56,508 nucleotides of DNA from an uncultured Bacilli bacterium (GTDB lineage: Bacteria > Bacillota_I > Bacilli_A > RF39 > UBA660), in NCBI GenBank assembly GCA_934130235.1, contig CAKOXU010000002.1, forward strand, positions 1-56,508, written 5' to 3'. The notes under the pieces were generated by a model, which did not search any database, was not told where the DNA came from, and saw only the letters and a list, made by a program, of their open reading frames with translations. Shown one piece after another: positions 1 through 56,508 of this stretch. Each line of letters begins with the position of its first letter. The first letter of the stretch is position 1. Made by a program: the position numbers and the translations under genes.

Positions 1-114
1 TCCTTATATAATTTATTCAATATTTGTATTGGCTTGTCAATTTTTCTTAAAATTTTCGTGTCCTAATTCTTGACATAAATCCAAAATAACTTGTTTTATT
101 ATAAGAAGAATTAT

Positions 115-1224
115 TTAGCTTGATAATTCTTTTATTGTACTAACATATTCCACTTTGGAATATTTATCGTAATAAGCTTTTGATGTTCTTAATATATGAA
201 TTGTATTTATTAAATAGAAAATTAATAGTGTTAAAGCTATTTCTACAAATATAAATATGCTTATATATGTATTTATATTAAAGTTTGGATATATTTTAAT
301 CATAAACATTACTATTAAATACACTACTCCAAAATAGTTTAAATAAGTAAGTACTGTTTTTATTATTAATCTAATAAAAGTATGATTAGGAAACCGTAAT
401 TTAATATTTAAGAATTTTCCTGCACATGTATATCCATTAAATATATATGGTATTAGTACAAAATATATTGTAGATGTTGATATTATTAATATACTACTAA
501 TTTTAGTTTTAATTATTATTTCTAATACTATTATTATACTTATATATATAAATGTATCTAAAGTATAAAGCGTTATTCTTCTTAAACCTGATACTTTTGT
601 ACCAGCTTTTATAGAATTCTTATCAATTGTATCTCTTGTAGGAAGTGCTTTTTTAAATATACCCATTATATAGAATCCTAGTATACCACCTGCTGTATTT
701 AATATTAAATCATCTATATCAAAGAGTCTATATGGTCTTGGATATATAAAATATAATCCTGTAAGCTGTGTTATTTCAAAGAACAAAGATAACAAAAAGG
801 TAAATATTATTGTATGTCTTAAATCACATTTATAATAATATCTTAAATACATACCAAAAGGTATTGTCATTAGTATATTAAAAAATACTACATACACACA
901 AGATTCAGTTAAAGCCCTCAAATAAGTTGATGGTGCTGATATATTAAACGATGTTTCTTTTATTATATCAGTTATAAAGCTAAATGGTATTAAATTCATT
1001 ATTGGGCCTGTCATATGTGATACTTCTTCTATATCTGGTAATGGAAGTATTACTAAAAAATATATTATTAATAAATAAAGTACAAATGAGTATACAATCA
1101 ATGTTCTTAATTTATTTACAGAACCATATCTATGATATTCAATTAATATAAATGGTATTGTTAAAAGAAAAGCAATTACTGGAAAGAATACTAATGCATT
1201 TTTTATTACTTCTATATAACTCAT
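115..1224 (-). CDS. VanZ-like membrane protein with C-terminal RDD-like multi-TM extension
   Basis: 369-aa ORF. The N-terminal ~190 aa has a VanZ-type TM layout (FDIDDLILNTAGGILGF). The C-terminal ~170 aa adds TM helices with R..LD, GK and YYDKYS..V features like RDD-family proteins. Its start shares one base with the stop of the upstream permease (TAATG at 1222-1226). Confidence 0.7.
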   Translation of the reverse strand: MSYIEVIKNALVFFPVIAFLLTIPFILIEYHRYGSVNKLRTLIVYSFVLYLLIIYFLVILPLPDIEEVSHMTGPIMNLIPFSFITDIIKETSFNISAPSTYLRALTESCVYVVFFNILMTIPFGMYLRYYYKCDLRHTIIFTFLLSLFFEITQLTGLYFIYPRPYRLFDIDDLILNTAGGILGFYIMGIFKKALPTRDTIDKNSIKAGTKVSGLRRITLYTLDTFIYISIIIVLEIIIKTKISSILIISTSTIYFVLIPYIFNGYTCAGKFLNIKLRFPNHTFIRLIIKTVLTYLNYFGVVYLIVMFMIKIYPNFNINTYISIFIFVEIALTLLIFYLINTIHILRTSKAYYDKYSKVEYVSTIKELSS

Positions 1225-3266
1225 TATCGTTCCTTTATAATTGCTTTACTACTTAAGTAAGTTAATATAAAATACCCACCATATATAAATATCAAGAACA
1301 ACATTGTTGTTAAAACTGACGAAAGTAATTTTTCTTTACCAAATGTTTCTAGAATAAGAATGCTGAATCTTATTCCAAATATTGAATGTATTATAGCAAG
1401 TATAAGTGGAAACATAAAGAATATACCTATTTGTCTAAAAAGTGCCTTATTTATTAATCTTTCATCTGCTCCTAATTTCCTTAACATATTATATCTTTCT
1501 TTATTATCTGTTGATTCAGATAATTGTTTTAAAGCAAGTATAGCTGCAGACGATATTAAAAATATTATTCCTAAATAAAGTCCTATAAATGTTACAATTA
1601 CACCTATTCCAACTGAAGCATTAATAACGTCTATTTTTGTATTTATAATTGTATAAGTATTGTTAGATGAATTTATTGTAGAAACAAGCTCTTCATCTAA
1701 TAATTTTTTCTCTTCTATTTTATTTGATTTATAATTAGCCACTAATATTTCTCTATATAAATCAGCTTCATTAACTACATTGTCCGGAACTATTACTATT
1801 CCTGAATTAGAGTAATTAGCTCCTATATCTATAAACCCTTCTTTACACTCATTATACTTAGGTTTTAATGTATAACCATTAATATTTAGTTTTGTTTTAG
1901 CTTTTAAACTTATATTTCTAATTTTTACAATTGTACCATAATCAGCTATTATCATGTATTCATTATTCTTCAAACTATATGTTTCTTTGTTATAATACTT
2001 AGCTAATTTATTGTAATCACTTATTTTTATATATGTTTCTTGTGCTTTTGTATTTAATCCATACACTTTTTCTATATATCTTGACTTTGATCCAAATGTA
2101 TCAGCCATTGTAAAATCTTCTCTTCTATAGGCATTAATTGAAACGCTATCTTTAAAATAATCATTTAAATCTATTCCAATATTTTTTAAAGATTTTTCAA
2201 TTGATATTTGTGAATCTATTGTCAATTCGTTATTACCGGTATCTTCATATGCTATATTCCTTGATTTCGAGAATTCTACATCTACAGGAGCTAATTTATT
2301 TATATTTGCAGTCATAGAATTTTTCATTGATAATGATGCAGATAAAACGCATATTGTTATGAATAACATTAAGCATATTACAGTCATAGATAATACTGTG
2401 GTACTAATTTTACTACTTAATTGTCTAAGAGTAAAACTATTTAATCCACGATAATATATTTTTTTTAATGACATAAATATTCTAAGTAAAAGCCCTGACA
2501 ATGAGAAGAATATTAAAAACGTCGATAGAGCTCCAAGAGCTATAGGGATAAGTATTTCTTGTGGAGTATTTAGTTTACTTATACCATCTGTAACTAAGTA
2601 ATATGCAACTGAAAGTAAAATGACAGATATTATAAATAATATAGTACAAACATAGGGATTTTTAAGCTTTATTTTTTCTTCTCTTTTGTTATAAGAAAGC
2701 AAACTTATAAGTTTTACTTTACTTATATTAACTGTATTAAATATCATCACAAGTAAATACATAATACTAAAATATATTAGTGTTTTAATACAAGCTGAAT
2801 TTGAAAAAACAAATTTAAATTTTGTCATGTCAGCATCAAACATATTAGCGACTATTATACTCATAAATTGTGATAAAAATACGCCCAAGCATAAACCCAC
2901 ACATAATGATATAAGACCTATAAATATTGTTTCTAAAAACAATATAAACGATATTTTTCTTTTACTCATTCCAAGTGTTAAATATATTCCAAATTCTTTA
3001 TTCCTTCTTTTAATTAAAAATCTTGAAGCATATATAATTAGACATCCTAATATAATTGATACAAAAACACTTACTCCGGATAATATATTTATCATAAGAC
3101 CTATTACTTCATGTGTAGAAGATGATACTTCTAACATAGCTGTTTGGCTGTCCATAGAGTTAAAAACATAAAATATAGATACACCTAATATAAGTGTAAA
3201 AAAATATATAGTATAATCTTTGATGCTTTTAGATATATTTTTTAATGATAACTTACAAAGCATCAT
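1224..3266 (-). CDS. BceB-type ABC transporter permease (FtsX-domain, 10 TM, large extracellular loop)
   Basis: 680-aa ORF with TM clusters at both ends and a ~200-aa hydrophilic domain between them. It overlaps the upstream ATPase gene by 14 nt, and an RR-HK pair lies upstream. Confidence 0.85.
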   Translation of the reverse strand: MMLCKLSLKNISKSIKDYTIYFFTLILGVSIFYVFNSMDSQTAMLEVSSSTHEVIGLMINILSGVSVFVSIILGCLIIYASRFLIKRRNKEFGIYLTLGMSKRKISFILFLETIFIGLISLCVGLCLGVFLSQFMSIIVANMFDADMTKFKFVFSNSACIKTLIYFSIMYLLVMIFNTVNISKVKLISLLSYNKREEKIKLKNPYVCTILFIISVILLSVAYYLVTDGISKLNTPQEILIPIALGALSTFLIFFSLSGLLLRIFMSLKKIYYRGLNSFTLRQLSSKISTTVLSMTVICLMLFITICVLSASLSMKNSMTANINKLAPVDVEFSKSRNIAYEDTGNNELTIDSQISIEKSLKNIGIDLNDYFKDSVSINAYRREDFTMADTFGSKSRYIEKVYGLNTKAQETYIKISDYNKLAKYYNKETYSLKNNEYMIIADYGTIVKIRNISLKAKTKLNINGYTLKPKYNECKEGFIDIGANYSNSGIVIVPDNVVNEADLYREILVANYKSNKIEEKKLLDEELVSTINSSNNTYTIINTKIDVINASVGIGVIVTFIGLYLGIIFLISSAAILALKQLSESTDNKERYNMLRKLGADERLINKALFRQIGIFFMFPLILAIIHSIFGIRFSILILETFGKEKLLSSVLTTMLFLIFIYGGYFILTYLSSKAIIKER

Positions 3267-4020
3267 TTAAATCACCACCAAGTAATGTTACTACATCTAT
3301 TATTTTATTAAAAAACTCTTTTCTTGTATCTTCTCCACGCATTATTTCACTAAAAATTTTGCCATCTTTAATAAAAATTACACGAGTTGAATAACTAGCT
3401 GTAAATGCATCATGTGTTACCATTAGTATTGTAGTTTTTAAATCATTATTTAAGTATTTAAATCTTTCTAGCAACATTTTAGCCGATTTAGAATCGAGTG
3501 CTCCAGTAGGTTCATCTGCAAGCACTATTTTTGGATTTGTTATTATAGCACGTGCACTTGCTACTCTTTGTTTTTGCCCTCCACTCATTTGATAAGGATA
3601 TTTATTTAAACAATCTGTTATATTTAATTTTTTAGCAACTTCTTTTACTCTACTTTCTATTTGCTTTACATTTATATTTTGTATGGATAATGCTAAAGCT
3701 ATATTTTCATATGCAGTTAATGTATCAAGTAAATTAAAATCTTGAAAAATAAATCCTAATTTTTCTCTTCTGAATTTATTTAAACTATTACCTTTTAGTT
3801 TAGTTATATCACATTCTTGTACATAAATGTGTCCAGATGTTACTTTATCAATTGTAGAAATACAGTTAAGAAGTGTTGTCTTACCACTTCCACTGGCTCC
3901 CATAATAGCGACAAATTCACCCTTTTCTACATCAAAAGAAATATTATTAATTGCTTTAGTTAAACTAGATCTATTACCATAATACTTTTCTATTTTATCT
4001 ATTTTTAAAATATTTTCCAT
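3253..4020 (-). CDS. BceA-type ABC transporter ATP-binding protein
   Basis: Walker A GASGSGKTT, signature MSGGQKQR, Walker B VLADEPTGALD. Shine-Dalgarno GGAAGGGAG lies upstream of the ATG. Confidence 0.9.
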   Translation of the reverse strand: MENILKIDKIEKYYGNRSSLTKAINNISFDVEKGEFVAIMGASGSGKTTLLNCISTIDKVTSGHIYVQECDITKLKGNSLNKFRREKLGFIFQDFNLLDTLTAYENIALALSIQNINVKQIESRVKEVAKKLNITDCLNKYPYQMSGGQKQRVASARAIITNPKIVLADEPTGALDSKSAKMLLERFKYLNNDLKTTILMVTHDAFTASYSTRVIFIKDGKIFSEIMRGEDTRKEFFNKIIDVVTLLGGDLNDAL

Positions 4021-4087
4021 AATATTCTCCCTTCCATGTATAATTCTATTATTTTTATAATTATTTGTCGCTCTTTTAATATAATTT

Positions 4088-4109
4088 AATATTACAATTA
4101 TGTAATATT
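4088..4109. promoter_or_regulatory. Perfect 9-bp inverted repeat AATATTACA-ATTA-TGTAATATT upstream of the ABC ATPase gene; candidate response-regulator operator and/or end of the HK transcript
   Basis: Read directly from the sequence. It lies 68-89 nt upstream of the ATPase start codon and overlaps the HK stop codon (4108-4110). Bce-type regulators are known to bind inverted repeats upstream of their transporter promoters. Confidence 0.35.
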
Positions 4110-5121
4110 AAAATTTATAATACTTATTGTTTCCAAATTTAATAATAACTGTAGTATATTTTCCTTCTTCTGATTCAATTTCAATAGTATGACCTAATTT
4201 TCTACACAGATTACTTGCTATATAAAGTCCAATACCTGTAGATTTAATTCTATTTCTACCATTAGTTCCTGTAAATGATTTTTTAAATACATTAGGAATA
4301 TCTCTTTTCGGTATACCTATACCATTATCAGTAATACATAGACTAATTTCATCCAAGGATGTAGTTGCACTTATTTTAATATAAGAATTTTTTATATTCT
4401 TTTTATATTTAATACTATTGTTAATTATTTGATTTAATATAAATTCTAACCATTTATAATCAGTATAAACGCTCAAATTGTTTAAATTTACTTCTAAATT
4501 TATCTTATTTTCTAATAAATCATCTTTATTTTTTAAAGCAATGCTAGATATTACTTTATCAAGTTTTACTTCTTTAAATACAAAATCATTTTCTGTATAA
4601 TTACTTCTTACATAATATAATATTTGATCTATATAATTATCAAGTCTCCTAATTTGTTCAGCAAATGATAAATCTAATTTATTTTTATTATTATGACACA
4701 TCAGTATTAAACTAGAAATTGGTATTTTAACCTCATGTATCCACATTTCTATATACTCTTTGAAATCTTCTATACTCTTCTCATAATCATTTACGTTTTC
4801 TATCATAGATTTATTTATATCATATAACAATTGATGCATAATTTGACCTTCATAAAATGATGGAGTCTTTATTGTCTCAATAACTAAATATTTTTTATCT
4901 AGATTTTCGGTATTCATAACAATTTCTTTATAAAAATTATTCTTCCTAACATAGTCATATATTAATATTATAAAAGTGCACAAAAGTATAATAATACTAA
5001 TAATCAATATTACAAGTGGTGGAGTTTTAAACGCCTTTAGCAATAAAGCAACTACAATATTTGTAACAAATAAAATAATAATTACAAATAATTTATCTAA
5101 AATATATCTATTTAGTTTCAT
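4108..5121 (-). CDS. Intramembrane-sensing histidine kinase (BceS-like)
   Basis: 337 aa. Two N-terminal TM helices with almost no extracellular loop. H-box HEVKIPISSL, G1 DNGIGIP, G2 GIGLYI. Overlaps the RR gene by 4 nt. Confidence 0.85.
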   Translation of the reverse strand: MKLNRYILDKLFVIIILFVTNIVVALLLKAFKTPPLVILIISIIILLCTFIILIYDYVRKNNFYKEIVMNTENLDKKYLVIETIKTPSFYEGQIMHQLLYDINKSMIENVNDYEKSIEDFKEYIEMWIHEVKIPISSLILMCHNNKNKLDLSFAEQIRRLDNYIDQILYYVRSNYTENDFVFKEVKLDKVISSIALKNKDDLLENKINLEVNLNNLSVYTDYKWLEFILNQIINNSIKYKKNIKNSYIKISATTSLDEISLCITDNGIGIPKRDIPNVFKKSFTGTNGRNRIKSTGIGLYIASNLCRKLGHTIEIESEEGKYTTVIIKFGNNKYYKF

Positions 5122-5780
5122 TTTAATATATACCCTTGATTCTTTCTTGTTTCTATAATATCACCATATCCAAAACTCGACAATTTTCTTCTTAATCTAC
5201 TAATATTTACTGTAAGTGCATTATCGTTTATATACTCTTCATTATCCCACAGTATAGTCATAAGTTCATCACGTGTAACTATTCTATCTTTATTATTTAA
5301 AAGATATGAAAAAATTATCATTTCATTTTTCGTAAGATCAATAACTATATCATCTTTTTTTAATATTGACTTTGATAAATATATAGTTAAATCTAAATAA
5401 TTGATTGTATCACAAGTTTGCTCTAATCTTTTAAATATATTTTGTATTCTCAAAAGAAGTATTGTTGGATTATATGGTTTTGTTATATAATCGTCCGCAC
5501 CATATGACATTGATAAAACTTCATCTATTTCACTCGATTTACTTGTAAGCATTATAACTGGCACATTAGATTCTTTTCTTATATTTTTAAGTAAACTCTC
5601 ACCATTTATATTAGGTATATTAATATCCATAAGTATTAAATCCGCACCGCTTTTTGATATTTCGGTCATAGAATTATCAAAATCAGTTAAAACAAGTACT
5701 TCATATCCATCATGGACTAATATCTCCTTTAATTCGTTTACTATTGTTTTTTCATCTTCTACAATTAATATTTTTTTCAT
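5118..5780 (-). CDS. OmpR-family response regulator (BceR-like)
   Basis: 220 aa. Receiver domain (ILIVEDE, LILMDINIP) plus a C-terminal winged-helix Trans_reg_C-like region. Confidence 0.9.
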   Translation of the reverse strand: MKKILIVEDEKTIVNELKEILVHDGYEVLVLTDFDNSMTEISKSGADLILMDINIPNINGESLLKNIRKESNVPVIMLTSKSSEIDEVLSMSYGADDYITKPYNPTILLLRIQNIFKRLEQTCDTINYLDLTIYLSKSILKKDDIVIDLTKNEMIIFSYLLNNKDRIVTRDELMTILWDNEEYINDNALTVNISRLRRKLSSFGYGDIIETRKNQGYILK

Positions 5781-5812
5781 AATACACCTCCACTTTATTG
5801 TATCACATTTAT

Positions 5813-5841
5813 TAAAAGCAGGAGAATACTATTCTTCTGCT
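5813..5841 (-). terminator. Rho-independent terminator after the ABC exporter permease
   Basis: 11-bp stem AGCAGGAGAAT/ATTCTTCTGCT (one G-T pair), 3-nt loop, flanked by A/T runs. Starts right after the stop at 5844-5846. Confidence 0.6.
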
Positions 5842-5843
5842 TT

Positions 5844-7445
5844 TTAAACGTTTATATTTTTATAATCTTTTATACCTTTTTGCATTAAAATATAATATAA
5901 AACTAATGAAATAATAGTAATGATTATTAAATGAATAGTTATAAGTATATGAATATCAACAGTGTCATAAAAATGAGTCAATCCAAAAATACTAATTAGA
6001 AACACTCCTAATCCAACAAATACTGATATAGTAGAACTCATACTTTGCTTTACAATTTCTGTATCATTAGTAGCATTCATCTTTGGATATTTCAAATTAA
6101 CTAATAAACCTAATACCGCGCTAAAAAAGATTGTTATTACTCCTATAAGTAGTATTACTACTACATAGAATATGCTAGGCTTAAAAACTATAAAATATAT
6201 TAATTCTCCTATTAATATAAAAGGCAATTCTATAACAAATGGGTAAATTACTTTTGAGTTTAATATATCCTTATACTCTATAGGTAAACTTTTTGTAATA
6301 TTCATAGTTCTTCCTTCTAGTGATATGGACGATGATGTAATAGATGTCATTGAAGTCGAGAAAAATATTAACCCATAATATAAAAGTTGAATAGGTGCGC
6401 TATTATTTAATCCATATCCTGAAAGCAAATTTTCAAATACTCCTCTACCCTTTATGCATAATAATAAAGATACAATAAGACTTAAAAAAAGTCCAAAAGA
6501 TGTATTTAATATATATACAGGTGAAGATATATATCTTTTCAACTCTTTTATAATTAAAGACTTAATTGGTTTATTTGATTTAAAAGAAGTTCTTTTTATT
6601 TTTTTATTCTTTACTATATTTCCTTTAGAGTCAGAAATAATCTTAAAATAATATTTAGATCCTATAAATATAAACAGTAAAAGCGGTAAAACATTTATAA
6701 GTACTAATTTAATCAATACAACTAAATCAAATTTATTAATTAAACTAATATAAGCACCTATAGGATAATATATTTTTATTAATACATCATTTATATCTGT
6801 AGCTTTTAAAACTATATTATCTATAAATGAATCTAACTTACTACTTATAAAAAATATAAGTAATAATACTACAATAGAAAGTATAGTTTGTACTATTTTT
6901 TTATAGCTAGCTTTACTTGAAAGCGTTTTAACTATATATCCTAAAAAACTAGATATAACAGTTGGTATTATTGGTATCAAGAATGTCATCAATAGTGAAA
7001 TAAAGTAAAAATCTATTGATGGTTTTTCATAATAAATATAAGCTACAAAAGCAGGTAATAAGAACATCAAATTATATATATACTCAAATAATAACAATTT
7101 AAATATTCTAATAAATAAAATATTTGATTTTTTTATAGGTAAAGAGAACAATAAATCATTATCACGTGCTTCAAATAATATTCCTTGAGATTTATATATT
7201 CCTTGTATAAATGTGAATATACTAACGATTGCTATAAACATAGAAAGTACTACATAGGTTAATTTAAACGTATATAATTTTTCACTTATCATAAATGCAT
7301 ATGAGCCTATTGATATACATACCAATAAAAATAATAATATAGGAAATAGTATTTTTTTATATTTACTAGAATTATTTTTAACTGTATATGCAAACATATT
7401 CATATCTTGACTAAGTACAGCTTTAAATAGTGAGAACGTTTTCAT
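5844..7445 (-). CDS. Multi-TM putative ABC exporter permease
   Basis: 533-aa highly hydrophobic ORF with about 12 predicted TM segments. Its start overlaps the stop of the upstream ATPase gene by 1 nt. Confidence 0.6.
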   Translation of the reverse strand: MKTFSLFKAVLSQDMNMFAYTVKNNSSKYKKILFPILLFLLVCISIGSYAFMISEKLYTFKLTYVVLSMFIAIVSIFTFIQGIYKSQGILFEARDNDLLFSLPIKKSNILFIRIFKLLLFEYIYNLMFLLPAFVAYIYYEKPSIDFYFISLLMTFLIPIIPTVISSFLGYIVKTLSSKASYKKIVQTILSIVVLLLIFFISSKLDSFIDNIVLKATDINDVLIKIYYPIGAYISLINKFDLVVLIKLVLINVLPLLLFIFIGSKYYFKIISDSKGNIVKNKKIKRTSFKSNKPIKSLIIKELKRYISSPVYILNTSFGLFLSLIVSLLLCIKGRGVFENLLSGYGLNNSAPIQLLYYGLIFFSTSMTSITSSSISLEGRTMNITKSLPIEYKDILNSKVIYPFVIELPFILIGELIYFIVFKPSIFYVVVILLIGVITIFFSAVLGLLVNLKYPKMNATNDTEIVKQSMSSTISVFVGLGVFLISIFGLTHFYDTVDIHILITIHLIIITIISLVLYYILMQKGIKDYKNINV

Positions 7446-8158
7446 TATTTGTTTTCCTCTAATTCAAGAAATACTTGTTCTAATGATTCATCGCCTTTTA
7501 CATCATTCATTGTACCAATACTTATTAATTTACCCTGTTTTATAATAGCTACTCTATTACATAATTTTTCAGCCACATCTAATATATGTGTGGAAAAGAA
7601 TATTGTCTTTCCTTGTTTTGTCATCTCATGCATTAACTCTTTCATATCATATATAGCTTTTGGATCTAATCCTACAAATGGTTCATCCATTATAAGTACT
7701 TTAGGATCGTGGGAAAGCGCCGCTATTAAAGCAGTCTTTTGCTTCATACCATGAGAAAAGCTAGAAATATCATCGCTTAATTTATTTTCCATATTAAACA
7801 TCTTTGAATATTTTAATATATTTTCTTTTCTAACGGATTCAGATATATTATACATATCACATACAAAATTTATAAAATCTATAGCCTTCATATTTTCATA
7901 CAAATCAGGATTATCTGGTACATATGCCATATCCATTTTACATAAGACAGGATCATTTTTTATAGAATTACCATTTATTAAAATATCCCCTTGTTCAAAA
8001 TCTAATATTCCTACTATAGATTTAATCATAGTAGTTTTTCCTGCACCATTATGTCCAATGAATGCAAATATTTCACCATCATTTACATTAAAGCTAATAT
8101 TATCAATAGCTCGCTTATCTTTATTATAAGACTTCACAACGTTTTTAATTTCTATCAT
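7445..8158 (-). CDS. ABC transporter ATP-binding protein (ABC-2 type)
   Basis: Walker A GHNGAGKTT, signature-like FSHGMKQK, Walker B LIMDEPFVGLD. Confidence 0.9.
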   Translation of the reverse strand: MIEIKNVVKSYNKDKRAIDNISFNVNDGEIFAFIGHNGAGKTTMIKSIVGILDFEQGDILINGNSIKNDPVLCKMDMAYVPDNPDLYENMKAIDFINFVCDMYNISESVRKENILKYSKMFNMENKLSDDISSFSHGMKQKTALIAALSHDPKVLIMDEPFVGLDPKAIYDMKELMHEMTKQGKTIFFSTHILDVAEKLCNRVAIIKQGKLISIGTMNDVKGDESLEQVFLELEENK

Positions 8159-8950
8159 TTATTCACTCCTAAAATTTATTTCTATTTTTCCTACTCCACC
8201 ATCTATATTTATAAGATTTCTTCCACTTCCATAAATAGCATCACTGCTAACTTTTTCATTATCTATTACATTTTTACCTACACAGCCATCTAATTTTATT
8301 TTATAATCATTTTTATTTCCAAATAGATTTAATTCTAATGATCCTACATTAGCATCTATTTCGTTTCTACCAGTAAGAGTAGTATTTATAATAGCTTTTC
8401 CTACACCCATATCAAAATCTAAATTTGATATATCTGATGAAGCTATTTCTAATTTTCCTACACCAGTTTCTATAGATGTATTATTTGATTTTAAGTACTT
8501 TATAAAAGTCGATCCTTTGCCTAAATCTAAATCTAATTCATTAGAAATGATACTATCTATCTCCAATTTCCCTACATTAGTATTTATTGATACTTCATCA
8601 AATTCATAATCCTTAGGGATATAAATAGTTAAATCACTTGATCTAAGATTAAGTAATTTATTTTTTTCCTTAATAACTAACTCTGATCCATTATTTTTAC
8701 AAATTGTGTTTTCAGAAGTCGAATCTATTGAAAAAGTTTCACCGTCTTTTATAGTAATATTAGTATTAACAACATCAATATCCAAACTATTTACATTATT
8801 GTAGTTACATTTATTACTACCACTATTATGTATTCCAAATATACTACCTAAAGATGATATGCCTAATATTACTATACTTAGTATAGTAATAATTAAAAAT
8901 ATTGCAAGACATACAGCCAAATACTTAATTAATTTTTGAGTTGAAGTCAT
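8159..8950 (-). CDS. Membrane-anchored beta-repeat protein, DUF4097-like (putative adhesin-type beta-helix)
   Basis: 263 aa. N-terminal TM anchor followed by repeated GVGK/VGKLE(I) beta-strand units (VGKLEIDS, GVGKLEIAS, GVGKAII, VGSLELN, GVGKIEIN). Directly abuts the ATPase gene. Confidence 0.55.
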   Translation of the reverse strand: MTSTQKLIKYLAVCLAIFLIITILSIVILGISSLGSIFGIHNSGSNKCNYNNVNSLDIDVVNTNITIKDGETFSIDSTSENTICKNNGSELVIKEKNKLLNLRSSDLTIYIPKDYEFDEVSINTNVGKLEIDSIISNELDLDLGKGSTFIKYLKSNNTSIETGVGKLEIASSDISNLDFDMGVGKAIINTTLTGRNEIDANVGSLELNLFGNKNDYKIKLDGCVGKNVIDNEKVSSDAIYGSGRNLINIDGGVGKIEINFRSE

Positions 8951-9597
8951 TTAATATTCACACCTCCAAATAAACATGTACAATTTATATAAATTGTATA
9001 CTTACCATTTCCTTTATACTTGTTATTTACGCCACCAAATATCGGAGTAGACTTTACTTTAACATTTACTCCTTCTTTTAATGTTATGTCTATTCCACCA
9101 AATATACTACTCGCATTAATTATTATATCCTTTTTTATATCTGAATCGCTTAGGTCATACTTAACTGATCCAAATACAGCTGTTAAATCAGCTCCTTCAA
9201 ATAAATCTTTTACTTTAATTATTTCTTCACCAAAAGTTGCACATATTTCTTTATTGTTTTTATCACTTATATTTATCTTTTCAACTTTATTATCTTTAAA
9301 TATAAATGATAATCCAATTACAACTAAAATTACTGGCAACATTAGTTTCCAAATTATACTGAAACTTAATATATTTTGACAGCTTAGAAGTAATAAAATT
9401 CCTATTGTAAGCCCTATTATACTTCCTGTTTTTGAAGTACTATTAAAAAGCCCTACAAACGACGGTATAATTATAAACAAAGTCCACCATCCATTAAAAA
9501 ACAAATTAATATTAACTATGTCAAATGAATTTAATCCTATAATAACTCCTATAAATATAATTATTAATCCTAATATATAATTTTTCATATCAATCAC
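8947..9597 (-). CDS. LiaF-like cell-envelope stress protein (4 TM plus DUF2154-like C-terminal domain)
   Basis: 216 aa. The N-terminal ~100 aa is hydrophobic. The C-terminal region has repeated FGG/FGS motifs (AVFGSVKYDL, SIFGGIDITL, PIFGGVNNK, CLFGGVNIK) typical of LiaF/YvqF C-termini. Confidence 0.6.
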   Translation of the reverse strand: MIDMKNYILGLIIIFIGVIIGLNSFDIVNINLFFNGWWTLFIIIPSFVGLFNSTSKTGSIIGLTIGILLLLSCQNILSFSIIWKLMLPVILVVIGLSFIFKDNKVEKINISDKNNKEICATFGEEIIKVKDLFEGADLTAVFGSVKYDLSDSDIKKDIIINASSIFGGIDITLKEGVNVKVKSTPIFGGVNNKYKGNGKYTIYINCTCLFGGVNIK

Positions 9598-10186
9598 CCT
9601 TTCTTATTATCCATGGATTATTTGGATTTTGTTCAAGCAGCATGAGTGCTTGAAACTCTTGAGATAGTAATTGTTTTATCTCATCATCAGTAAATTTTAT
9701 AGTTTTGGTAGCTACAAGTGTAGCTATTCCATGAGTAAATAACCACATCTTTACATGAAAATCTTCTATTTTATTGTCTGATAATCTTGTACTATTTTTA
9801 GCAAATTTCATAACACGATTAAAATCATTCTCTTCTTTTGATATAAATTTTTTTGGAGCATAATCAAATTCACTCATAAATAGTACTTTAAATAAATTTT
9901 TCTCATCACGAGCAAACTTAATATAATTTATACCTATTTGTTTATACTTAGGCACATCGTCTATTATGTTTTCTATTATATAATCATAAAAATATTTTTC
10001 CATCTTAGAATAAAGCTCCGCCTTAAGCTCATCAACATTTTTAAACTGATAGTATATTGGTCTAATAGAAGAATTTAATTTTTTAGCTATTTCTCTATTA
10101 CTTACACTCTCAATACCAGATTCACGCACGATATTAAAAGCAGCATCCAATATATTATTCTTGGTTATTTTAAGTGTTGTTGGCAT
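9590..10186 (-). CDS. TetR/AcrR-family transcriptional regulator
   Basis: 198 aa. N-terminal HTH (SNREIAKKLNSSIRPIYYQFKNVDEL). First gene of a tightly packed five-gene operon. Confidence 0.85.
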   Translation of the reverse strand: MPTTLKITKNNILDAAFNIVRESGIESVSNREIAKKLNSSIRPIYYQFKNVDELKAELYSKMEKYFYDYIIENIIDDVPKYKQIGINYIKFARDEKNLFKVLFMSEFDYAPKKFISKEENDFNRVMKFAKNSTRLSDNKIEDFHVKMWLFTHGIATLVATKTIKFTDDEIKQLLSQEFQALMLLEQNPNNPWIIRKGD

Positions 10187-10212
10187 ATATATCTCCTTTC
10201 TATATTAGTTAT

Positions 10213-10245
10213 ATTGTATCACATAATACAATATTTGTATACAAA
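10213..10245. promoter_or_regulatory. Two adjacent palindromes sharing TTGTAT/ATACAA half-sites; candidate TetR operators
   Basis: ATTGTAT-cacata-ATACAAT (10213-10232) followed by the 12-bp perfect palindrome TTTGTATACAAA (10234-10245). They lie 27-59 nt upstream of the tetR start codon. Confidence 0.4.
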
Positions 10246-10256
10246 AAAAGAATACT

Positions 10257-11576
10257 TTACATATCCTTTTTCTTTCTTGTAGCATGCGTCTTTACATATT
10301 CCTTTGCAAAAGTTTCATTATCCGCATATTCATATATATCTCTAGCAAATATACCACTATTCTTTTTTGATTGAAACAAAATTGCTTTTCTAAGCTTTCT
10401 TAAAGAATTCTCTTCTATTTGTCTTACCCTTTCTCTTGTTAAATTATAATCCTCACCTATATCATTTAAAGTTTCAGGCATATCAGTATACCTACCAAAT
10501 CTACGATTTAAAATGTCTTTTTCTTTAGGTTTTAATCTAGAAAGTTCATACAATTTATCAATATCATCATTTAGCTGTGCTTTTTCTATTAAAAGTGCTG
10601 CACTTATATCATCAGAAGGAACAAAAATCTCTAATTCACTATCTTTATCTTCCTTTATATATGTATTTAAACTGGCTGGTTCTGACAAATATAGTTCATA
10701 CTCTTTTATTTCATCAGTAGGAACATCTAATATACTTGCTATTTCAGCTATAGTAGGAGCATGCCCATTTGTAGCTTCAAACTTAGCTACTTCTTTTTTA
10801 TACTTACTTATTTTTTCTGTAATATGAATTGGTATACGAATAGTCTTACCTGCTTCCGCTATTGCACGTCTAACAGCTTGTTTTATCCACCATATTGCAA
10901 AAGTAGAAAATTTATTACCTCTAGATAAATCAAACTTTTCTACAGCTTTTATCAATCCAATATTTCCATATCCTATTAAATCAGATAAATCTAATTTAGA
11001 TAAACGATATTTTTTAGCGACACTAACAACTAACCTTTGATTAGCATTTATAATAGAATCTTTTACTTTTTTTAATTCTTTTTCTAATATTTTTCTTTCC
11101 TCTTCATCTTCACATATTTCAATACTATCCATTAATGAAGCATAGTTTGCAAAAGCTGCTATTTCTTCTTCCGGTGTGAACACTTTATATCTAGCCATAT
11201 CTTTAAAATAAAGTTTAAAAGGATCATTACACATATCTCTATCCTTTTCCTCTATATCTTCATAATCAGTTTCTTCTTCTTGAGTCGTTATTCCGTTTGA
11301 GTCTAAAAAGGCATCTACAAAATTACTTACTATTATACTATTAAATACAACTTCTGAGGGCTGTTCGGTTAAATCTTCATAATTATCTCCAACCAATTTA
11401 TTTATTGCAGTATTCAAAGTTTCATTTTCCAATAAATTACTAAAATCATTTATATCTAATTGAAGCATATTAAATTTATTATATGATTCTTCCAATACAC
11501 GAATAATTTCTTTAATACTTGAATTAGAGTTAATATTAGACTTAATGTATTTGTCAAACTCTATTTTATTAAACAT
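10257..11576 (-). CDS. RpoD-family (group 1/2) sigma-70 factor with long acidic N-terminus and a ~35-aa basic C-terminal tail
   Basis: 439 aa. Region 1.2-like DPFKLYFKDMARYKVFTPEEE, region 2 NQRLVVSVAKKY...GNIGLIKAVEKFD...KFSTFAIWWIKQAVRRAI, region 4.2 LTRERVRQIEENSLRKLR. Shine-Dalgarno AGGGAGG. Extended -10 TGATATAAT upstream. Confidence 0.85.
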   Translation of the reverse strand: MFNKIEFDKYIKSNINSNSSIKEIIRVLEESYNKFNMLQLDINDFSNLLENETLNTAINKLVGDNYEDLTEQPSEVVFNSIIVSNFVDAFLDSNGITTQEEETDYEDIEEKDRDMCNDPFKLYFKDMARYKVFTPEEEIAAFANYASLMDSIEICEDEEERKILEKELKKVKDSIINANQRLVVSVAKKYRLSKLDLSDLIGYGNIGLIKAVEKFDLSRGNKFSTFAIWWIKQAVRRAIAEAGKTIRIPIHITEKISKYKKEVAKFEATNGHAPTIAEIASILDVPTDEIKEYELYLSEPASLNTYIKEDKDSELEIFVPSDDISAALLIEKAQLNDDIDKLYELSRLKPKEKDILNRRFGRYTDMPETLNDIGEDYNLTRERVRQIEENSLRKLRKAILFQSKKNSGIFARDIYEYADNETFAKEYVKTHATRKKKDM

Positions 11577-11634
11577 ATACTGCCTCCCTTTATACGAGTA
11601 TTTATTATATCATATTTATCAAAAAAAGCAAATT

Positions 11635-11657
11635 AAAAAATTAAGCCTAGGCTTAAT
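11635..11657. terminator. Bidirectional-looking intrinsic terminator after the endolysin-like gene
   Basis: Stem TTAAGCC/GGCTTAA with a 2-nt loop, A-run on one side and T-run on the other. The stop codon (11653-11655) lies inside the stem. Confidence 0.7.
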
Positions 11658-12516
11658 TTTTACTTTTTATAAGTTCTCCTGATTTAAGTAGCTCTAATAA
11701 CTTCATATTTTGTGTAGCTGTACCTACATAAGAATTAATATTATTTAAACTTGCGATTACTTTTCTTCTTTTAAATGAATAGTCCTCACCAATGCTTCTT
11801 AGTGCGTCTACTATAGAAGTCGTATTACCAACATATTTTTTATAATAAGTAATTTTACTAATAGGAATAATTAACTTTTGACCAACATATATCCTATTTG
11901 GATTCTTAATACTATTTACTTTTACTAATTCTTTTAAGTTAACATTAAACTTTCTAGAAATAGCATACAAAGTGTCATTAGCTTTTACAACATATACATC
12001 ATCTTTTAATGTATCTTCATCTATAGTTCTCCAGTTATATCCACCATCAGTTATTCTTTTAATATTTTTAGGTAAATATAATGCATCAAATATATTCATT
12101 TGATTGTTAATACACCATACACCATCACTATTTTTATACCATCCATTTGAAGTAAACTTTCCTCTACCAACGGTTATATGTATATGATTTCCGGTCGCAT
12201 TACCTGCTTTTCCTTCTTGATAATATACTTGCCCTTGGTTTATTTTCTTACCTACATATAAATTAGATATATCATTATCATGCATAGTAAGTACAGTCAT
12301 ATAATCAATTGTTCCATCTGCATATTGTACTTTATCTGTACTCTCTAGCCATACACAATTACCATACTTATAAATTCTTTTTATTACACCGGTAAAGGGC
12401 GCTTTCAAATTAGTAGTTCCAGCTATATCAATAGCCTTATCACCTTTATGTGAATAACTTCCATTTGCTTTTTGAGTTATACGCAATGTGTTTACATTTA
12501 ATATAGCGCGTTCCAT
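11653..12516 (-). CDS. Endolysin-like cell-wall hydrolase: LAS-type (M23/M15-like) zinc peptidase domain, LysM, and an additional C-terminal binding-like module
   Basis: 287 aa with no signal peptide. SHKGDKAID (H-x6-D) and GNHIHIT (HxH) metal-ligand-like motifs. LysM block YVVKANDTLYAISRKFNVNLKELVKVNSIKNPNRIYVGQKLIIP. Its start shares a base with the stop of the holin-like gene. Confidence 0.7.
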   Translation of the reverse strand: MERAILNVNTLRITQKANGSYSHKGDKAIDIAGTTNLKAPFTGVIKRIYKYGNCVWLESTDKVQYADGTIDYMTVLTMHDNDISNLYVGKKINQGQVYYQEGKAGNATGNHIHITVGRGKFTSNGWYKNSDGVWCINNQMNIFDALYLPKNIKRITDGGYNWRTIDEDTLKDDVYVVKANDTLYAISRKFNVNLKELVKVNSIKNPNRIYVGQKLIIPISKITYYKKYVGNTTSIVDALRSIGEDYSFKRRKVIASLNNINSYVGTATQNMKLLELLKSGELIKSKN

Positions 12517-12764
12517 TATTTATTTTCCCCCTTATTCTTTTTGAGTTCAGAAATTAAACTAGTAACCTCTTCATAAGTTACTTGAGCACGTGCTATATCA
12601 ACTTTACATTCAGTAATCATATATGAAACAGACGCACAAACAGTACCTATTATTCCAGCTATTATTCCAATATTACCACCTATTTGTCTAAATACAACAG
12701 TTATAGAAATAATATTACTTAAAACAGCTATCCAGAACTTTCTAGATTTTAACTTTGCTTTCAT
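12516..12764 (-). CDS. Holin-like small membrane protein (two TM, charged C-terminus)
   Basis: 82 aa. Basic N-terminus with the KFWIAVLS motif, two hydrophobic helices, charged tail KKNKGENK. Strong Shine-Dalgarno AAAGGAGGAG. Lies immediately upstream of a secretion-signal-less lysin. Confidence 0.6.
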   Translation of the reverse strand: MKAKLKSRKFWIAVLSNIISITVVFRQIGGNIGIIAGIIGTVCASVSYMITECKVDIARAQVTYEEVTSLISELKKNKGENK

Positions 12765-12818
12765 ACTCCTCCTTTACTTTATTATATTGACGTTAATAAA
12801 AATTGAATATTATATTAA

Positions 12819-12848
12819 AACAAAAAATAGAATCATTTTGATTCTATT
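12819..12848 (-). terminator. Intrinsic terminator after the PAP2 gene
   Basis: 9-bp stem AATAGAATC/GATTCTATT with a 4-nt loop, followed on the minus strand by TTTTTTGTTTT. The stop codon 12833-12835 lies in the stem. Confidence 0.7.
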
Positions 12849-13426
12849 CTTTCTATTAATGTGATATATATAATTAAAAATAATAAAGATACAGTATATC
12901 CACATAGTACATCACTTGTAAAATGTACTCCTAAATATATTCTACTAATACCTATTAATAATATAATAATAGACAGTATTATAACTAATATATTTTTACT
13001 TTTGATATTGCTTTTACATATTAGATATATTAAAAATCCATAAAATGCCATTGCTGTTAATGAGTGGCCAGATGGATATGAATACCCGGTTTCATTTATT
13101 AAATTAATACCTATAGGTCTAGGCCTTGAAAATATATTTTTTAAAACTATTTGTATAAGTGTTATTAAGATCAAACCTATTGATATATATATTCCATCTT
13201 TTCTATTAATTATTATTATAATAATAGTAATTAGTATTACTGCATATTTGCTCCCTAAAAATGTTACTAATTTCATTATAGTTGTAATTATATTATTAAA
13301 ATATAAATAATTATATACGAAGTTATCTATAATAAGTTCATCTTTTGTACATACATTATAAGTCAACAACATAAACAAAATTAACAAAAATATTAAAAAT
13401 ACTATCCTATTCTTTTTCATTCTCAA
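12833..13426 (-). CDS. PAP2-family lipid phosphatase (BcrC/undecaprenyl-diphosphatase-like)
   Basis: 197 aa, multi-TM. The three PAP2 motifs are present: KNIFSRPRP, PSGHS, SRIYLGVHFTSD. Confidence 0.85.
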   Translation of the reverse strand: MRMKKNRIVFLIFLLILFMLLTYNVCTKDELIIDNFVYNYLYFNNIITTIMKLVTFLGSKYAVILITIIIIIINRKDGIYISIGLILITLIQIVLKNIFSRPRPIGINLINETGYSYPSGHSLTAMAFYGFLIYLICKSNIKSKNILVIILSIIILLIGISRIYLGVHFTSDVLCGYTVSLLFLIIYITLIERIESK

Positions 13427-14117
13427 CTCCTAAATAAAATATTTTATTTATTAACCCGTTTATAGGCTTTATTTTTGATACAAAATACATTATAGTTATT
13501 CCTAAAATGTTTAATATTAAATCATCTATATCACAACTACCTGACATTGTTATAAATTGCATAAGTTCTATTATAACTATAATGGGTATCATTATTAATA
13601 ATAATTTATAATACTTATCTACTTTTTTAAATATAAGAGGAATAAATATACTAAATGGCATAAAAGCAAGTATATTACCAAATATATTATTAAAAAATAC
13701 TTTTGAACTTACTATACCGTTTATAAAACCGTTTATATATAATTTAATTGTACTAAATGGTATTATATTGAAAGAATACTTAAAATATGTTTCCAATAAA
13801 TCTTTATTCCACGATATCAATTTAAATCCCTGTCTACCATATATTTCATCAAAAAGTGTTAATGTGAAAATTATAACTATATACAATAAAAAATAGATTA
13901 CTAGATGCACTTTTAAGATTTTTTTATTATAGTTTAGTTTTTTTATCTGAATATATCCACATATATATATAAATATACTTACTAATAAAAATAGTATAAT
14001 TTTAAATTGAGTTGTTAGATTGGTACTACTACTAAATCTAATTTTAATACAAAACAATAAAATTAAAAGAGATACTAAATATAATAGTATTGAAATAATT
14101 TTATATGTTTTTTTCAT
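13407..14117 (-). CDS. VanZ-family membrane protein
   Basis: 236 aa, multi-TM. CDIDDLILNILG motif comparable to the VanZ domain at 115-1224. Overlaps the PAP2 start by 20 nt. Confidence 0.75.
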   Translation of the reverse strand: MKKTYKIISILLYLVSLLILLFCIKIRFSSSTNLTTQFKIILFLLVSIFIYICGYIQIKKLNYNKKILKVHLVIYFLLYIVIIFTLTLFDEIYGRQGFKLISWNKDLLETYFKYSFNIIPFSTIKLYINGFINGIVSSKVFFNNIFGNILAFMPFSIFIPLIFKKVDKYYKLLLIMIPIIVIIELMQFITMSGSCDIDDLILNILGITIMYFVSKIKPINGLINKIFYLGVENEKE

Positions 14118-14138
14118 ATTATCACCACACTAATTATA

Positions 14139-14738
14139 TCATATCTCTTTAATTAATTGTTCTTTTATAATACTGTATAGCTTATTATTAGCTTCTTCTT
14201 TACTCATTTTGTCAACTTTAAATGGTTCTAAGAAAGTTATCTTTAGGTTTTTACTTCTAAACTTATAATCTCCTGTTATTGCAAATGGAACTATGGTTGA
14301 ATTAGTCTTTGAAGCCATACTTATTGCGCCATACTTAAATGGAAGTAATACTTCTTCTGTTTTATTTCTAGTACCCTCAGGAAATATGCCAATAGCACCG
14401 TTATCTTTTAAAACGTCTAATGCCATATTTTTTGCATTAGTATCATGATTTTTTCTATCCACACTAATGCAGCCAGCTGATTTAAAAAACCATTTTGTTT
14501 TTTTATTATCAAAATACTCTTTTTTAGCCATATAATGAATGCCCCTATTAGTCGCACCTATTACTAGAAATTGATCATATAAATGCTTATGATTTCCTGC
14601 TATTACTATTGGGCCTTTTTTAGGTATATACTCTTTATTTACTATTTTAGGATTATAATATAATTTAAATAAAGGAATGATTATTAATTTACCTAGATGA
14701 TAAAATAATGGAACTCTTTTATTCATCATCGTCTTCAC
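14139..14738 (-). CDS. PlsC-type lysophospholipid (1-acyl-glycerol-3-phosphate) acyltransferase
   Basis: 199 aa. HX4D motif (NHKHLYD) and FPEGTR motif. Confidence 0.8.
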   Translation of the reverse strand: MKTMMNKRVPLFYHLGKLIIIPLFKLYYNPKIVNKEYIPKKGPIVIAGNHKHLYDQFLVIGATNRGIHYMAKKEYFDNKKTKWFFKSAGCISVDRKNHDTNAKNMALDVLKDNGAIGIFPEGTRNKTEEVLLPFKYGAISMASKTNSTIVPFAITGDYKFRSKNLKITFLEPFKVDKMSKEEANNKLYSIIKEQLIKEI

Positions 14739-16455
14739 CTATGTCGCTTTGCAATACCTTAAAGTCAACTTTACCTAACTTAGTAGTTGGCAATTTCTTT
14801 CTATATACAAATTTATAAGGCACCATATATTTAGATAAATTCTTTTTACAATATTCTTTTATTTCCGATTTTATAAATAATCCATGGAATCCTTCTTTTA
14901 ATACTATAAAAGCCTTTGGTACTTCTTGCTTATAAGGATGTGGTTGACCAACTACAGTACATTGTAATACTGCAGGGTGTGATTCAATTATATCCTCAAC
15001 ATAAGAAGGATACACATTATATCCGCTTGTTATTATCATTCTTTTTTGACGACCTTTATAAAAAATAAAGCCATCTTTATCCATATACCCTAAATCTCCT
15101 GTGTGTAACCAAATATATCCATCATCATGCTTCTGCAATGCATCATTAGTTTCAGATTCATTATTTAAATAACCCATCATAAGTGCATTATTATGTATAA
15201 CGATTTCACCAATTACATTAAATGGTTCTTCTTTTCTTGTCGATGGATTAATAATCTTAACATAATTACCAGGAAGCGGTATTCCAATAGATCCTGATTT
15301 ATTTACCTCCCTAAATCCTAAGCAAACTGCAGATAAAGCCTCAGTAAGTCCATATCCTTGTGATACCTTTATATGTGCATTATGATTTTCCAAATACTCA
15401 TTAATTCTGTCCTCTAAATTTTTAGTTAACATATCACCACCTGATATCATATACTTTAAGCATGATAAATCTAAATCAGGTTCATTATTGCTTGTTGTAA
15501 GGGCTTCAAAAAGTGTTGGAACTCCTAACACTATAGAAGGTTGTGTTTGTTTTAATAGGGTATCAAATTTTTTTGAATCAAATTTAGGCACTAATACTAC
15601 TTTATATCCTAGTGCAAATTCAGAATGCATTGATACTGCTAAACCAAATCCATGAAAATTAGGCATTATAGCTAAACAAGAATCTCCAATATTCATATCT
15701 TTCATAATTATACGTTCTTGCTCTGTTATAAGTAAAAAAGCCCTATTCTGTATTACAACATTTTTAGGTTTTCCACTAGTTCCACCACTGCTTAATATTA
15801 CTGCTGGTGTATTCTTACCATAAGGAGACACTATAAATTTATCTCTAAATAAAGATAAATTCATAAATCTATTCCATCCCATATACTTATATTTAAATAA
15901 AGTTCCTTTATGATTTTTTATATTCATTAAATTATAGGCAACCTTCATATACAATTTCATACTATTAGAAGCCGATACTAATATTACTTTTTTCACTTTA
16001 GTATTATCTATGATATTTTTTACTTTGTTGTAATTTAAATCAATTATTATTAATAATTTACTATTAGTATTTAATAAACTTAGTTTAATCTCCTCTTCGG
16101 AAGATAATGGATGAACCATGTTTGCAATTGCACCTATCCTATTTAACGCATAGAAAGCTATTATAGCTTCCGGTGTGTTTGGCATGCATATTGTTACAAT
16201 ATCACCTTTTCTTATACCCATTACTTTAAAAGAGATCGAAGCTTTATCTATTTGTTTAATAAATTTCTTATACTTTACCTCTTTATTTAAATAACTATAA
16301 GCAATTTCATTTGGATATTTTATCGATGTTCTTCTTATTTGTTCATATAAACTAATATTTTTTAATTTAATATCCATATCTGAATCATTATAATACTTTT
16401 TCCAAGGTGCGGATAGCTTTCTTTTCACTAATCCTTTAAATATATCTGTATACAT
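14719..16455 (-). CDS. AMP-dependent long-chain fatty acid ligase (acyl-CoA/acyl-ACP synthetase family)
   Basis: 578 aa. AMP-binding motif SSGGTSGKPK, GYGLTE, GDLGYMDKDGFIFYKGRQK. Confidence 0.85.
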   Translation of the reverse strand: MYTDIFKGLVKRKLSAPWKKYYNDSDMDIKLKNISLYEQIRRTSIKYPNEIAYSYLNKEVKYKKFIKQIDKASISFKVMGIRKGDIVTICMPNTPEAIIAFYALNRIGAIANMVHPLSSEEEIKLSLLNTNSKLLIIIDLNYNKVKNIIDNTKVKKVILVSASNSMKLYMKVAYNLMNIKNHKGTLFKYKYMGWNRFMNLSLFRDKFIVSPYGKNTPAVILSSGGTSGKPKNVVIQNRAFLLITEQERIIMKDMNIGDSCLAIMPNFHGFGLAVSMHSEFALGYKVVLVPKFDSKKFDTLLKQTQPSIVLGVPTLFEALTTSNNEPDLDLSCLKYMISGGDMLTKNLEDRINEYLENHNAHIKVSQGYGLTEALSAVCLGFREVNKSGSIGIPLPGNYVKIINPSTRKEEPFNVIGEIVIHNNALMMGYLNNESETNDALQKHDDGYIWLHTGDLGYMDKDGFIFYKGRQKRMIITSGYNVYPSYVEDIIESHPAVLQCTVVGQPHPYKQEVPKAFIVLKEGFHGLFIKSEIKEYCKKNLSKYMVPYKFVYRKKLPTTKLGKVDFKVLQSDIGEDDDE

Positions 16456-16456
16456 A

Positions 16457-17026
16457 TTAACCCTCCATATTCTTCTCTATTATACTCTTCAACAACTCAT
16501 TTTCTTTTTCTAAATCATTTTTTATACTTATTGGTTTGTCAAATATAATCTCAACACTTTTTTTAAATGGTATATATTCATGATTTATAGTAAAAGGTAC
16601 TATCATACTATTTGTATCACTCGCAAGCTTTACAGCGCCTATTTTAAACGGTAATAAAGTATTCTTTTTCTTACGTGTAGTACCTTCAGGAAATATTCCT
16701 ATAACCATATCATTATTTAAATACTTGCGTGCTTCTATCAAACTATTAGGATCCTTTCTTTCTCTATGTACAGGAATTAAGCCCATATTAGCAAAAATAA
16801 TTTTTTTAGGTCCCTTCATCAATTCTGCTTTAGCTAAAAAATGAATTGGTCTTTTTGTACAACACATTAGAAGTATACAATCTAATATATGTGTATGAGT
16901 TCCAGCTAAAATTATTCTACCTGTAGTACTAATATTTTCTTTACCTATTATAGTTGGCCTATATATCACTTTAAATATAAAAGTTAAAACAGGTCTAAGT
17001 ATTTTATATAATATTGATTCTTTCAT
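16457..17026 (-). CDS. PlsC-type acyltransferase (second copy)
   Basis: 189 aa. HX4D (THTHILD) and FPEGTT motifs. Its stop is 1 nt from the ligase start. Confidence 0.8.
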   Translation of the reverse strand: MKESILYKILRPVLTFIFKVIYRPTIIGKENISTTGRIILAGTHTHILDCILLMCCTKRPIHFLAKAELMKGPKKIIFANMGLIPVHRERKDPNSLIEARKYLNNDMVIGIFPEGTTRKKKNTLLPFKIGAVKLASDTNSMIVPFTINHEYIPFKKSVEIIFDKPISIKNDLEKENELLKSIIEKNMEG

Positions 17027-17040
17027 ATTATCACCTTAAA

Positions 17041-17068
17041 AAAAATAAAAACCTTTGAAAACAAAGGT
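17041..17068 (-). terminator. Intrinsic terminator after tRNA-Ser
   Basis: Stem ACCTTTG/CAAAGGT with a 4-nt loop, followed on the minus strand by TTTTATTTTT. Confidence 0.65.
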
Positions 17069-17080
17069 CAAAATTCAAAA

Positions 17081-17171
17081 TGGCGGAGTAGGAGAGATTT
17101 GAACTCTCGCGCCAGTTGCCCGACCTACACCCTTAGCAGGGGCGCCTCTTCAGCCTCTTGAGTACTACTCC
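17081..17171 (-). tRNA. tRNA-Ser (anticodon GCU), CCA encoded
   Basis: The reverse complement GGAGTAGTACTCAAGAGGCTGAAGAGGCGCCCCTGCTAAGGGTGTAGGTCGGGCAACTGGCGCGAGAGTTCAAATCTCTCCTACTCCGCCA folds as a cloverleaf. It has a 7-bp acceptor stem, anticodon loop CTGCTAA, a long variable arm and T-loop GTTCAAATC. It is a clear GC-rich island in AT-rich surroundings. Confidence 0.9.
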
Positions 17172-17184
17172 AAAACACGTATTA

Positions 17185-17213
17185 ATTATATCACAATTTA
17201 AAGCTCAACACAA
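17185..17213 (-). promoter_or_regulatory. Sigma-A-type promoter for tRNA-Ser (TTGTGT-17-TATAAT with a TG extension)
   Basis: The minus strand reads TTGTGTtgagctttaaattgTGaTATAAT, ending ~13 nt before the tRNA 5' end. Confidence 0.4.
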
Positions 17214-17363
17214 TACTTTATATTACTTATTTATAAAATTTTAATTTAAGCGATATAACTATATTATTAATAGTTATATTTTTTTGATTAATAAATAAAT
17301 ATGAAAACTTTTATTAGATTATTAAAAAAAGATACTTATTTACCATAATAAATATCTTTTGTC

Positions 17364-18008
17364 CTAAACCTTTAATTTTTCTTTAATCTTTTTTTCTCTT
17401 CTAGAAACTTGTACTTGAGTTATTCCTAATAAAGAAGAGGTTTCACTTTGTGTATAATCATTCATATATCTATTTATAACTATTTGTCTGTCAATATCAT
17501 TTAATTTACTCATTTTTTCCTTTAAAATCAACAAATCATCAATATTATTTGATTCACCTATTACATCCAATAATGTATATGAGTTATCATTTGAAAAAGA
17601 TGAATCTAAACTTTTAATTTGATATGAGCTTGATACAGCTTCATCTACAAGCATAGGATCTATATTTAAATATAAAGCAATTTCATAATTAGTAGGTTCT
17701 TTCATCATCTTTTGACTTAATAAAATACGAACCTTCTCTATTTTTGATTTTAATCTTGTTATATCCCTACTTACCTTCATAGCTCTATCTTCGTTTACTA
17801 ATCTATACATTTCGCCATATATAGAAGTATATGCATAAGTAGTAAACTTACAATTAGAATCATTCTTATAATTCTTATAAGCTTTTATAAAACCTATACA
17901 TCCAGCTTGATATAAATCTTCTTTATATATATAATCTTTAAAATATTTAGTAATAATAGAATAGATTAAACCAGAATTTTCTGTAATTATTTTTTCTAAA
18001 TTATCCAT
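17364..18008 (-). CDS. Group-3 sigma factor of the SigF/SigG/SigB type
   Basis: 214 aa. Similar along its length to B. subtilis SigF as I recall it (LYQAGCIGFIKAYKNY; KFTTYAYTSIYGEMYR; MKVSRDITRL; YTQSETSSLLGITQVQVSRREKKIKEKLK). Confidence 0.85.
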   Translation of the reverse strand: MDNLEKIITENSGLIYSIITKYFKDYIYKEDLYQAGCIGFIKAYKNYKNDSNCKFTTYAYTSIYGEMYRLVNEDRAMKVSRDITRLKSKIEKVRILLSQKMMKEPTNYEIALYLNIDPMLVDEAVSSSYQIKSLDSSFSNDNSYTLLDVIGESNNIDDLLILKEKMSKLNDIDRQIVINRYMNDYTQSETSSLLGITQVQVSRREKKIKEKLKV

Positions 18009-18009
18009 A

Positions 18010-18357
18010 TTAATTCAAATTAAGTAGCTTAATAGCACTTAATTCATCCTCTATTTCATATACATAATTAATTAATCTACTCTTTTTTAAATAATTACTT
18101 ATATTCTCATTATTACCACATAAATAATTTCTACCATTATTTATTTTGCACAATTCATAATTATATAAAATAGCATTTATTCCCTTAAAATCAATTGATT
18201 TTAGGTATTTAAGATTATATACAATATTTATTATCCCTGTTTTCTTTATAACATCCGTTACTTTTTTGTTAAAAACATCAACACTATCTTTGTTAAGTTC
18301 GCCTTTTAATCTTACAAATAATATTCCCTTTCTAAACTCAGTATTAACTTTAAGCAT
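18010..18357 (-). CDS. STAS-domain anti-sigma-factor-antagonist-like protein (SpoIIAA/RsbV-like) lacking the phosphorylatable serine
   Basis: 115 aa. The block IINIVYNLKYLKSIDFKGINAILYNY aligns without gaps to SpoIIAA [26 protein letters not shown]. Phe57 (codon 18187-18189) occupies the Ser58 position. The stop is 1 nt from the sigma start. Confidence 0.8.
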   Translation of the reverse strand: MLKVNTEFRKGILFVRLKGELNKDSVDVFNKKVTDVIKKTGIINIVYNLKYLKSIDFKGINAILYNYELCKINNGRNYLCGNNENISNYLKKSRLINYVYEIEDELSAIKLLNLN

Positions 18358-18431
18358 ATGTTCACCTTCCTATATAATTTACCACAGGTTTAGATAAACT
18401 TATACAATATCGACAAAAGTAGAATTATTTT

Positions 18432-18668
18432 TTATTTATCATTTATTAAAAACAGATATTCTTCTATTTGATTTTTATTATTTTTTTTAAAATTAGATAT
18501 AAATTTTCTTCTTACTTGTTTCATTTCATTTTCTAGTTTTTCAATACTATCTTTGTTGTTCTCTTTTTTATATTTTTCTAATTTACTTTTTAATGATGAA
18601 TAATACACGAGTTCTTTATACATTTCGTCAGTCATATTAAATTTTAAAAAATTTAAATCTTTACTCAT
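18432..18668 (-). CDS. Hypothetical small helical, lysine-rich protein (78 aa)
   Basis: ORF with Shine-Dalgarno AAAGGAG and an upstream TTGACT-17-TAAAAT promoter-like sequence. I recognise no motif. It is the first gene of the orf78-STAS-sigma array. Confidence 0.5.
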   Translation of the reverse strand: MSKDLNFLKFNMTDEMYKELVYYSSLKSKLEKYKKENNKDSIEKLENEMKQVRRKFISNFKKNNKNQIEEYLFLINDK

Positions 18669-18794
18669 AGTACTCCTTTCATTTTTATGTCTCCCTTTTA
18701 CAAATTAATTTTATTATATATAATCTTCTAAGTCAATCTACTTCATCAACTTTTCATAATATTAGATTTCATTGTAATACTTTATTTACACCAA

Positions 18795-18820
18795 ATTAAA
18801 AAACTGCACATTATGCAGTC
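18795..18820 (-). terminator. Intrinsic terminator after orf117
   Basis: Stem ACTGCA/TGCAGT with a 5-nt loop, followed on the minus strand by TTTTTTAATTT. The stop codon (18811-18813) lies in the loop. Confidence 0.6.
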
Positions 18821-19164
18821 TTTCTCAATTTACTATGTATATCAGTGTTAACACGTGAAATGAGTGCAACATCAATACTTTCCTTAGCTCTATTGGCTGC
18901 TAAAGGCAAATTTTTATGTGGACTATCAAAATAATTATTACAATTACTAGTAGTAAATTGTGAATAATAGTCATTGTAAAATGCTTCAGCCTCTTCTTCT
19001 TTTACTTTTCCTTTTGCTACTAACTTAGAATACAATTCCGAAATATCAGTAATAATATTAGAAAACTCATCTGATACCCAAGCAGAAGTTCCTTTAGTAA
19101 CATTTAATCTATTAGTTCTATTTAGAATTGAATCAGTTTTTGTACTTGTTAATTCTCTAGACAT
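18811..19164 (-). CDS. Hypothetical protein (117 aa)
   Basis: The ORF start shares one base with the stop of orf179 (TAATG), implying translational coupling. No recognisable motif. Confidence 0.5.
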   Translation of the reverse strand: MSRELTSTKTDSILNRTNRLNVTKGTSAWVSDEFSNIITDISELYSKLVAKGKVKEEEAEAFYNDYYSQFTTSNCNNYFDSPHKNLPLAANRAKESIDVALISRVNTDIHSKLRKTA

Positions 19165-19703
19165 TATAATCCTACCTCCACATCTAGCATAGCCTTAATA
19201 ATACTTCTTCCATCATTCGTAAAATATGAATTAAACATAGTATCTTTACCAACTATATGACTTAAAAGATTAGCTATAAAAACCTCTTCCTCTAAATCAG
19301 ATGTCCCTTCATTTCCAATAACATAATTAGCTAAAATCTCAGTATAAGCTAAATTAAGCGCTCTTAATCTTTCATCTGAATTAAAACCTGTATATGTATT
19401 AGTACTAGTAGCCATTTCTAATAATACTTTCATAAAAATATGGTCCGGATCATAATTACCTTCTAATTTATTCGCATCTATATAGGCAATATTTCTATAA
19501 ACATCATAGTAGTATATACCTTTTCTTTCGAATTTACTTAGTTTCCCTAATTTTAATGTTTTAAGTGATTTAGTTAGCTTGTTAATGTCAACTTCTTTTA
19601 TTTTAGATTGAAGTTTCAATACCAAACTATATAGTCTTTCTTTTATCTCTGTTGAAAGATAAGGATTACTTTGTAAAGCCTGTTTTATCTCTAAATCGCT
19701 CAT
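19164..19703 (-). CDS. Hypothetical protein (179 aa)
   Basis: The ORF starts 53 nt downstream of clpC with no intervening terminator. No recognisable catalytic motif. Confidence 0.5.
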   Translation of the reverse strand: MSDLEIKQALQSNPYLSTEIKERLYSLVLKLQSKIKEVDINKLTKSLKTLKLGKLSKFERKGIYYYDVYRNIAYIDANKLEGNYDPDHIFMKVLLEMATSTNTYTGFNSDERLRALNLAYTEILANYVIGNEGTSDLEEEVFIANLLSHIVGKDTMFNSYFTNDGRSIIKAMLDVEVGL

Positions 19704-19756
19704 ATAATCACCCTATAAAATATTATAGCATAATTTAATAAAAAGCGAAACATTTT

Positions 19757-22042
19757 TTAACTAAAACATTTATTATTTATATTTTTAATATATACACTAT
19801 ATTCATTATTTAATAATTTATCTATAACTATATTTTCAATATTATTTTTTATTATCTTATCTATTTTTCTGGCTCCATATTCGTTATAGTTAGATAAATT
19901 TAATATATCTTTTTTTGTTTCATTAGAAATTCTTATATTTACACTTTTATACTTTTCTTTTAACTGTTTTAGCTTATTATTAATTATATTAAGCATATCT
20001 TTTTCTGTTAATGTTTTAAATTCTAATATAGAATCTATTCTATTTACAAACGGTATTGAGAAGAACTCTTTTAATTCTGTTTTTGTATTTGTACTATTGA
20101 ATCCTATACTCTTAGTTAAATATCCTATATTGGATGTCATAATTATTATACAATTATTAAAGTATATATCTTCTCCTTTAGCATCTTTTACTTTTCCATC
20201 TTCTAATATTTGATATAATAAATCAATAACGGTACTATTAGCTTTTTCTATCTCATCTAATATTATTACAGAAAAAGGATTGTCTTTTACGCATTCAAAT
20301 ACATTTTTTGAATCATTATAACCTACATATCCGGCTGGTGATCCTATTAGTTTACTAATAGAATGAGCCTCTGTATACTCACTCATATCTAGTTTTATTA
20401 TATTATTAAAAATACTTTTACCAAATTGCTGCGCTAAAAATGTTTTCCCGACTCCACTAGGTCCTTGAAAAAGTATACAATAACATCCATTATTATCAGT
20501 AAAACCTAATTTAATTCTTTTTATTACATTCATTAATTTATCTATATTTTTATCATGACCAATAACTGTTTTTTTTAAGTTTTTTTCTATTTTTAGTATT
20601 TCATTACTATTATAATCTTCTAGCTGAAATATAGGTACATTACATTTTCTGCTAACTATCTCAATTATATCATCTTTTTTTACCTCGTTTTTTATATTAT
20701 TTTTATTTAATTCTATTTTATTTAACTTATCTGTAAGTATATTTTCTTCTCTTTTATATTCAGTTGCCTGATCATATAAAGAATTCATTATACAATCTTT
20801 TTTTAATTTTTTTAATTCATTTATCTTATTTAATATATTATAGTATTTTTTTTCTATTTTAGATTGTTTCAATGATACGTGAGCACATACTTCATCTAAT
20901 ATATCTATACTTTTATCAGGCTGATATCTATTATGAATATATTTATTTGAAAGTTCTATTATATAATCTAGCATTTCATTTGAAATAGATATTTTGTGAT
21001 ATGCTGAATAGGTAGAAACTAATTTATATAATATTTCTTTTAATACAGCATTATTAGGTTCTTGTATCTCTACCTTTTGAAATCTTCTATCAAGCGCTTT
21101 ATCTTCTTCTATACTTTTTTTATATTCTAAAGTAGTAGTAGCTCCAATACATCTTAACTTGTTACGTGCTAAAGCAGGTTTAAATATATTTGATGCATCA
21201 ATAGCACCCTCTGCTCCTCCGGCACCTACTAATGTATGAATTTCATCTATAAACAATATAATATCGTCATTTTCTTCACACTCTTTAAGTAATTTATTTA
21301 CTCTTTCTTCAAATTCGCCTCTATATTTAGTTCCTGATACTAATTGTGAAACATCTAAACTAATTATTTTTTTACCTCTTAATTTATATGGAACTTTACC
21401 AATAGATATTAGCTTACTTAAATTTTCTACAATAGCTGTTTTTCCTACACCCGCTTCTCCTATAAGTATTGGATTATTTTTCTTTCTTCTACATAATATT
21501 TCAATTATTTGTTTAACTTCTTCATCTCTACCTATTACTGGATCCATATCTGAACATTTTTTAATAAGATTATCACCTATTTCTTCAACTAATAGTTTCT
21601 TATTTTTACTCTTTTTTATATTAGGTATTTTTACAAAAGCGTGATACAGGTCTTCTAAATCTATATCCATACCTAAAAGAAGTCTGATTGCTACTCCTTC
21701 TCCTTCTTCAAGTAAACTAATTATTACATGATTAAGAGTTATTAAACCATTATTGTTTTCTTTGCTGTCTAAATAAGCGTTTTCTATTACTCTTTTTAAT
21801 AAAGGCGTATATAAAAAGCAAGAGCTTTCTATCTTACCAATTCCTATTACACGAATTATTTCTTCTTTAAAATTTTTATATGTAATATCATATTTATTTA
21901 AGGTATCACTAACAGTGTTTTTAAATTTTAAGAGCGCTAAAAGAAGGTGCTCACTTCCTACATATGGATGATTTAAAGCTTTCATCTCCTCTTTTGCTCT
22001 TATTAATACTTTTTTTACATCTTCAGTAAAATTATTATACAT
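19757..22042 (-). CDS. clpC: ATP-dependent Clp protease ATP-binding subunit ClpC
   Basis: Clp_N repeats. D1 Walker A GEAGVGKTA and ILFIDEIHTLVGAGGAEGAIDASNIFKP. Coiled M-domain. D2 GPSGVGKTF and VIILDEIEKA. ClpP-docking IGF loop (KSIGFNS). Start placed at the ATG preceded by GAGGAGGAG (M13 of the track ORF). Confidence 0.9.
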   Translation of the reverse strand: MYNNFTEDVKKVLIRAKEEMKALNHPYVGSEHLLLALLKFKNTVSDTLNKYDITYKNFKEEIIRVIGIGKIESSCFLYTPLLKRVIENAYLDSKENNNGLITLNHVIISLLEEGEGVAIRLLLGMDIDLEDLYHAFVKIPNIKKSKNKKLLVEEIGDNLIKKCSDMDPVIGRDEEVKQIIEILCRRKKNNPILIGEAGVGKTAIVENLSKLISIGKVPYKLRGKKIISLDVSQLVSGTKYRGEFEERVNKLLKECEENDDIILFIDEIHTLVGAGGAEGAIDASNIFKPALARNKLRCIGATTTLEYKKSIEEDKALDRRFQKVEIQEPNNAVLKEILYKLVSTYSAYHKISISNEMLDYIIELSNKYIHNRYQPDKSIDILDEVCAHVSLKQSKIEKKYYNILNKINELKKLKKDCIMNSLYDQATEYKREENILTDKLNKIELNKNNIKNEVKKDDIIEIVSRKCNVPIFQLEDYNSNEILKIEKNLKKTVIGHDKNIDKLMNVIKRIKLGFTDNNGCYCILFQGPSGVGKTFLAQQFGKSIFNNIIKLDMSEYTEAHSISKLIGSPAGYVGYNDSKNVFECVKDNPFSVIILDEIEKANSTVIDLLYQILEDGKVKDAKGEDIYFNNCIIIMTSNIGYLTKSIGFNSTNTKTELKEFFSIPFVNRIDSILEFKTLTEKDMLNIINNKLKQLKEKYKSVNIRISNETKKDILNLSNYNEYGARKIDKIIKNNIENIVIDKLLNNEYSVYIKNINNKCFS

Positions 22043-22092
22043 ATTCTCCTCCTCTATTATTCTATGAATATAATGCATTAAATAATTTATAT

Positions 22093-22263
22093 TTATTCAT
22101 CATATATTATCATTGCACTAAAACAGTATAGTTGTTCATCTCCCATTACTGATATAGCTACTTGGTATTTAATATCTATAATTTCAATATCATCATTTAA
22201 AAAATTATTAATACTTTTTTCTAAGTCAAGTTCATGAGATTCATCAAATACTTTTACACGCAT
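22093..22263 (-). CDS. Small Cse60-like sporulation protein (56 aa, below the ORF-track cutoff)
   Basis: My own translation: MRVKVFDESHELDLEKSINNFLNDDIEIIDIKYQVAISVMGDEQLYCFSAMIIYDE. Shine-Dalgarno GTGGTGA upstream. The pattern VKVFDE.HE.DLE..IN.FL...IDIKYQVA...EQ.YCFSA.I.Y matches my recollection of the Cse60/YteV family. Confidence 0.55.
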   Translation of the reverse strand: MRVKVFDESHELDLEKSINNFLNDDIEIIDIKYQVAISVMGDEQLYCFSAMIIYDE

Positions 22264-22314
22264 AAAAAATCACCACTATTATTATAATAGTCGTGATTTA
22301 TAACTTTTGTCGAT

Positions 22315-23526
22315 TTATCTTCCAGAGAAAGGTACATCGGTTGCTGGGAAGTTTATAACATCTCTTGGATTAAATGATCTAGATCTAAAATCTGAATACC
22401 AGAAATAATCTGTCATATATAATCCGGTTGCTATTTGAAGATGAAGATGTGCTCCAGTTGAACAACTAGTTGAATCCCACCATTCAATTGCATGAACTCC
22501 ACCAGAAGAACCTATTTGTGTATTATGAGTAACATATTGTCCTACTTTAACTAATATTGGGTCAGCTAAATGGAAATATGCAGACGTATATGTTTTTCCA
22601 TTTACTTTATGAGCTATATAAACCATGTTTCCACCACAACTTTGTCTAGGTTTAATAGAAACAACAGTTCCGTCAGCTACTGAATATACAGGTGTACCAT
22701 GAGGTATACTAAAGTCCACGCCATCATGGAAAGCACCATATTTTTTTGTATATCCATACTCAAAGTTTAATGCTCCTTTTGATATAGGTCTATAGAATCC
22801 TGCAGCTGATGGTAAATAACCAGCGCCCTGAGATTTATTATATCTATTTACACAAGTCGTAAGCTGTTCATTTAATGAACATTTATATGTATTTTGATAA
22901 GTATTTACTTGTTTTTTCAAATCACTTATTTCAGATTTGATATCTATAGCTTCTTCAGTTATTTTAGATAAATTATCACCTAAAGATGCAAGCTCTGTAG
23001 AGAGTTGTCCTTCTAAATTGTCTAATGAAACTTCTTTAGAAGCCAATTCTTTTACTTTTCTTTTATTCTCTTCTATTAGCTTATTATATTTATCAATAGT
23101 ATTTTTTCTATACTCACTTAATTGCTCTGCAACTGCAAGCCTATAAATAAAATCTGTAAAACTAGTTGCACTAAACATATACTCTAAATATACAGAATTA
23201 GAACTTGATAATTGGTAGTAATTTACAATAGTCTTAATTTCCTTCTGCATCTTTTCTATATCCTTAGCAAGTTCATCTAATTCGTCATTTATTTTAATAA
23301 TATCTTTTTGAACTTGTTCTTTTTCCGCAGAAAGAGATACTATTTTTTTTCTAGTTTGCTCTATTTCTCCCTCTGTTTGTTCTTTTTGATTCTGATTAGC
23401 AGTATATTTTGCCTCAGTATCACTCAACTCTTTTTTTAACTCATCAAGAGTTTTAGCACTTGCATTTATTCCCGTAAACATACAAAGTATCATAATAATT
23501 AAAAAAATTCTTTTATATATTTTCAT
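22315..23526 (-). CDS. Secreted coiled-coil plus M23-family peptidoglycan endopeptidase
   Basis: 403 aa. Signal peptide, ~200-aa coiled coil, C-terminal M23 motifs HDGVD (HxxxD) and HLHLQ (HxH). Confidence 0.85.
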   Translation of the reverse strand: MKIYKRIFLIIMILCMFTGINASAKTLDELKKELSDTEAKYTANQNQKEQTEGEIEQTRKKIVSLSAEKEQVQKDIIKINDELDELAKDIEKMQKEIKTIVNYYQLSSSNSVYLEYMFSATSFTDFIYRLAVAEQLSEYRKNTIDKYNKLIEENKRKVKELASKEVSLDNLEGQLSTELASLGDNLSKITEEAIDIKSEISDLKKQVNTYQNTYKCSLNEQLTTCVNRYNKSQGAGYLPSAAGFYRPISKGALNFEYGYTKKYGAFHDGVDFSIPHGTPVYSVADGTVVSIKPRQSCGGNMVYIAHKVNGKTYTSAYFHLADPILVKVGQYVTHNTQIGSSGGVHAIEWWDSTSCSTGAHLHLQIATGLYMTDYFWYSDFRSRSFNPRDVINFPATDVPFSGR

Positions 23527-23528
23527 AA

Positions 23529-24164
23529 CTACTTATTCATTTCCTTCCTAATTCTCTTATAATCAACGCAATATTTAGATACTAAATTCCAAAAGTCTTT
23601 AGAATGATTAAAATAAAGAATATGTGATAATTCATGAACAATAACATAATCTATTTTCTCAATATCAAACTCAATAAGTCTTGAATTAAGTGTTATTGTA
23701 TGATTTACTCTATTGTATACTCCCCATCTTGTTTTCATATTTCTTATACGTAAAAGTGGAGATTTTATGTTTTCGTTAAAATGATTATAAACATATACAT
23801 ATCTTTCATCAAATATTCTTATTATCTCTTTTTTTAACCATTTATCTAACATAGTCTTATCTTTACATATTATAGTACTACCATTAATACATACATTATC
23901 TACATTAGACATCTCAATTATATCATAGGAATTTCCTAAATAAAAGAATTTTTCCTTCTTTTTATTTTCATTTTGCACTTTTTCAATCATTTTTCGTAAA
24001 GAGCTTTCATTATCATTAAGTATACTTAAAATTTTCTTATTAGTAGTTAAATAATTACAAGTAACATAAATGTTCATATCATCTTTAACTCTAATATACA
24101 AATTTTTATTATTTTTTTTTGTAATTATAACGTTATATGTTTGATTATCTAATTCATACTGCAT
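23529..24164 (-). CDS. YgjP-like (DUF45/M48-related) zinc metallopeptidase
   Basis: 211 aa. RWGVYN...ITLNSRL and HELSHILYFNHSKDFW (HExxH). Confidence 0.8.
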   Translation of the reverse strand: MQYELDNQTYNVIITKKNNKNLYIRVKDDMNIYVTCNYLTTNKKILSILNDNESSLRKMIEKVQNENKKKEKFFYLGNSYDIIEMSNVDNVCINGSTIICKDKTMLDKWLKKEIIRIFDERYVYVYNHFNENIKSPLLRIRNMKTRWGVYNRVNHTITLNSRLIEFDIEKIDYVIVHELSHILYFNHSKDFWNLVSKYCVDYKRIRKEMNK

Positions 24165-24179
24165 ATTTTCACCTATTTA

Positions 24180-24208
24180 ATTATATCATTATTAATAATT
24201 ATTATCAA
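24180..24208 (-). promoter_or_regulatory. Sigma-A-type promoter TTGATA-17-TATAAT for the YgjP-like gene
   Basis: The minus strand reads TTGATAataattattaataatgaTATAAT, ending ~15 nt before the ATG at 24164. Shine-Dalgarno AGGTGA. Confidence 0.45.
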
Positions 24209-24233
24209 ACAAAAAGAAAAAGCCATAAGGCTT
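24209..24233 (-). terminator. Intrinsic terminator ending the mraY transcript
   Basis: Stem AAGCC/GGCTT with a 4-nt loop, followed on the minus strand by TTTTTCTTTTTG. Lies ~100 nt downstream of the mraY stop. Confidence 0.5.
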
Positions 24234-24335
24234 CTCTGTAGTAAGGAGTGTTTACTCAAGGTTTTTCAACCTTGTGTATTCATTATAATGTATAAATGTG
24301 TAGTATTTGTGAAAAAGAAATGAAAAAAAAGAGTA

Positions 24336-25328
24336 TTAATACCATACTCCAAATAATATAGCAGCCATACTTAGTATTAGACCAATACACAAGAATGTAA
24401 CAACTATATCCCTTTCATTCCAACCTAATTTTTCTAAATGATGATGATATGGTGTCATTAAAAACACTTTTTTATGAAAATATACCATACTAATTATTTG
24501 AATTAAACATACAAGTGTTTCAAATACAAACACTCCACATACAACTACAAATGTAAGTTCATGCTTAGTTATAATAGCTATTGCAGCTAATGTACCTCCG
24601 AGCGCTAAAGAACCCGTATCACCCATAAATACTTTTGCAGGTCGAGAATTAAAAGCCAAAAATCCTACTAATGCACCAACTAAGACAAATGAAAATACTG
24701 CTATATCAGAAGAACCAGAAATAGCTTTAGAATTGGCTGCAATAAGTCCAAAAGTAAAATACGCTATTGCAGATAAGCCTCCTGCAAGGCCATCTAATCC
24801 ATCTGTAATATTTACTGCATTTGAACTTGCTACTAACATAAATAATAAGAATATTCCATAAAACCAGCCCATGTTTATCTCTATTCCAAATGTATAAATT
24901 TCTAGACTAGGTTTAGCTCCACTACGCATATATATATAGAAGAAAACAAGCGCTATTAAAGTTTGACCTAGTAATTTTTGAAACTCAGTAAGACCTACAT
25001 TATTTCTTCTTTTAATTATTAAATAATCATCTATAAATCCTAATGCTGCATAAGCAACAAATACAAACATTACAATAAGTAAATTATATGAAAACTCTAC
25101 TTTTCCAAGTAATAGTAATATAATCATAGAAATGATTGTAGTTAATATAAATATTAATCCTCCCATTGTAGGAGTTCCTTGCTTATTTTTATGTCTTTTA
25201 AACATATATGTACTAAGAGTTTGTTTTACTTTTAGTTTTCTAAGTAGTGGTAATAACACTATGCCTATTACTATTGAAATCATAAATCCTAACATAAGTG
25301 CTAATGTTGCTTTAGTTAATTGATACAT
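24336..25328 (-). CDS. mraY: Phospho-N-acetylmuramoyl-pentapeptide transferase
   Basis: 330 aa, 10-TM pattern. Motifs GTPTMGG, NAVNITDGLDGLA, MGDTGSLALGG. Confidence 0.95.
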   Translation of the reverse strand: MYQLTKATLALMLGFMISIVIGIVLLPLLRKLKVKQTLSTYMFKRHKNKQGTPTMGGLIFILTTIISMIILLLLGKVEFSYNLLIVMFVFVAYAALGFIDDYLIIKRRNNVGLTEFQKLLGQTLIALVFFYIYMRSGAKPSLEIYTFGIEINMGWFYGIFLLFMLVASSNAVNITDGLDGLAGGLSAIAYFTFGLIAANSKAISGSSDIAVFSFVLVGALVGFLAFNSRPAKVFMGDTGSLALGGTLAAIAIITKHELTFVVVCGVFVFETLVCLIQIISMVYFHKKVFLMTPYHHHLEKLGWNERDIVVTFLCIGLILSMAAILFGVWY

Positions 25329-25332
25329 AGAT

Positions 25333-26643
25333 TCATCTCCTTATTATATTAATTACTGTATCATAATCTGAAAAATGTGTTTTTTTACCTTTTATATCTT
25401 GATATTCTTCATGACCTTTTCCCAGTACTAATAGTATATCATTTTTTGATAACTTTTGTATACCTTTTTTTATAGCTTTATATCTGTTTACAATTATTTT
25501 ATAATTTGATTTGTCAAGTTTACAAGTTATATCTTTTAATATTTTTCTTTTATTTTCATATCTAGGATTATCGGTTGTAAAAATAACATAATCAGAATTT
25601 TCAACTGCTATCTTACCCATTATTGGTCTTTTTAACTTATCTCTATTTCCACCACATCCTATTATTGTTATTATATTTTTAGGATTTAAGTCCCTCATAG
25701 AATTTAATACTTTTAGCACTGCGTCCGGTGTATGTGCATAATCTATAATAATACTATTATCGTTATAATTAATTATTTGAATTCTACCTTTTGGTGGTTC
25801 CAATAATTCTATAACCTTAGTATCAAGATTCATTAGTTCCAATAAAATTATTACTATAGTAATATTATAAACATTGTATTCACCTAGTAATTTAGTACTA
25901 TATTTTATATCATTAACGGTAAATGTTGTACCATCTTTAGTTATAGCAATATTGTCTATTTTATATTGATCACTAGTACGACCATAAGTAACAATATTAT
26001 CATTAATCATAAAATTAGAACTGTATTCATCATCTACATTTATAATGGATGTACCATCTAATTTTTCAAACAGCATTTTTTTTGCTTCTATATAATTATC
26101 CATAGTTTTATGGTAGTCTAAATGATCTTGTGTTAAGTTAGTAAAAATAGCATATTTAAATTTTAAACTATCTACTCTGCCCATACATAATCCCTGACTA
26201 CTTACTTCAATTGCGACAAAGTTAATATCATTTTCTTTGCACTCTAATAAATATTGATACATTTCATATAAATTGGGTGTAGTATTATTAGTATGTATAA
26301 CCTTATTATTATAATAAAATCCTAATGTTCCTATATAAGCACATTTTATATTTAGTTTATTAAGTGCTTGATAAATTAAATAAGCAGTAGTTGTTTTTCC
26401 GTTCGTTCCAGTTACCCCTATAAGATTAATGTCTTTTATATCTTTATAATAATTATCATATAAATAATCAGTTAAATATTTTTTTGTATCAGAAACTTTT
26501 ATAGTATTAACATTATAGTTTCCTTTTTCAACTATAACAGTGCATGCACCGTTTTTAATAGCGTCTTCTACATATAAATGACCTTTATCTATAGCGATAA
26601 AAGTATCGCCTTTTACAACTTTTCTTGAATCTATTTTTATCAT
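25333..26643 (-). CDS. murE: UDP-MurNAc-L-Ala-D-Glu:diamino-acid ligase MurE, DNPR (meso-DAP-type) variant
   Basis: 436 aa. P-loop GVTGTNGKTTTAY, carbamyl-lysine region YIEAKKMLF, selectivity motif TTDNPRYE. Confidence 0.85.
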   Translation of the reverse strand: MIKIDSRKVVKGDTFIAIDKGHLYVEDAIKNGACTVIVEKGNYNVNTIKVSDTKKYLTDYLYDNYYKDIKDINLIGVTGTNGKTTTAYLIYQALNKLNIKCAYIGTLGFYYNNKVIHTNNTTPNLYEMYQYLLECKENDINFVAIEVSSQGLCMGRVDSLKFKYAIFTNLTQDHLDYHKTMDNYIEAKKMLFEKLDGTSIINVDDEYSSNFMINDNIVTYGRTSDQYKIDNIAITKDGTTFTVNDIKYSTKLLGEYNVYNITIVIILLELMNLDTKVIELLEPPKGRIQIINYNDNSIIIDYAHTPDAVLKVLNSMRDLNPKNIITIIGCGGNRDKLKRPIMGKIAVENSDYVIFTTDNPRYENKRKILKDITCKLDKSNYKIIVNRYKAIKKGIQKLSKNDILLVLGKGHEEYQDIKGKKTHFSDYDTVINIIRR

Positions 26644-26647
26644 AAAA

Positions 26648-26685
26648 ACACCTCAGTATATTTTATTCATAAATATACTGAGTGT
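26648..26685 (-). terminator. Terminator-like hairpin between the two murE genes that contains the downstream Shine-Dalgarno sequence
   Basis: The minus strand reads CACUCAGUAUAU-(11-nt loop)-AUAUACUGAGGUG-UUUUU-AUG. That is 12 bp with one bulged G. GAGGUG lies in the 3' arm, and the U-run abuts the start codon at 26643. Confidence 0.5.
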
Positions 26686-26688
26686 TAA

Positions 26689-28056
26689 TTAAGATATAAC
26701 TTTTTTACTTATTATTTTTTCTACTTGTTCTTTATCATTAAAAGGAATTTTATTGTTCCCTACTATTATAAATTCTTCATGACCTTTTCCTAATATAAGT
26801 AATATATCTTTGTCTTTTAATAAACTAATTCCTTTTTCAATTGCTTTTGCTCTATCTTTAATTATTTCATAATTATTTTTAGTATTTCCTTTTATCATAT
26901 CCGAAACTATTTGATTAAAATCTTCATTATGTAAATCATCGCTAGTTATTATAGTATAAAAACTGTTTTGTGTAGATAAATCCATCATAATAGGCCTCTT
27001 TGTTCTATCCCTATCACCTGTACATCCAAACACAGTATATATTTTTCCTTTATTTATTTCATTTACAGTATTATAAATATTTTCCATAGCATCTGGTGTA
27101 TGTGCATAGTCTATTACTACAATAGAATTATTATAACGAACTATTTGCATTCTTCCAGGTGGACAAGATAATGTCTTTACAACATTTATTATTTTATCAA
27201 TACTAATATTCATAGAATTAAGGAGCGCTATACAGCAAACTAAATTATATATATTATATTTACCTATCAAGTGAGATTCAAAGTTATATGTATTTGATCC
27301 AATATCCAATTTAAAACTTGTAATATATCCTAGTTTTATATCATGTATTTTATAATCACTACCAAGTTCTCCATAATACTTTGTATTATCTGTTATAAAA
27401 TAATCTTTATAACTATCATCTGCATTTAAAATAGATATTCCATCTGTTTTTAATTTTTTAAACAATAATTGTTTTGCTAATGCATAATTCTCCATAGTTT
27501 TATGATAATCTAAATGATCTTGTGTTAAATTAGTAAAAATAGCATAATTAAATCTTATCCCCTCTAATCGATTCATAGCAAGGCCTTGACTGCTTGCCTC
27601 CATTACAATAGTTTTATATCCATTATCATATGCATTTACAATGAGATCAAATAAATCACATACATCTGGCGAAGTATTAGATAGTGAACATACTTTTTTA
27701 TCAAGATAATAACCAATAGTTCCTATATAAGCACATTTTATGTTTAAACTATTTAAAGCTTGATAAATCAAATAACAAGTAGTTGTTTTTCCATTCGTTC
27801 CAGTAAGACCTATTATATTCATTTCATCTATTATACTCTTATAGTGAGTATTTAAATACTCATTTAAGTATGCTCTAGTGTCTTTTACTTTTATAGTTTC
27901 TACACTATATTTATTATCACTCTCAACGATTATTTTACTAGCACCATTTTTAATAGCGACATCTACATAATCTTCTCCATTACTACTTATACCGTTAAGA
28001 GCAACAAATATATCACCCTTTTTTACTTTTCTTGAATCTGATTTTATATTTATCAT
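26689..28056 (-). CDS. MurE-family Mur ligase paralog with non-DAP selectivity motif (DDLH)
   Basis: 455 aa. DSRKVKKGDIFVAL, GLTGTNGKTTTCY, ALAKQLLF. The position of DNPR is occupied by TSDDLHNE. Confidence 0.8.
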   Translation of the reverse strand: MINIKSDSRKVKKGDIFVALNGISSNGEDYVDVAIKNGASKIIVESDNKYSVETIKVKDTRAYLNEYLNTHYKSIIDEMNIIGLTGTNGKTTTCYLIYQALNSLNIKCAYIGTIGYYLDKKVCSLSNTSPDVCDLFDLIVNAYDNGYKTIVMEASSQGLAMNRLEGIRFNYAIFTNLTQDHLDYHKTMENYALAKQLLFKKLKTDGISILNADDSYKDYFITDNTKYYGELGSDYKIHDIKLGYITSFKLDIGSNTYNFESHLIGKYNIYNLVCCIALLNSMNISIDKIINVVKTLSCPPGRMQIVRYNNSIVVIDYAHTPDAMENIYNTVNEINKGKIYTVFGCTGDRDRTKRPIMMDLSTQNSFYTIITSDDLHNEDFNQIVSDMIKGNTKNNYEIIKDRAKAIEKGISLLKDKDILLILGKGHEEFIIVGNNKIPFNDKEQVEKIISKKVIS

Positions 28057-28060
28057 ATTA

Positions 28061-28624
28061 TTACTCCTTATTAATATTATACTCCAATACTATATTATAA
28101 TTATAGAGTATTAACTCACATTTGACTATATTATCATTAATATCTTTATAAACTGTTATATTTGTATTAGTATCATCAGTTAAACCAAAGGTTTTATAAC
28201 TAATCTCATATACAGTTTTTACTGTTTTATCTTTGTAAGTAGTTGTTTCAATGTAATCAATATTATTTGTAATATTAATTATATTTTGCCTATTAAATAG
28301 GCCTATATTAAGATTATCCAAAACAAACAGATTACCATTTGAATCTATATAATTGTTGTTATTTAATTTATATTCTATATTATTATAAATAAATGTATCT
28401 TGATTATTTATATTAGATCCATTTATTATTACATCATTAATGGTATATGTATATGTATAGTTGTTAGATACAACACTTCTAGGTTCTATAGGCTCGATTG
28501 AATTATTAATACTATTTCCGGTTTTTATAAAAATAAAAACAAATACAAAAAATATAAAGAACAATATCAATTGTGCGATAGCTTTTTTCTTAGGATCCTT
28601 GTACATTTCTATTAACTTTTTCAT
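28061..28624 (-). CDS. Hypothetical N-terminally membrane-anchored, Asn-rich protein
   Basis: 187 aa. One TM helix (LILFFIFFVFVFIFI), then a beta-rich Asn/Tyr/Thr-rich region. Overlaps the fmt stop by 4 nt. Confidence 0.45.
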   Translation of the reverse strand: MKKLIEMYKDPKKKAIAQLILFFIFFVFVFIFIKTGNSINNSIEPIEPRSVVSNNYTYTYTINDVIINGSNINNQDTFIYNNIEYKLNNNNYIDSNGNLFVLDNLNIGLFNRQNIINITNNIDYIETTTYKDKTVKTVYEISYKTFGLTDDTNTNITVYKDINDNIVKCELILYNYNIVLEYNINKE

Positions 28625-29580
28625 TCTAATACTTTTCCTACTATATTTTCTTTTAATCCATTAATAAAGTCTTTTGCCAACATCTTAGGTTTTCCTTCTT
28701 TTTGAATAACTGTAAATACTATAACGCCATTACTTACTTTGACTTCTATACCATCTTTAGATACTGATACAATTTCTCCATTTAATCTTTCAGCATAATA
28801 CTCATCTTTTATATATGATTCATATACTTTTATACGTTTACCATCTAAAATAAAATAAGCACCTGGAAAACTATTTAATCCCCTTATTTTATTATATATT
28901 TCTAAAGCAGTTTTAGAAAAATCTATTTTCTCATCTTCTTTAGTTATTATAGGTGCATAAGTAACTAAAGATTCATCTTGCTTTATTCTGCTATTCTTTC
29001 CTTCAAAAATTGAAGGTAAAGTTTTAATTAATAACTTAGCTCCCATATTACTTAATTCATCGTGTAAAATCTCTGTTGTATCAGTATCTCTTATATCAAT
29101 TTTTTCTTGCGATATTATATCACCTGAATCCATACCAATATCCATATACATAATTGTTATACCTGTAGTTTTATCTCCATTCATTATAGCCCTATGTATA
29201 GGAGCGCCTCCCCTATATTTTGGAAGTAATGATGCATGTACATTAATACATCCATATTTTGGATAATCCAATATTTCTTTAGGTAATATTTTACCATAGG
29301 CACATGTAACTATCATATCAGGATCTAGTTCTGTTATCTCATTGTATTGCTCTTTTAAATTCCATGGTTGTATAACTACTATGTTGTTTTCAATAGCTTT
29401 TTTCTTAACTGGCGAAAATACTATTTTTCCTTCTCTACCAACCTTTTTGTCCGGTTGAGTAACAACTGCAATTACTTTGTAATTTTCTATTAAACTCTCA
29501 AATATTGGAACACTAAAATCGGGAGTTCCCATAAATATTATTTTTGGTTCTTTTTTTATAACTATATCTTCTATATTCAT
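28621..29580 (-). CDS. fmt: Methionyl-tRNA formyltransferase
   Basis: 319 aa. IIFMGTPDFS, NVHASLLPKYRGGAPI. Confidence 0.9.
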   Translation of the reverse strand: MNIEDIVIKKEPKIIFMGTPDFSVPIFESLIENYKVIAVVTQPDKKVGREGKIVFSPVKKKAIENNIVVIQPWNLKEQYNEITELDPDMIVTCAYGKILPKEILDYPKYGCINVHASLLPKYRGGAPIHRAIMNGDKTTGITIMYMDIGMDSGDIISQEKIDIRDTDTTEILHDELSNMGAKLLIKTLPSIFEGKNSRIKQDESLVTYAPIITKEDEKIDFSKTALEIYNKIRGLNSFPGAYFILDGKRIKVYESYIKDEYYAERLNGEIVSVSKDGIEVKVSNGVIVFTVIQKEGKPKMLAKDFINGLKENIVGKVLE

Positions 29581-29584
29581 AAAA

Positions 29585-31855
29585 TCATCCTCTTTTCATT
29601 ATTTTGTAATTAAATAATTTATATAATGCATTAAATAACATTATGTCTAACATAAGCATAAGTATCACTACTACAATAAATATAGGTTTAAGTATTACTA
29701 ATTCAAATAAATTTTTAAATCCAACAATACTACTTATAAATAGTAATATAAGACCTATAAAAAGTACTAATCTTAACTTATTAAATTTATAACATATTTT
29801 ATATAGTAAAATAAATCCTGTTTGAGCGACTAATAATACGGCTAAAGTAGAAATTACTTTATCACTTAAATTAAAGATATACGCTAATAAAACGACTGTT
29901 AAGACATTTATAACTACTGTTAGTCCACTTGGAATAGCTCTTTTTACTACATTCGTAAAAAAATTGTTATCAACAATAGTATAATTAGGTTCGAGCGCTA
30001 AAACAAAGGCAGGAATTCCTATAGTTATTGAACTTATTAAACTAAGTTGTATAGGTTCAAAAGGATAATGTGCAGGTATAAATACAAATATCAAAGCAAG
30101 TATAGTTGCATATACTGTTTTACTCAAGAATAAGGTAGCAGATCTTTGTATATTATTTATAGTTCTTCTTCCCTCTTCTACAACATGTGGTATTGAATCA
30201 AAATTAGAATTTAAAAGAACTAATTCTGATACATTACGTGCTGCATCAGTTCCAGATGCCATAGCAATAGAACAATCTGACTCCTTAAGCGCTAAAACAT
30301 CATTCACACCATCACCTATCATAGCCACTGTATGTCCATTTTGTTTTAAGGCTTTAATTAATTTTTTCTTTTGTGATGGACTAACACGACAGAAAATGTT
30401 ATAATCTTCCACCAATTGTTTATCATAATTTGTATTATTAATAGACATATCAATAGCGTTTATGTTTTTAAGTTTTAAGCGTTTTGCTATATTAACAACT
30501 GTATTAACACTATCACCACTTATTATTTTTACATTAACTCCATATTTTTTAAAATACTCTAATGTTTCATGCGCTTTATGTCTTATTTTATCTTTTAATA
30601 ATATTAATGCAATATTATTCTTTTCATCTTTAAGCAATAAAACTCTATAATCGCAATACTTATTTATTAACTTTTTCATTTCAATACTATTATCTAATAT
30701 ATCAGGAGCACCTATTATAAACTTCCCTTTGTTAAAAGTAACAGAAGAATATTTTTTACTAGAAGTAAAATTCTCTTTTGATTTTACTTTATAATCATTA
30801 TTGATATTAAATTTTCTATGAATTGCTTTCATAGTCTCATTATCATTTTTTAATTCATTAGACATAGCAGATAATATTTCTTTATAATTATATTTATCAT
30901 TTAATACAATTACATCTTCAACTAACATGATTCCTTCAGTAAGAGTTCCTGTTTTATCTATACATAGCGTATCTACGCGCGCTAAAGTTTCAATACAATA
31001 CAATTGTTGAACTAGTACATTTTCCTTTGAAAGTCTAATAACACTTACAGCTAAAACAGTACTAGTTAAAAGTACTAATCCTTCAGGTATCATGGCAATA
31101 ATAGCAGCTACTGTATTAACTATAGTATTTGTTATATTATGATCTATATTATATTCTTTATAAAATAGTATTATACCTAATGGTACAATTATAATAGATA
31201 TTATTTTTATTATTCTTTTCAAGGTATTCATTATAACTGAATTAACTTTTTTTATGTATTTAGCTTCATTAGTTATTTTAGATATATAATTGTCTTTTCC
31301 TATTCTTTCAACACGGCAAGTACAATTACCACCTACTACAAAACTACCTGAGTACAATATATCTTGTGCTGTTTTACATATGTGATTTTCTTCTCCACTT
31401 ATAAATGACTCATCAACTATTACATCACCATCCAATATTACACAGTCTGTAACAACTTGAGAACCATTTTTTAATTTAATTATATCATCTAGAACAATCT
31501 CATTTATGTTAATAGCCTTTTCTTTAGAATCTCTTATTACAGTAGTTTTTATACTTGATATAACTGATAACTTATCTATTGTTTTTTTAGATCTTATCTC
31601 TTGAATTATACTTATTAAAGTATTACATACTACTACACCCATAAATAAAAGATTTTTATACTCTCCTACTATAAATATTAAAATAGCCAAAAATAAATTT
31701 AACATATTAAACAAAGTAAAAACATTATAGAATATTATTTGTCCTATAGTTTTAGTTTTTACATCACAATTATAATTAACTTGACCTTGAGAAATTCTAT
31801 ATTCTACCTGTGAATTTGACAAGCCTTCATCTATTTTTGGATTGTATCTAATCAT
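29585..31855 (-). CDS. P-type (P2-like) cation-transporting ATPase
   Basis: 756 aa. DKTGTLT phosphorylation site, MIPEGL in TM4, MIGDGVNDVLAL hinge. No CPC heavy-metal motif. Confidence 0.9.
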   Translation of the reverse strand: MIRYNPKIDEGLSNSQVEYRISQGQVNYNCDVKTKTIGQIIFYNVFTLFNMLNLFLAILIFIVGEYKNLLFMGVVVCNTLISIIQEIRSKKTIDKLSVISSIKTTVIRDSKEKAININEIVLDDIIKLKNGSQVVTDCVILDGDVIVDESFISGEENHICKTAQDILYSGSFVVGGNCTCRVERIGKDNYISKITNEAKYIKKVNSVIMNTLKRIIKIISIIIVPLGIILFYKEYNIDHNITNTIVNTVAAIIAMIPEGLVLLTSTVLAVSVIRLSKENVLVQQLYCIETLARVDTLCIDKTGTLTEGIMLVEDVIVLNDKYNYKEILSAMSNELKNDNETMKAIHRKFNINNDYKVKSKENFTSSKKYSSVTFNKGKFIIGAPDILDNSIEMKKLINKYCDYRVLLLKDEKNNIALILLKDKIRHKAHETLEYFKKYGVNVKIISGDSVNTVVNIAKRLKLKNINAIDMSINNTNYDKQLVEDYNIFCRVSPSQKKKLIKALKQNGHTVAMIGDGVNDVLALKESDCSIAMASGTDAARNVSELVLLNSNFDSIPHVVEEGRRTINNIQRSATLFLSKTVYATILALIFVFIPAHYPFEPIQLSLISSITIGIPAFVLALEPNYTIVDNNFFTNVVKRAIPSGLTVVINVLTVVLLAYIFNLSDKVISTLAVLLVAQTGFILLYKICYKFNKLRLVLFIGLILLFISSIVGFKNLFELVILKPIFIVVVILMLMLDIMLFNALYKLFNYKIMKRG

Positions 31856-31892
31856 AATAACCTCACTATAAAAATTATACCATTTATATATT

Positions 31893-31923
31893 TAAAAGAA
31901 AAGAATTATTTAAAATAATTCTT
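31893..31923 (-). terminator. Intrinsic terminator after pflA
   Basis: Stem AAGAATTAT/ATAATTCTT with a 5-nt loop, followed on the minus strand by TTCTTTTAAA. Adjoins the stop codon at 31923-31925. Confidence 0.5.
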
Positions 31924-32634
31924 TAATTTTCTATACTATTTAATATATTTTCAAGCCTCTTACACTCATCTTTATTCATTGCAGGAACACCCGCTAATCT
32001 ATATTTAAGTTTTAATTTTTTATACTTATCAACACCCATTGTATGATATGGTAAAAGTTCTACTTTTGAAACGTTATTAAACCCAGTAATATACTCTTTT
32101 AAAAATTTTATATATTCTTCTGTATCATTTATACCAGGTATTATAACTTGTCTTAGCCATGTTTCGGTTCCAAAATAATTTAGTCGTTCTTTAAAATAAT
32201 TAAACATATCGATAGGACGTTTAGTTATTTTTTTATAATCGGTCTTATTTAAAGCCTTAATATCTAATATTACTAAATCGACTGTTTTTAAAATATCATC
32301 TAGATATTTTATATTATACCCGGTACCGGATGTATCTATACATGTATGAATGCCAGCCTTTTTGCACAATTTTAATGTATCTAATAAGAATTTAGATTGA
32401 AATAAAGGCTCTCCACCAGAAAATGTAACTCCACCACCTTGTTCAATATATGGCCTATATTTTCTTATTTCATCTACCAACTCGCTAGGAGTAAATTTAA
32501 ATTTGGATCTAGCTTTCCATGTGTCTGGATTATGACAAAATGAACATCGTAAATAACATCCTTGCATAAATATGACTATTCTTATGCCAGGGCCATCTAC
32601 AAGCCCCATTGTTTCAATAGAATGTATATATCCT

Positions 32635-32648
<14 letters not shown>
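31923..32648 (-). CDS. pflA: Pyruvate formate-lyase activating enzyme (radical SAM)
   Basis: 241 aa. CX3CX2C ([11 protein letters not shown]), [10 protein letters not shown]. Confidence 0.9.
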
Positions 32649-36865
<4,217 letters not shown>

Positions 36866-36891
36866 TCAAAAAAAAGAAGTAATTAAAACTA

Positions 36892-37983
36892 TTATGAATA
36901 ATTTTCTCTTATATAGTTAATTAAAACTTCTTTTTTATTTTCTAATTGTTTATTAATAATTTTATACTCTATATCTTTCATTATAGTACTTAAAAATCTA
37001 CCTGGATTTTTATCTAATATCATACAAATCTCTCTGTGTGTTATAGATATGTCTGTTTTGTTATGTATAGATAATTCATTGTATTTTTTATTAACAAGAC
37101 ATTTATCTATACCTTTAATTTCAGCTACTATTGTTGAAATATATAAACCATACTTATACAAATTATTATAGTCCAATAAATCTTTATCCATTAATTCAGT
37201 TATTTGTTTTATCGATTCCTTTTCTACGCTATTGAAACTATATTTATCTACTACATCAAGTTGAGCCCAGGTGCCTATTAAATAAGTTGTTGGAATCATA
37301 TTTTTAATATTAGACAATTCCAAATACTCATCAAGACCTAAAGAAATAATAAGTTCTATTCCGTATTTGTTATTGCTGCTTGAAAATATTTTATCTAACT
37401 CTTCTTTTTTTCTATAATAAGATAAATTTTTAAGTAAATATCTAAATTTTTTTATAGCTTCTTTTAATTCATCAGACAATTTAAAATCAAGTGTAGTTGC
37501 AAATCTTACTGCACGAAGTATTCTAAGAGAGTCTTCTTCTATTTTTTTAAATGGATCTCCCACTGTGTTAATTATTCTATTATTAATGTCTTCTTTAGCA
37601 TTTAGAAGATCAATTATATTTCCATTTGCATCAATACACATAGTATTCATAACAAAATCTCTTCTTTTTAAATCTTCTAATAAATCGTTTATATATTCTA
37701 TTTCAATAGGTTTCCTATTGTTTTCATACTTAATATCACGTCTAAATGTAGTTATTTCAAATCTTGTATTATGAACAATAAGTGTGATTGAACCATATTG
37801 TTCATTAGGTAAAATTAAATTACCAAATATATTCTTTAAATCTTTTGGTGTTGCATTTGTACATATATCATAATCAAGTGTATTACGTCCTAAATAAATG
37901 TCTCTTGGATAACCTCCTACTAAATAAGCAAGATATCCATTTCCATTAATTCTCTTTAATAACTTAAGCGCTACTTCATTCAT
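36892..37983 (-). CDS. cca: CCA-adding tRNA nucleotidyltransferase (compact form)
   Basis: 363 aa. GGYPRDIYLG...DYDI polymerase-beta head motif, RRD, RAVRF. Confidence 0.8.
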   Translation of the reverse strand: MNEVALKLLKRINGNGYLAYLVGGYPRDIYLGRNTLDYDICTNATPKDLKNIFGNLILPNEQYGSITLIVHNTRFEITTFRRDIKYENNRKPIEIEYINDLLEDLKRRDFVMNTMCIDANGNIIDLLNAKEDINNRIINTVGDPFKKIEEDSLRILRAVRFATTLDFKLSDELKEAIKKFRYLLKNLSYYRKKEELDKIFSSSNNKYGIELIISLGLDEYLELSNIKNMIPTTYLIGTWAQLDVVDKYSFNSVEKESIKQITELMDKDLLDYNNLYKYGLYISTIVAEIKGIDKCLVNKKYNELSIHNKTDISITHREICMILDKNPGRFLSTIMKDIEYKIINKQLENKKEVLINYIRENYS

Positions 37984-37992
37984 AGTCTACCT

Positions 37993-38018
37993 CAAAAAAA
38001 AGCATTAGTTTAATGCTT
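37993..38018 (-). terminator. Intrinsic terminator after the HU gene
   Basis: Stem AGCATTA/TAATGCT with a 3-nt loop, followed on the minus strand by an 8-U run. The stop codon lies inside the stem. Confidence 0.7.
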
Positions 38019-38277
38019 CTTTTAATTTAGATCCAGCTTTTCCTTTAACAGCTACTCTTGCAGGAATATCTACAACTTCACCAGTTCTTGGATTACGTCC
38101 CTTTTTAGCAGCTTTCTTTTCAGCTGTAAAAGTAAAGAAACCAGTTAATGATACTTTACCTTCTTTTTTTAATCCTGCTTCTACTCCTCCAATAAATGCA
38201 TCTAATGCACGAGCAGCATCTGCTTTTGTTAACCCTGCTTCTTCAGCAATATAATTTACTAAATCTGTCTTAGTCAT
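38005..38277 (-). CDS. hup: Nucleoid-associated DNA-binding protein HU
   Basis: 90 aa. MTKTDLV..., GFFTF, GRNPRTGE. Noticeably higher GC and a codon bias typical of highly expressed genes. TTGATT-17-TAATAT promoter upstream. Confidence 0.9.
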   Translation of the reverse strand: MTKTDLVNYIAEEAGLTKADAARALDAFIGGVEAGLKKEGKVSLTGFFTFTAEKKAAKKGRNPRTGEVVDIPARVAVKGKAGSKLKEALN

Positions 38278-38372
38278 AATACGACTTCCTCCCTATCTAA
38301 TTTAAATAAGCATTCTAGTTTGCTTACAATCTAATATTACCATATCTAAATAAGGAAATCAACAATTTTAAT

Positions 38373-38397
38373 AAAAAAAATGTACGTTTTGTACATT
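38373..38397 (-). terminator. Intrinsic terminator after dnaJ (end of the heat-shock operon)
   Basis: Stem AATGTAC/GTACATT with a 5-nt loop, followed on the minus strand by TTTTTTTATT. Confidence 0.7.
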
Positions 38398-38433
38398 TTT
38401 CACAAGAAATTCATATATTTTTTCACTATATAT

Positions 38434-39561
38434 CTATTTATTTTTTTTCATATAATCTTCAATTTTTTTAAACTCAGATGTCTTCAAATTAGTAAGCTCT
38501 AATTCTTCAAATAATTTCTTTTGCTTTTTATCTATTTTATTAGGTATTACTACATTTAAGACTACATACATATCGCCTTTTACACCAGTATGGATATCTT
38601 CTATACCTTTTCCTTTTAACCTATGTTTATCTCCTGTTGATGATCCTTCTGGTATTGTTAGCTTAACATTTCCATTTAATGTAGGAATTTCCTTTTTACA
38701 TCCTAAAACTGCGTCTGTAATAGTAATAGGCAACTCTAAATAAATATCGTTTTCATCTCTTTCAAATATTGGATGATTCTTAACTCTAAACTCTAAATAT
38801 AAATCACCATTACTTCCTCCATTAGTTCCTGAATCACCTTTACCTGCCAATCTCAATCTATTACCAGTATCGACACCTGCAGGTATTTTAACTTCTAAAG
38901 TTTTATTTACCTTTACTTTACCAGTCCCACGGCATTTTTTACAAGTACTATCAAAAGTGTATCCATCTCCATGGCAGTCTGGACATGAACTACGCGACAT
39001 AAAAGCGCCAAACATAGTTTGTCTTTGTGTAGTTACGGTACCGGTACCATTACATGTCGAACAAGTCTTTCTTCCGTGTCCACCTAAGCCATCACATTCT
39101 GCACATGAAGAATATACATCTACATTTATATTCTTTTTGCATCCAAATACAGCCTCATCAAAACTCAAATCCAATCTCATCAACCTATCAGAACCACGTT
39201 CAGCTCTTGTATGTGATCTTCCTCTATTTCCTCCAAAACCGGTAAAATTAGAAAACCCAAAGCCCTGACCAAATATTTCACTGAATATATCAGAAAAATC
39301 AAAGTCAGAAAAATCAAATCCAGCTCCGCCATTCATTTGATCAAAAGCAGCATGGCCAAATTGATCATATTGTTTTCTTTTATCTGGATCAGATAAAACA
39401 GCGTATGCCTCTTGAGCCTCTTTAAATTTTTCAGCAGCATCTGGTTCTTTAGAAACATCCGGATGATATTTCTTAGCTAATTTTCTAAAAGCACTTTTTA
39501 TTTCTTTTTCATCTGCATCTTTAGCTACACCAAGCACTTCGTAGTAATCTTTCTTATTCAT
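38434..39561 (-). CDS. dnaJ: Co-chaperone DnaJ
   Basis: J-domain with HPD, a G/F-rich region, and four CxxCxGxG repeats ([32 protein letters not shown]). Confidence 0.95.
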
Positions 39562-39572
39562 ACAGCATCCTC

Positions 39573-41360
39573 CTATAATAATTCTTTTAATTCATCTAAT
39601 TTTTTCTTAAACATAGCCATAGCCTCATCAATTGGCTTAGAAGTAGTCATATCTACATCTACTTTCTTTAAAATTTCCAATGGGTAATTATTTCCACCAC
39701 TACTTAAGAAATTTAAATAATTATTTTTTGTTTCTTCGTCACAAGCAAGTATTCTACTAGCAATAGAAAGCGCACTTGACAATCCAGTTGCATATTTGTA
39801 AACATAAAATGGTGTGTAGAAATGAGGTATTCTACTCCATTCATAACGAATCTCATCATCACTTACAACACTTTTTCCATAATATAATTTATTTAATTCA
39901 TAATAAGTAGTTGAAATTTCTTCCTCAGTCAAAGATACGCCATCTGCTTCTTTTTGATGCATTAACATCTCAAATTCAGCAAACATAGTTTGTCTAAATA
40001 TAGTTGTTCTAACAGAATCTAAAAAATCTGTTAAATAGTATATCTTTTCTTCTTTAGTTTTAGCATGATTATATAAGTAATCATTTATTAAAACTTCATT
40101 TACAGTAGAAGCTATTTCAGCTAAAAATATTGGATATCCAGAATCTACGTAATTCTGACTCTTAGAATAATATGAGTGCATAGAATGTCCTAATTCATGC
40201 CCTATTGTACTCACAGCATCTGTTGTATCATTATAATTTAATAGTAAGTATGGATATGAATCATAGCATCCCCAACTATAAGCTCCTGACCTTTTACCAT
40301 CACTAGGATAAATATCTATCCAGTGTTCAACAAAAGCATTATTTAAATCATTTAAATATTTTTGTCCTAATGGTTTAAGTGCTTCAAACAATATCTTTTT
40401 ACCTTCTTCAAAAGGTACTTTCTCAGATTTTGATTCTACTAAGTCTACATATATATCATACATATGCATCTCGTCTAAATTTAAAGCTTTTTTTCTTACA
40501 TCCATATATTCGTACATTAAATTCATGTTTTTATGTATTGTATCTATAAGATTTTTATATACAGAAACATCTATATTATCAGAAAATAAACTTCTTTCAA
40601 GTGTACTATTATATTTTTTTACCTTAGTTATAAAAGAGCTCTCTTTTATTTGACCAACATAAGTTGCAGCTAAAGTGTTTTTTAATCCTTTATAGTAATT
40701 ATAAAGACTCAAAAATGCATCTTTTCTTACTCTTCTATCTTTACTCTTCATAAAAACAGAATAATTACTAGAAGTAAGTTTAATTTCTTTTCCATTTTCG
40801 TCTTTTATGTATCCTAAATCTATATCTGTATTATCAATGTTATTAAATACTTCACTACAATTTCCAAATGCGTTTATTGCACGCACATAAATATTTTCTT
40901 CAATCTGGCTTAATGAATGTTTTTTAAATCTGTAAAAATCCTCTAAATAAAATTTATATTCCTCTAAAGCTTTATTCTCTTTTATATAGTTTAACACTTT
41001 ATTATAGTCAAAAGATAACATTTCTGGTTCAATGAAAGAGTATTTTTCACTTATCTCTTCACTTAGTTTTTCTATCTTCATCTTAAGAGCCTTACTTTTG
41101 TTATTCTTAGTATCAACATCAAAACTCAATCTAGAATACACATATAATTTATCAATTATTCTATTTTGACTTTCAGTTAGTTTTAAAAAGTCATACAATG
41201 TAGTTGCACTATCCATAATATGAGATTTATATTCTAATATTTTATCTGTTAATTCATTTACTTTTTTTATATCTGACTCTATTTGCTCATTATTATCATA
41301 CATCTTACTTAAATCCCATTTATATTCATTTGGTACTTCATTACGTGATTTATATTCCAT
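39573..41360 (-). CDS. pepF: Oligoendopeptidase F (M3B)
   Basis: 595 aa. HELGHSMH zinc motif in the M3B context. Confidence 0.9.
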
Positions 41361-41387
41361 ATTATATCCTTTCTTAAAATACTTAAG

Positions 41388-41411
41388 GAAGTTCTAGTTT
41401 CCTAGAACTTC
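41388..41411 (-). promoter_or_regulatory. Perfect 10-bp stem-loop between dnaK and pepF (no U-run)
   Basis: GAAGTTCTAG-tttc-CTAGAACTTC, starting 4 nt after the dnaK stop. Likely an RNA stability/processing element or partial attenuator. Confidence 0.5.
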
Positions 41412-41414
41412 ACA

Positions 41415-43866
<2,452 letters not shown>

Positions 43867-43875
43867 AAATACCTC

Positions 43876-44862
43876 CTATTTATCAATATTTTCTTTTATA
43901 TATTCTAATAAAGACATAACCCTGTCGTATTCCATTCTCTTAGGGCCTATCAAAGCAATAGTACCCTCTTCTCCATTAATAGAATACTTTGTTTTAACAA
44001 TAGTAACATCATCGTCAAAATTGTTTTCACTACCTATATATACATTAATACCATTGTCTTCTTCTTTAATATAATTAACTAAATCTTTATCATTAAATTT
44101 ACTAACTATATCTCTTACTTTATCAATACTGTCAAATTCTGGTTGCATCAATATATTGTTTCTTCCTGAAACGTTCATACTGCTACTAGCAACATCTGTA
44201 AAAGCATTATAAAAAGCATTATATAAGACCTCATGTTTATGTATATACTGTGCAATTACAGGCTTTACTTCATATTCCAATGCACTACTAACTTCACTAA
44301 TTGGAGTTCCTACAATAAGTTTATTAATTAAATCAACCGTCTGTTTAATTTCCTTCATATCAACTTCTTTTGATATATAAACTTTCCTATTCTCAACATG
44401 ACCTTTATCAGTTATTACTAGTGCAATTAAGTTTTGACTATCAATAGGAACAACCTCTATCTTTTTTACTAAATTTTCATTAGATTGTTTACCTAATACA
44501 ATTGCAGTATAATGTGTTAATTCTGAAATAATTTCCATACTTTTAAGTATTACATCATTTACTACAAGTGATTTGTTATTTACAACTGTTTGAAGTTTTA
44601 ACATATCTTCTCCATTTAATTCCTTAGGCTGCATTATATTGTCTACATAATATCTATAACCCTTTTCACTAGGAATTCTTCCTGAAGATATATGTGTTTT
44701 TTCAAGTAAACCTATTTCTTCTAAGTAATTCATTTCTGCTCTAATTGTTGCAGATGAACACTTCATCGCATCGCATAATGATTTACTACTAACAGGTCTT
44801 GCTGTGTTTATATATTCTTCAACTATCAGTTTCAACAAAGATTCTTCTCTATTAGTAATCAA
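43876..44862 (-). CDS. hrcA: Heat-inducible transcription repressor HrcA
   Basis: N-terminal wHTH (LLKLIVEEYINTARPVSSKSL). Start assigned to the TTG preceded by AGAGGTGAG, because the longer ATG-initiated ORF would run into the CIRCE operator. Confidence 0.9.
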   Translation of the reverse strand: MITNREESLLKLIVEEYINTARPVSSKSLCDAMKCSSATIRAEMNYLEEIGLLEKTHISSGRIPSEKGYRYYVDNIMQPKELNGEDMLKLQTVVNNKSLVVNDVILKSMEIISELTHYTAIVLGKQSNENLVKKIEVVPIDSQNLIALVITDKGHVENRKVYISKEVDMKEIKQTVDLINKLIVGTPISEVSSALEYEVKPVIAQYIHKHEVLYNAFYNAFTDVASSSMNVSGRNNILMQPEFDSIDKVRDIVSKFNDKDLVNYIKEEDNGINVYIGSENNFDDDVTIVKTKYSINGEEGTIALIGPKRMEYDRVMSLLEYIKENIDK

Positions 44863-44915
44863 ACTACTCACCTCTAATTTATTATATATATTTTTTAAAA
44901 TAATATAACACGTTT

Positions 44916-44942
44916 TTAGCACTACTATTTCTTAAGTGCTAA
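44916..44942. promoter_or_regulatory. CIRCE operator (HrcA binding site)
   Basis: TTAGCACTA-N9-AAGTGCTAA versus the consensus TTAGCACTC-N9-GAGTGCTAA. Located just downstream of the -10 box. Confidence 0.85.
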
Positions 44943-44946
44943 AACA

Positions 44947-44975
44947 AGTATAGCACTATTTCTTGGCACTGTCAA
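44947..44975 (-). promoter_or_regulatory. Sigma-A promoter of the hrcA operon (TTGACA-17-TATACT)
   Basis: The minus strand reads TTGACAgtgccaagaaatagtgcTATACT. Confidence 0.6.
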
Positions 44976-44989
44976 TAAAAAAGTGCTAA
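44963..44989. promoter_or_regulatory. Second, degenerate CIRCE-like element overlapping the -35 box
   Basis: The minus strand reads TTAGCACTT-N9-CAGTGCCAA. That is 3 mismatches in total to the consensus (one in the left arm, two in the right). Confidence 0.4.
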
Positions 44990-45025
44990 TTTCATAAAAT
45001 TTTCACAAAAAAAAGATTAACTATG

Positions 45026-46195
45026 TTAACCTTTATAATATAAAACTATCAAAGCAATTATAAGTATCAAACTCATAATAATACCATTTACTTTATCAAA
45101 TGTAGTGCTTTTATATTTGACACCTACTGCTTTAGTAATTAATACACCGCCTATTAATCCACCTATATGAGCCATATAATCGATTCCCGGAACAACAAAT
45201 CCGATTGCTAAATTAAGCAATATTAATGGAATAATTTGGCTTTTAATAACTCCACTTAAATATACTCTATAGTGATATCCAAAATAAAGAAGTGATCCTA
45301 GTAATCCAAATATAGCACCACTAGCTCCTACTGATACATATCCCTGTGGTAAATACAAAATAGAAAGAAGACCAGATATTAATCCACTTACAATATATAT
45401 AATACTAAATTTAAATTTTCCAAAAAAACTCTCCAACTGAGGACCTATTATATATAATGAATACATATTACAAAGTAAATGAATTAGACCAGCGTGTAAA
45501 AACATACTTGAAAACAATCTAGACATTAATTCGGGAATAGAATTAATATAATCTTTACTTACCAATCCACCAATATTATCTAATATATTAGGATCTATCT
45601 GTATAATGTTTTTTGATAAAACAGCACTTAGTATATAAAAAGCTATACAAATACCTATAAAAATGTATGTCATTACAGGTTTTTTCTTAGAAAATACATC
45701 TTCCGCTTTTTTTGTCTCTTCAAAATTCTTTTTATTTATGTCTTCAGTTAATTTTATAAACAATTCAATACCTTCTTCGTTAGTTGCTTCCACTTCAAGT
45801 ATATGAGGAAAGTTATTCATAATAAATGAATATTTTTCAATATCATTCAACTTGTCTACTCTAGCTAACTTTATATTGTCAAATTCTTTCTTATTTATAT
45901 CTACATTATCACCTAAATTTACAAATATAGATAAAGAATTCATTTTAAGAGAAAACATTTTTCCTTTTATTTTTTTTAAGATTTGTTTAGTTTTAAAAAC
46001 ATCAAAATCTAATTGTTCATTATTATGTATATAATTAGAAACAATTCTTATTATTTTATAATCAGCATTAGCATTTTCTAACCATATCTCATCCTTAGCA
46101 CCATGAAGTACAACTGGATTATATCCTTCAAATGTTATAAAATAGTGTAACAATTTCATAACAATTTCATCGTTTTTATTCAATGTAATATTCAT
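45026..46195 (-). CDS. Rhomboid-family intramembrane serine protease with GluP/YqgP-like cytosolic N-domain
   Basis: 389 aa. The N-terminal ~190 aa is soluble (DEIWLEN...IIRIV). Catalytic GASGAIFGL and MAHIGGLIGG lie in TM helices. Confidence 0.85.
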   Translation of the reverse strand: MNITLNKNDEIVMKLLHYFITFEGYNPVVLHGAKDEIWLENANADYKIIRIVSNYIHNNEQLDFDVFKTKQILKKIKGKMFSLKMNSLSIFVNLGDNVDINKKEFDNIKLARVDKLNDIEKYSFIMNNFPHILEVEATNEEGIELFIKLTEDINKKNFEETKKAEDVFSKKKPVMTYIFIGICIAFYILSAVLSKNIIQIDPNILDNIGGLVSKDYINSIPELMSRLFSSMFLHAGLIHLLCNMYSLYIIGPQLESFFGKFKFSIIYIVSGLISGLLSILYLPQGYVSVGASGAIFGLLGSLLYFGYHYRVYLSGVIKSQIIPLILLNLAIGFVVPGIDYMAHIGGLIGGVLITKAVGVKYKSTTFDKVNGIIMSLILIIALIVLYYKG

Positions 46196-46256
46196 ATTAC
46201 ACCTCTTTCATATTAATATTTTAATACATTTAGAATAAGATGTAAAGAGGTGTATT

Positions 46257-46697
46257 ATGAAAAAAATATTTAAATTTTTAATTATTCTTCTTCCTTGGTT
46301 CATAAGTAGTATAGTATTTAAAAGTGATACCGTTTTTTACAACAATCTAAACTTACCTAGCTTTGCTCCTAATCCATTTGTATTTGTAATAGTATGGACA
46401 ATTCTATATATTTTAATAGCACTTTCTATTTTTAATATGAATGAGTATAGTGCAAATTATAAAAAAATTCTTTTAATAAATTATGTAAGTAATCAAACTT
46501 TTTCTTTCTTTTTCTTTATACTAAAAAGTCCATTCTTAGCTTTAATTGACACAGTAATAACTCTTATAAGTGCATTATTCCTATATTATGAATCTAAGTT
46601 AGACAATGAAAAATCATCTAAATTACTTATTCCTTATTTAATATGGAATTTATTTGCTACTATATTAATTATATTTGTATTCTTTATGAATATATAA
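46257..46697 (+). CDS. tspO: TspO/MBR-family tryptophan-rich sensory protein
   Basis: 146 aa, five TM helices. Motifs L..PSFAPNPFVF..VWTILYILIALS and YLIWNLFAT. Confidence 0.75.
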   Translation: MKKIFKFLIILLPWFISSIVFKSDTVFYNNLNLPSFAPNPFVFVIVWTILYILIALSIFNMNEYSANYKKILLINYVSNQTFSFFFFILKSPFLALIDTVITLISALFLYYESKLDNEKSSKLLIPYLIWNLFATILIIFVFFMNI

Positions 46698-46722
46698 AAA
46701 AAGAGATTATAAATCTCTTTTT
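46696..46722. terminator. Bidirectional terminator shared by convergent tspO and tex
   Basis: Stem AAAGAGAT/ATCTCTTT with a 5-nt loop, A-run and T-run on the flanks. The tex stop codon lies at the stem/loop junction. Confidence 0.6.
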
Positions 46723-48869
46723 GGTTCTAATAAGCTAAGTGAAACTTTACCTTTATCTATTTTTATTTCATCAACATAGCAATCTACTATATCACCAACA
46801 CTAAGTATTTCACTAGGATGTTTAATGTATTTATCAGTCATCTTTGATATATGTACAAGCCCATCTTCATGAAGTCCAATATCTATAAACGCTCCAAAAT
46901 CCACTACGTTTCTTACAGTTCCTTGTAACTTCATACCTAATTTCAAATCTTTAAGCTCTAATATATCACTCTTTAGTAAAGGTTGTGGCATTGAATCTCT
47001 AGGGTCCCTCAATGGACTTTTTAATGATTTTATTACGTCTTCTAATGTATAGATGTCTGTTGAAAGTTTTTCTTTATATTCATCTAAATTTATTTTATTT
47101 AGTTTATCTACTAATTGATTAGAACCTACATCCTTCAAAGACATATCCAAGCTTTTAAGTAAATTTAGTGCGATTTGATAACTCTCTGGATGAATACTTG
47201 TAGCATCTAAAATATTATCGCCATCTATTATTCTTAAAAATCCTATTGATTGTTGATAAACCTTATCAGATAATATTTTTTCTAATTCTTTTCTAGAATT
47301 TATTTTTCCCTTTGTATTTCTATAATCAATTAATTTATCTATATACCTCTTAGTTATACCAGATACATATTTTAATATGGATTTAGACGCAGTATTTAAG
47401 TTTACTCCTACATTATTTACTGCTTTACTTACAACAAAATCTAAGTTTTCACTTAATTTTTTTTCTGATACATCGTGTTGGTACAATCCTACACCTATTC
47501 CCTCTGGTGGTATTTTAACAAGTTCAGATAATGGGTCTTGTAATCTTCTACCAATACTTACAGCACTTCTTTTTTCAACAGCTAAATCAGGAAATTCCTC
47601 TATTGCTACTTTAGAAGCACTATAAATAGAAGCACCAGCTTCTGATACAATAGCATACTTACAGTCTAAATCGTATTTTTTAATCATATCAGAAATAAAC
47701 TTTTCTGATTCTCTAGATGCAGTTCCATTTCCTATAGCTATTATATCTACATTATATTTATCTATTAAATTTTTAACAATAATCTGCGATTGTTCAATAT
47801 TCTTTTCTTTATTACCATTTAAAAATGGTTTTACAACAGTAGAATCCAAATATTTGCCTGTTTTATCTATTACAGCTATTTTACATCCATTTACAAATCC
47901 AGGATCAAAGGCAAGTACTACTTGTTCTTTCATCGGTGGTGTTAAAAGAAGATTTTCTAAATTAGAAGCAAAATTATTTATAGCAGCATCTTCTCCTTTT
48001 ACAGTTAGATCACTTCTTATTTCTCTTTCTACAGATGGCTGTATTAATCTTTTATAAGAATCCTCTATCGCTTCCTTTACATTTTCACAAGCAAAACTGT
48101 TACTATTTTTAATTATATTTTTTTCTAGATAGTTTAAAACTCGTTGCTTATCATATACTATAGACACACTAAGTATGCCTTCTTTTTCACCTCTATTTAA
48201 GGCAAGTATTCTATGTGGTTTTATATACTTAATTCTTTCTTCATAATCATAATACATATCATAAACCTTATTGTTATCATTTGCATTCTTTTTTAATTTA
48301 CTTTTAATAGTTCCATAATTATATGTATTATTTCTAATACTTTTTCTATATTTAGCATTATCACTAATATTCTCTGCTATTATGTATTTAGCTCCCTTTA
48401 TCGCATCTTCACATGTTAAAACATTTTCGTTTAAATACTTTTTAGATATACTTTCAATATTACCACTGGTTGGAAAAGCCATTATTTCATGCGCTAAACC
48501 TTCCAAACCATTCTTTATTGCCTCCGTAGCTTTAGTCTTTTTCTTTTCTTTAAATGGTCTATATAAATCTTCAACTTCTACTAATTTAGAAGCACTCATT
48601 ATTTCATTTCTTAATTCATCAGTTAAAAGCCCCTTTTCATCAATTAACCTTATAACATCTTCTTTCCTTTTCAACAAGTTATTTTGATACTTGTAAACTT
48701 CCTCTATACTTCTTATTGTATCTTCATCAAGCGCACCTGTAGCTTCTTTTCTATAACGTGCTATAAAAGGTATAGTAGATCCTTCTTCCAATAATTTAAG
48801 TACAACGCTTACTTGTTTTTCAACTATATTTAACTCTTCACTCATTTTTTTTATTATATCTGTATTCAT
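46707..48869 (-). CDS. tex: Tex-family transcription accessory protein (S1 domain)
   Basis: 720 aa. Tex N-terminal HTH region (IPFIARYRKEATG), YqgF-like core, C-terminal S1 (GTVRNVVDFGAFIDIG). Confidence 0.9.
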   Translation of the reverse strand: MNTDIIKKMSEELNIVEKQVSVVLKLLEEGSTIPFIARYRKEATGALDEDTIRSIEEVYKYQNNLLKRKEDVIRLIDEKGLLTDELRNEIMSASKLVEVEDLYRPFKEKKKTKATEAIKNGLEGLAHEIMAFPTSGNIESISKKYLNENVLTCEDAIKGAKYIIAENISDNAKYRKSIRNNTYNYGTIKSKLKKNANDNNKVYDMYYDYEERIKYIKPHRILALNRGEKEGILSVSIVYDKQRVLNYLEKNIIKNSNSFACENVKEAIEDSYKRLIQPSVEREIRSDLTVKGEDAAINNFASNLENLLLTPPMKEQVVLAFDPGFVNGCKIAVIDKTGKYLDSTVVKPFLNGNKEKNIEQSQIIVKNLIDKYNVDIIAIGNGTASRESEKFISDMIKKYDLDCKYAIVSEAGASIYSASKVAIEEFPDLAVEKRSAVSIGRRLQDPLSELVKIPPEGIGVGLYQHDVSEKKLSENLDFVVSKAVNNVGVNLNTASKSILKYVSGITKRYIDKLIDYRNTKGKINSRKELEKILSDKVYQQSIGFLRIIDGDNILDATSIHPESYQIALNLLKSLDMSLKDVGSNQLVDKLNKINLDEYKEKLSTDIYTLEDVIKSLKSPLRDPRDSMPQPLLKSDILELKDLKLGMKLQGTVRNVVDFGAFIDIGLHEDGLVHISKMTDKYIKHPSEILSVGDIVDCYVDEIKIDKGKVSLSLLEPKRDL

Positions 48870-48921
48870 AAATCCTCTTTTCTACTATACAATTATACCA
48901 TAGTTCAATAAAAAAGATAAA

Positions 48922-50928
48922 CTATTTTACTAGTTCATCTCTTTTTTCATAAGCATCTATTAAATTATAAGTAATGATACTATTGGATATTTTTATCAAA
49001 TTATCCGCATATTCATTATTATCATTAATTTCATCCATACTAACAGCATAATCCAAGTCTAACTGTCTATATGTTTCACTAGACGCTTCATAATATAAGT
49101 TTTTAGTCATCCAGTTTCCATCTGGAAATACTATTAAGTGCTTATACTCACTAAAATAATCATGCCCTAAATTATACTTAGGAGTTATTCCTAACATATT
49201 TTCTAATGTTGGTGACACATCTATCATTCCCATTACATCATTATATTCTTTGTTATATTTTGTATTTATCTTATCCTTAGACCAAATAATAAATGGTACT
49301 TTTCTATTTATTTCATATGTAAAATCGTCTATTGTACCTACTGTATCAGTTGGATCAATTAAAACACTTTCATAATATTCACTATCATATAACTTTTTAA
49401 ATTCAGAATGTTTTAGCTTACAATCATGATCTCCATACAACACTATTATTGTATCATCTAGTAGTCCTGATGATTCTAAATCAGTTAATAATTGTCCAAT
49501 TGCTTCATCTGCATAATGAACAGACTTAAGATAGTTTCCCATTTTAGTTTCCTCTAACCAAGGAATAACTTCTTCTTTAGTCTCACCAGTCAATTCATCA
49601 GTAGTTGTTTTGATATAATCAACAGAATAACTTGTATCATTTTCTAACGCAGTAAAAGGGGTATGATTAGTAAGCATAATAAGTGTTCCATACCACTTTT
49701 TATGTTCATCATTAATCGTTTTTAGAATTTCTATTGATTGTTTGAAGAATGATTTATCAGAAAGACCAAGTCCTAATTGTTCATCTATAGTATAATCCTT
49801 TGTATAATAATAGAAATTATCATAACCTAAATACTTATATGTATTACTTCTATTCCAAGCACTACCATTATTCGCATGCATACTAAAAGTATAATAATCT
49901 TGATTTTTTAATAATTTTAAAATAGTTTCATAATCTCTATCAAAATAATTCATAAATACAGTTCCAGATGAACTAGGTAAAAGAGATGTTAATGATGTAA
50001 ACTCACTATCGCTACTATTTCCTACACTTTCTTGTGCATAAAAATTAGAAAAATAAATTCCTTCACGAGCTAATTTATTTAAATTAGGTGTTAATTCTTT
50101 TCCATTAAATTTTAAATTCATAGTAAAACTTTGTAAAGATTCACCATGTATTACAATTACATTTTTACCTTTAAATATATTAGTATACATATTAGTTTCG
50201 TGTTCCCTGTCAGTTTCATAATACTCTCTAAAAGATTTATATGCATCATCATACCCAAACATAGAATTCATAGTAGTTTTTAAAGACGTTAATGCATCAT
50301 TTATTTGATATGTATAAATTCCAAATTCCATAACTACATATGATCTATTCCACTGCTTATCTAACCTACTAATATCGACAGGACTAAGCATAGAAACAAA
50401 AACACCTAATGTTATCAATGAAGTTATAATCATATTTAAAAATCTTGTCTTAGGAACCTCTATATTTTTTACCTTTTTATAGTACTTTGATTTTTTTAAT
50501 TTACGATGTGTAAATACTAGTGCGAATATTTGCCATAAAAATATTAAATCCTTAAATTCAAATATATTTTCTAATGCATCCATATATCCTCCAAGTTCAC
50601 TTGCAGTAGATAGTAAGGATACAGATGCGAATGATAAATAATTACTATAATAAATAGAATTTACTATACAAATTGCAGTAAAAAATATACTTAGAACTAA
50701 TAAATACTTAAATTGATTTTTTGGTTTAAAAAAATAACCAAAGGAAGTAAAAAATAATAATATTGTTAAATCTGCCATTACGGGTTTAATAGCAAAATAA
50801 TTAGCAACTGTAAAATATCTAAGTAAACATCCATTAATTAAACAACTTATTATAAAAACAGACATCAGTATATTACTTTTAATATATTTCTTCAAACTTT
50901 TAAAAAACTTATTAATTTTTTTACCCAT
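48922..50928 (-). CDS. ltaS: Lipoteichoic acid synthase family protein (5 TM plus sulfatase domain)
   Basis: N-terminal TM bundle plus an extracellular sulfatase-like domain (GNSSDSEF, LYGDHD). Start placed at MGKKINKF, which is preceded by AGAGGGAG. The track ORF has 14 extra N-terminal codons. Confidence 0.8.
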   Translation of the reverse strand: MGKKINKFFKSLKKYIKSNILMSVFIISCLINGCLLRYFTVANYFAIKPVMADLTILLFFTSFGYFFKPKNQFKYLLVLSIFFTAICIVNSIYYSNYLSFASVSLLSTASELGGYMDALENIFEFKDLIFLWQIFALVFTHRKLKKSKYYKKVKNIEVPKTRFLNMIITSLITLGVFVSMLSPVDISRLDKQWNRSYVVMEFGIYTYQINDALTSLKTTMNSMFGYDDAYKSFREYYETDREHETNMYTNIFKGKNVIVIHGESLQSFTMNLKFNGKELTPNLNKLAREGIYFSNFYAQESVGNSSDSEFTSLTSLLPSSSGTVFMNYFDRDYETILKLLKNQDYYTFSMHANNGSAWNRSNTYKYLGYDNFYYYTKDYTIDEQLGLGLSDKSFFKQSIEILKTINDEHKKWYGTLIMLTNHTPFTALENDTSYSVDYIKTTTDELTGETKEEVIPWLEETKMGNYLKSVHYADEAIGQLLTDLESSGLLDDTIIVLYGDHDCKLKHSEFKKLYDSEYYESVLIDPTDTVGTIDDFTYEINRKVPFIIWSKDKINTKYNKEYNDVMGMIDVSPTLENMLGITPKYNLGHDYFSEYKHLIVFPDGNWMTKNLYYEASSETYRQLDLDYAVSMDEINDNNEYADNLIKISNSIITYNLIDAYEKRDELVK

Positions 50929-50983
50929 TTTATCTCCCTCTTTACTCATAAAGTATAGCACATAATGCAACTTTTTACAACTT

Positions 50984-51008
50984 AAAAAAAGCCTTATTAT
51001 TATAAGGC
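50984..51008 (-). terminator. Intrinsic terminator after tmk
   Basis: Stem GCCTTAT/ATAAGGC with a 4-nt loop, followed on the minus strand by a 7-U run. The stop codon lies within the hairpin. Confidence 0.7.
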
Positions 51009-51674
51009 ATTTTTAACTATCTCAAACAATTCATTATTTATATCATCAACACTTCTAGGCTTATTCATCTCACTGCATTCAATAGTTTTAAAGTCATAAA
51101 GTTCTGATATTTCAACATACGCAGTCTCAGCGCATTTTAAATGACTAATAGATTTTTCGTGTTCATCTGCTGCTTCACTTCTATTTTCTTTTAACTTCAA
51201 AGATACTTCTGTTGGCATGTGCAGAAATACTTTTATGTCTGCTTCAGGCAATTTAAGTAAAGAAAACTCTAAAGTTTCTAGCCATTTATACATCTTATAT
51301 CTCTCAGATTTCTCTTTTATTTTTCCACCTTGATGTGCCATATTTGAATACATATATCTATCCAATATAACATTATAGCCTTCAGATAAACATTTTAAAA
51401 TTTTTTTTATATTATATTTTCTATCGGCTGCGAAATACAAAGATGCAACAAACGGATCTACATTTACCGCACCTTCTTCAAAAATACACTCACCTATTTG
51501 AGGTTTACCTAAATACGGTCCTCCTATTATTTTTCCAGTTGGTGTATCATAAAATGGAAAGCTAAATCTTCTGCACTTAATATGCATACTATTCAACTTT
51601 TCTATTAATCTCTTAGTTTGTGTTTCTTTACCACTACAGTCGGTACCCTCTATTACAATTATTTTACCTCTCAT
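51000..51674 (-). CDS. tmk: Thymidylate (dTMP) kinase
   Basis: 224 aa. P-loop IEGTDCSGKETQ, DRY motif (LDRYMYSNMAHQ). Confidence 0.85.
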   Translation of the reverse strand: MRGKIIVIEGTDCSGKETQTKRLIEKLNSMHIKCRRFSFPFYDTPTGKIIGGPYLGKPQIGECIFEEGAVNVDPFVASLYFAADRKYNIKKILKCLSEGYNVILDRYMYSNMAHQGGKIKEKSERYKMYKWLETLEFSLLKLPEADIKVFLHMPTEVSLKLKENRSEAADEHEKSISHLKCAETAYVEISELYDFKTIECSEMNKPRSVDDINNELFEIVKNAL

Positions 51675-51682
51675 AAGATCAC

Positions 51683-52258
51683 CTAATACTTAAAATTAAT
51701 ATTTATAGTATAATCAGTATCTTTACTTGAAACTATAGATACTCCTTGTATTATATCATTTTCTATATTTAAATATGCAATTCCATCATCAGTTGTATTT
51801 ATAACTTTATTTAAGTTTTTACTCTTGATTTTTCCCGTATATCCATTCTTAGATTTCTTAACATCAGTAATATATTTTAATAAATCTATATAAATACTAT
51901 AATTAGAATATTCAAAACTATCTACTTGTTCAGTAGCCATATAATACTTTTTATCATAATATTGATAAAAGTTATTTTCTCCGTTTTTATATACATCTAA
52001 AACAAAATTATCTTTTTCGATCATGTAATTTAGGCTGATATCAGATACTTCATCACCTATTCTACTTATTTGTACATTTAATGTATATTCATTCATAGAG
52101 TCTATCTTTTCTTTAGTTAATTTATAATAATCTAATTGTTTTTTTAGACCTTTCGATTTATTAAATAATAATAGAGTTATACATAGTCCTATTACTAACA
52201 AAATAATTATACCTATTAAAATCTTTTTCTTCATATCATCACCAATTAAATTATACAT
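51683..52258 (-). CDS. Hypothetical N-terminally membrane-anchored protein
   Basis: 191 aa. A single TM helix followed by a beta-rich domain. No motif recognised. Confidence 0.45.
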   Translation of the reverse strand: MYNLIGDDMKKKILIGIIILLVIGLCITLLLFNKSKGLKKQLDYYKLTKEKIDSMNEYTLNVQISRIGDEVSDISLNYMIEKDNFVLDVYKNGENNFYQYYDKKYYMATEQVDSFEYSNYSIYIDLLKYITDVKKSKNGYTGKIKSKNLNKVINTTDDGIAYLNIENDIIQGVSIVSSKDTDYTININFKY

Positions 52259-52285
52259 AAAAAGAAAGATTTTGTCTATCCCTAC

Positions 52286-53206
52286 TTAAGCTAAAATAGG
52301 GATTTCTATATACACAGTTGTTCCTTTGCCTAAAGACGATACATAATTAATCTTTCCATTATGAGCCCATATTATCTCATAACTTAAACTAACTCCAAGA
52401 CCCGTACCTCTACTCTTTGTAGTAAAAAATGGTTCCTTTATTTTTTTCAATGTTTTTTCATCCATACCTTGTCCATTGTCTTCTACAATTATGTTAAACT
52501 TATTATTATTTATTCTAGTTTTAACATTAATAATTCCTTTTTCATCTATTGCTTCTATACTATTTTTAATTACATTTATAATTACTTGACTAAGTCTATT
52601 ATAATCACCCTTTATATATACTTCATCATCTAATATATCTGTATTAAGTCTTATTTGCTTTTCTTCTATTAAATTAGATAATTTTTTTATTTGCTCCTCA
52701 ACTAGCATATTAATATCCATTATATCCGCATTTATATTTATTTTGTTTATAAGCAAAAAATCCTGAAGTAATATTAAAAGTCGTTCTATTTCAGACCTTA
52801 TTATAGGAATATACTTTTGAACCTGTTTAGAATCATCCATATTAAGCATATCTAAGTATCCCTTTATAACCGCAATTGGATTTTTAATTTCATGAGTTAT
52901 TTTAAATAGGGATAATTGTATTTGATTATTATTAATAAGTTCATTATAAGTTAATTTATCTTTTAGTATTTTTGTTCCAAGAAAATACATAATATATATA
53001 AATATACATAAGAATAATACACTTATTATATTCATACTATCTATAGAACCTAGTCTATATACTAAAAGAAAAGAACCTAATACAGATACAAAAAAACATA
53101 ATTTTTGGTATCTAATATTTTTATTAGTATACAAGAATATTAAATATATAGATATAGGGAATAAAACCAATATAGAGTTTAATAATAATATTTCAAAATC
53201 ATTCAT
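52286..53206 (-). CDS. Orphan membrane histidine kinase (no adjacent response regulator)
   Basis: Three N-terminal TM helices. H-box THEIKNPIAVIKGY, N-box NVIKNSIEA, G1 DNGQGMD, G2 GTGLGVSL. Start taken as the ATG after GGTGAT (the track uses the TTG one codon upstream). Confidence 0.85.
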   Translation of the reverse strand: MNDFEILLLNSILVLFPISIYLIFLYTNKNIRYQKLCFFVSVLGSFLLVYRLGSIDSMNIISVLFLCIFIYIMYFLGTKILKDKLTYNELINNNQIQLSLFKITHEIKNPIAVIKGYLDMLNMDDSKQVQKYIPIIRSEIERLLILLQDFLLINKININADIMDINMLVEEQIKKLSNLIEEKQIRLNTDILDDEVYIKGDYNRLSQVIINVIKNSIEAIDEKGIINVKTRINNNKFNIIVEDNGQGMDEKTLKKIKEPFFTTKSRGTGLGVSLSYEIIWAHNGKINYVSSLGKGTTVYIEIPILA

Positions 53207-53238
53207 CAAATCACCGTAATAAGTATATCAATTATATT

Positions 53239-53255
53239 TGTCGAATTTTGTCGAA
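53239..53255 (+). promoter_or_regulatory. Two tandem perfect Spo0A boxes (TTTGTCGAA x2, 10-bp phasing) abutting the -10 box of the orphan kinase promoter
   Basis: The plus strand reads aTTTGTCGAATTTTGTCGAAaa. TGTCGAA occurs at 53239-53245 and 53249-53255. TATAAT (minus strand, 53231-53236) is 2 nt away. Matches the published 0A-box consensus TGNCGAA / TTTGTCRAA. Confidence 0.55.
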
Positions 53256-53269
53256 AAATATCTAAATAA

Positions 53270-53294
53270 ATAAAAAAAAGTAGAAAACTACTTT
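53270..53294 (-). terminator. Intrinsic terminator after the EIIB-like gene
   Basis: Stem AAAGTAG/CTACTTT with a 4-nt loop, followed on the minus strand by a U-run. The TAG stop lies in the stem. Confidence 0.6.
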
Positions 53295-53608
53295 AATTCA
53301 TTAATATACTTTTTTATCTGTTTAGCGCTCGGACCTAAAATAATCTTTAATTGATTATCTATTTCAACTATTCCCTGCGCTCCCATTCTTTGAATTCCTT
53401 CTTTATTAGCCTTTGATACATCTTTTAGATTAACTATGAATCTAGATTTGTTAAATTCATAATCTAAAACATTATCCTTACCTCCTAATAACATTATTAA
53501 TTTATTTGCCTCTAATTTAAAATCTTTTCTAGTTGAACGTGCAATCGCTACTGCTATAATAAGACATATTATAATTATAATTATATATTCAATCCTCATA
53601 TTAATCAC
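53288..53608 (-). CDS. Membrane-anchored PTS EIIB(Glc)-like domain protein lacking the phospho-cysteine
   Basis: 106 aa. N-terminal TM helix, then GGKDNVLDYEFNKSRFIVNLKDVSKANKEGIQRMGAQGIV, which aligns without gaps to E. coli PtsG IIB [40 protein letters not shown]. Asn replaces Cys421. Confidence 0.6.
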   Translation of the reverse strand: MINMRIEYIIIIIICLIIAVAIARSTRKDFKLEANKLIMLLGGKDNVLDYEFNKSRFIVNLKDVSKANKEGIQRMGAQGIVEIDNQLKIILGPSAKQIKKYINELK

Positions 53609-53706
53609 CTATATAATTATACTATACTTTTAAAAAAAAATAAATATTTTATATTTTTAATTGTATATTTAATTTTTTTAGTATAAAATAATAAATGGTG
53701 AGATAC

Positions 53707-54831
53707 ATGAAATTAATAAAAAACTTTAAAATAGATATTAGTATACTTATATGTATTTTACTATTGTGTATAATAAGTTTAATATCAATAAACTCCGCAC
53801 AATATCTGATAGATGATAAAACACTAGTATTTAAACAAATTCTTTGGTATACATTAGGATTTATAGTAGCTTTTATAATTATGATTATAGGAAATAAATC
53901 ACTAATTAAATATTCTTATATTATGTATATAATTGGGATAATATTATTAATATTAGTTTTATTCTTCGGTGCAGATATAAATAATAGTAAATGCTGGTTT
54001 AAAATACCAGGTATAGGTAATTTTCAACCTAGTGAATTTATGAAAATAATATTAATATTAGTATTAAGTAATCAAATAGATAAATTTAGAGAAAATAATC
54101 CATCTCCTAGTGTTAAAGACGAATTTATATTTTTATTAAAAATAATGATTATAGTATTAATACCTAGTATACTTACATTTTTGGAACCCGATACTGGTGT
54201 TGTATTAATATATTTATTAATAACATTTATTATGTTACTAATAAGTGGTGTGAGATATAGATGGTTTATACTTGTAATAAGTATATTATTACTATCTATT
54301 GGAACAATATTAGGACTATACTTTTTAAACAATGATTTATTTATAAAAATATTTGGTTCTAGTTTCTTTCTTAGAATAGATAGATTATTGGATTGGTCAA
54401 ATGGATCTGGATATCAATTAGAACAAGGAATTACTTCTATAGGGTCTGCAGGACTACTAGGTTTTGGGCTTAATAAGACACCTATATACTTTCCAGAGCC
54501 TCAAACTGATTTTATATTTGCTGTATACTCAAATAATTTTGGATTTATAGGATCAGTAATACTGATATCAGTACTTACAATATTTGATATAAAATTAATA
54601 AAATTGGCAATTGAGTCTGAAAAAAATATTAATAAATATTTAATAGCCGGTATAGTTGGTATGCTTATATATCAGCAAGTTCAAAATATAGGTATGACAA
54701 TAGGTTTAATGCCTATTACAGGTATCACATTACCTTTTATATCATATGGTGGATCTAGCTTACTTAGTTATATGATTATGATTGGTATTATATTTAATAT
54801 TTCAAAAGAAAATATTATTTATAGAAATTAA
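53707..54831 (+). CDS. SEDS-family peptidoglycan glycosyltransferase (FtsW/RodA/SpoVE)
   Basis: ~374 aa, 10 TM. PEPQTDFIFAV and LPFISYGGSS motifs. Start placed at MKLIKNF after GGTGAG (the track ORF starts 4 codons earlier). Confidence 0.9.
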   Translation: MKLIKNFKIDISILICILLLCIISLISINSAQYLIDDKTLVFKQILWYTLGFIVAFIIMIIGNKSLIKYSYIMYIIGIILLILVLFFGADINNSKCWFKIPGIGNFQPSEFMKIILILVLSNQIDKFRENNPSPSVKDEFIFLLKIMIIVLIPSILTFLEPDTGVVLIYLLITFIMLLISGVRYRWFILVISILLLSIGTILGLYFLNNDLFIKIFGSSFFLRIDRLLDWSNGSGYQLEQGITSIGSAGLLGFGLNKTPIYFPEPQTDFIFAVYSNNFGFIGSVILISVLTIFDIKLIKLAIESEKNINKYLIAGIVGMLIYQQVQNIGMTIGLMPITGITLPFISYGGSSLLSYMIMIGIIFNISKENIIYRN

Positions 54832-54860
54832 AAAAAGAAATAGTTTTCTATTTCTTTTTT
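54831..54860. terminator. Bidirectional terminator between the SEDS gene and the first GNAT gene
   Basis: Stem AGAAATAG/CTATTTCT with a TTTT loop, flanked by an A-run and a T-run. Confidence 0.65.
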
Positions 54861-54876
54861 ATATAATAGTATTCTT

Positions 54877-55380
54877 TTATGGGCACCTATATAAATTCTC
54901 TTTATAAGTTTTATCCATTAAATTAAAATCACATTCTTTTATAAATATACAGCCCATTTTTTTATAAAAATTATTAGATGGGTTTTCTTTTATACAGCTT
55001 ACTATATTAGTTTCATATGTTTTTTTTAATATATTATTAGCAGCCATAAATAATTGTTTTCCTATTCCCTTTTTTATCACTTCATTTTTTACATATAAAG
55101 CCATAATTTCTCCATGATTTTCATAACCTGCTTTTATTGCTTTTCCTATCTTACAGAATCCAACTACTTCATTGTTGAACACTGCAACTAAATAATTATT
55201 ATTATTTTTAATATTTTCTTGTATTCGTAATATAGTATTTTTCATACTCTCTTCATCACTTAAACTATTTAAAAAATCTTTAGGGAAAATATTTTTATAT
55301 GTTTTTTGCCAGCTACCAATATTTATTTTTGCAATACTTTCTGCATCTGAAAATATTGCTTTTCTTATATTTAACTTCAT
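54877..55380 (-). CDS. GNAT-family N-acetyltransferase
   Basis: 167 aa. Acetyl-CoA motif IKKGIGKQL. Confidence 0.8.
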   Translation of the reverse strand: MKLNIRKAIFSDAESIAKINIGSWQKTYKNIFPKDFLNSLSDEESMKNTILRIQENIKNNNNYLVAVFNNEVVGFCKIGKAIKAGYENHGEIMALYVKNEVIKKGIGKQLFMAANNILKKTYETNIVSCIKENPSNNFYKKMGCIFIKECDFNLMDKTYKENLYRCP

Positions 55381-55391
55381 CGAACAATCTC

Positions 55392-55877
55392 CTAATTAAT
55401 TTTTTTAATAACCCTATTCATTCTATTGTTATACCCTTTATTACTATAAAAACTAAAGGCTTTTTTATTATATGCAAATACATCTATCAATATATATTCA
55501 CAATTCATACTTTTAAAATAACTTTCCATTTTATTCATAAGTATATTTCCTATACCTTTACTTCTTACATTCTTAGAAACTATTAATTCAGTTATTTCCC
55601 CTCTTTTAGGGCATTTGTAATCTAAATAATCATATTCATCATATGGAAAAATACAGCCCATAATTAATCCTATGGCTTTTTCATCTTCAACCGCTAGATA
55701 ACATTTACCATTATTATTTTTAACTTCTTCTAAATCTAATAAAGCCATTTTATCTCTATAATCTTTATGAAGACAATCCAAATTATCTTTATCAATGGAT
55801 ATAATATATTCTTCTAATTCAACCAATAAATCTTTTACATCATCTAGATATTTATCCTCATATTCTACTATTTTCAT
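55392..55877 (-). CDS. GNAT-family N-acetyltransferase
   Basis: 161 aa. VRSKGIGNIL motif. Confidence 0.8.
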   Translation of the reverse strand: MKIVEYEDKYLDDVKDLLVELEEYIISIDKDNLDCLHKDYRDKMALLDLEEVKNNNGKCYLAVEDEKAIGLIMGCIFPYDEYDYLDYKCPKRGEITELIVSKNVRSKGIGNILMNKMESYFKSMNCEYILIDVFAYNKKAFSFYSNKGYNNRMNRVIKKIN

Positions 55878-56475
55878 TATTAAAATAATCCTCTCTAGTT
55901 AATTCATATTTAGAGAAAGTTAATAGTCCATTATAAAAGGTATAAGGTGATTCATCTACTACTTCTCCAACTTTATTAAATCTTAATTTTTCAAATATTC
56001 TACAAGATGCTATATTATCTTTTACTGCACAAGAGGAAATACCATTTATTTCTACATCTTTAAGCATATAATCTATCATCGCTTTAGCAGCTTCTGTTGC
56101 ATAGCCTTTTCCTTGATAAGCCGGATCAATGTACCAACCTACATCACGAATTGTTATATCTTCTCCACTTTCTTGAGCAGATACTTGTCCTATTATTTCT
56201 TCATGACCACTATTGGTGTATTCAGTTTTTAAGAATACACTCCATACAAATACATCATTATTATCTGCTTTAAGAACTTTAGACCTATAAAACTTCTCTT
56301 GATTTTTCCAAGTCCAATGATCAGGGTTATTTGCATGCTTTTTAGCACCTACTAAATACCATTTATTTACTTCTGGTATCATTAATATCTCCCATAATCT
56401 TTTTTGTTCTTTCATCCTAGAACTTCTTAAAATTAGTCTTTCTGTTTCTATTGTTTTACTACCAATCAGATTCAT
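55858..56475 (-). CDS. GNAT-family N-acetyltransferase (RimJ/RimL-like)
   Basis: 205 aa. TERLILR N-terminus typical of the RimJ/L subgroup. YQGKGYATEA motif. Confidence 0.8.
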   Translation of the reverse strand: MNLIGSKTIETERLILRSSRMKEQKRLWEILMIPEVNKWYLVGAKKHANNPDHWTWKNQEKFYRSKVLKADNNDVFVWSVFLKTEYTNSGHEEIIGQVSAQESGEDITIRDVGWYIDPAYQGKGYATEAAKAMIDYMLKDVEINGISSCAVKDNIASCRIFEKLRFNKVGEVVDESPYTFYNGLLTFSKYELTREDYFNNENSRI

Positions 56476-56508
56476 ATTATCACCTCGCTATTTTAATGAT
56501 TTTATTAT

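What the first reader, a model, noticed from the sequence alone, without database searches (positions are those of the whole stretch)
17364..18668. Sigma-F-type operon with no anti-sigma kinase and a STAS antagonist that cannot be phosphorylated
What the sequence shows:
- The array is orf78, then a 115-aa STAS protein, then a 214-aa SigF/SigB-type sigma factor. Only 1 nt separates the STAS stop from the sigma start.
- No GHKL (SpoIIAB/RsbW-type) ORF lies between them or anywhere else in this window.
- In a gapless alignment of the conserved block (IINIVYNLKYLKSIDFKGINAILYNY versus SpoIIAA [26 protein letters not shown]), Phe57 sits where the phosphorylated Ser58 of SpoIIAA lies.

Established knowledge: sigF and sigB are controlled by partner switching, using the gene order antagonist, kinase/anti-sigma, sigma. 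The antagonist is switched by Ser phosphorylation.

Inference: both halves of the phospho-switch are missing here, so this sigma is probably controlled by a different mechanism. One option is direct STAS-sigma binding. Another is an unrecognised anti-sigma such as the 78-aa helical protein encoded first in the array.
Basis: partly seen in the sequence, partly recalled or inferred. Interest (0 to 1): 0.7.

Follow-up and report, generated by a model that had tools for sequence, protein, structure and literature searches.

The report
Sporulation sigma-F operon lacking its kinase
An uncultured gut bacterium, and a large group of its relatives, keep the first sporulation sigma factor and its small STAS partner protein but have lost the kinase that normally sits between them, and the serine it phosphorylates is no longer conserved, so this textbook developmental switch must work differently here.

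Summary
Window 18010-18357(-) encodes a SpoIIAA-type STAS protein. Its model has pLDDT 93.6 and TM 0.91 to SpoIIAA in its SpoIIAB complex. One nucleotide downstream, 17364-18008(-) encodes a SigF-type sigma. No SpoIIAB/RsbW-type gene occurs in any frame of the window. Phe57 aligns with phospho-Ser58.

This is the true spoIIA operon with spoIIAB deleted:
- In relatives it is followed by spoVAC-AD-AE, as in Bacillus subtilis.
- It is preceded by a Spo0A box, perfect in 33 of 35 operons at a nearly fixed distance.
- Related contigs carry spoIIGA-like/sigE and sigK genes.

All 37 operons examined (31 GTDB species, five sampled cluster representatives, the window) have the STAS gene abutting sigma. 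Across 131 near-full-length cluster representatives, the phosphosite column is among the most variable (3.64 bits), between near-invariant Asp and Gly.

A 2024 gene-content survey reported spoIIAB and spoIIE reduced or absent in the order RF39. I found no description of the operon layout or of the phosphosite decay.

orf78 is a poor anti-sigma candidate, and orf179 is not a hidden kinase. The mechanism is unresolved. My best guess is phosphorylation-independent, possibly direct, control of sigma-F by the STAS protein. This is a new variant of a known system, and the whole genome could not be searched.

The parts
18010..18357 (-). SpoIIAA-type STAS protein (115 aa). Phe57 occupies the position of the phospho-acceptor Ser58.
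   Evidence: Pfam STAS E=2.3e-11. TIGR00377 55.4 bits against a cut-off of 53.45. Gapless phmmer alignment to SpoIIAA chains 1th8_B and 1auz_A. AlphaFold pLDDT 93.6, with helix alpha-2 starting at residue 57. Foldseek best hits are SpoIIAA chains 1thn_B, 1tid_B and 1th8_B, TM 0.91, rmsd 1.4-2.0 A.
17364..18008 (-). Sigma-F ortholog (214 aa, group-3 sigma). It starts 1 nt after the STAS stop codon.
   Evidence: Sigma70 regions 2, 3 and 4. Best NCBIfam model is SigF, 162.6 bits, below the equivalog cut-off of 321. Best PDB hit is sigma-F chain 1l0o_C, E=1.1e-33. Orthologs in relatives are followed by spoVAC-AD-AE.
18409..18417 (-). Spo0A-box-like element TTTGTCGAT. The core TGTCGAT starts 58 nt upstream of the STAS ATG.
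   Evidence: A perfect TGTCGAA lies 55-63 nt upstream of the STAS ATG in 32 of the 34 related operons (at -79 in L040, where the annotated start looks misplaced). The window and L020 have TGTCGAT. Background frequency is 0.08 per kb. That TGTCGAA is the 0A box is established knowledge recalled, not tested here.
18376..18384 (-). Extended -10-like element TGGTAAATT (TGCTAAATT in most relatives).
   Evidence: Found at the same distance (-27) in most close relatives. Its promoter function is inferred.
18362..18370 (-). Ribosome-binding site GGAAGGTGA of the STAS gene.
   Evidence: Seen directly in the sequence and conserved in relatives.
18432..18668 (-). orf78, a small protein that looks helical from its sequence. 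It has its own promoter-like site (18708-18736). It is a neighbour and probably not part of the core module.
   Evidence: No family match. Homologs (30-45% identical) occur only in close-clade loci L007-L028. In at least four relatives it is followed by a hairpin with a T-run, and in L008, L009 and L019 it is separated from STAS by inserted genes.
18811..19703 (-). orf179 (19164-19703) and orf117 (18811-19164). A conserved pair downstream of clpC, ending at an intrinsic terminator (18798-18824). Not a kinase.
   Evidence: No family match. The two are fused into one 286-aa ORF in L024. The orf179 model is helical with a three-stranded sheet. Its best Foldseek hits are small zinc-protease folds at E of 0.2 or worse, and no GHKL fold appears. 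Terminator.
17050..17171 (-). tRNA-Ser(GCU) at 17081-17171, followed by a terminator-like hairpin at 17050-17069. This marks the downstream end of the transcription unit.
   Evidence: ARAGORN and the terminator scan.

Best explanation
Shown:
- This is the spoIIA (sigma-F) sporulation operon of an AT-rich, uncultured gut member of the class Bacilli. It most resembles the order RF39.
- The middle gene of the canonical operon is missing. That gene is spoIIAB, which encodes the anti-sigma factor and serine kinase.
- The operon is reduced to a SpoIIAA-type STAS gene placed directly against sigF. It lies downstream of a conserved Spo0A box.
- The STAS protein keeps an almost unchanged SpoIIAA fold and is under strong purifying selection.
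- The residue that SpoIIAB phosphorylates and SpoIIE dephosphorylates is free to vary across the whole family.

Inferred:
- Sigma-F is still made at the onset of sporulation under Spo0A control.
- Its activity cannot be gated by the SpoIIAA/SpoIIAB/SpoIIE phosphorylation partner switch.

Most likely mechanism (inferred, about one chance in three):
- The STAS protein, probably made in step with sigma-F, acts directly on sigma-F without phosphorylation. It would hold sigma-F inactive until the STAS protein is removed or titrated in the forespore.
- Removal could be by proteolysis of an unstable inhibitor, as is known for SpoIIAB in B. subtilis.

The confidence below refers to the shown part plus 'control is independent of phosphorylation'. 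It does not refer to direct binding.
For: 1. Identity of the parts. The STAS model has pLDDT 93.6 and TM 0.91 to SpoIIAA in its SpoIIAB complexes, better than to RsbV at 0.79.

2. Orthology with spoIIA.
- In L029 the sigma gene is followed by SpoVAC, SpoVAD and SpoVAE, each scoring above at least one NCBIfam cut-off.
- L030, L034 and L037 show the same three-gene layout by ORF size and sequence.
- L041 and L042 show it by Pfam annotation. In L045 and L046 the spoVA genes follow after two intervening genes.
- This is the spoIIA-spoVA arrangement of B. subtilis (established knowledge).

3. Sporulation context.
- The Spo0A box TGTCGAA lies 55-63 nt upstream of the STAS ATG in 32 of 35 operons and at -79 in L040. 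About half of the more distant operons have a second box 26 nt further upstream. Background is 0.08 per kb.
- A membrane ORF that looks like spoIIGA (by eye, not scanned) lies next to sigE in close relative L016. L030 carries sigK.

4. Kinase loss is a lineage trait.
- STAS abuts or overlaps sigma in 31 of 31 GTDB-species loci and in 5 of 5 sampled cluster representatives.
- No SpoIIAB/RsbW-like ORF was found in 581 kb of lineage DNA or in the six frames of the window.

5. Phosphosite decay.
- Among 120 close homologs the site is I74, M24, V12, F7, T2, L1.
- Among the best 150 cluster representatives at 50% identity it is L22, I21, S15, E15, N14, K10, M9, Y8 and others. Ser plus Thr is 13%.
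- Its entropy is 3.64 bits, against 0.29 for Asp56 and 0.19 for Gly59.

6. The STAS protein is functional. It has no frameshifts in any locus. Mean pairwise identity in the close clade is 0.81, against 0.72 for sigma. This reverses the B. subtilis versus Geobacillus pattern of 73% against 86%.

7. Literature.
Against: - The rest of this genome could not be searched, so a relocated or very divergent kinase or anti-sigma factor is not excluded.
- The window's assignment to RF39 is an inference. It rests on NCBI names (Bacilli, Tenericutes, Mollicutes MAGs) and on RF39 being the only one of the three uncultured orders reported to lack spoIIAB.
- Direct binding of a STAS protein to a sigma factor has no precedent that I could find (review PMC8256260).
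- Adjacency of STAS and sigma is what deleting the middle gene leaves by default, so it is not evidence of a new pairing.
- About 13% of family clusters still have Ser or Thr at the site.
- These organisms are uncultured and have never been seen to sporulate. One classifier gives RF39 MAGs 0% sporulation probability (PMC12536801).
- The related loci were found through STAS motifs. 'All lack the kinase' therefore describes this STAS subfamily, not a random sample of genomes.
Confidence: 0.6

Rival explanations
1. A non-homologous anti-sigma-F factor, encoded elsewhere or nearby (for example orf78), has replaced SpoIIAB. The STAS protein still works as its antagonist, but is switched by something other than phosphorylation, such as ligand binding, redox state, proteolysis or titration.
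For: - The STAS protein keeps the exact SpoIIAA fold seen in the SpoIIAB complex, TM 0.91, and is strongly conserved. This fits a retained role in binding a partner.
- orf78 lies directly upstream in the close clade. In this window no terminator separates it from the STAS gene.
- From memory: M. tuberculosis RsfA is an antagonist controlled by redox state rather than by phosphorylation.
Against: - orf78 is missing from the more distant kinase-less operons L029-L037 and L040-L046.
- It is only 30-45% identical among close relatives.
- In several relatives a hairpin with a T-run and the Spo0A-box promoter follow it. In L008, L009 and L019 inserted genes separate it from the STAS gene.
- Apart from the spoVA genes downstream, the only other recurring neighbour is an unannotated upstream ORF with an N-terminal hydrophobic segment, an unlikely anti-sigma.
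- orf179 shows no similarity to an anti-sigma factor or a GHKL protein.
Confidence: 0.2
2. A SpoIIAB/RsbW-type kinase anti-sigma factor still exists elsewhere in the genome, relocated and too divergent for KEGG-orthologue-based surveys. The STAS protein is its non-phosphorylatable antagonist. It would behave like the B. subtilis S58A mutant, so sigma-F is set by protein amounts rather than by a phosphatase.
For: - Only 56.5 kb of this genome was visible.
- This lineage evolves fast. Its own SigF and SpoIIAA score far below the NCBIfam equivalog cut-offs, so a divergent kinase could be missed by gene-content surveys.
- The paper says 'reduced presence or complete absence', which is not uniform absence.
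Against: - In spore-formers the kinase gene lies inside the operon (established knowledge, recalled). Here it is absent from that position in all 37 operons examined.
- No SpoIIAB/RsbW-like ORF occurs in 581 kb of lineage DNA.
- A kinase that has lost its substrate residue would not be expected to stay under selection as a kinase.
- The site takes charged residues (Glu, Lys, Asp, Arg) as readily as hydrophobic ones. This argues against a conserved docking surface around it.
Confidence: 0.12
3. The pair is a relic. Sporulation has been lost, and the STAS-sigma genes are decaying or have been taken over for a function unrelated to the forespore switch. In that case no anti-sigma control is needed.
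For: - The organisms are uncultured, with small AT-rich genomes.
- SpoMAG assigns RF39 0% sporulation probability.
- Related orders have lost sporulation repeatedly.
- In this window the spoVA genes no longer follow sigma.
Against: - Both genes are intact in all 37 operons examined.
- Identity is 81% for STAS and 72% for sigma within the close clade.
- The Spo0A box, the -10-like element and the ribosome-binding site are conserved to the base.
- Relatives carry sigE, sigK, spoVAC, spoVAD and spoVAE, and an ORF that looks like spoIIGA.
- A small ORF with a Pfam Spore_Cse60 hit lies nearby.
- Two perfect 0A boxes precede an orphan histidine kinase in the window.
Confidence: 0.06
4. It is an RsbV/sigma-B-type general stress module rather than a sporulation module.
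For: The sigma factor belongs to the SigB/SigF/SigG subfamily.
Against: - SigF scores best (162.6 bits), against 96.9 for SigB.
- The best PDB hit is sigma-F.
- The best structural match for the STAS protein is SpoIIAA, not RsbV.
- spoVA synteny and Spo0A boxes point to sporulation.
Confidence: 0.02

Closest known systems
Bacillus subtilis / Geobacillus spoIIA operon (spoIIAA-spoIIAB-sigF) with the phosphatase SpoIIE
   Same: - Orthologous first and last genes: SpoIIAA fold at TM 0.91 and sigma-F as the best match.
- A Spo0A box upstream.
- spoVA genes downstream in relatives.
   Different: - The middle gene spoIIAB is absent.
- The phospho-acceptor Ser58 is Phe here and unconstrained across the family.
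- SpoIIE is reported reduced or absent in RF39.
- The sigma factor lacks about 30 N-terminal residues compared with B. subtilis SigF.
- The STAS protein is more conserved than sigma, the reverse of the canonical pattern.
RsbV-RsbW-sigma-B partner switch
   Same: A STAS antagonist next to a group-3 sigma factor of the SigB/F/G subfamily.
   Different: - There is no RsbW and no phosphorylatable serine.
- SigB and RsbV are poorer matches than SigF and SpoIIAA.
- The context is sporulation, not stress.
Gene-content report that RF39 lacks spoIIAB and spoIIE (Microb Genom 2024, PMC10868615)
   Same: It concerns the same kind of organism and reports the same missing genes. [quoted passage not shown]
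   Different: - That survey is a presence/absence table of KEGG orthologues.
- In the parts of the paper I read or searched, it does not describe the STAS-sigF operon layout, the decay of the phosphosite, the conserved Spo0A box, or any mechanism.
- I could not confirm that the window's organism belongs to RF39.
Non-phosphorylated antagonists such as Mycobacterium tuberculosis RsfA (redox-controlled antagonist of the anti-sigma-F factor UsfX; recalled from memory)
   Same: A STAS antagonist of a SigF-type system that is not switched by serine phosphorylation.
   Different: RsfA still acts on a GHKL-type anti-sigma factor, UsfX. A UsfX-RsfB complex (8ih8) is among the structural hits. No such partner is visible here.
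Two-protein anti-sigma/sigma pairs such as FlgM-sigma-28 (comparison of working principle only)
   Same: If the STAS protein binds sigma-F directly, the module would be a co-expressed inhibitor and sigma pair, relieved by removing the inhibitor.
   Different: - There is no homology to FlgM.
- No known anti-sigma factor has a STAS fold (review PMC8256260).
- This comparison is inference only.

Membership tests
SpoIIAA / anti-sigma-factor antagonist (single-domain STAS protein) | STAS fold (beta-alpha fold of about 110 residues) | tested here: met
   Pfam STAS E=2.3e-11. AlphaFold pLDDT 93.6. Foldseek TM 0.91 and rmsd 1.4 A to SpoIIAA chain 1thn_B.
SpoIIAA / anti-sigma-factor antagonist (single-domain STAS protein) | Conserved phosphorylatable Ser (or Thr) at the N-terminus of helix alpha-2 (Ser58 in SpoIIAA) | tested here: not met
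   Phe57 occupies that position. Across the family the column has 3.64 bits of entropy and only 13% Ser or Thr.
SpoIIAA / anti-sigma-factor antagonist (single-domain STAS protein) | A cognate GHKL serine kinase / anti-sigma factor encoded alongside | tested here: not met
   There is a 1-nt gap to the sigma gene. No kinase lies in the operon in any of the 37 operons examined. phmmer and tblastn were negative. The rest of the genome was not searchable.
SpoIIAA / anti-sigma-factor antagonist (single-domain STAS protein) | Orthologous genomic position: first gene of the sigF operon, with spoVA downstream | tested here: met
   The STAS-sigma-spoVAC-AD-AE layout is seen in L029, in L030, L034 and L037 by ORF inspection, in L041 and L042, and in L045 and L046 after two intervening genes. 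In the window itself a tRNA-Ser gene and lipid-metabolism genes follow instead.
Sporulation sigma factor SigF | Group-3 sigma-70 family architecture (regions 2, 3, 4) with SigF as the best-matching family | tested here: inconclusive
   Regions 2, 3 and 4 are present. SigF is the top model at 162.6 bits, but the equivalog cut-off is 321. The best PDB hit is sigma-F chain 1l0o_C, E=1.1e-33. Synteny supports orthology.
Sporulation sigma factor SigF | Spo0A-dependent expression at the onset of sporulation | tested here: inconclusive
   A 0A-box motif is conserved at a nearly fixed position in 33 of 35 operons. The window has TGTCGAT, one mismatch. This is motif evidence only. Expression was not measured.
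Sporulation sigma factor SigF | Held inactive by SpoIIAB | tested here: not met
   No spoIIAB was found in the operon, in the window, or in 581 kb of lineage DNA. It is reported reduced or absent in RF39.
Partner-switching module (antagonist + kinase/anti-sigma + PP2C phosphatase + sigma) | All four components present in the genome | not testable with these tools
   Only the window and stretches of up to 10 kb on either side of the match on related contigs were readable. No PP2C or SpoIIAB-type gene occurs in the window. The literature suggests absence in RF39, but the window's membership of that order is inferred.

The most novel reading that the evidence does not exclude
In a large radiation of uncultured gut Bacilli, the first compartment-specific sporulation sigma factor is controlled with no kinase and no phosphatase. 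The SpoIIAA-fold STAS protein has changed role, from antagonist of an anti-sigma factor to a direct, phosphorylation-independent regulator of sigma-F. It would be an inhibitor, relieved in the forespore by degradation or dilution. That would be the first STAS-fold anti-sigma factor and a minimal two-protein version of the cell-fate switch.
Probability: 0.3. Interest if true: 0.85.

Novelty: new variant of a known kind. Interest (0 to 1): 0.68.

Why it matters
The SpoIIAA/SpoIIAB/SpoIIE partner switch is the textbook way an endospore-former turns on its first forespore-specific sigma factor. [quoted passage not shown]

Here a whole family keeps sigF, a strongly conserved SpoIIAA, Spo0A control and later sporulation genes, yet shows no kinase and an unconstrained phospho-site. 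The family has at least 214 protein clusters at 50% identity (E up to 1e-10) and covers 31 GTDB species from human, mouse, rabbit and ruminant guts.

If these bacteria sporulate, they establish forespore identity by a different and possibly simpler mechanism. That bears on how the switch evolved and on what the STAS fold can do.

There are practical consequences too. Predictors of sporulation that rely on spoIIAB would misclassify these abundant gut lineages. The question is directly testable with two small proteins in a heterologous host.

Tried and rejected
- **orf179 as a cryptic SpoIIAB.** I collected its family (339 hits, all in the same lineage, no Pfam match). A profile search against PDB sequences found nothing. 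The AlphaFold model has pLDDT 68.9 and is helical with a three-stranded sheet. Foldseek gave only non-significant hits to small zinc-protease folds such as selecase and IrrE, at E of 0.2 or worse. It is not a GHKL fold, so I rejected it as a kinase.
- **orf78 as the anti-sigma factor.** No family match. Its distribution and transcription signals argue against it being a general partner. I did not fold it, because a 78-residue helical protein would give uninformative structural matches.
- **Pinning the taxonomic order.** A literature search for the MAG names found nothing. The held part of the supplement of PMC10868615 lists genome accessions, but it shows neither the gene table nor a link to our contigs. 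The RF39 assignment therefore remains an inference.
- **Searching the whole genome for a kinase or phosphatase.** This was not possible. The one scan of the genome collection had been used to find related loci, and contig look-ups give only 10 kb on each side. As substitutes I used phmmer over 581 kb of lineage DNA, tblastn on the window and the published survey.
- **Predicting a STAS-sigma complex.** The structure tool takes single chains only, and no natural STAS-sigma fusion appeared among the homologs.
- **Literature on operons without spoIIAB.** A phrase search returned no paper.
- **Rfam.** The scan of the window at gathering thresholds returned nothing.
- **Third protein search.** The third large protein-database search was left unused, because no remaining question could be answered by it.
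- **Query sequences.** The SpoIIAA and SigF sequences align as expected with the PDB Geobacillus sequences.
Full report
**What is in the window**

The window is about 25% G+C, and nearly all genes are on the minus strand. Around the finding the gene order on the minus strand is as follows:
- clpC (19757-22078)
- orf179 (19164-19703)
- orf117 (18811-19164), followed by an intrinsic terminator at 18798-18824
- orf78 (18432-18668)
- a 115-aa STAS gene (18010-18357)
- a 214-aa sigma gene (17364-18008)
- tRNA-Ser (17081-17171), followed by a terminator
- acyltransferase and acyl-CoA-ligase genes

One base separates the STAS stop codon from the sigma ATG.

The STAS protein matches Pfam STAS (E=2.3e-11) and just passes the NCBIfam anti-sigma-antagonist model. 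The sigma factor has regions 2, 3 and 4. Its best models are SigF (162.6 bits), then SigB/F/G, SigG and SigB, all below the equivalog cut-offs. Its best PDB match is sigma-F of entry 1l0o (E=1.1e-33).

**The phosphosite**

phmmer aligns the STAS protein without gaps to SpoIIAA chains 1th8_B, 1tid_B and 1auz_A. This puts Asp56-Phe57-Lys58-Gly59 over Asp57-Ser58-Ser59-Gly60. Entry 1tid carries the S58A variant at exactly that position.

An AlphaFold model built on 51 homologs has pLDDT 93.6, and Phe57 is the first residue of helix alpha-2. The model superposes best on SpoIIAA as seen in its SpoIIAB complexes, with TM 0.91 and rmsd 1.4-2.0 A. The fit to RsbV is weaker at TM 0.79.

**The kinase**

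Nothing fits between the two genes. phmmer --max with B. subtilis SpoIIAB and RsbW against all ORFs of 60 aa or more gave nothing better than E=0.027. tblastn against all six frames of the window gave E=0.052 at best. Both hits lie inside histidine-kinase genes.

The window does hold two GHKL proteins, at 4108-5121 and 52286-53209. Both are ordinary HisKA+HATPase_c histidine kinases. No PP2C/SpoIIE domain is annotated among the window's genes.

**Where it comes from**

Identical STAS proteins occur on human gut metagenome contigs, including Hadza samples. A motif-based scan of one genome per GTDB species found 31 loci. All are MAGs named uncultured Bacilli, Tenericutes, Mollicutes or Firmicutes, apart from two labelled Muribaculaceae. 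By their isolate names they come from human, mouse, rabbit, sheep, goat and roe deer guts and other sources, at 23-29% G+C. This is the group of fast-evolving uncultured orders RF39, RFN20 and ML615J-28.

**It is the spoIIA operon with spoIIAB deleted**

- In all 31 loci the STAS gene abuts or overlaps the sigma gene.
- In L029 the sigma gene is followed by SpoVAC, SpoVAD and SpoVAE, each scoring above at least one NCBIfam cut-off. L030, L034 and L037 show the same three-gene layout by ORF size and sequence.
- Two further operons reached through cluster representatives show spoVA genes downstream: L041/L042 directly, and L045/L046 after two intervening genes.
- spoVA lying directly downstream of spoIIA is the B. 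subtilis arrangement (established knowledge).
- Upstream of the STAS gene, every operon shares the block ATTCTAGTTTTGTCGAA..TGTATAA-N13-15-GTGCTAAATTAAATAGGAAGGTGA-ATG.
- The Spo0A-box core TGTCGAA is perfect in 33 of 35 operons. It lies 55-63 nt before the ATG in 32 of them, and about half of the more distant operons have a second box 26 nt further upstream. The window and L020 have TGTCGAT. Background frequency is 0.08 per kb.
- Close relative L016 carries sigE next to a membrane ORF that looks like spoIIGA by eye but was not scanned. L030 carries sigK.
- A small ORF with a Pfam Spore_Cse60 hit lies between the M23 peptidase gene and clpC in the window.

The module is therefore sporulation-specific and Spo0A-controlled. 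It is not a sigma-B stress module.

**The loss is family-wide and the site is free to vary**

Among 120 close homologs the phosphosite is I74, M24, V12, F7, T2, L1, while Asp56 is invariant and Lys58 and Gly59 nearly so.

A profile search of 1.84 billion cluster representatives found 214 clusters at E up to 1e-10 and 750 at E up to 1e-3. Nearly all full-length sequences among the best 150 share the N-terminal ML.I..EFRKGILFVRL motif and the ID-x-x-G loop. At the phosphosite they show L22, I21, S15, E15, N14, K10, M9, Y8, Q6, V5, D5, F4, T4, R4, A3, G2.

Over 131 near-full-length representatives this column has 3.64 bits of entropy. That is among the highest in the protein. Its neighbours have 0.29 bits (Asp56) and 0.19 bits (Gly59). 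Ser plus Thr, at 13%, is about what a neutral surface position would show (my judgement).

All five representatives whose contigs I inspected are kinase-less, including three with Ser or with charged residues at the site.

One caveat applies. The loci were found through STAS motifs, so these statements describe this STAS subfamily.

**The genes are alive**

Both genes are intact everywhere. Within the close clade, mean pairwise identity is 0.81 for STAS and 0.72 for sigma. For comparison, B. subtilis against Geobacillus gives 73% for SpoIIAA and 86% for SigF. Here the STAS protein is the more constrained partner. This argues against a relic and for an important interaction.

**Neighbours**

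orf78:
- It has its own promoter-like site, and in this window no terminator separates it from the STAS gene.
- Homologs exist only in the close clade, at 30-45% identity.
- In several relatives a hairpin with a T-run follows it, and a sigma-H-like motif (AAAGGAAAT-N11-GTAGAAT, my reading) lies between it and the 0A box.
- In L008, L009 and L019, 1.5-2.9 kb of other genes lie between orf78 and the STAS gene.
- The distant kinase-less operons lack it.
- It is therefore not a general replacement for SpoIIAB.

orf179 and orf117:
- They are a conserved pair and are fused in L024.
- The orf179 family has 339 hits, all in the same lineage, with no Pfam match.
- Its model is helical with a small sheet and gives only non-significant matches to small zinc-protease folds. 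No GHKL fold appears.

**Literature**

[quoted passage not shown] - Of the three uncultured orders, only RF39 is listed there as lacking spoIIAB. This is why I infer that the window is RF39-like.
- A machine-learning predictor found spoIIAB in all 63 MAGs it predicted to be spore-formers, and gave RF39 0%.
- A review of single-domain STAS proteins describes only serine-phosphorylation-based systems.
- A phrase search for operons without spoIIAB returned nothing.
- The missing genes have therefore been noted in a table. I found no description of the operon anatomy, the phosphosite decay or the Spo0A control.

**How it probably works**

Shown:
- Conserved Spo0A-box and promoter-like motifs lie upstream.
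- The STAS and sigma genes are placed to allow coupled translation.
- No kinase gene is in the operon.
- The acceptor residue is unconstrained.

Inferred:
- Sigma-F is made at sporulation onset but cannot be gated by the phosphorylation partner switch.
- Besides the spoVA genes downstream and an unannotated upstream ORF in the distant operons, nothing recurs next to sigma-F except the STAS protein. That protein is under stronger constraint than sigma itself.
- My preferred mechanism, at about 0.3, is direct and phosphorylation-independent action of the STAS protein on sigma-F. It would most simply be an inhibitor removed in the forespore. This echoes the known instability of SpoIIAB in B. subtilis (recalled).

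Rivals:
- A non-homologous anti-sigma factor that STAS still antagonises (0.2).
- A relocated, divergent kinase (0.12).
- A relic (0.06).
- A stress module (0.02).

None of these can be excluded without whole genomes and interaction data.

**Verdict**

The main inference is strengthened, the orf78 idea is weakened, and direct binding is untested.
- This is a new variant of a very well-known system. It is widespread in abundant but uncultured gut bacteria and is directly testable.

Noticed in passing
window 53237-53255 (+), upstream of 52286-53209 (-): Two perfect tandem Spo0A-box sequences (TTTGTCGAA, one base, TTTGTCGAA) lie 28-46 nt upstream of a 307-aa histidine kinase. The kinase has HisKA and HATPase_c domains but no recognised sensor domain and no adjacent response regulator. 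It is a candidate orphan sporulation kinase under Spo0A feedback.
   Followed up: partly
window 18811-19703 (-); L024 8612-9472: orf179 and orf117 form a conserved, lineage-restricted pair just after clpC, and are fused into one 286-aa ORF in L024. orf179 has 339 homologs, all hypothetical proteins of 'Bacilli bacterium' MAGs, with no Pfam match. Its model weakly resembles small zinc-protease folds (selecase, IrrE), and no HExxH motif is apparent in the sequence. Function is unknown.
   Followed up: partly
L029 8291-9925, L030 8436-9926, L031 466-1962, L032 2452-3798, L033 256-1575, L035 596-1930, L036 29-1387, L037 168-1328, L041 6424-7833, L043 344-1657, L045 4748-5974: In the more distant kinase-less operons, the gene just upstream of the Spo0A-box promoter is a 386-544-aa ORF. 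In the loci whose sequence I read (L029-L033, L035-L037) it has an N-terminal hydrophobic segment suggesting secretion. The members scanned or with precomputed annotation have no Pfam or NCBIfam match. It sits where dacF sits in B. subtilis (from memory).
   Followed up: partly
L007-L028, about 85-110 nt upstream of the STAS ATG (not present in the window): Close relatives carry a motif that fits the sigma-H promoter consensus as I recall it (AAAGGAAAT-N11-GTAGAAT). It lies about 50 nt upstream of the Spo0A box, after a hairpin with a T-run that follows orf78. The window lacks both, because orf78 ends only 74 nt before the STAS gene.
   Followed up: no
window about 22093-22263 (-): A 56-aa ORF between the M23 peptidase gene and clpC carries a Pfam Spore_Cse60 hit in the precomputed annotation of identical contigs. 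This is another sporulation-associated gene in the neighbourhood.
   Followed up: no
window 17364-18357 compared with L007-L028: The STAS protein is more conserved than the sigma factor within the clade (0.81 against 0.72 mean pairwise identity). This reverses the B. subtilis versus Geobacillus pattern of 73% against 86%. The sigma factors of the clade also lack about 30 N-terminal residues present in B. subtilis SigF.
   Followed up: partly
L035 1999-2349, L036 1455-1805, L037 1389-1730, L041 7845-8174: A minority of family members keep Ser or Thr at the former phosphosite (IDSVG, IDSEG, IDTYG, IDSSG), yet they have no kinase in the operon. This is either neutral retention or a hint that some sub-lineages use a kinase encoded elsewhere.
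   Followed up: partly
window 1-10200 (-): A cluster of envelope-stress or antimicrobial-peptide-sensing type is present. It includes two ABC-transporter gene sets (one with an FtsX-type permease), a response regulator with a histidine kinase (4108-5780), a LiaF-like protein, a DUF4097 protein, a TetR-type regulator and two VanZ-like proteins. On a near-identical contig, transposase genes (rve, HTH_Tnp_1) lie just beyond the window's low-coordinate end.
   Followed up: no
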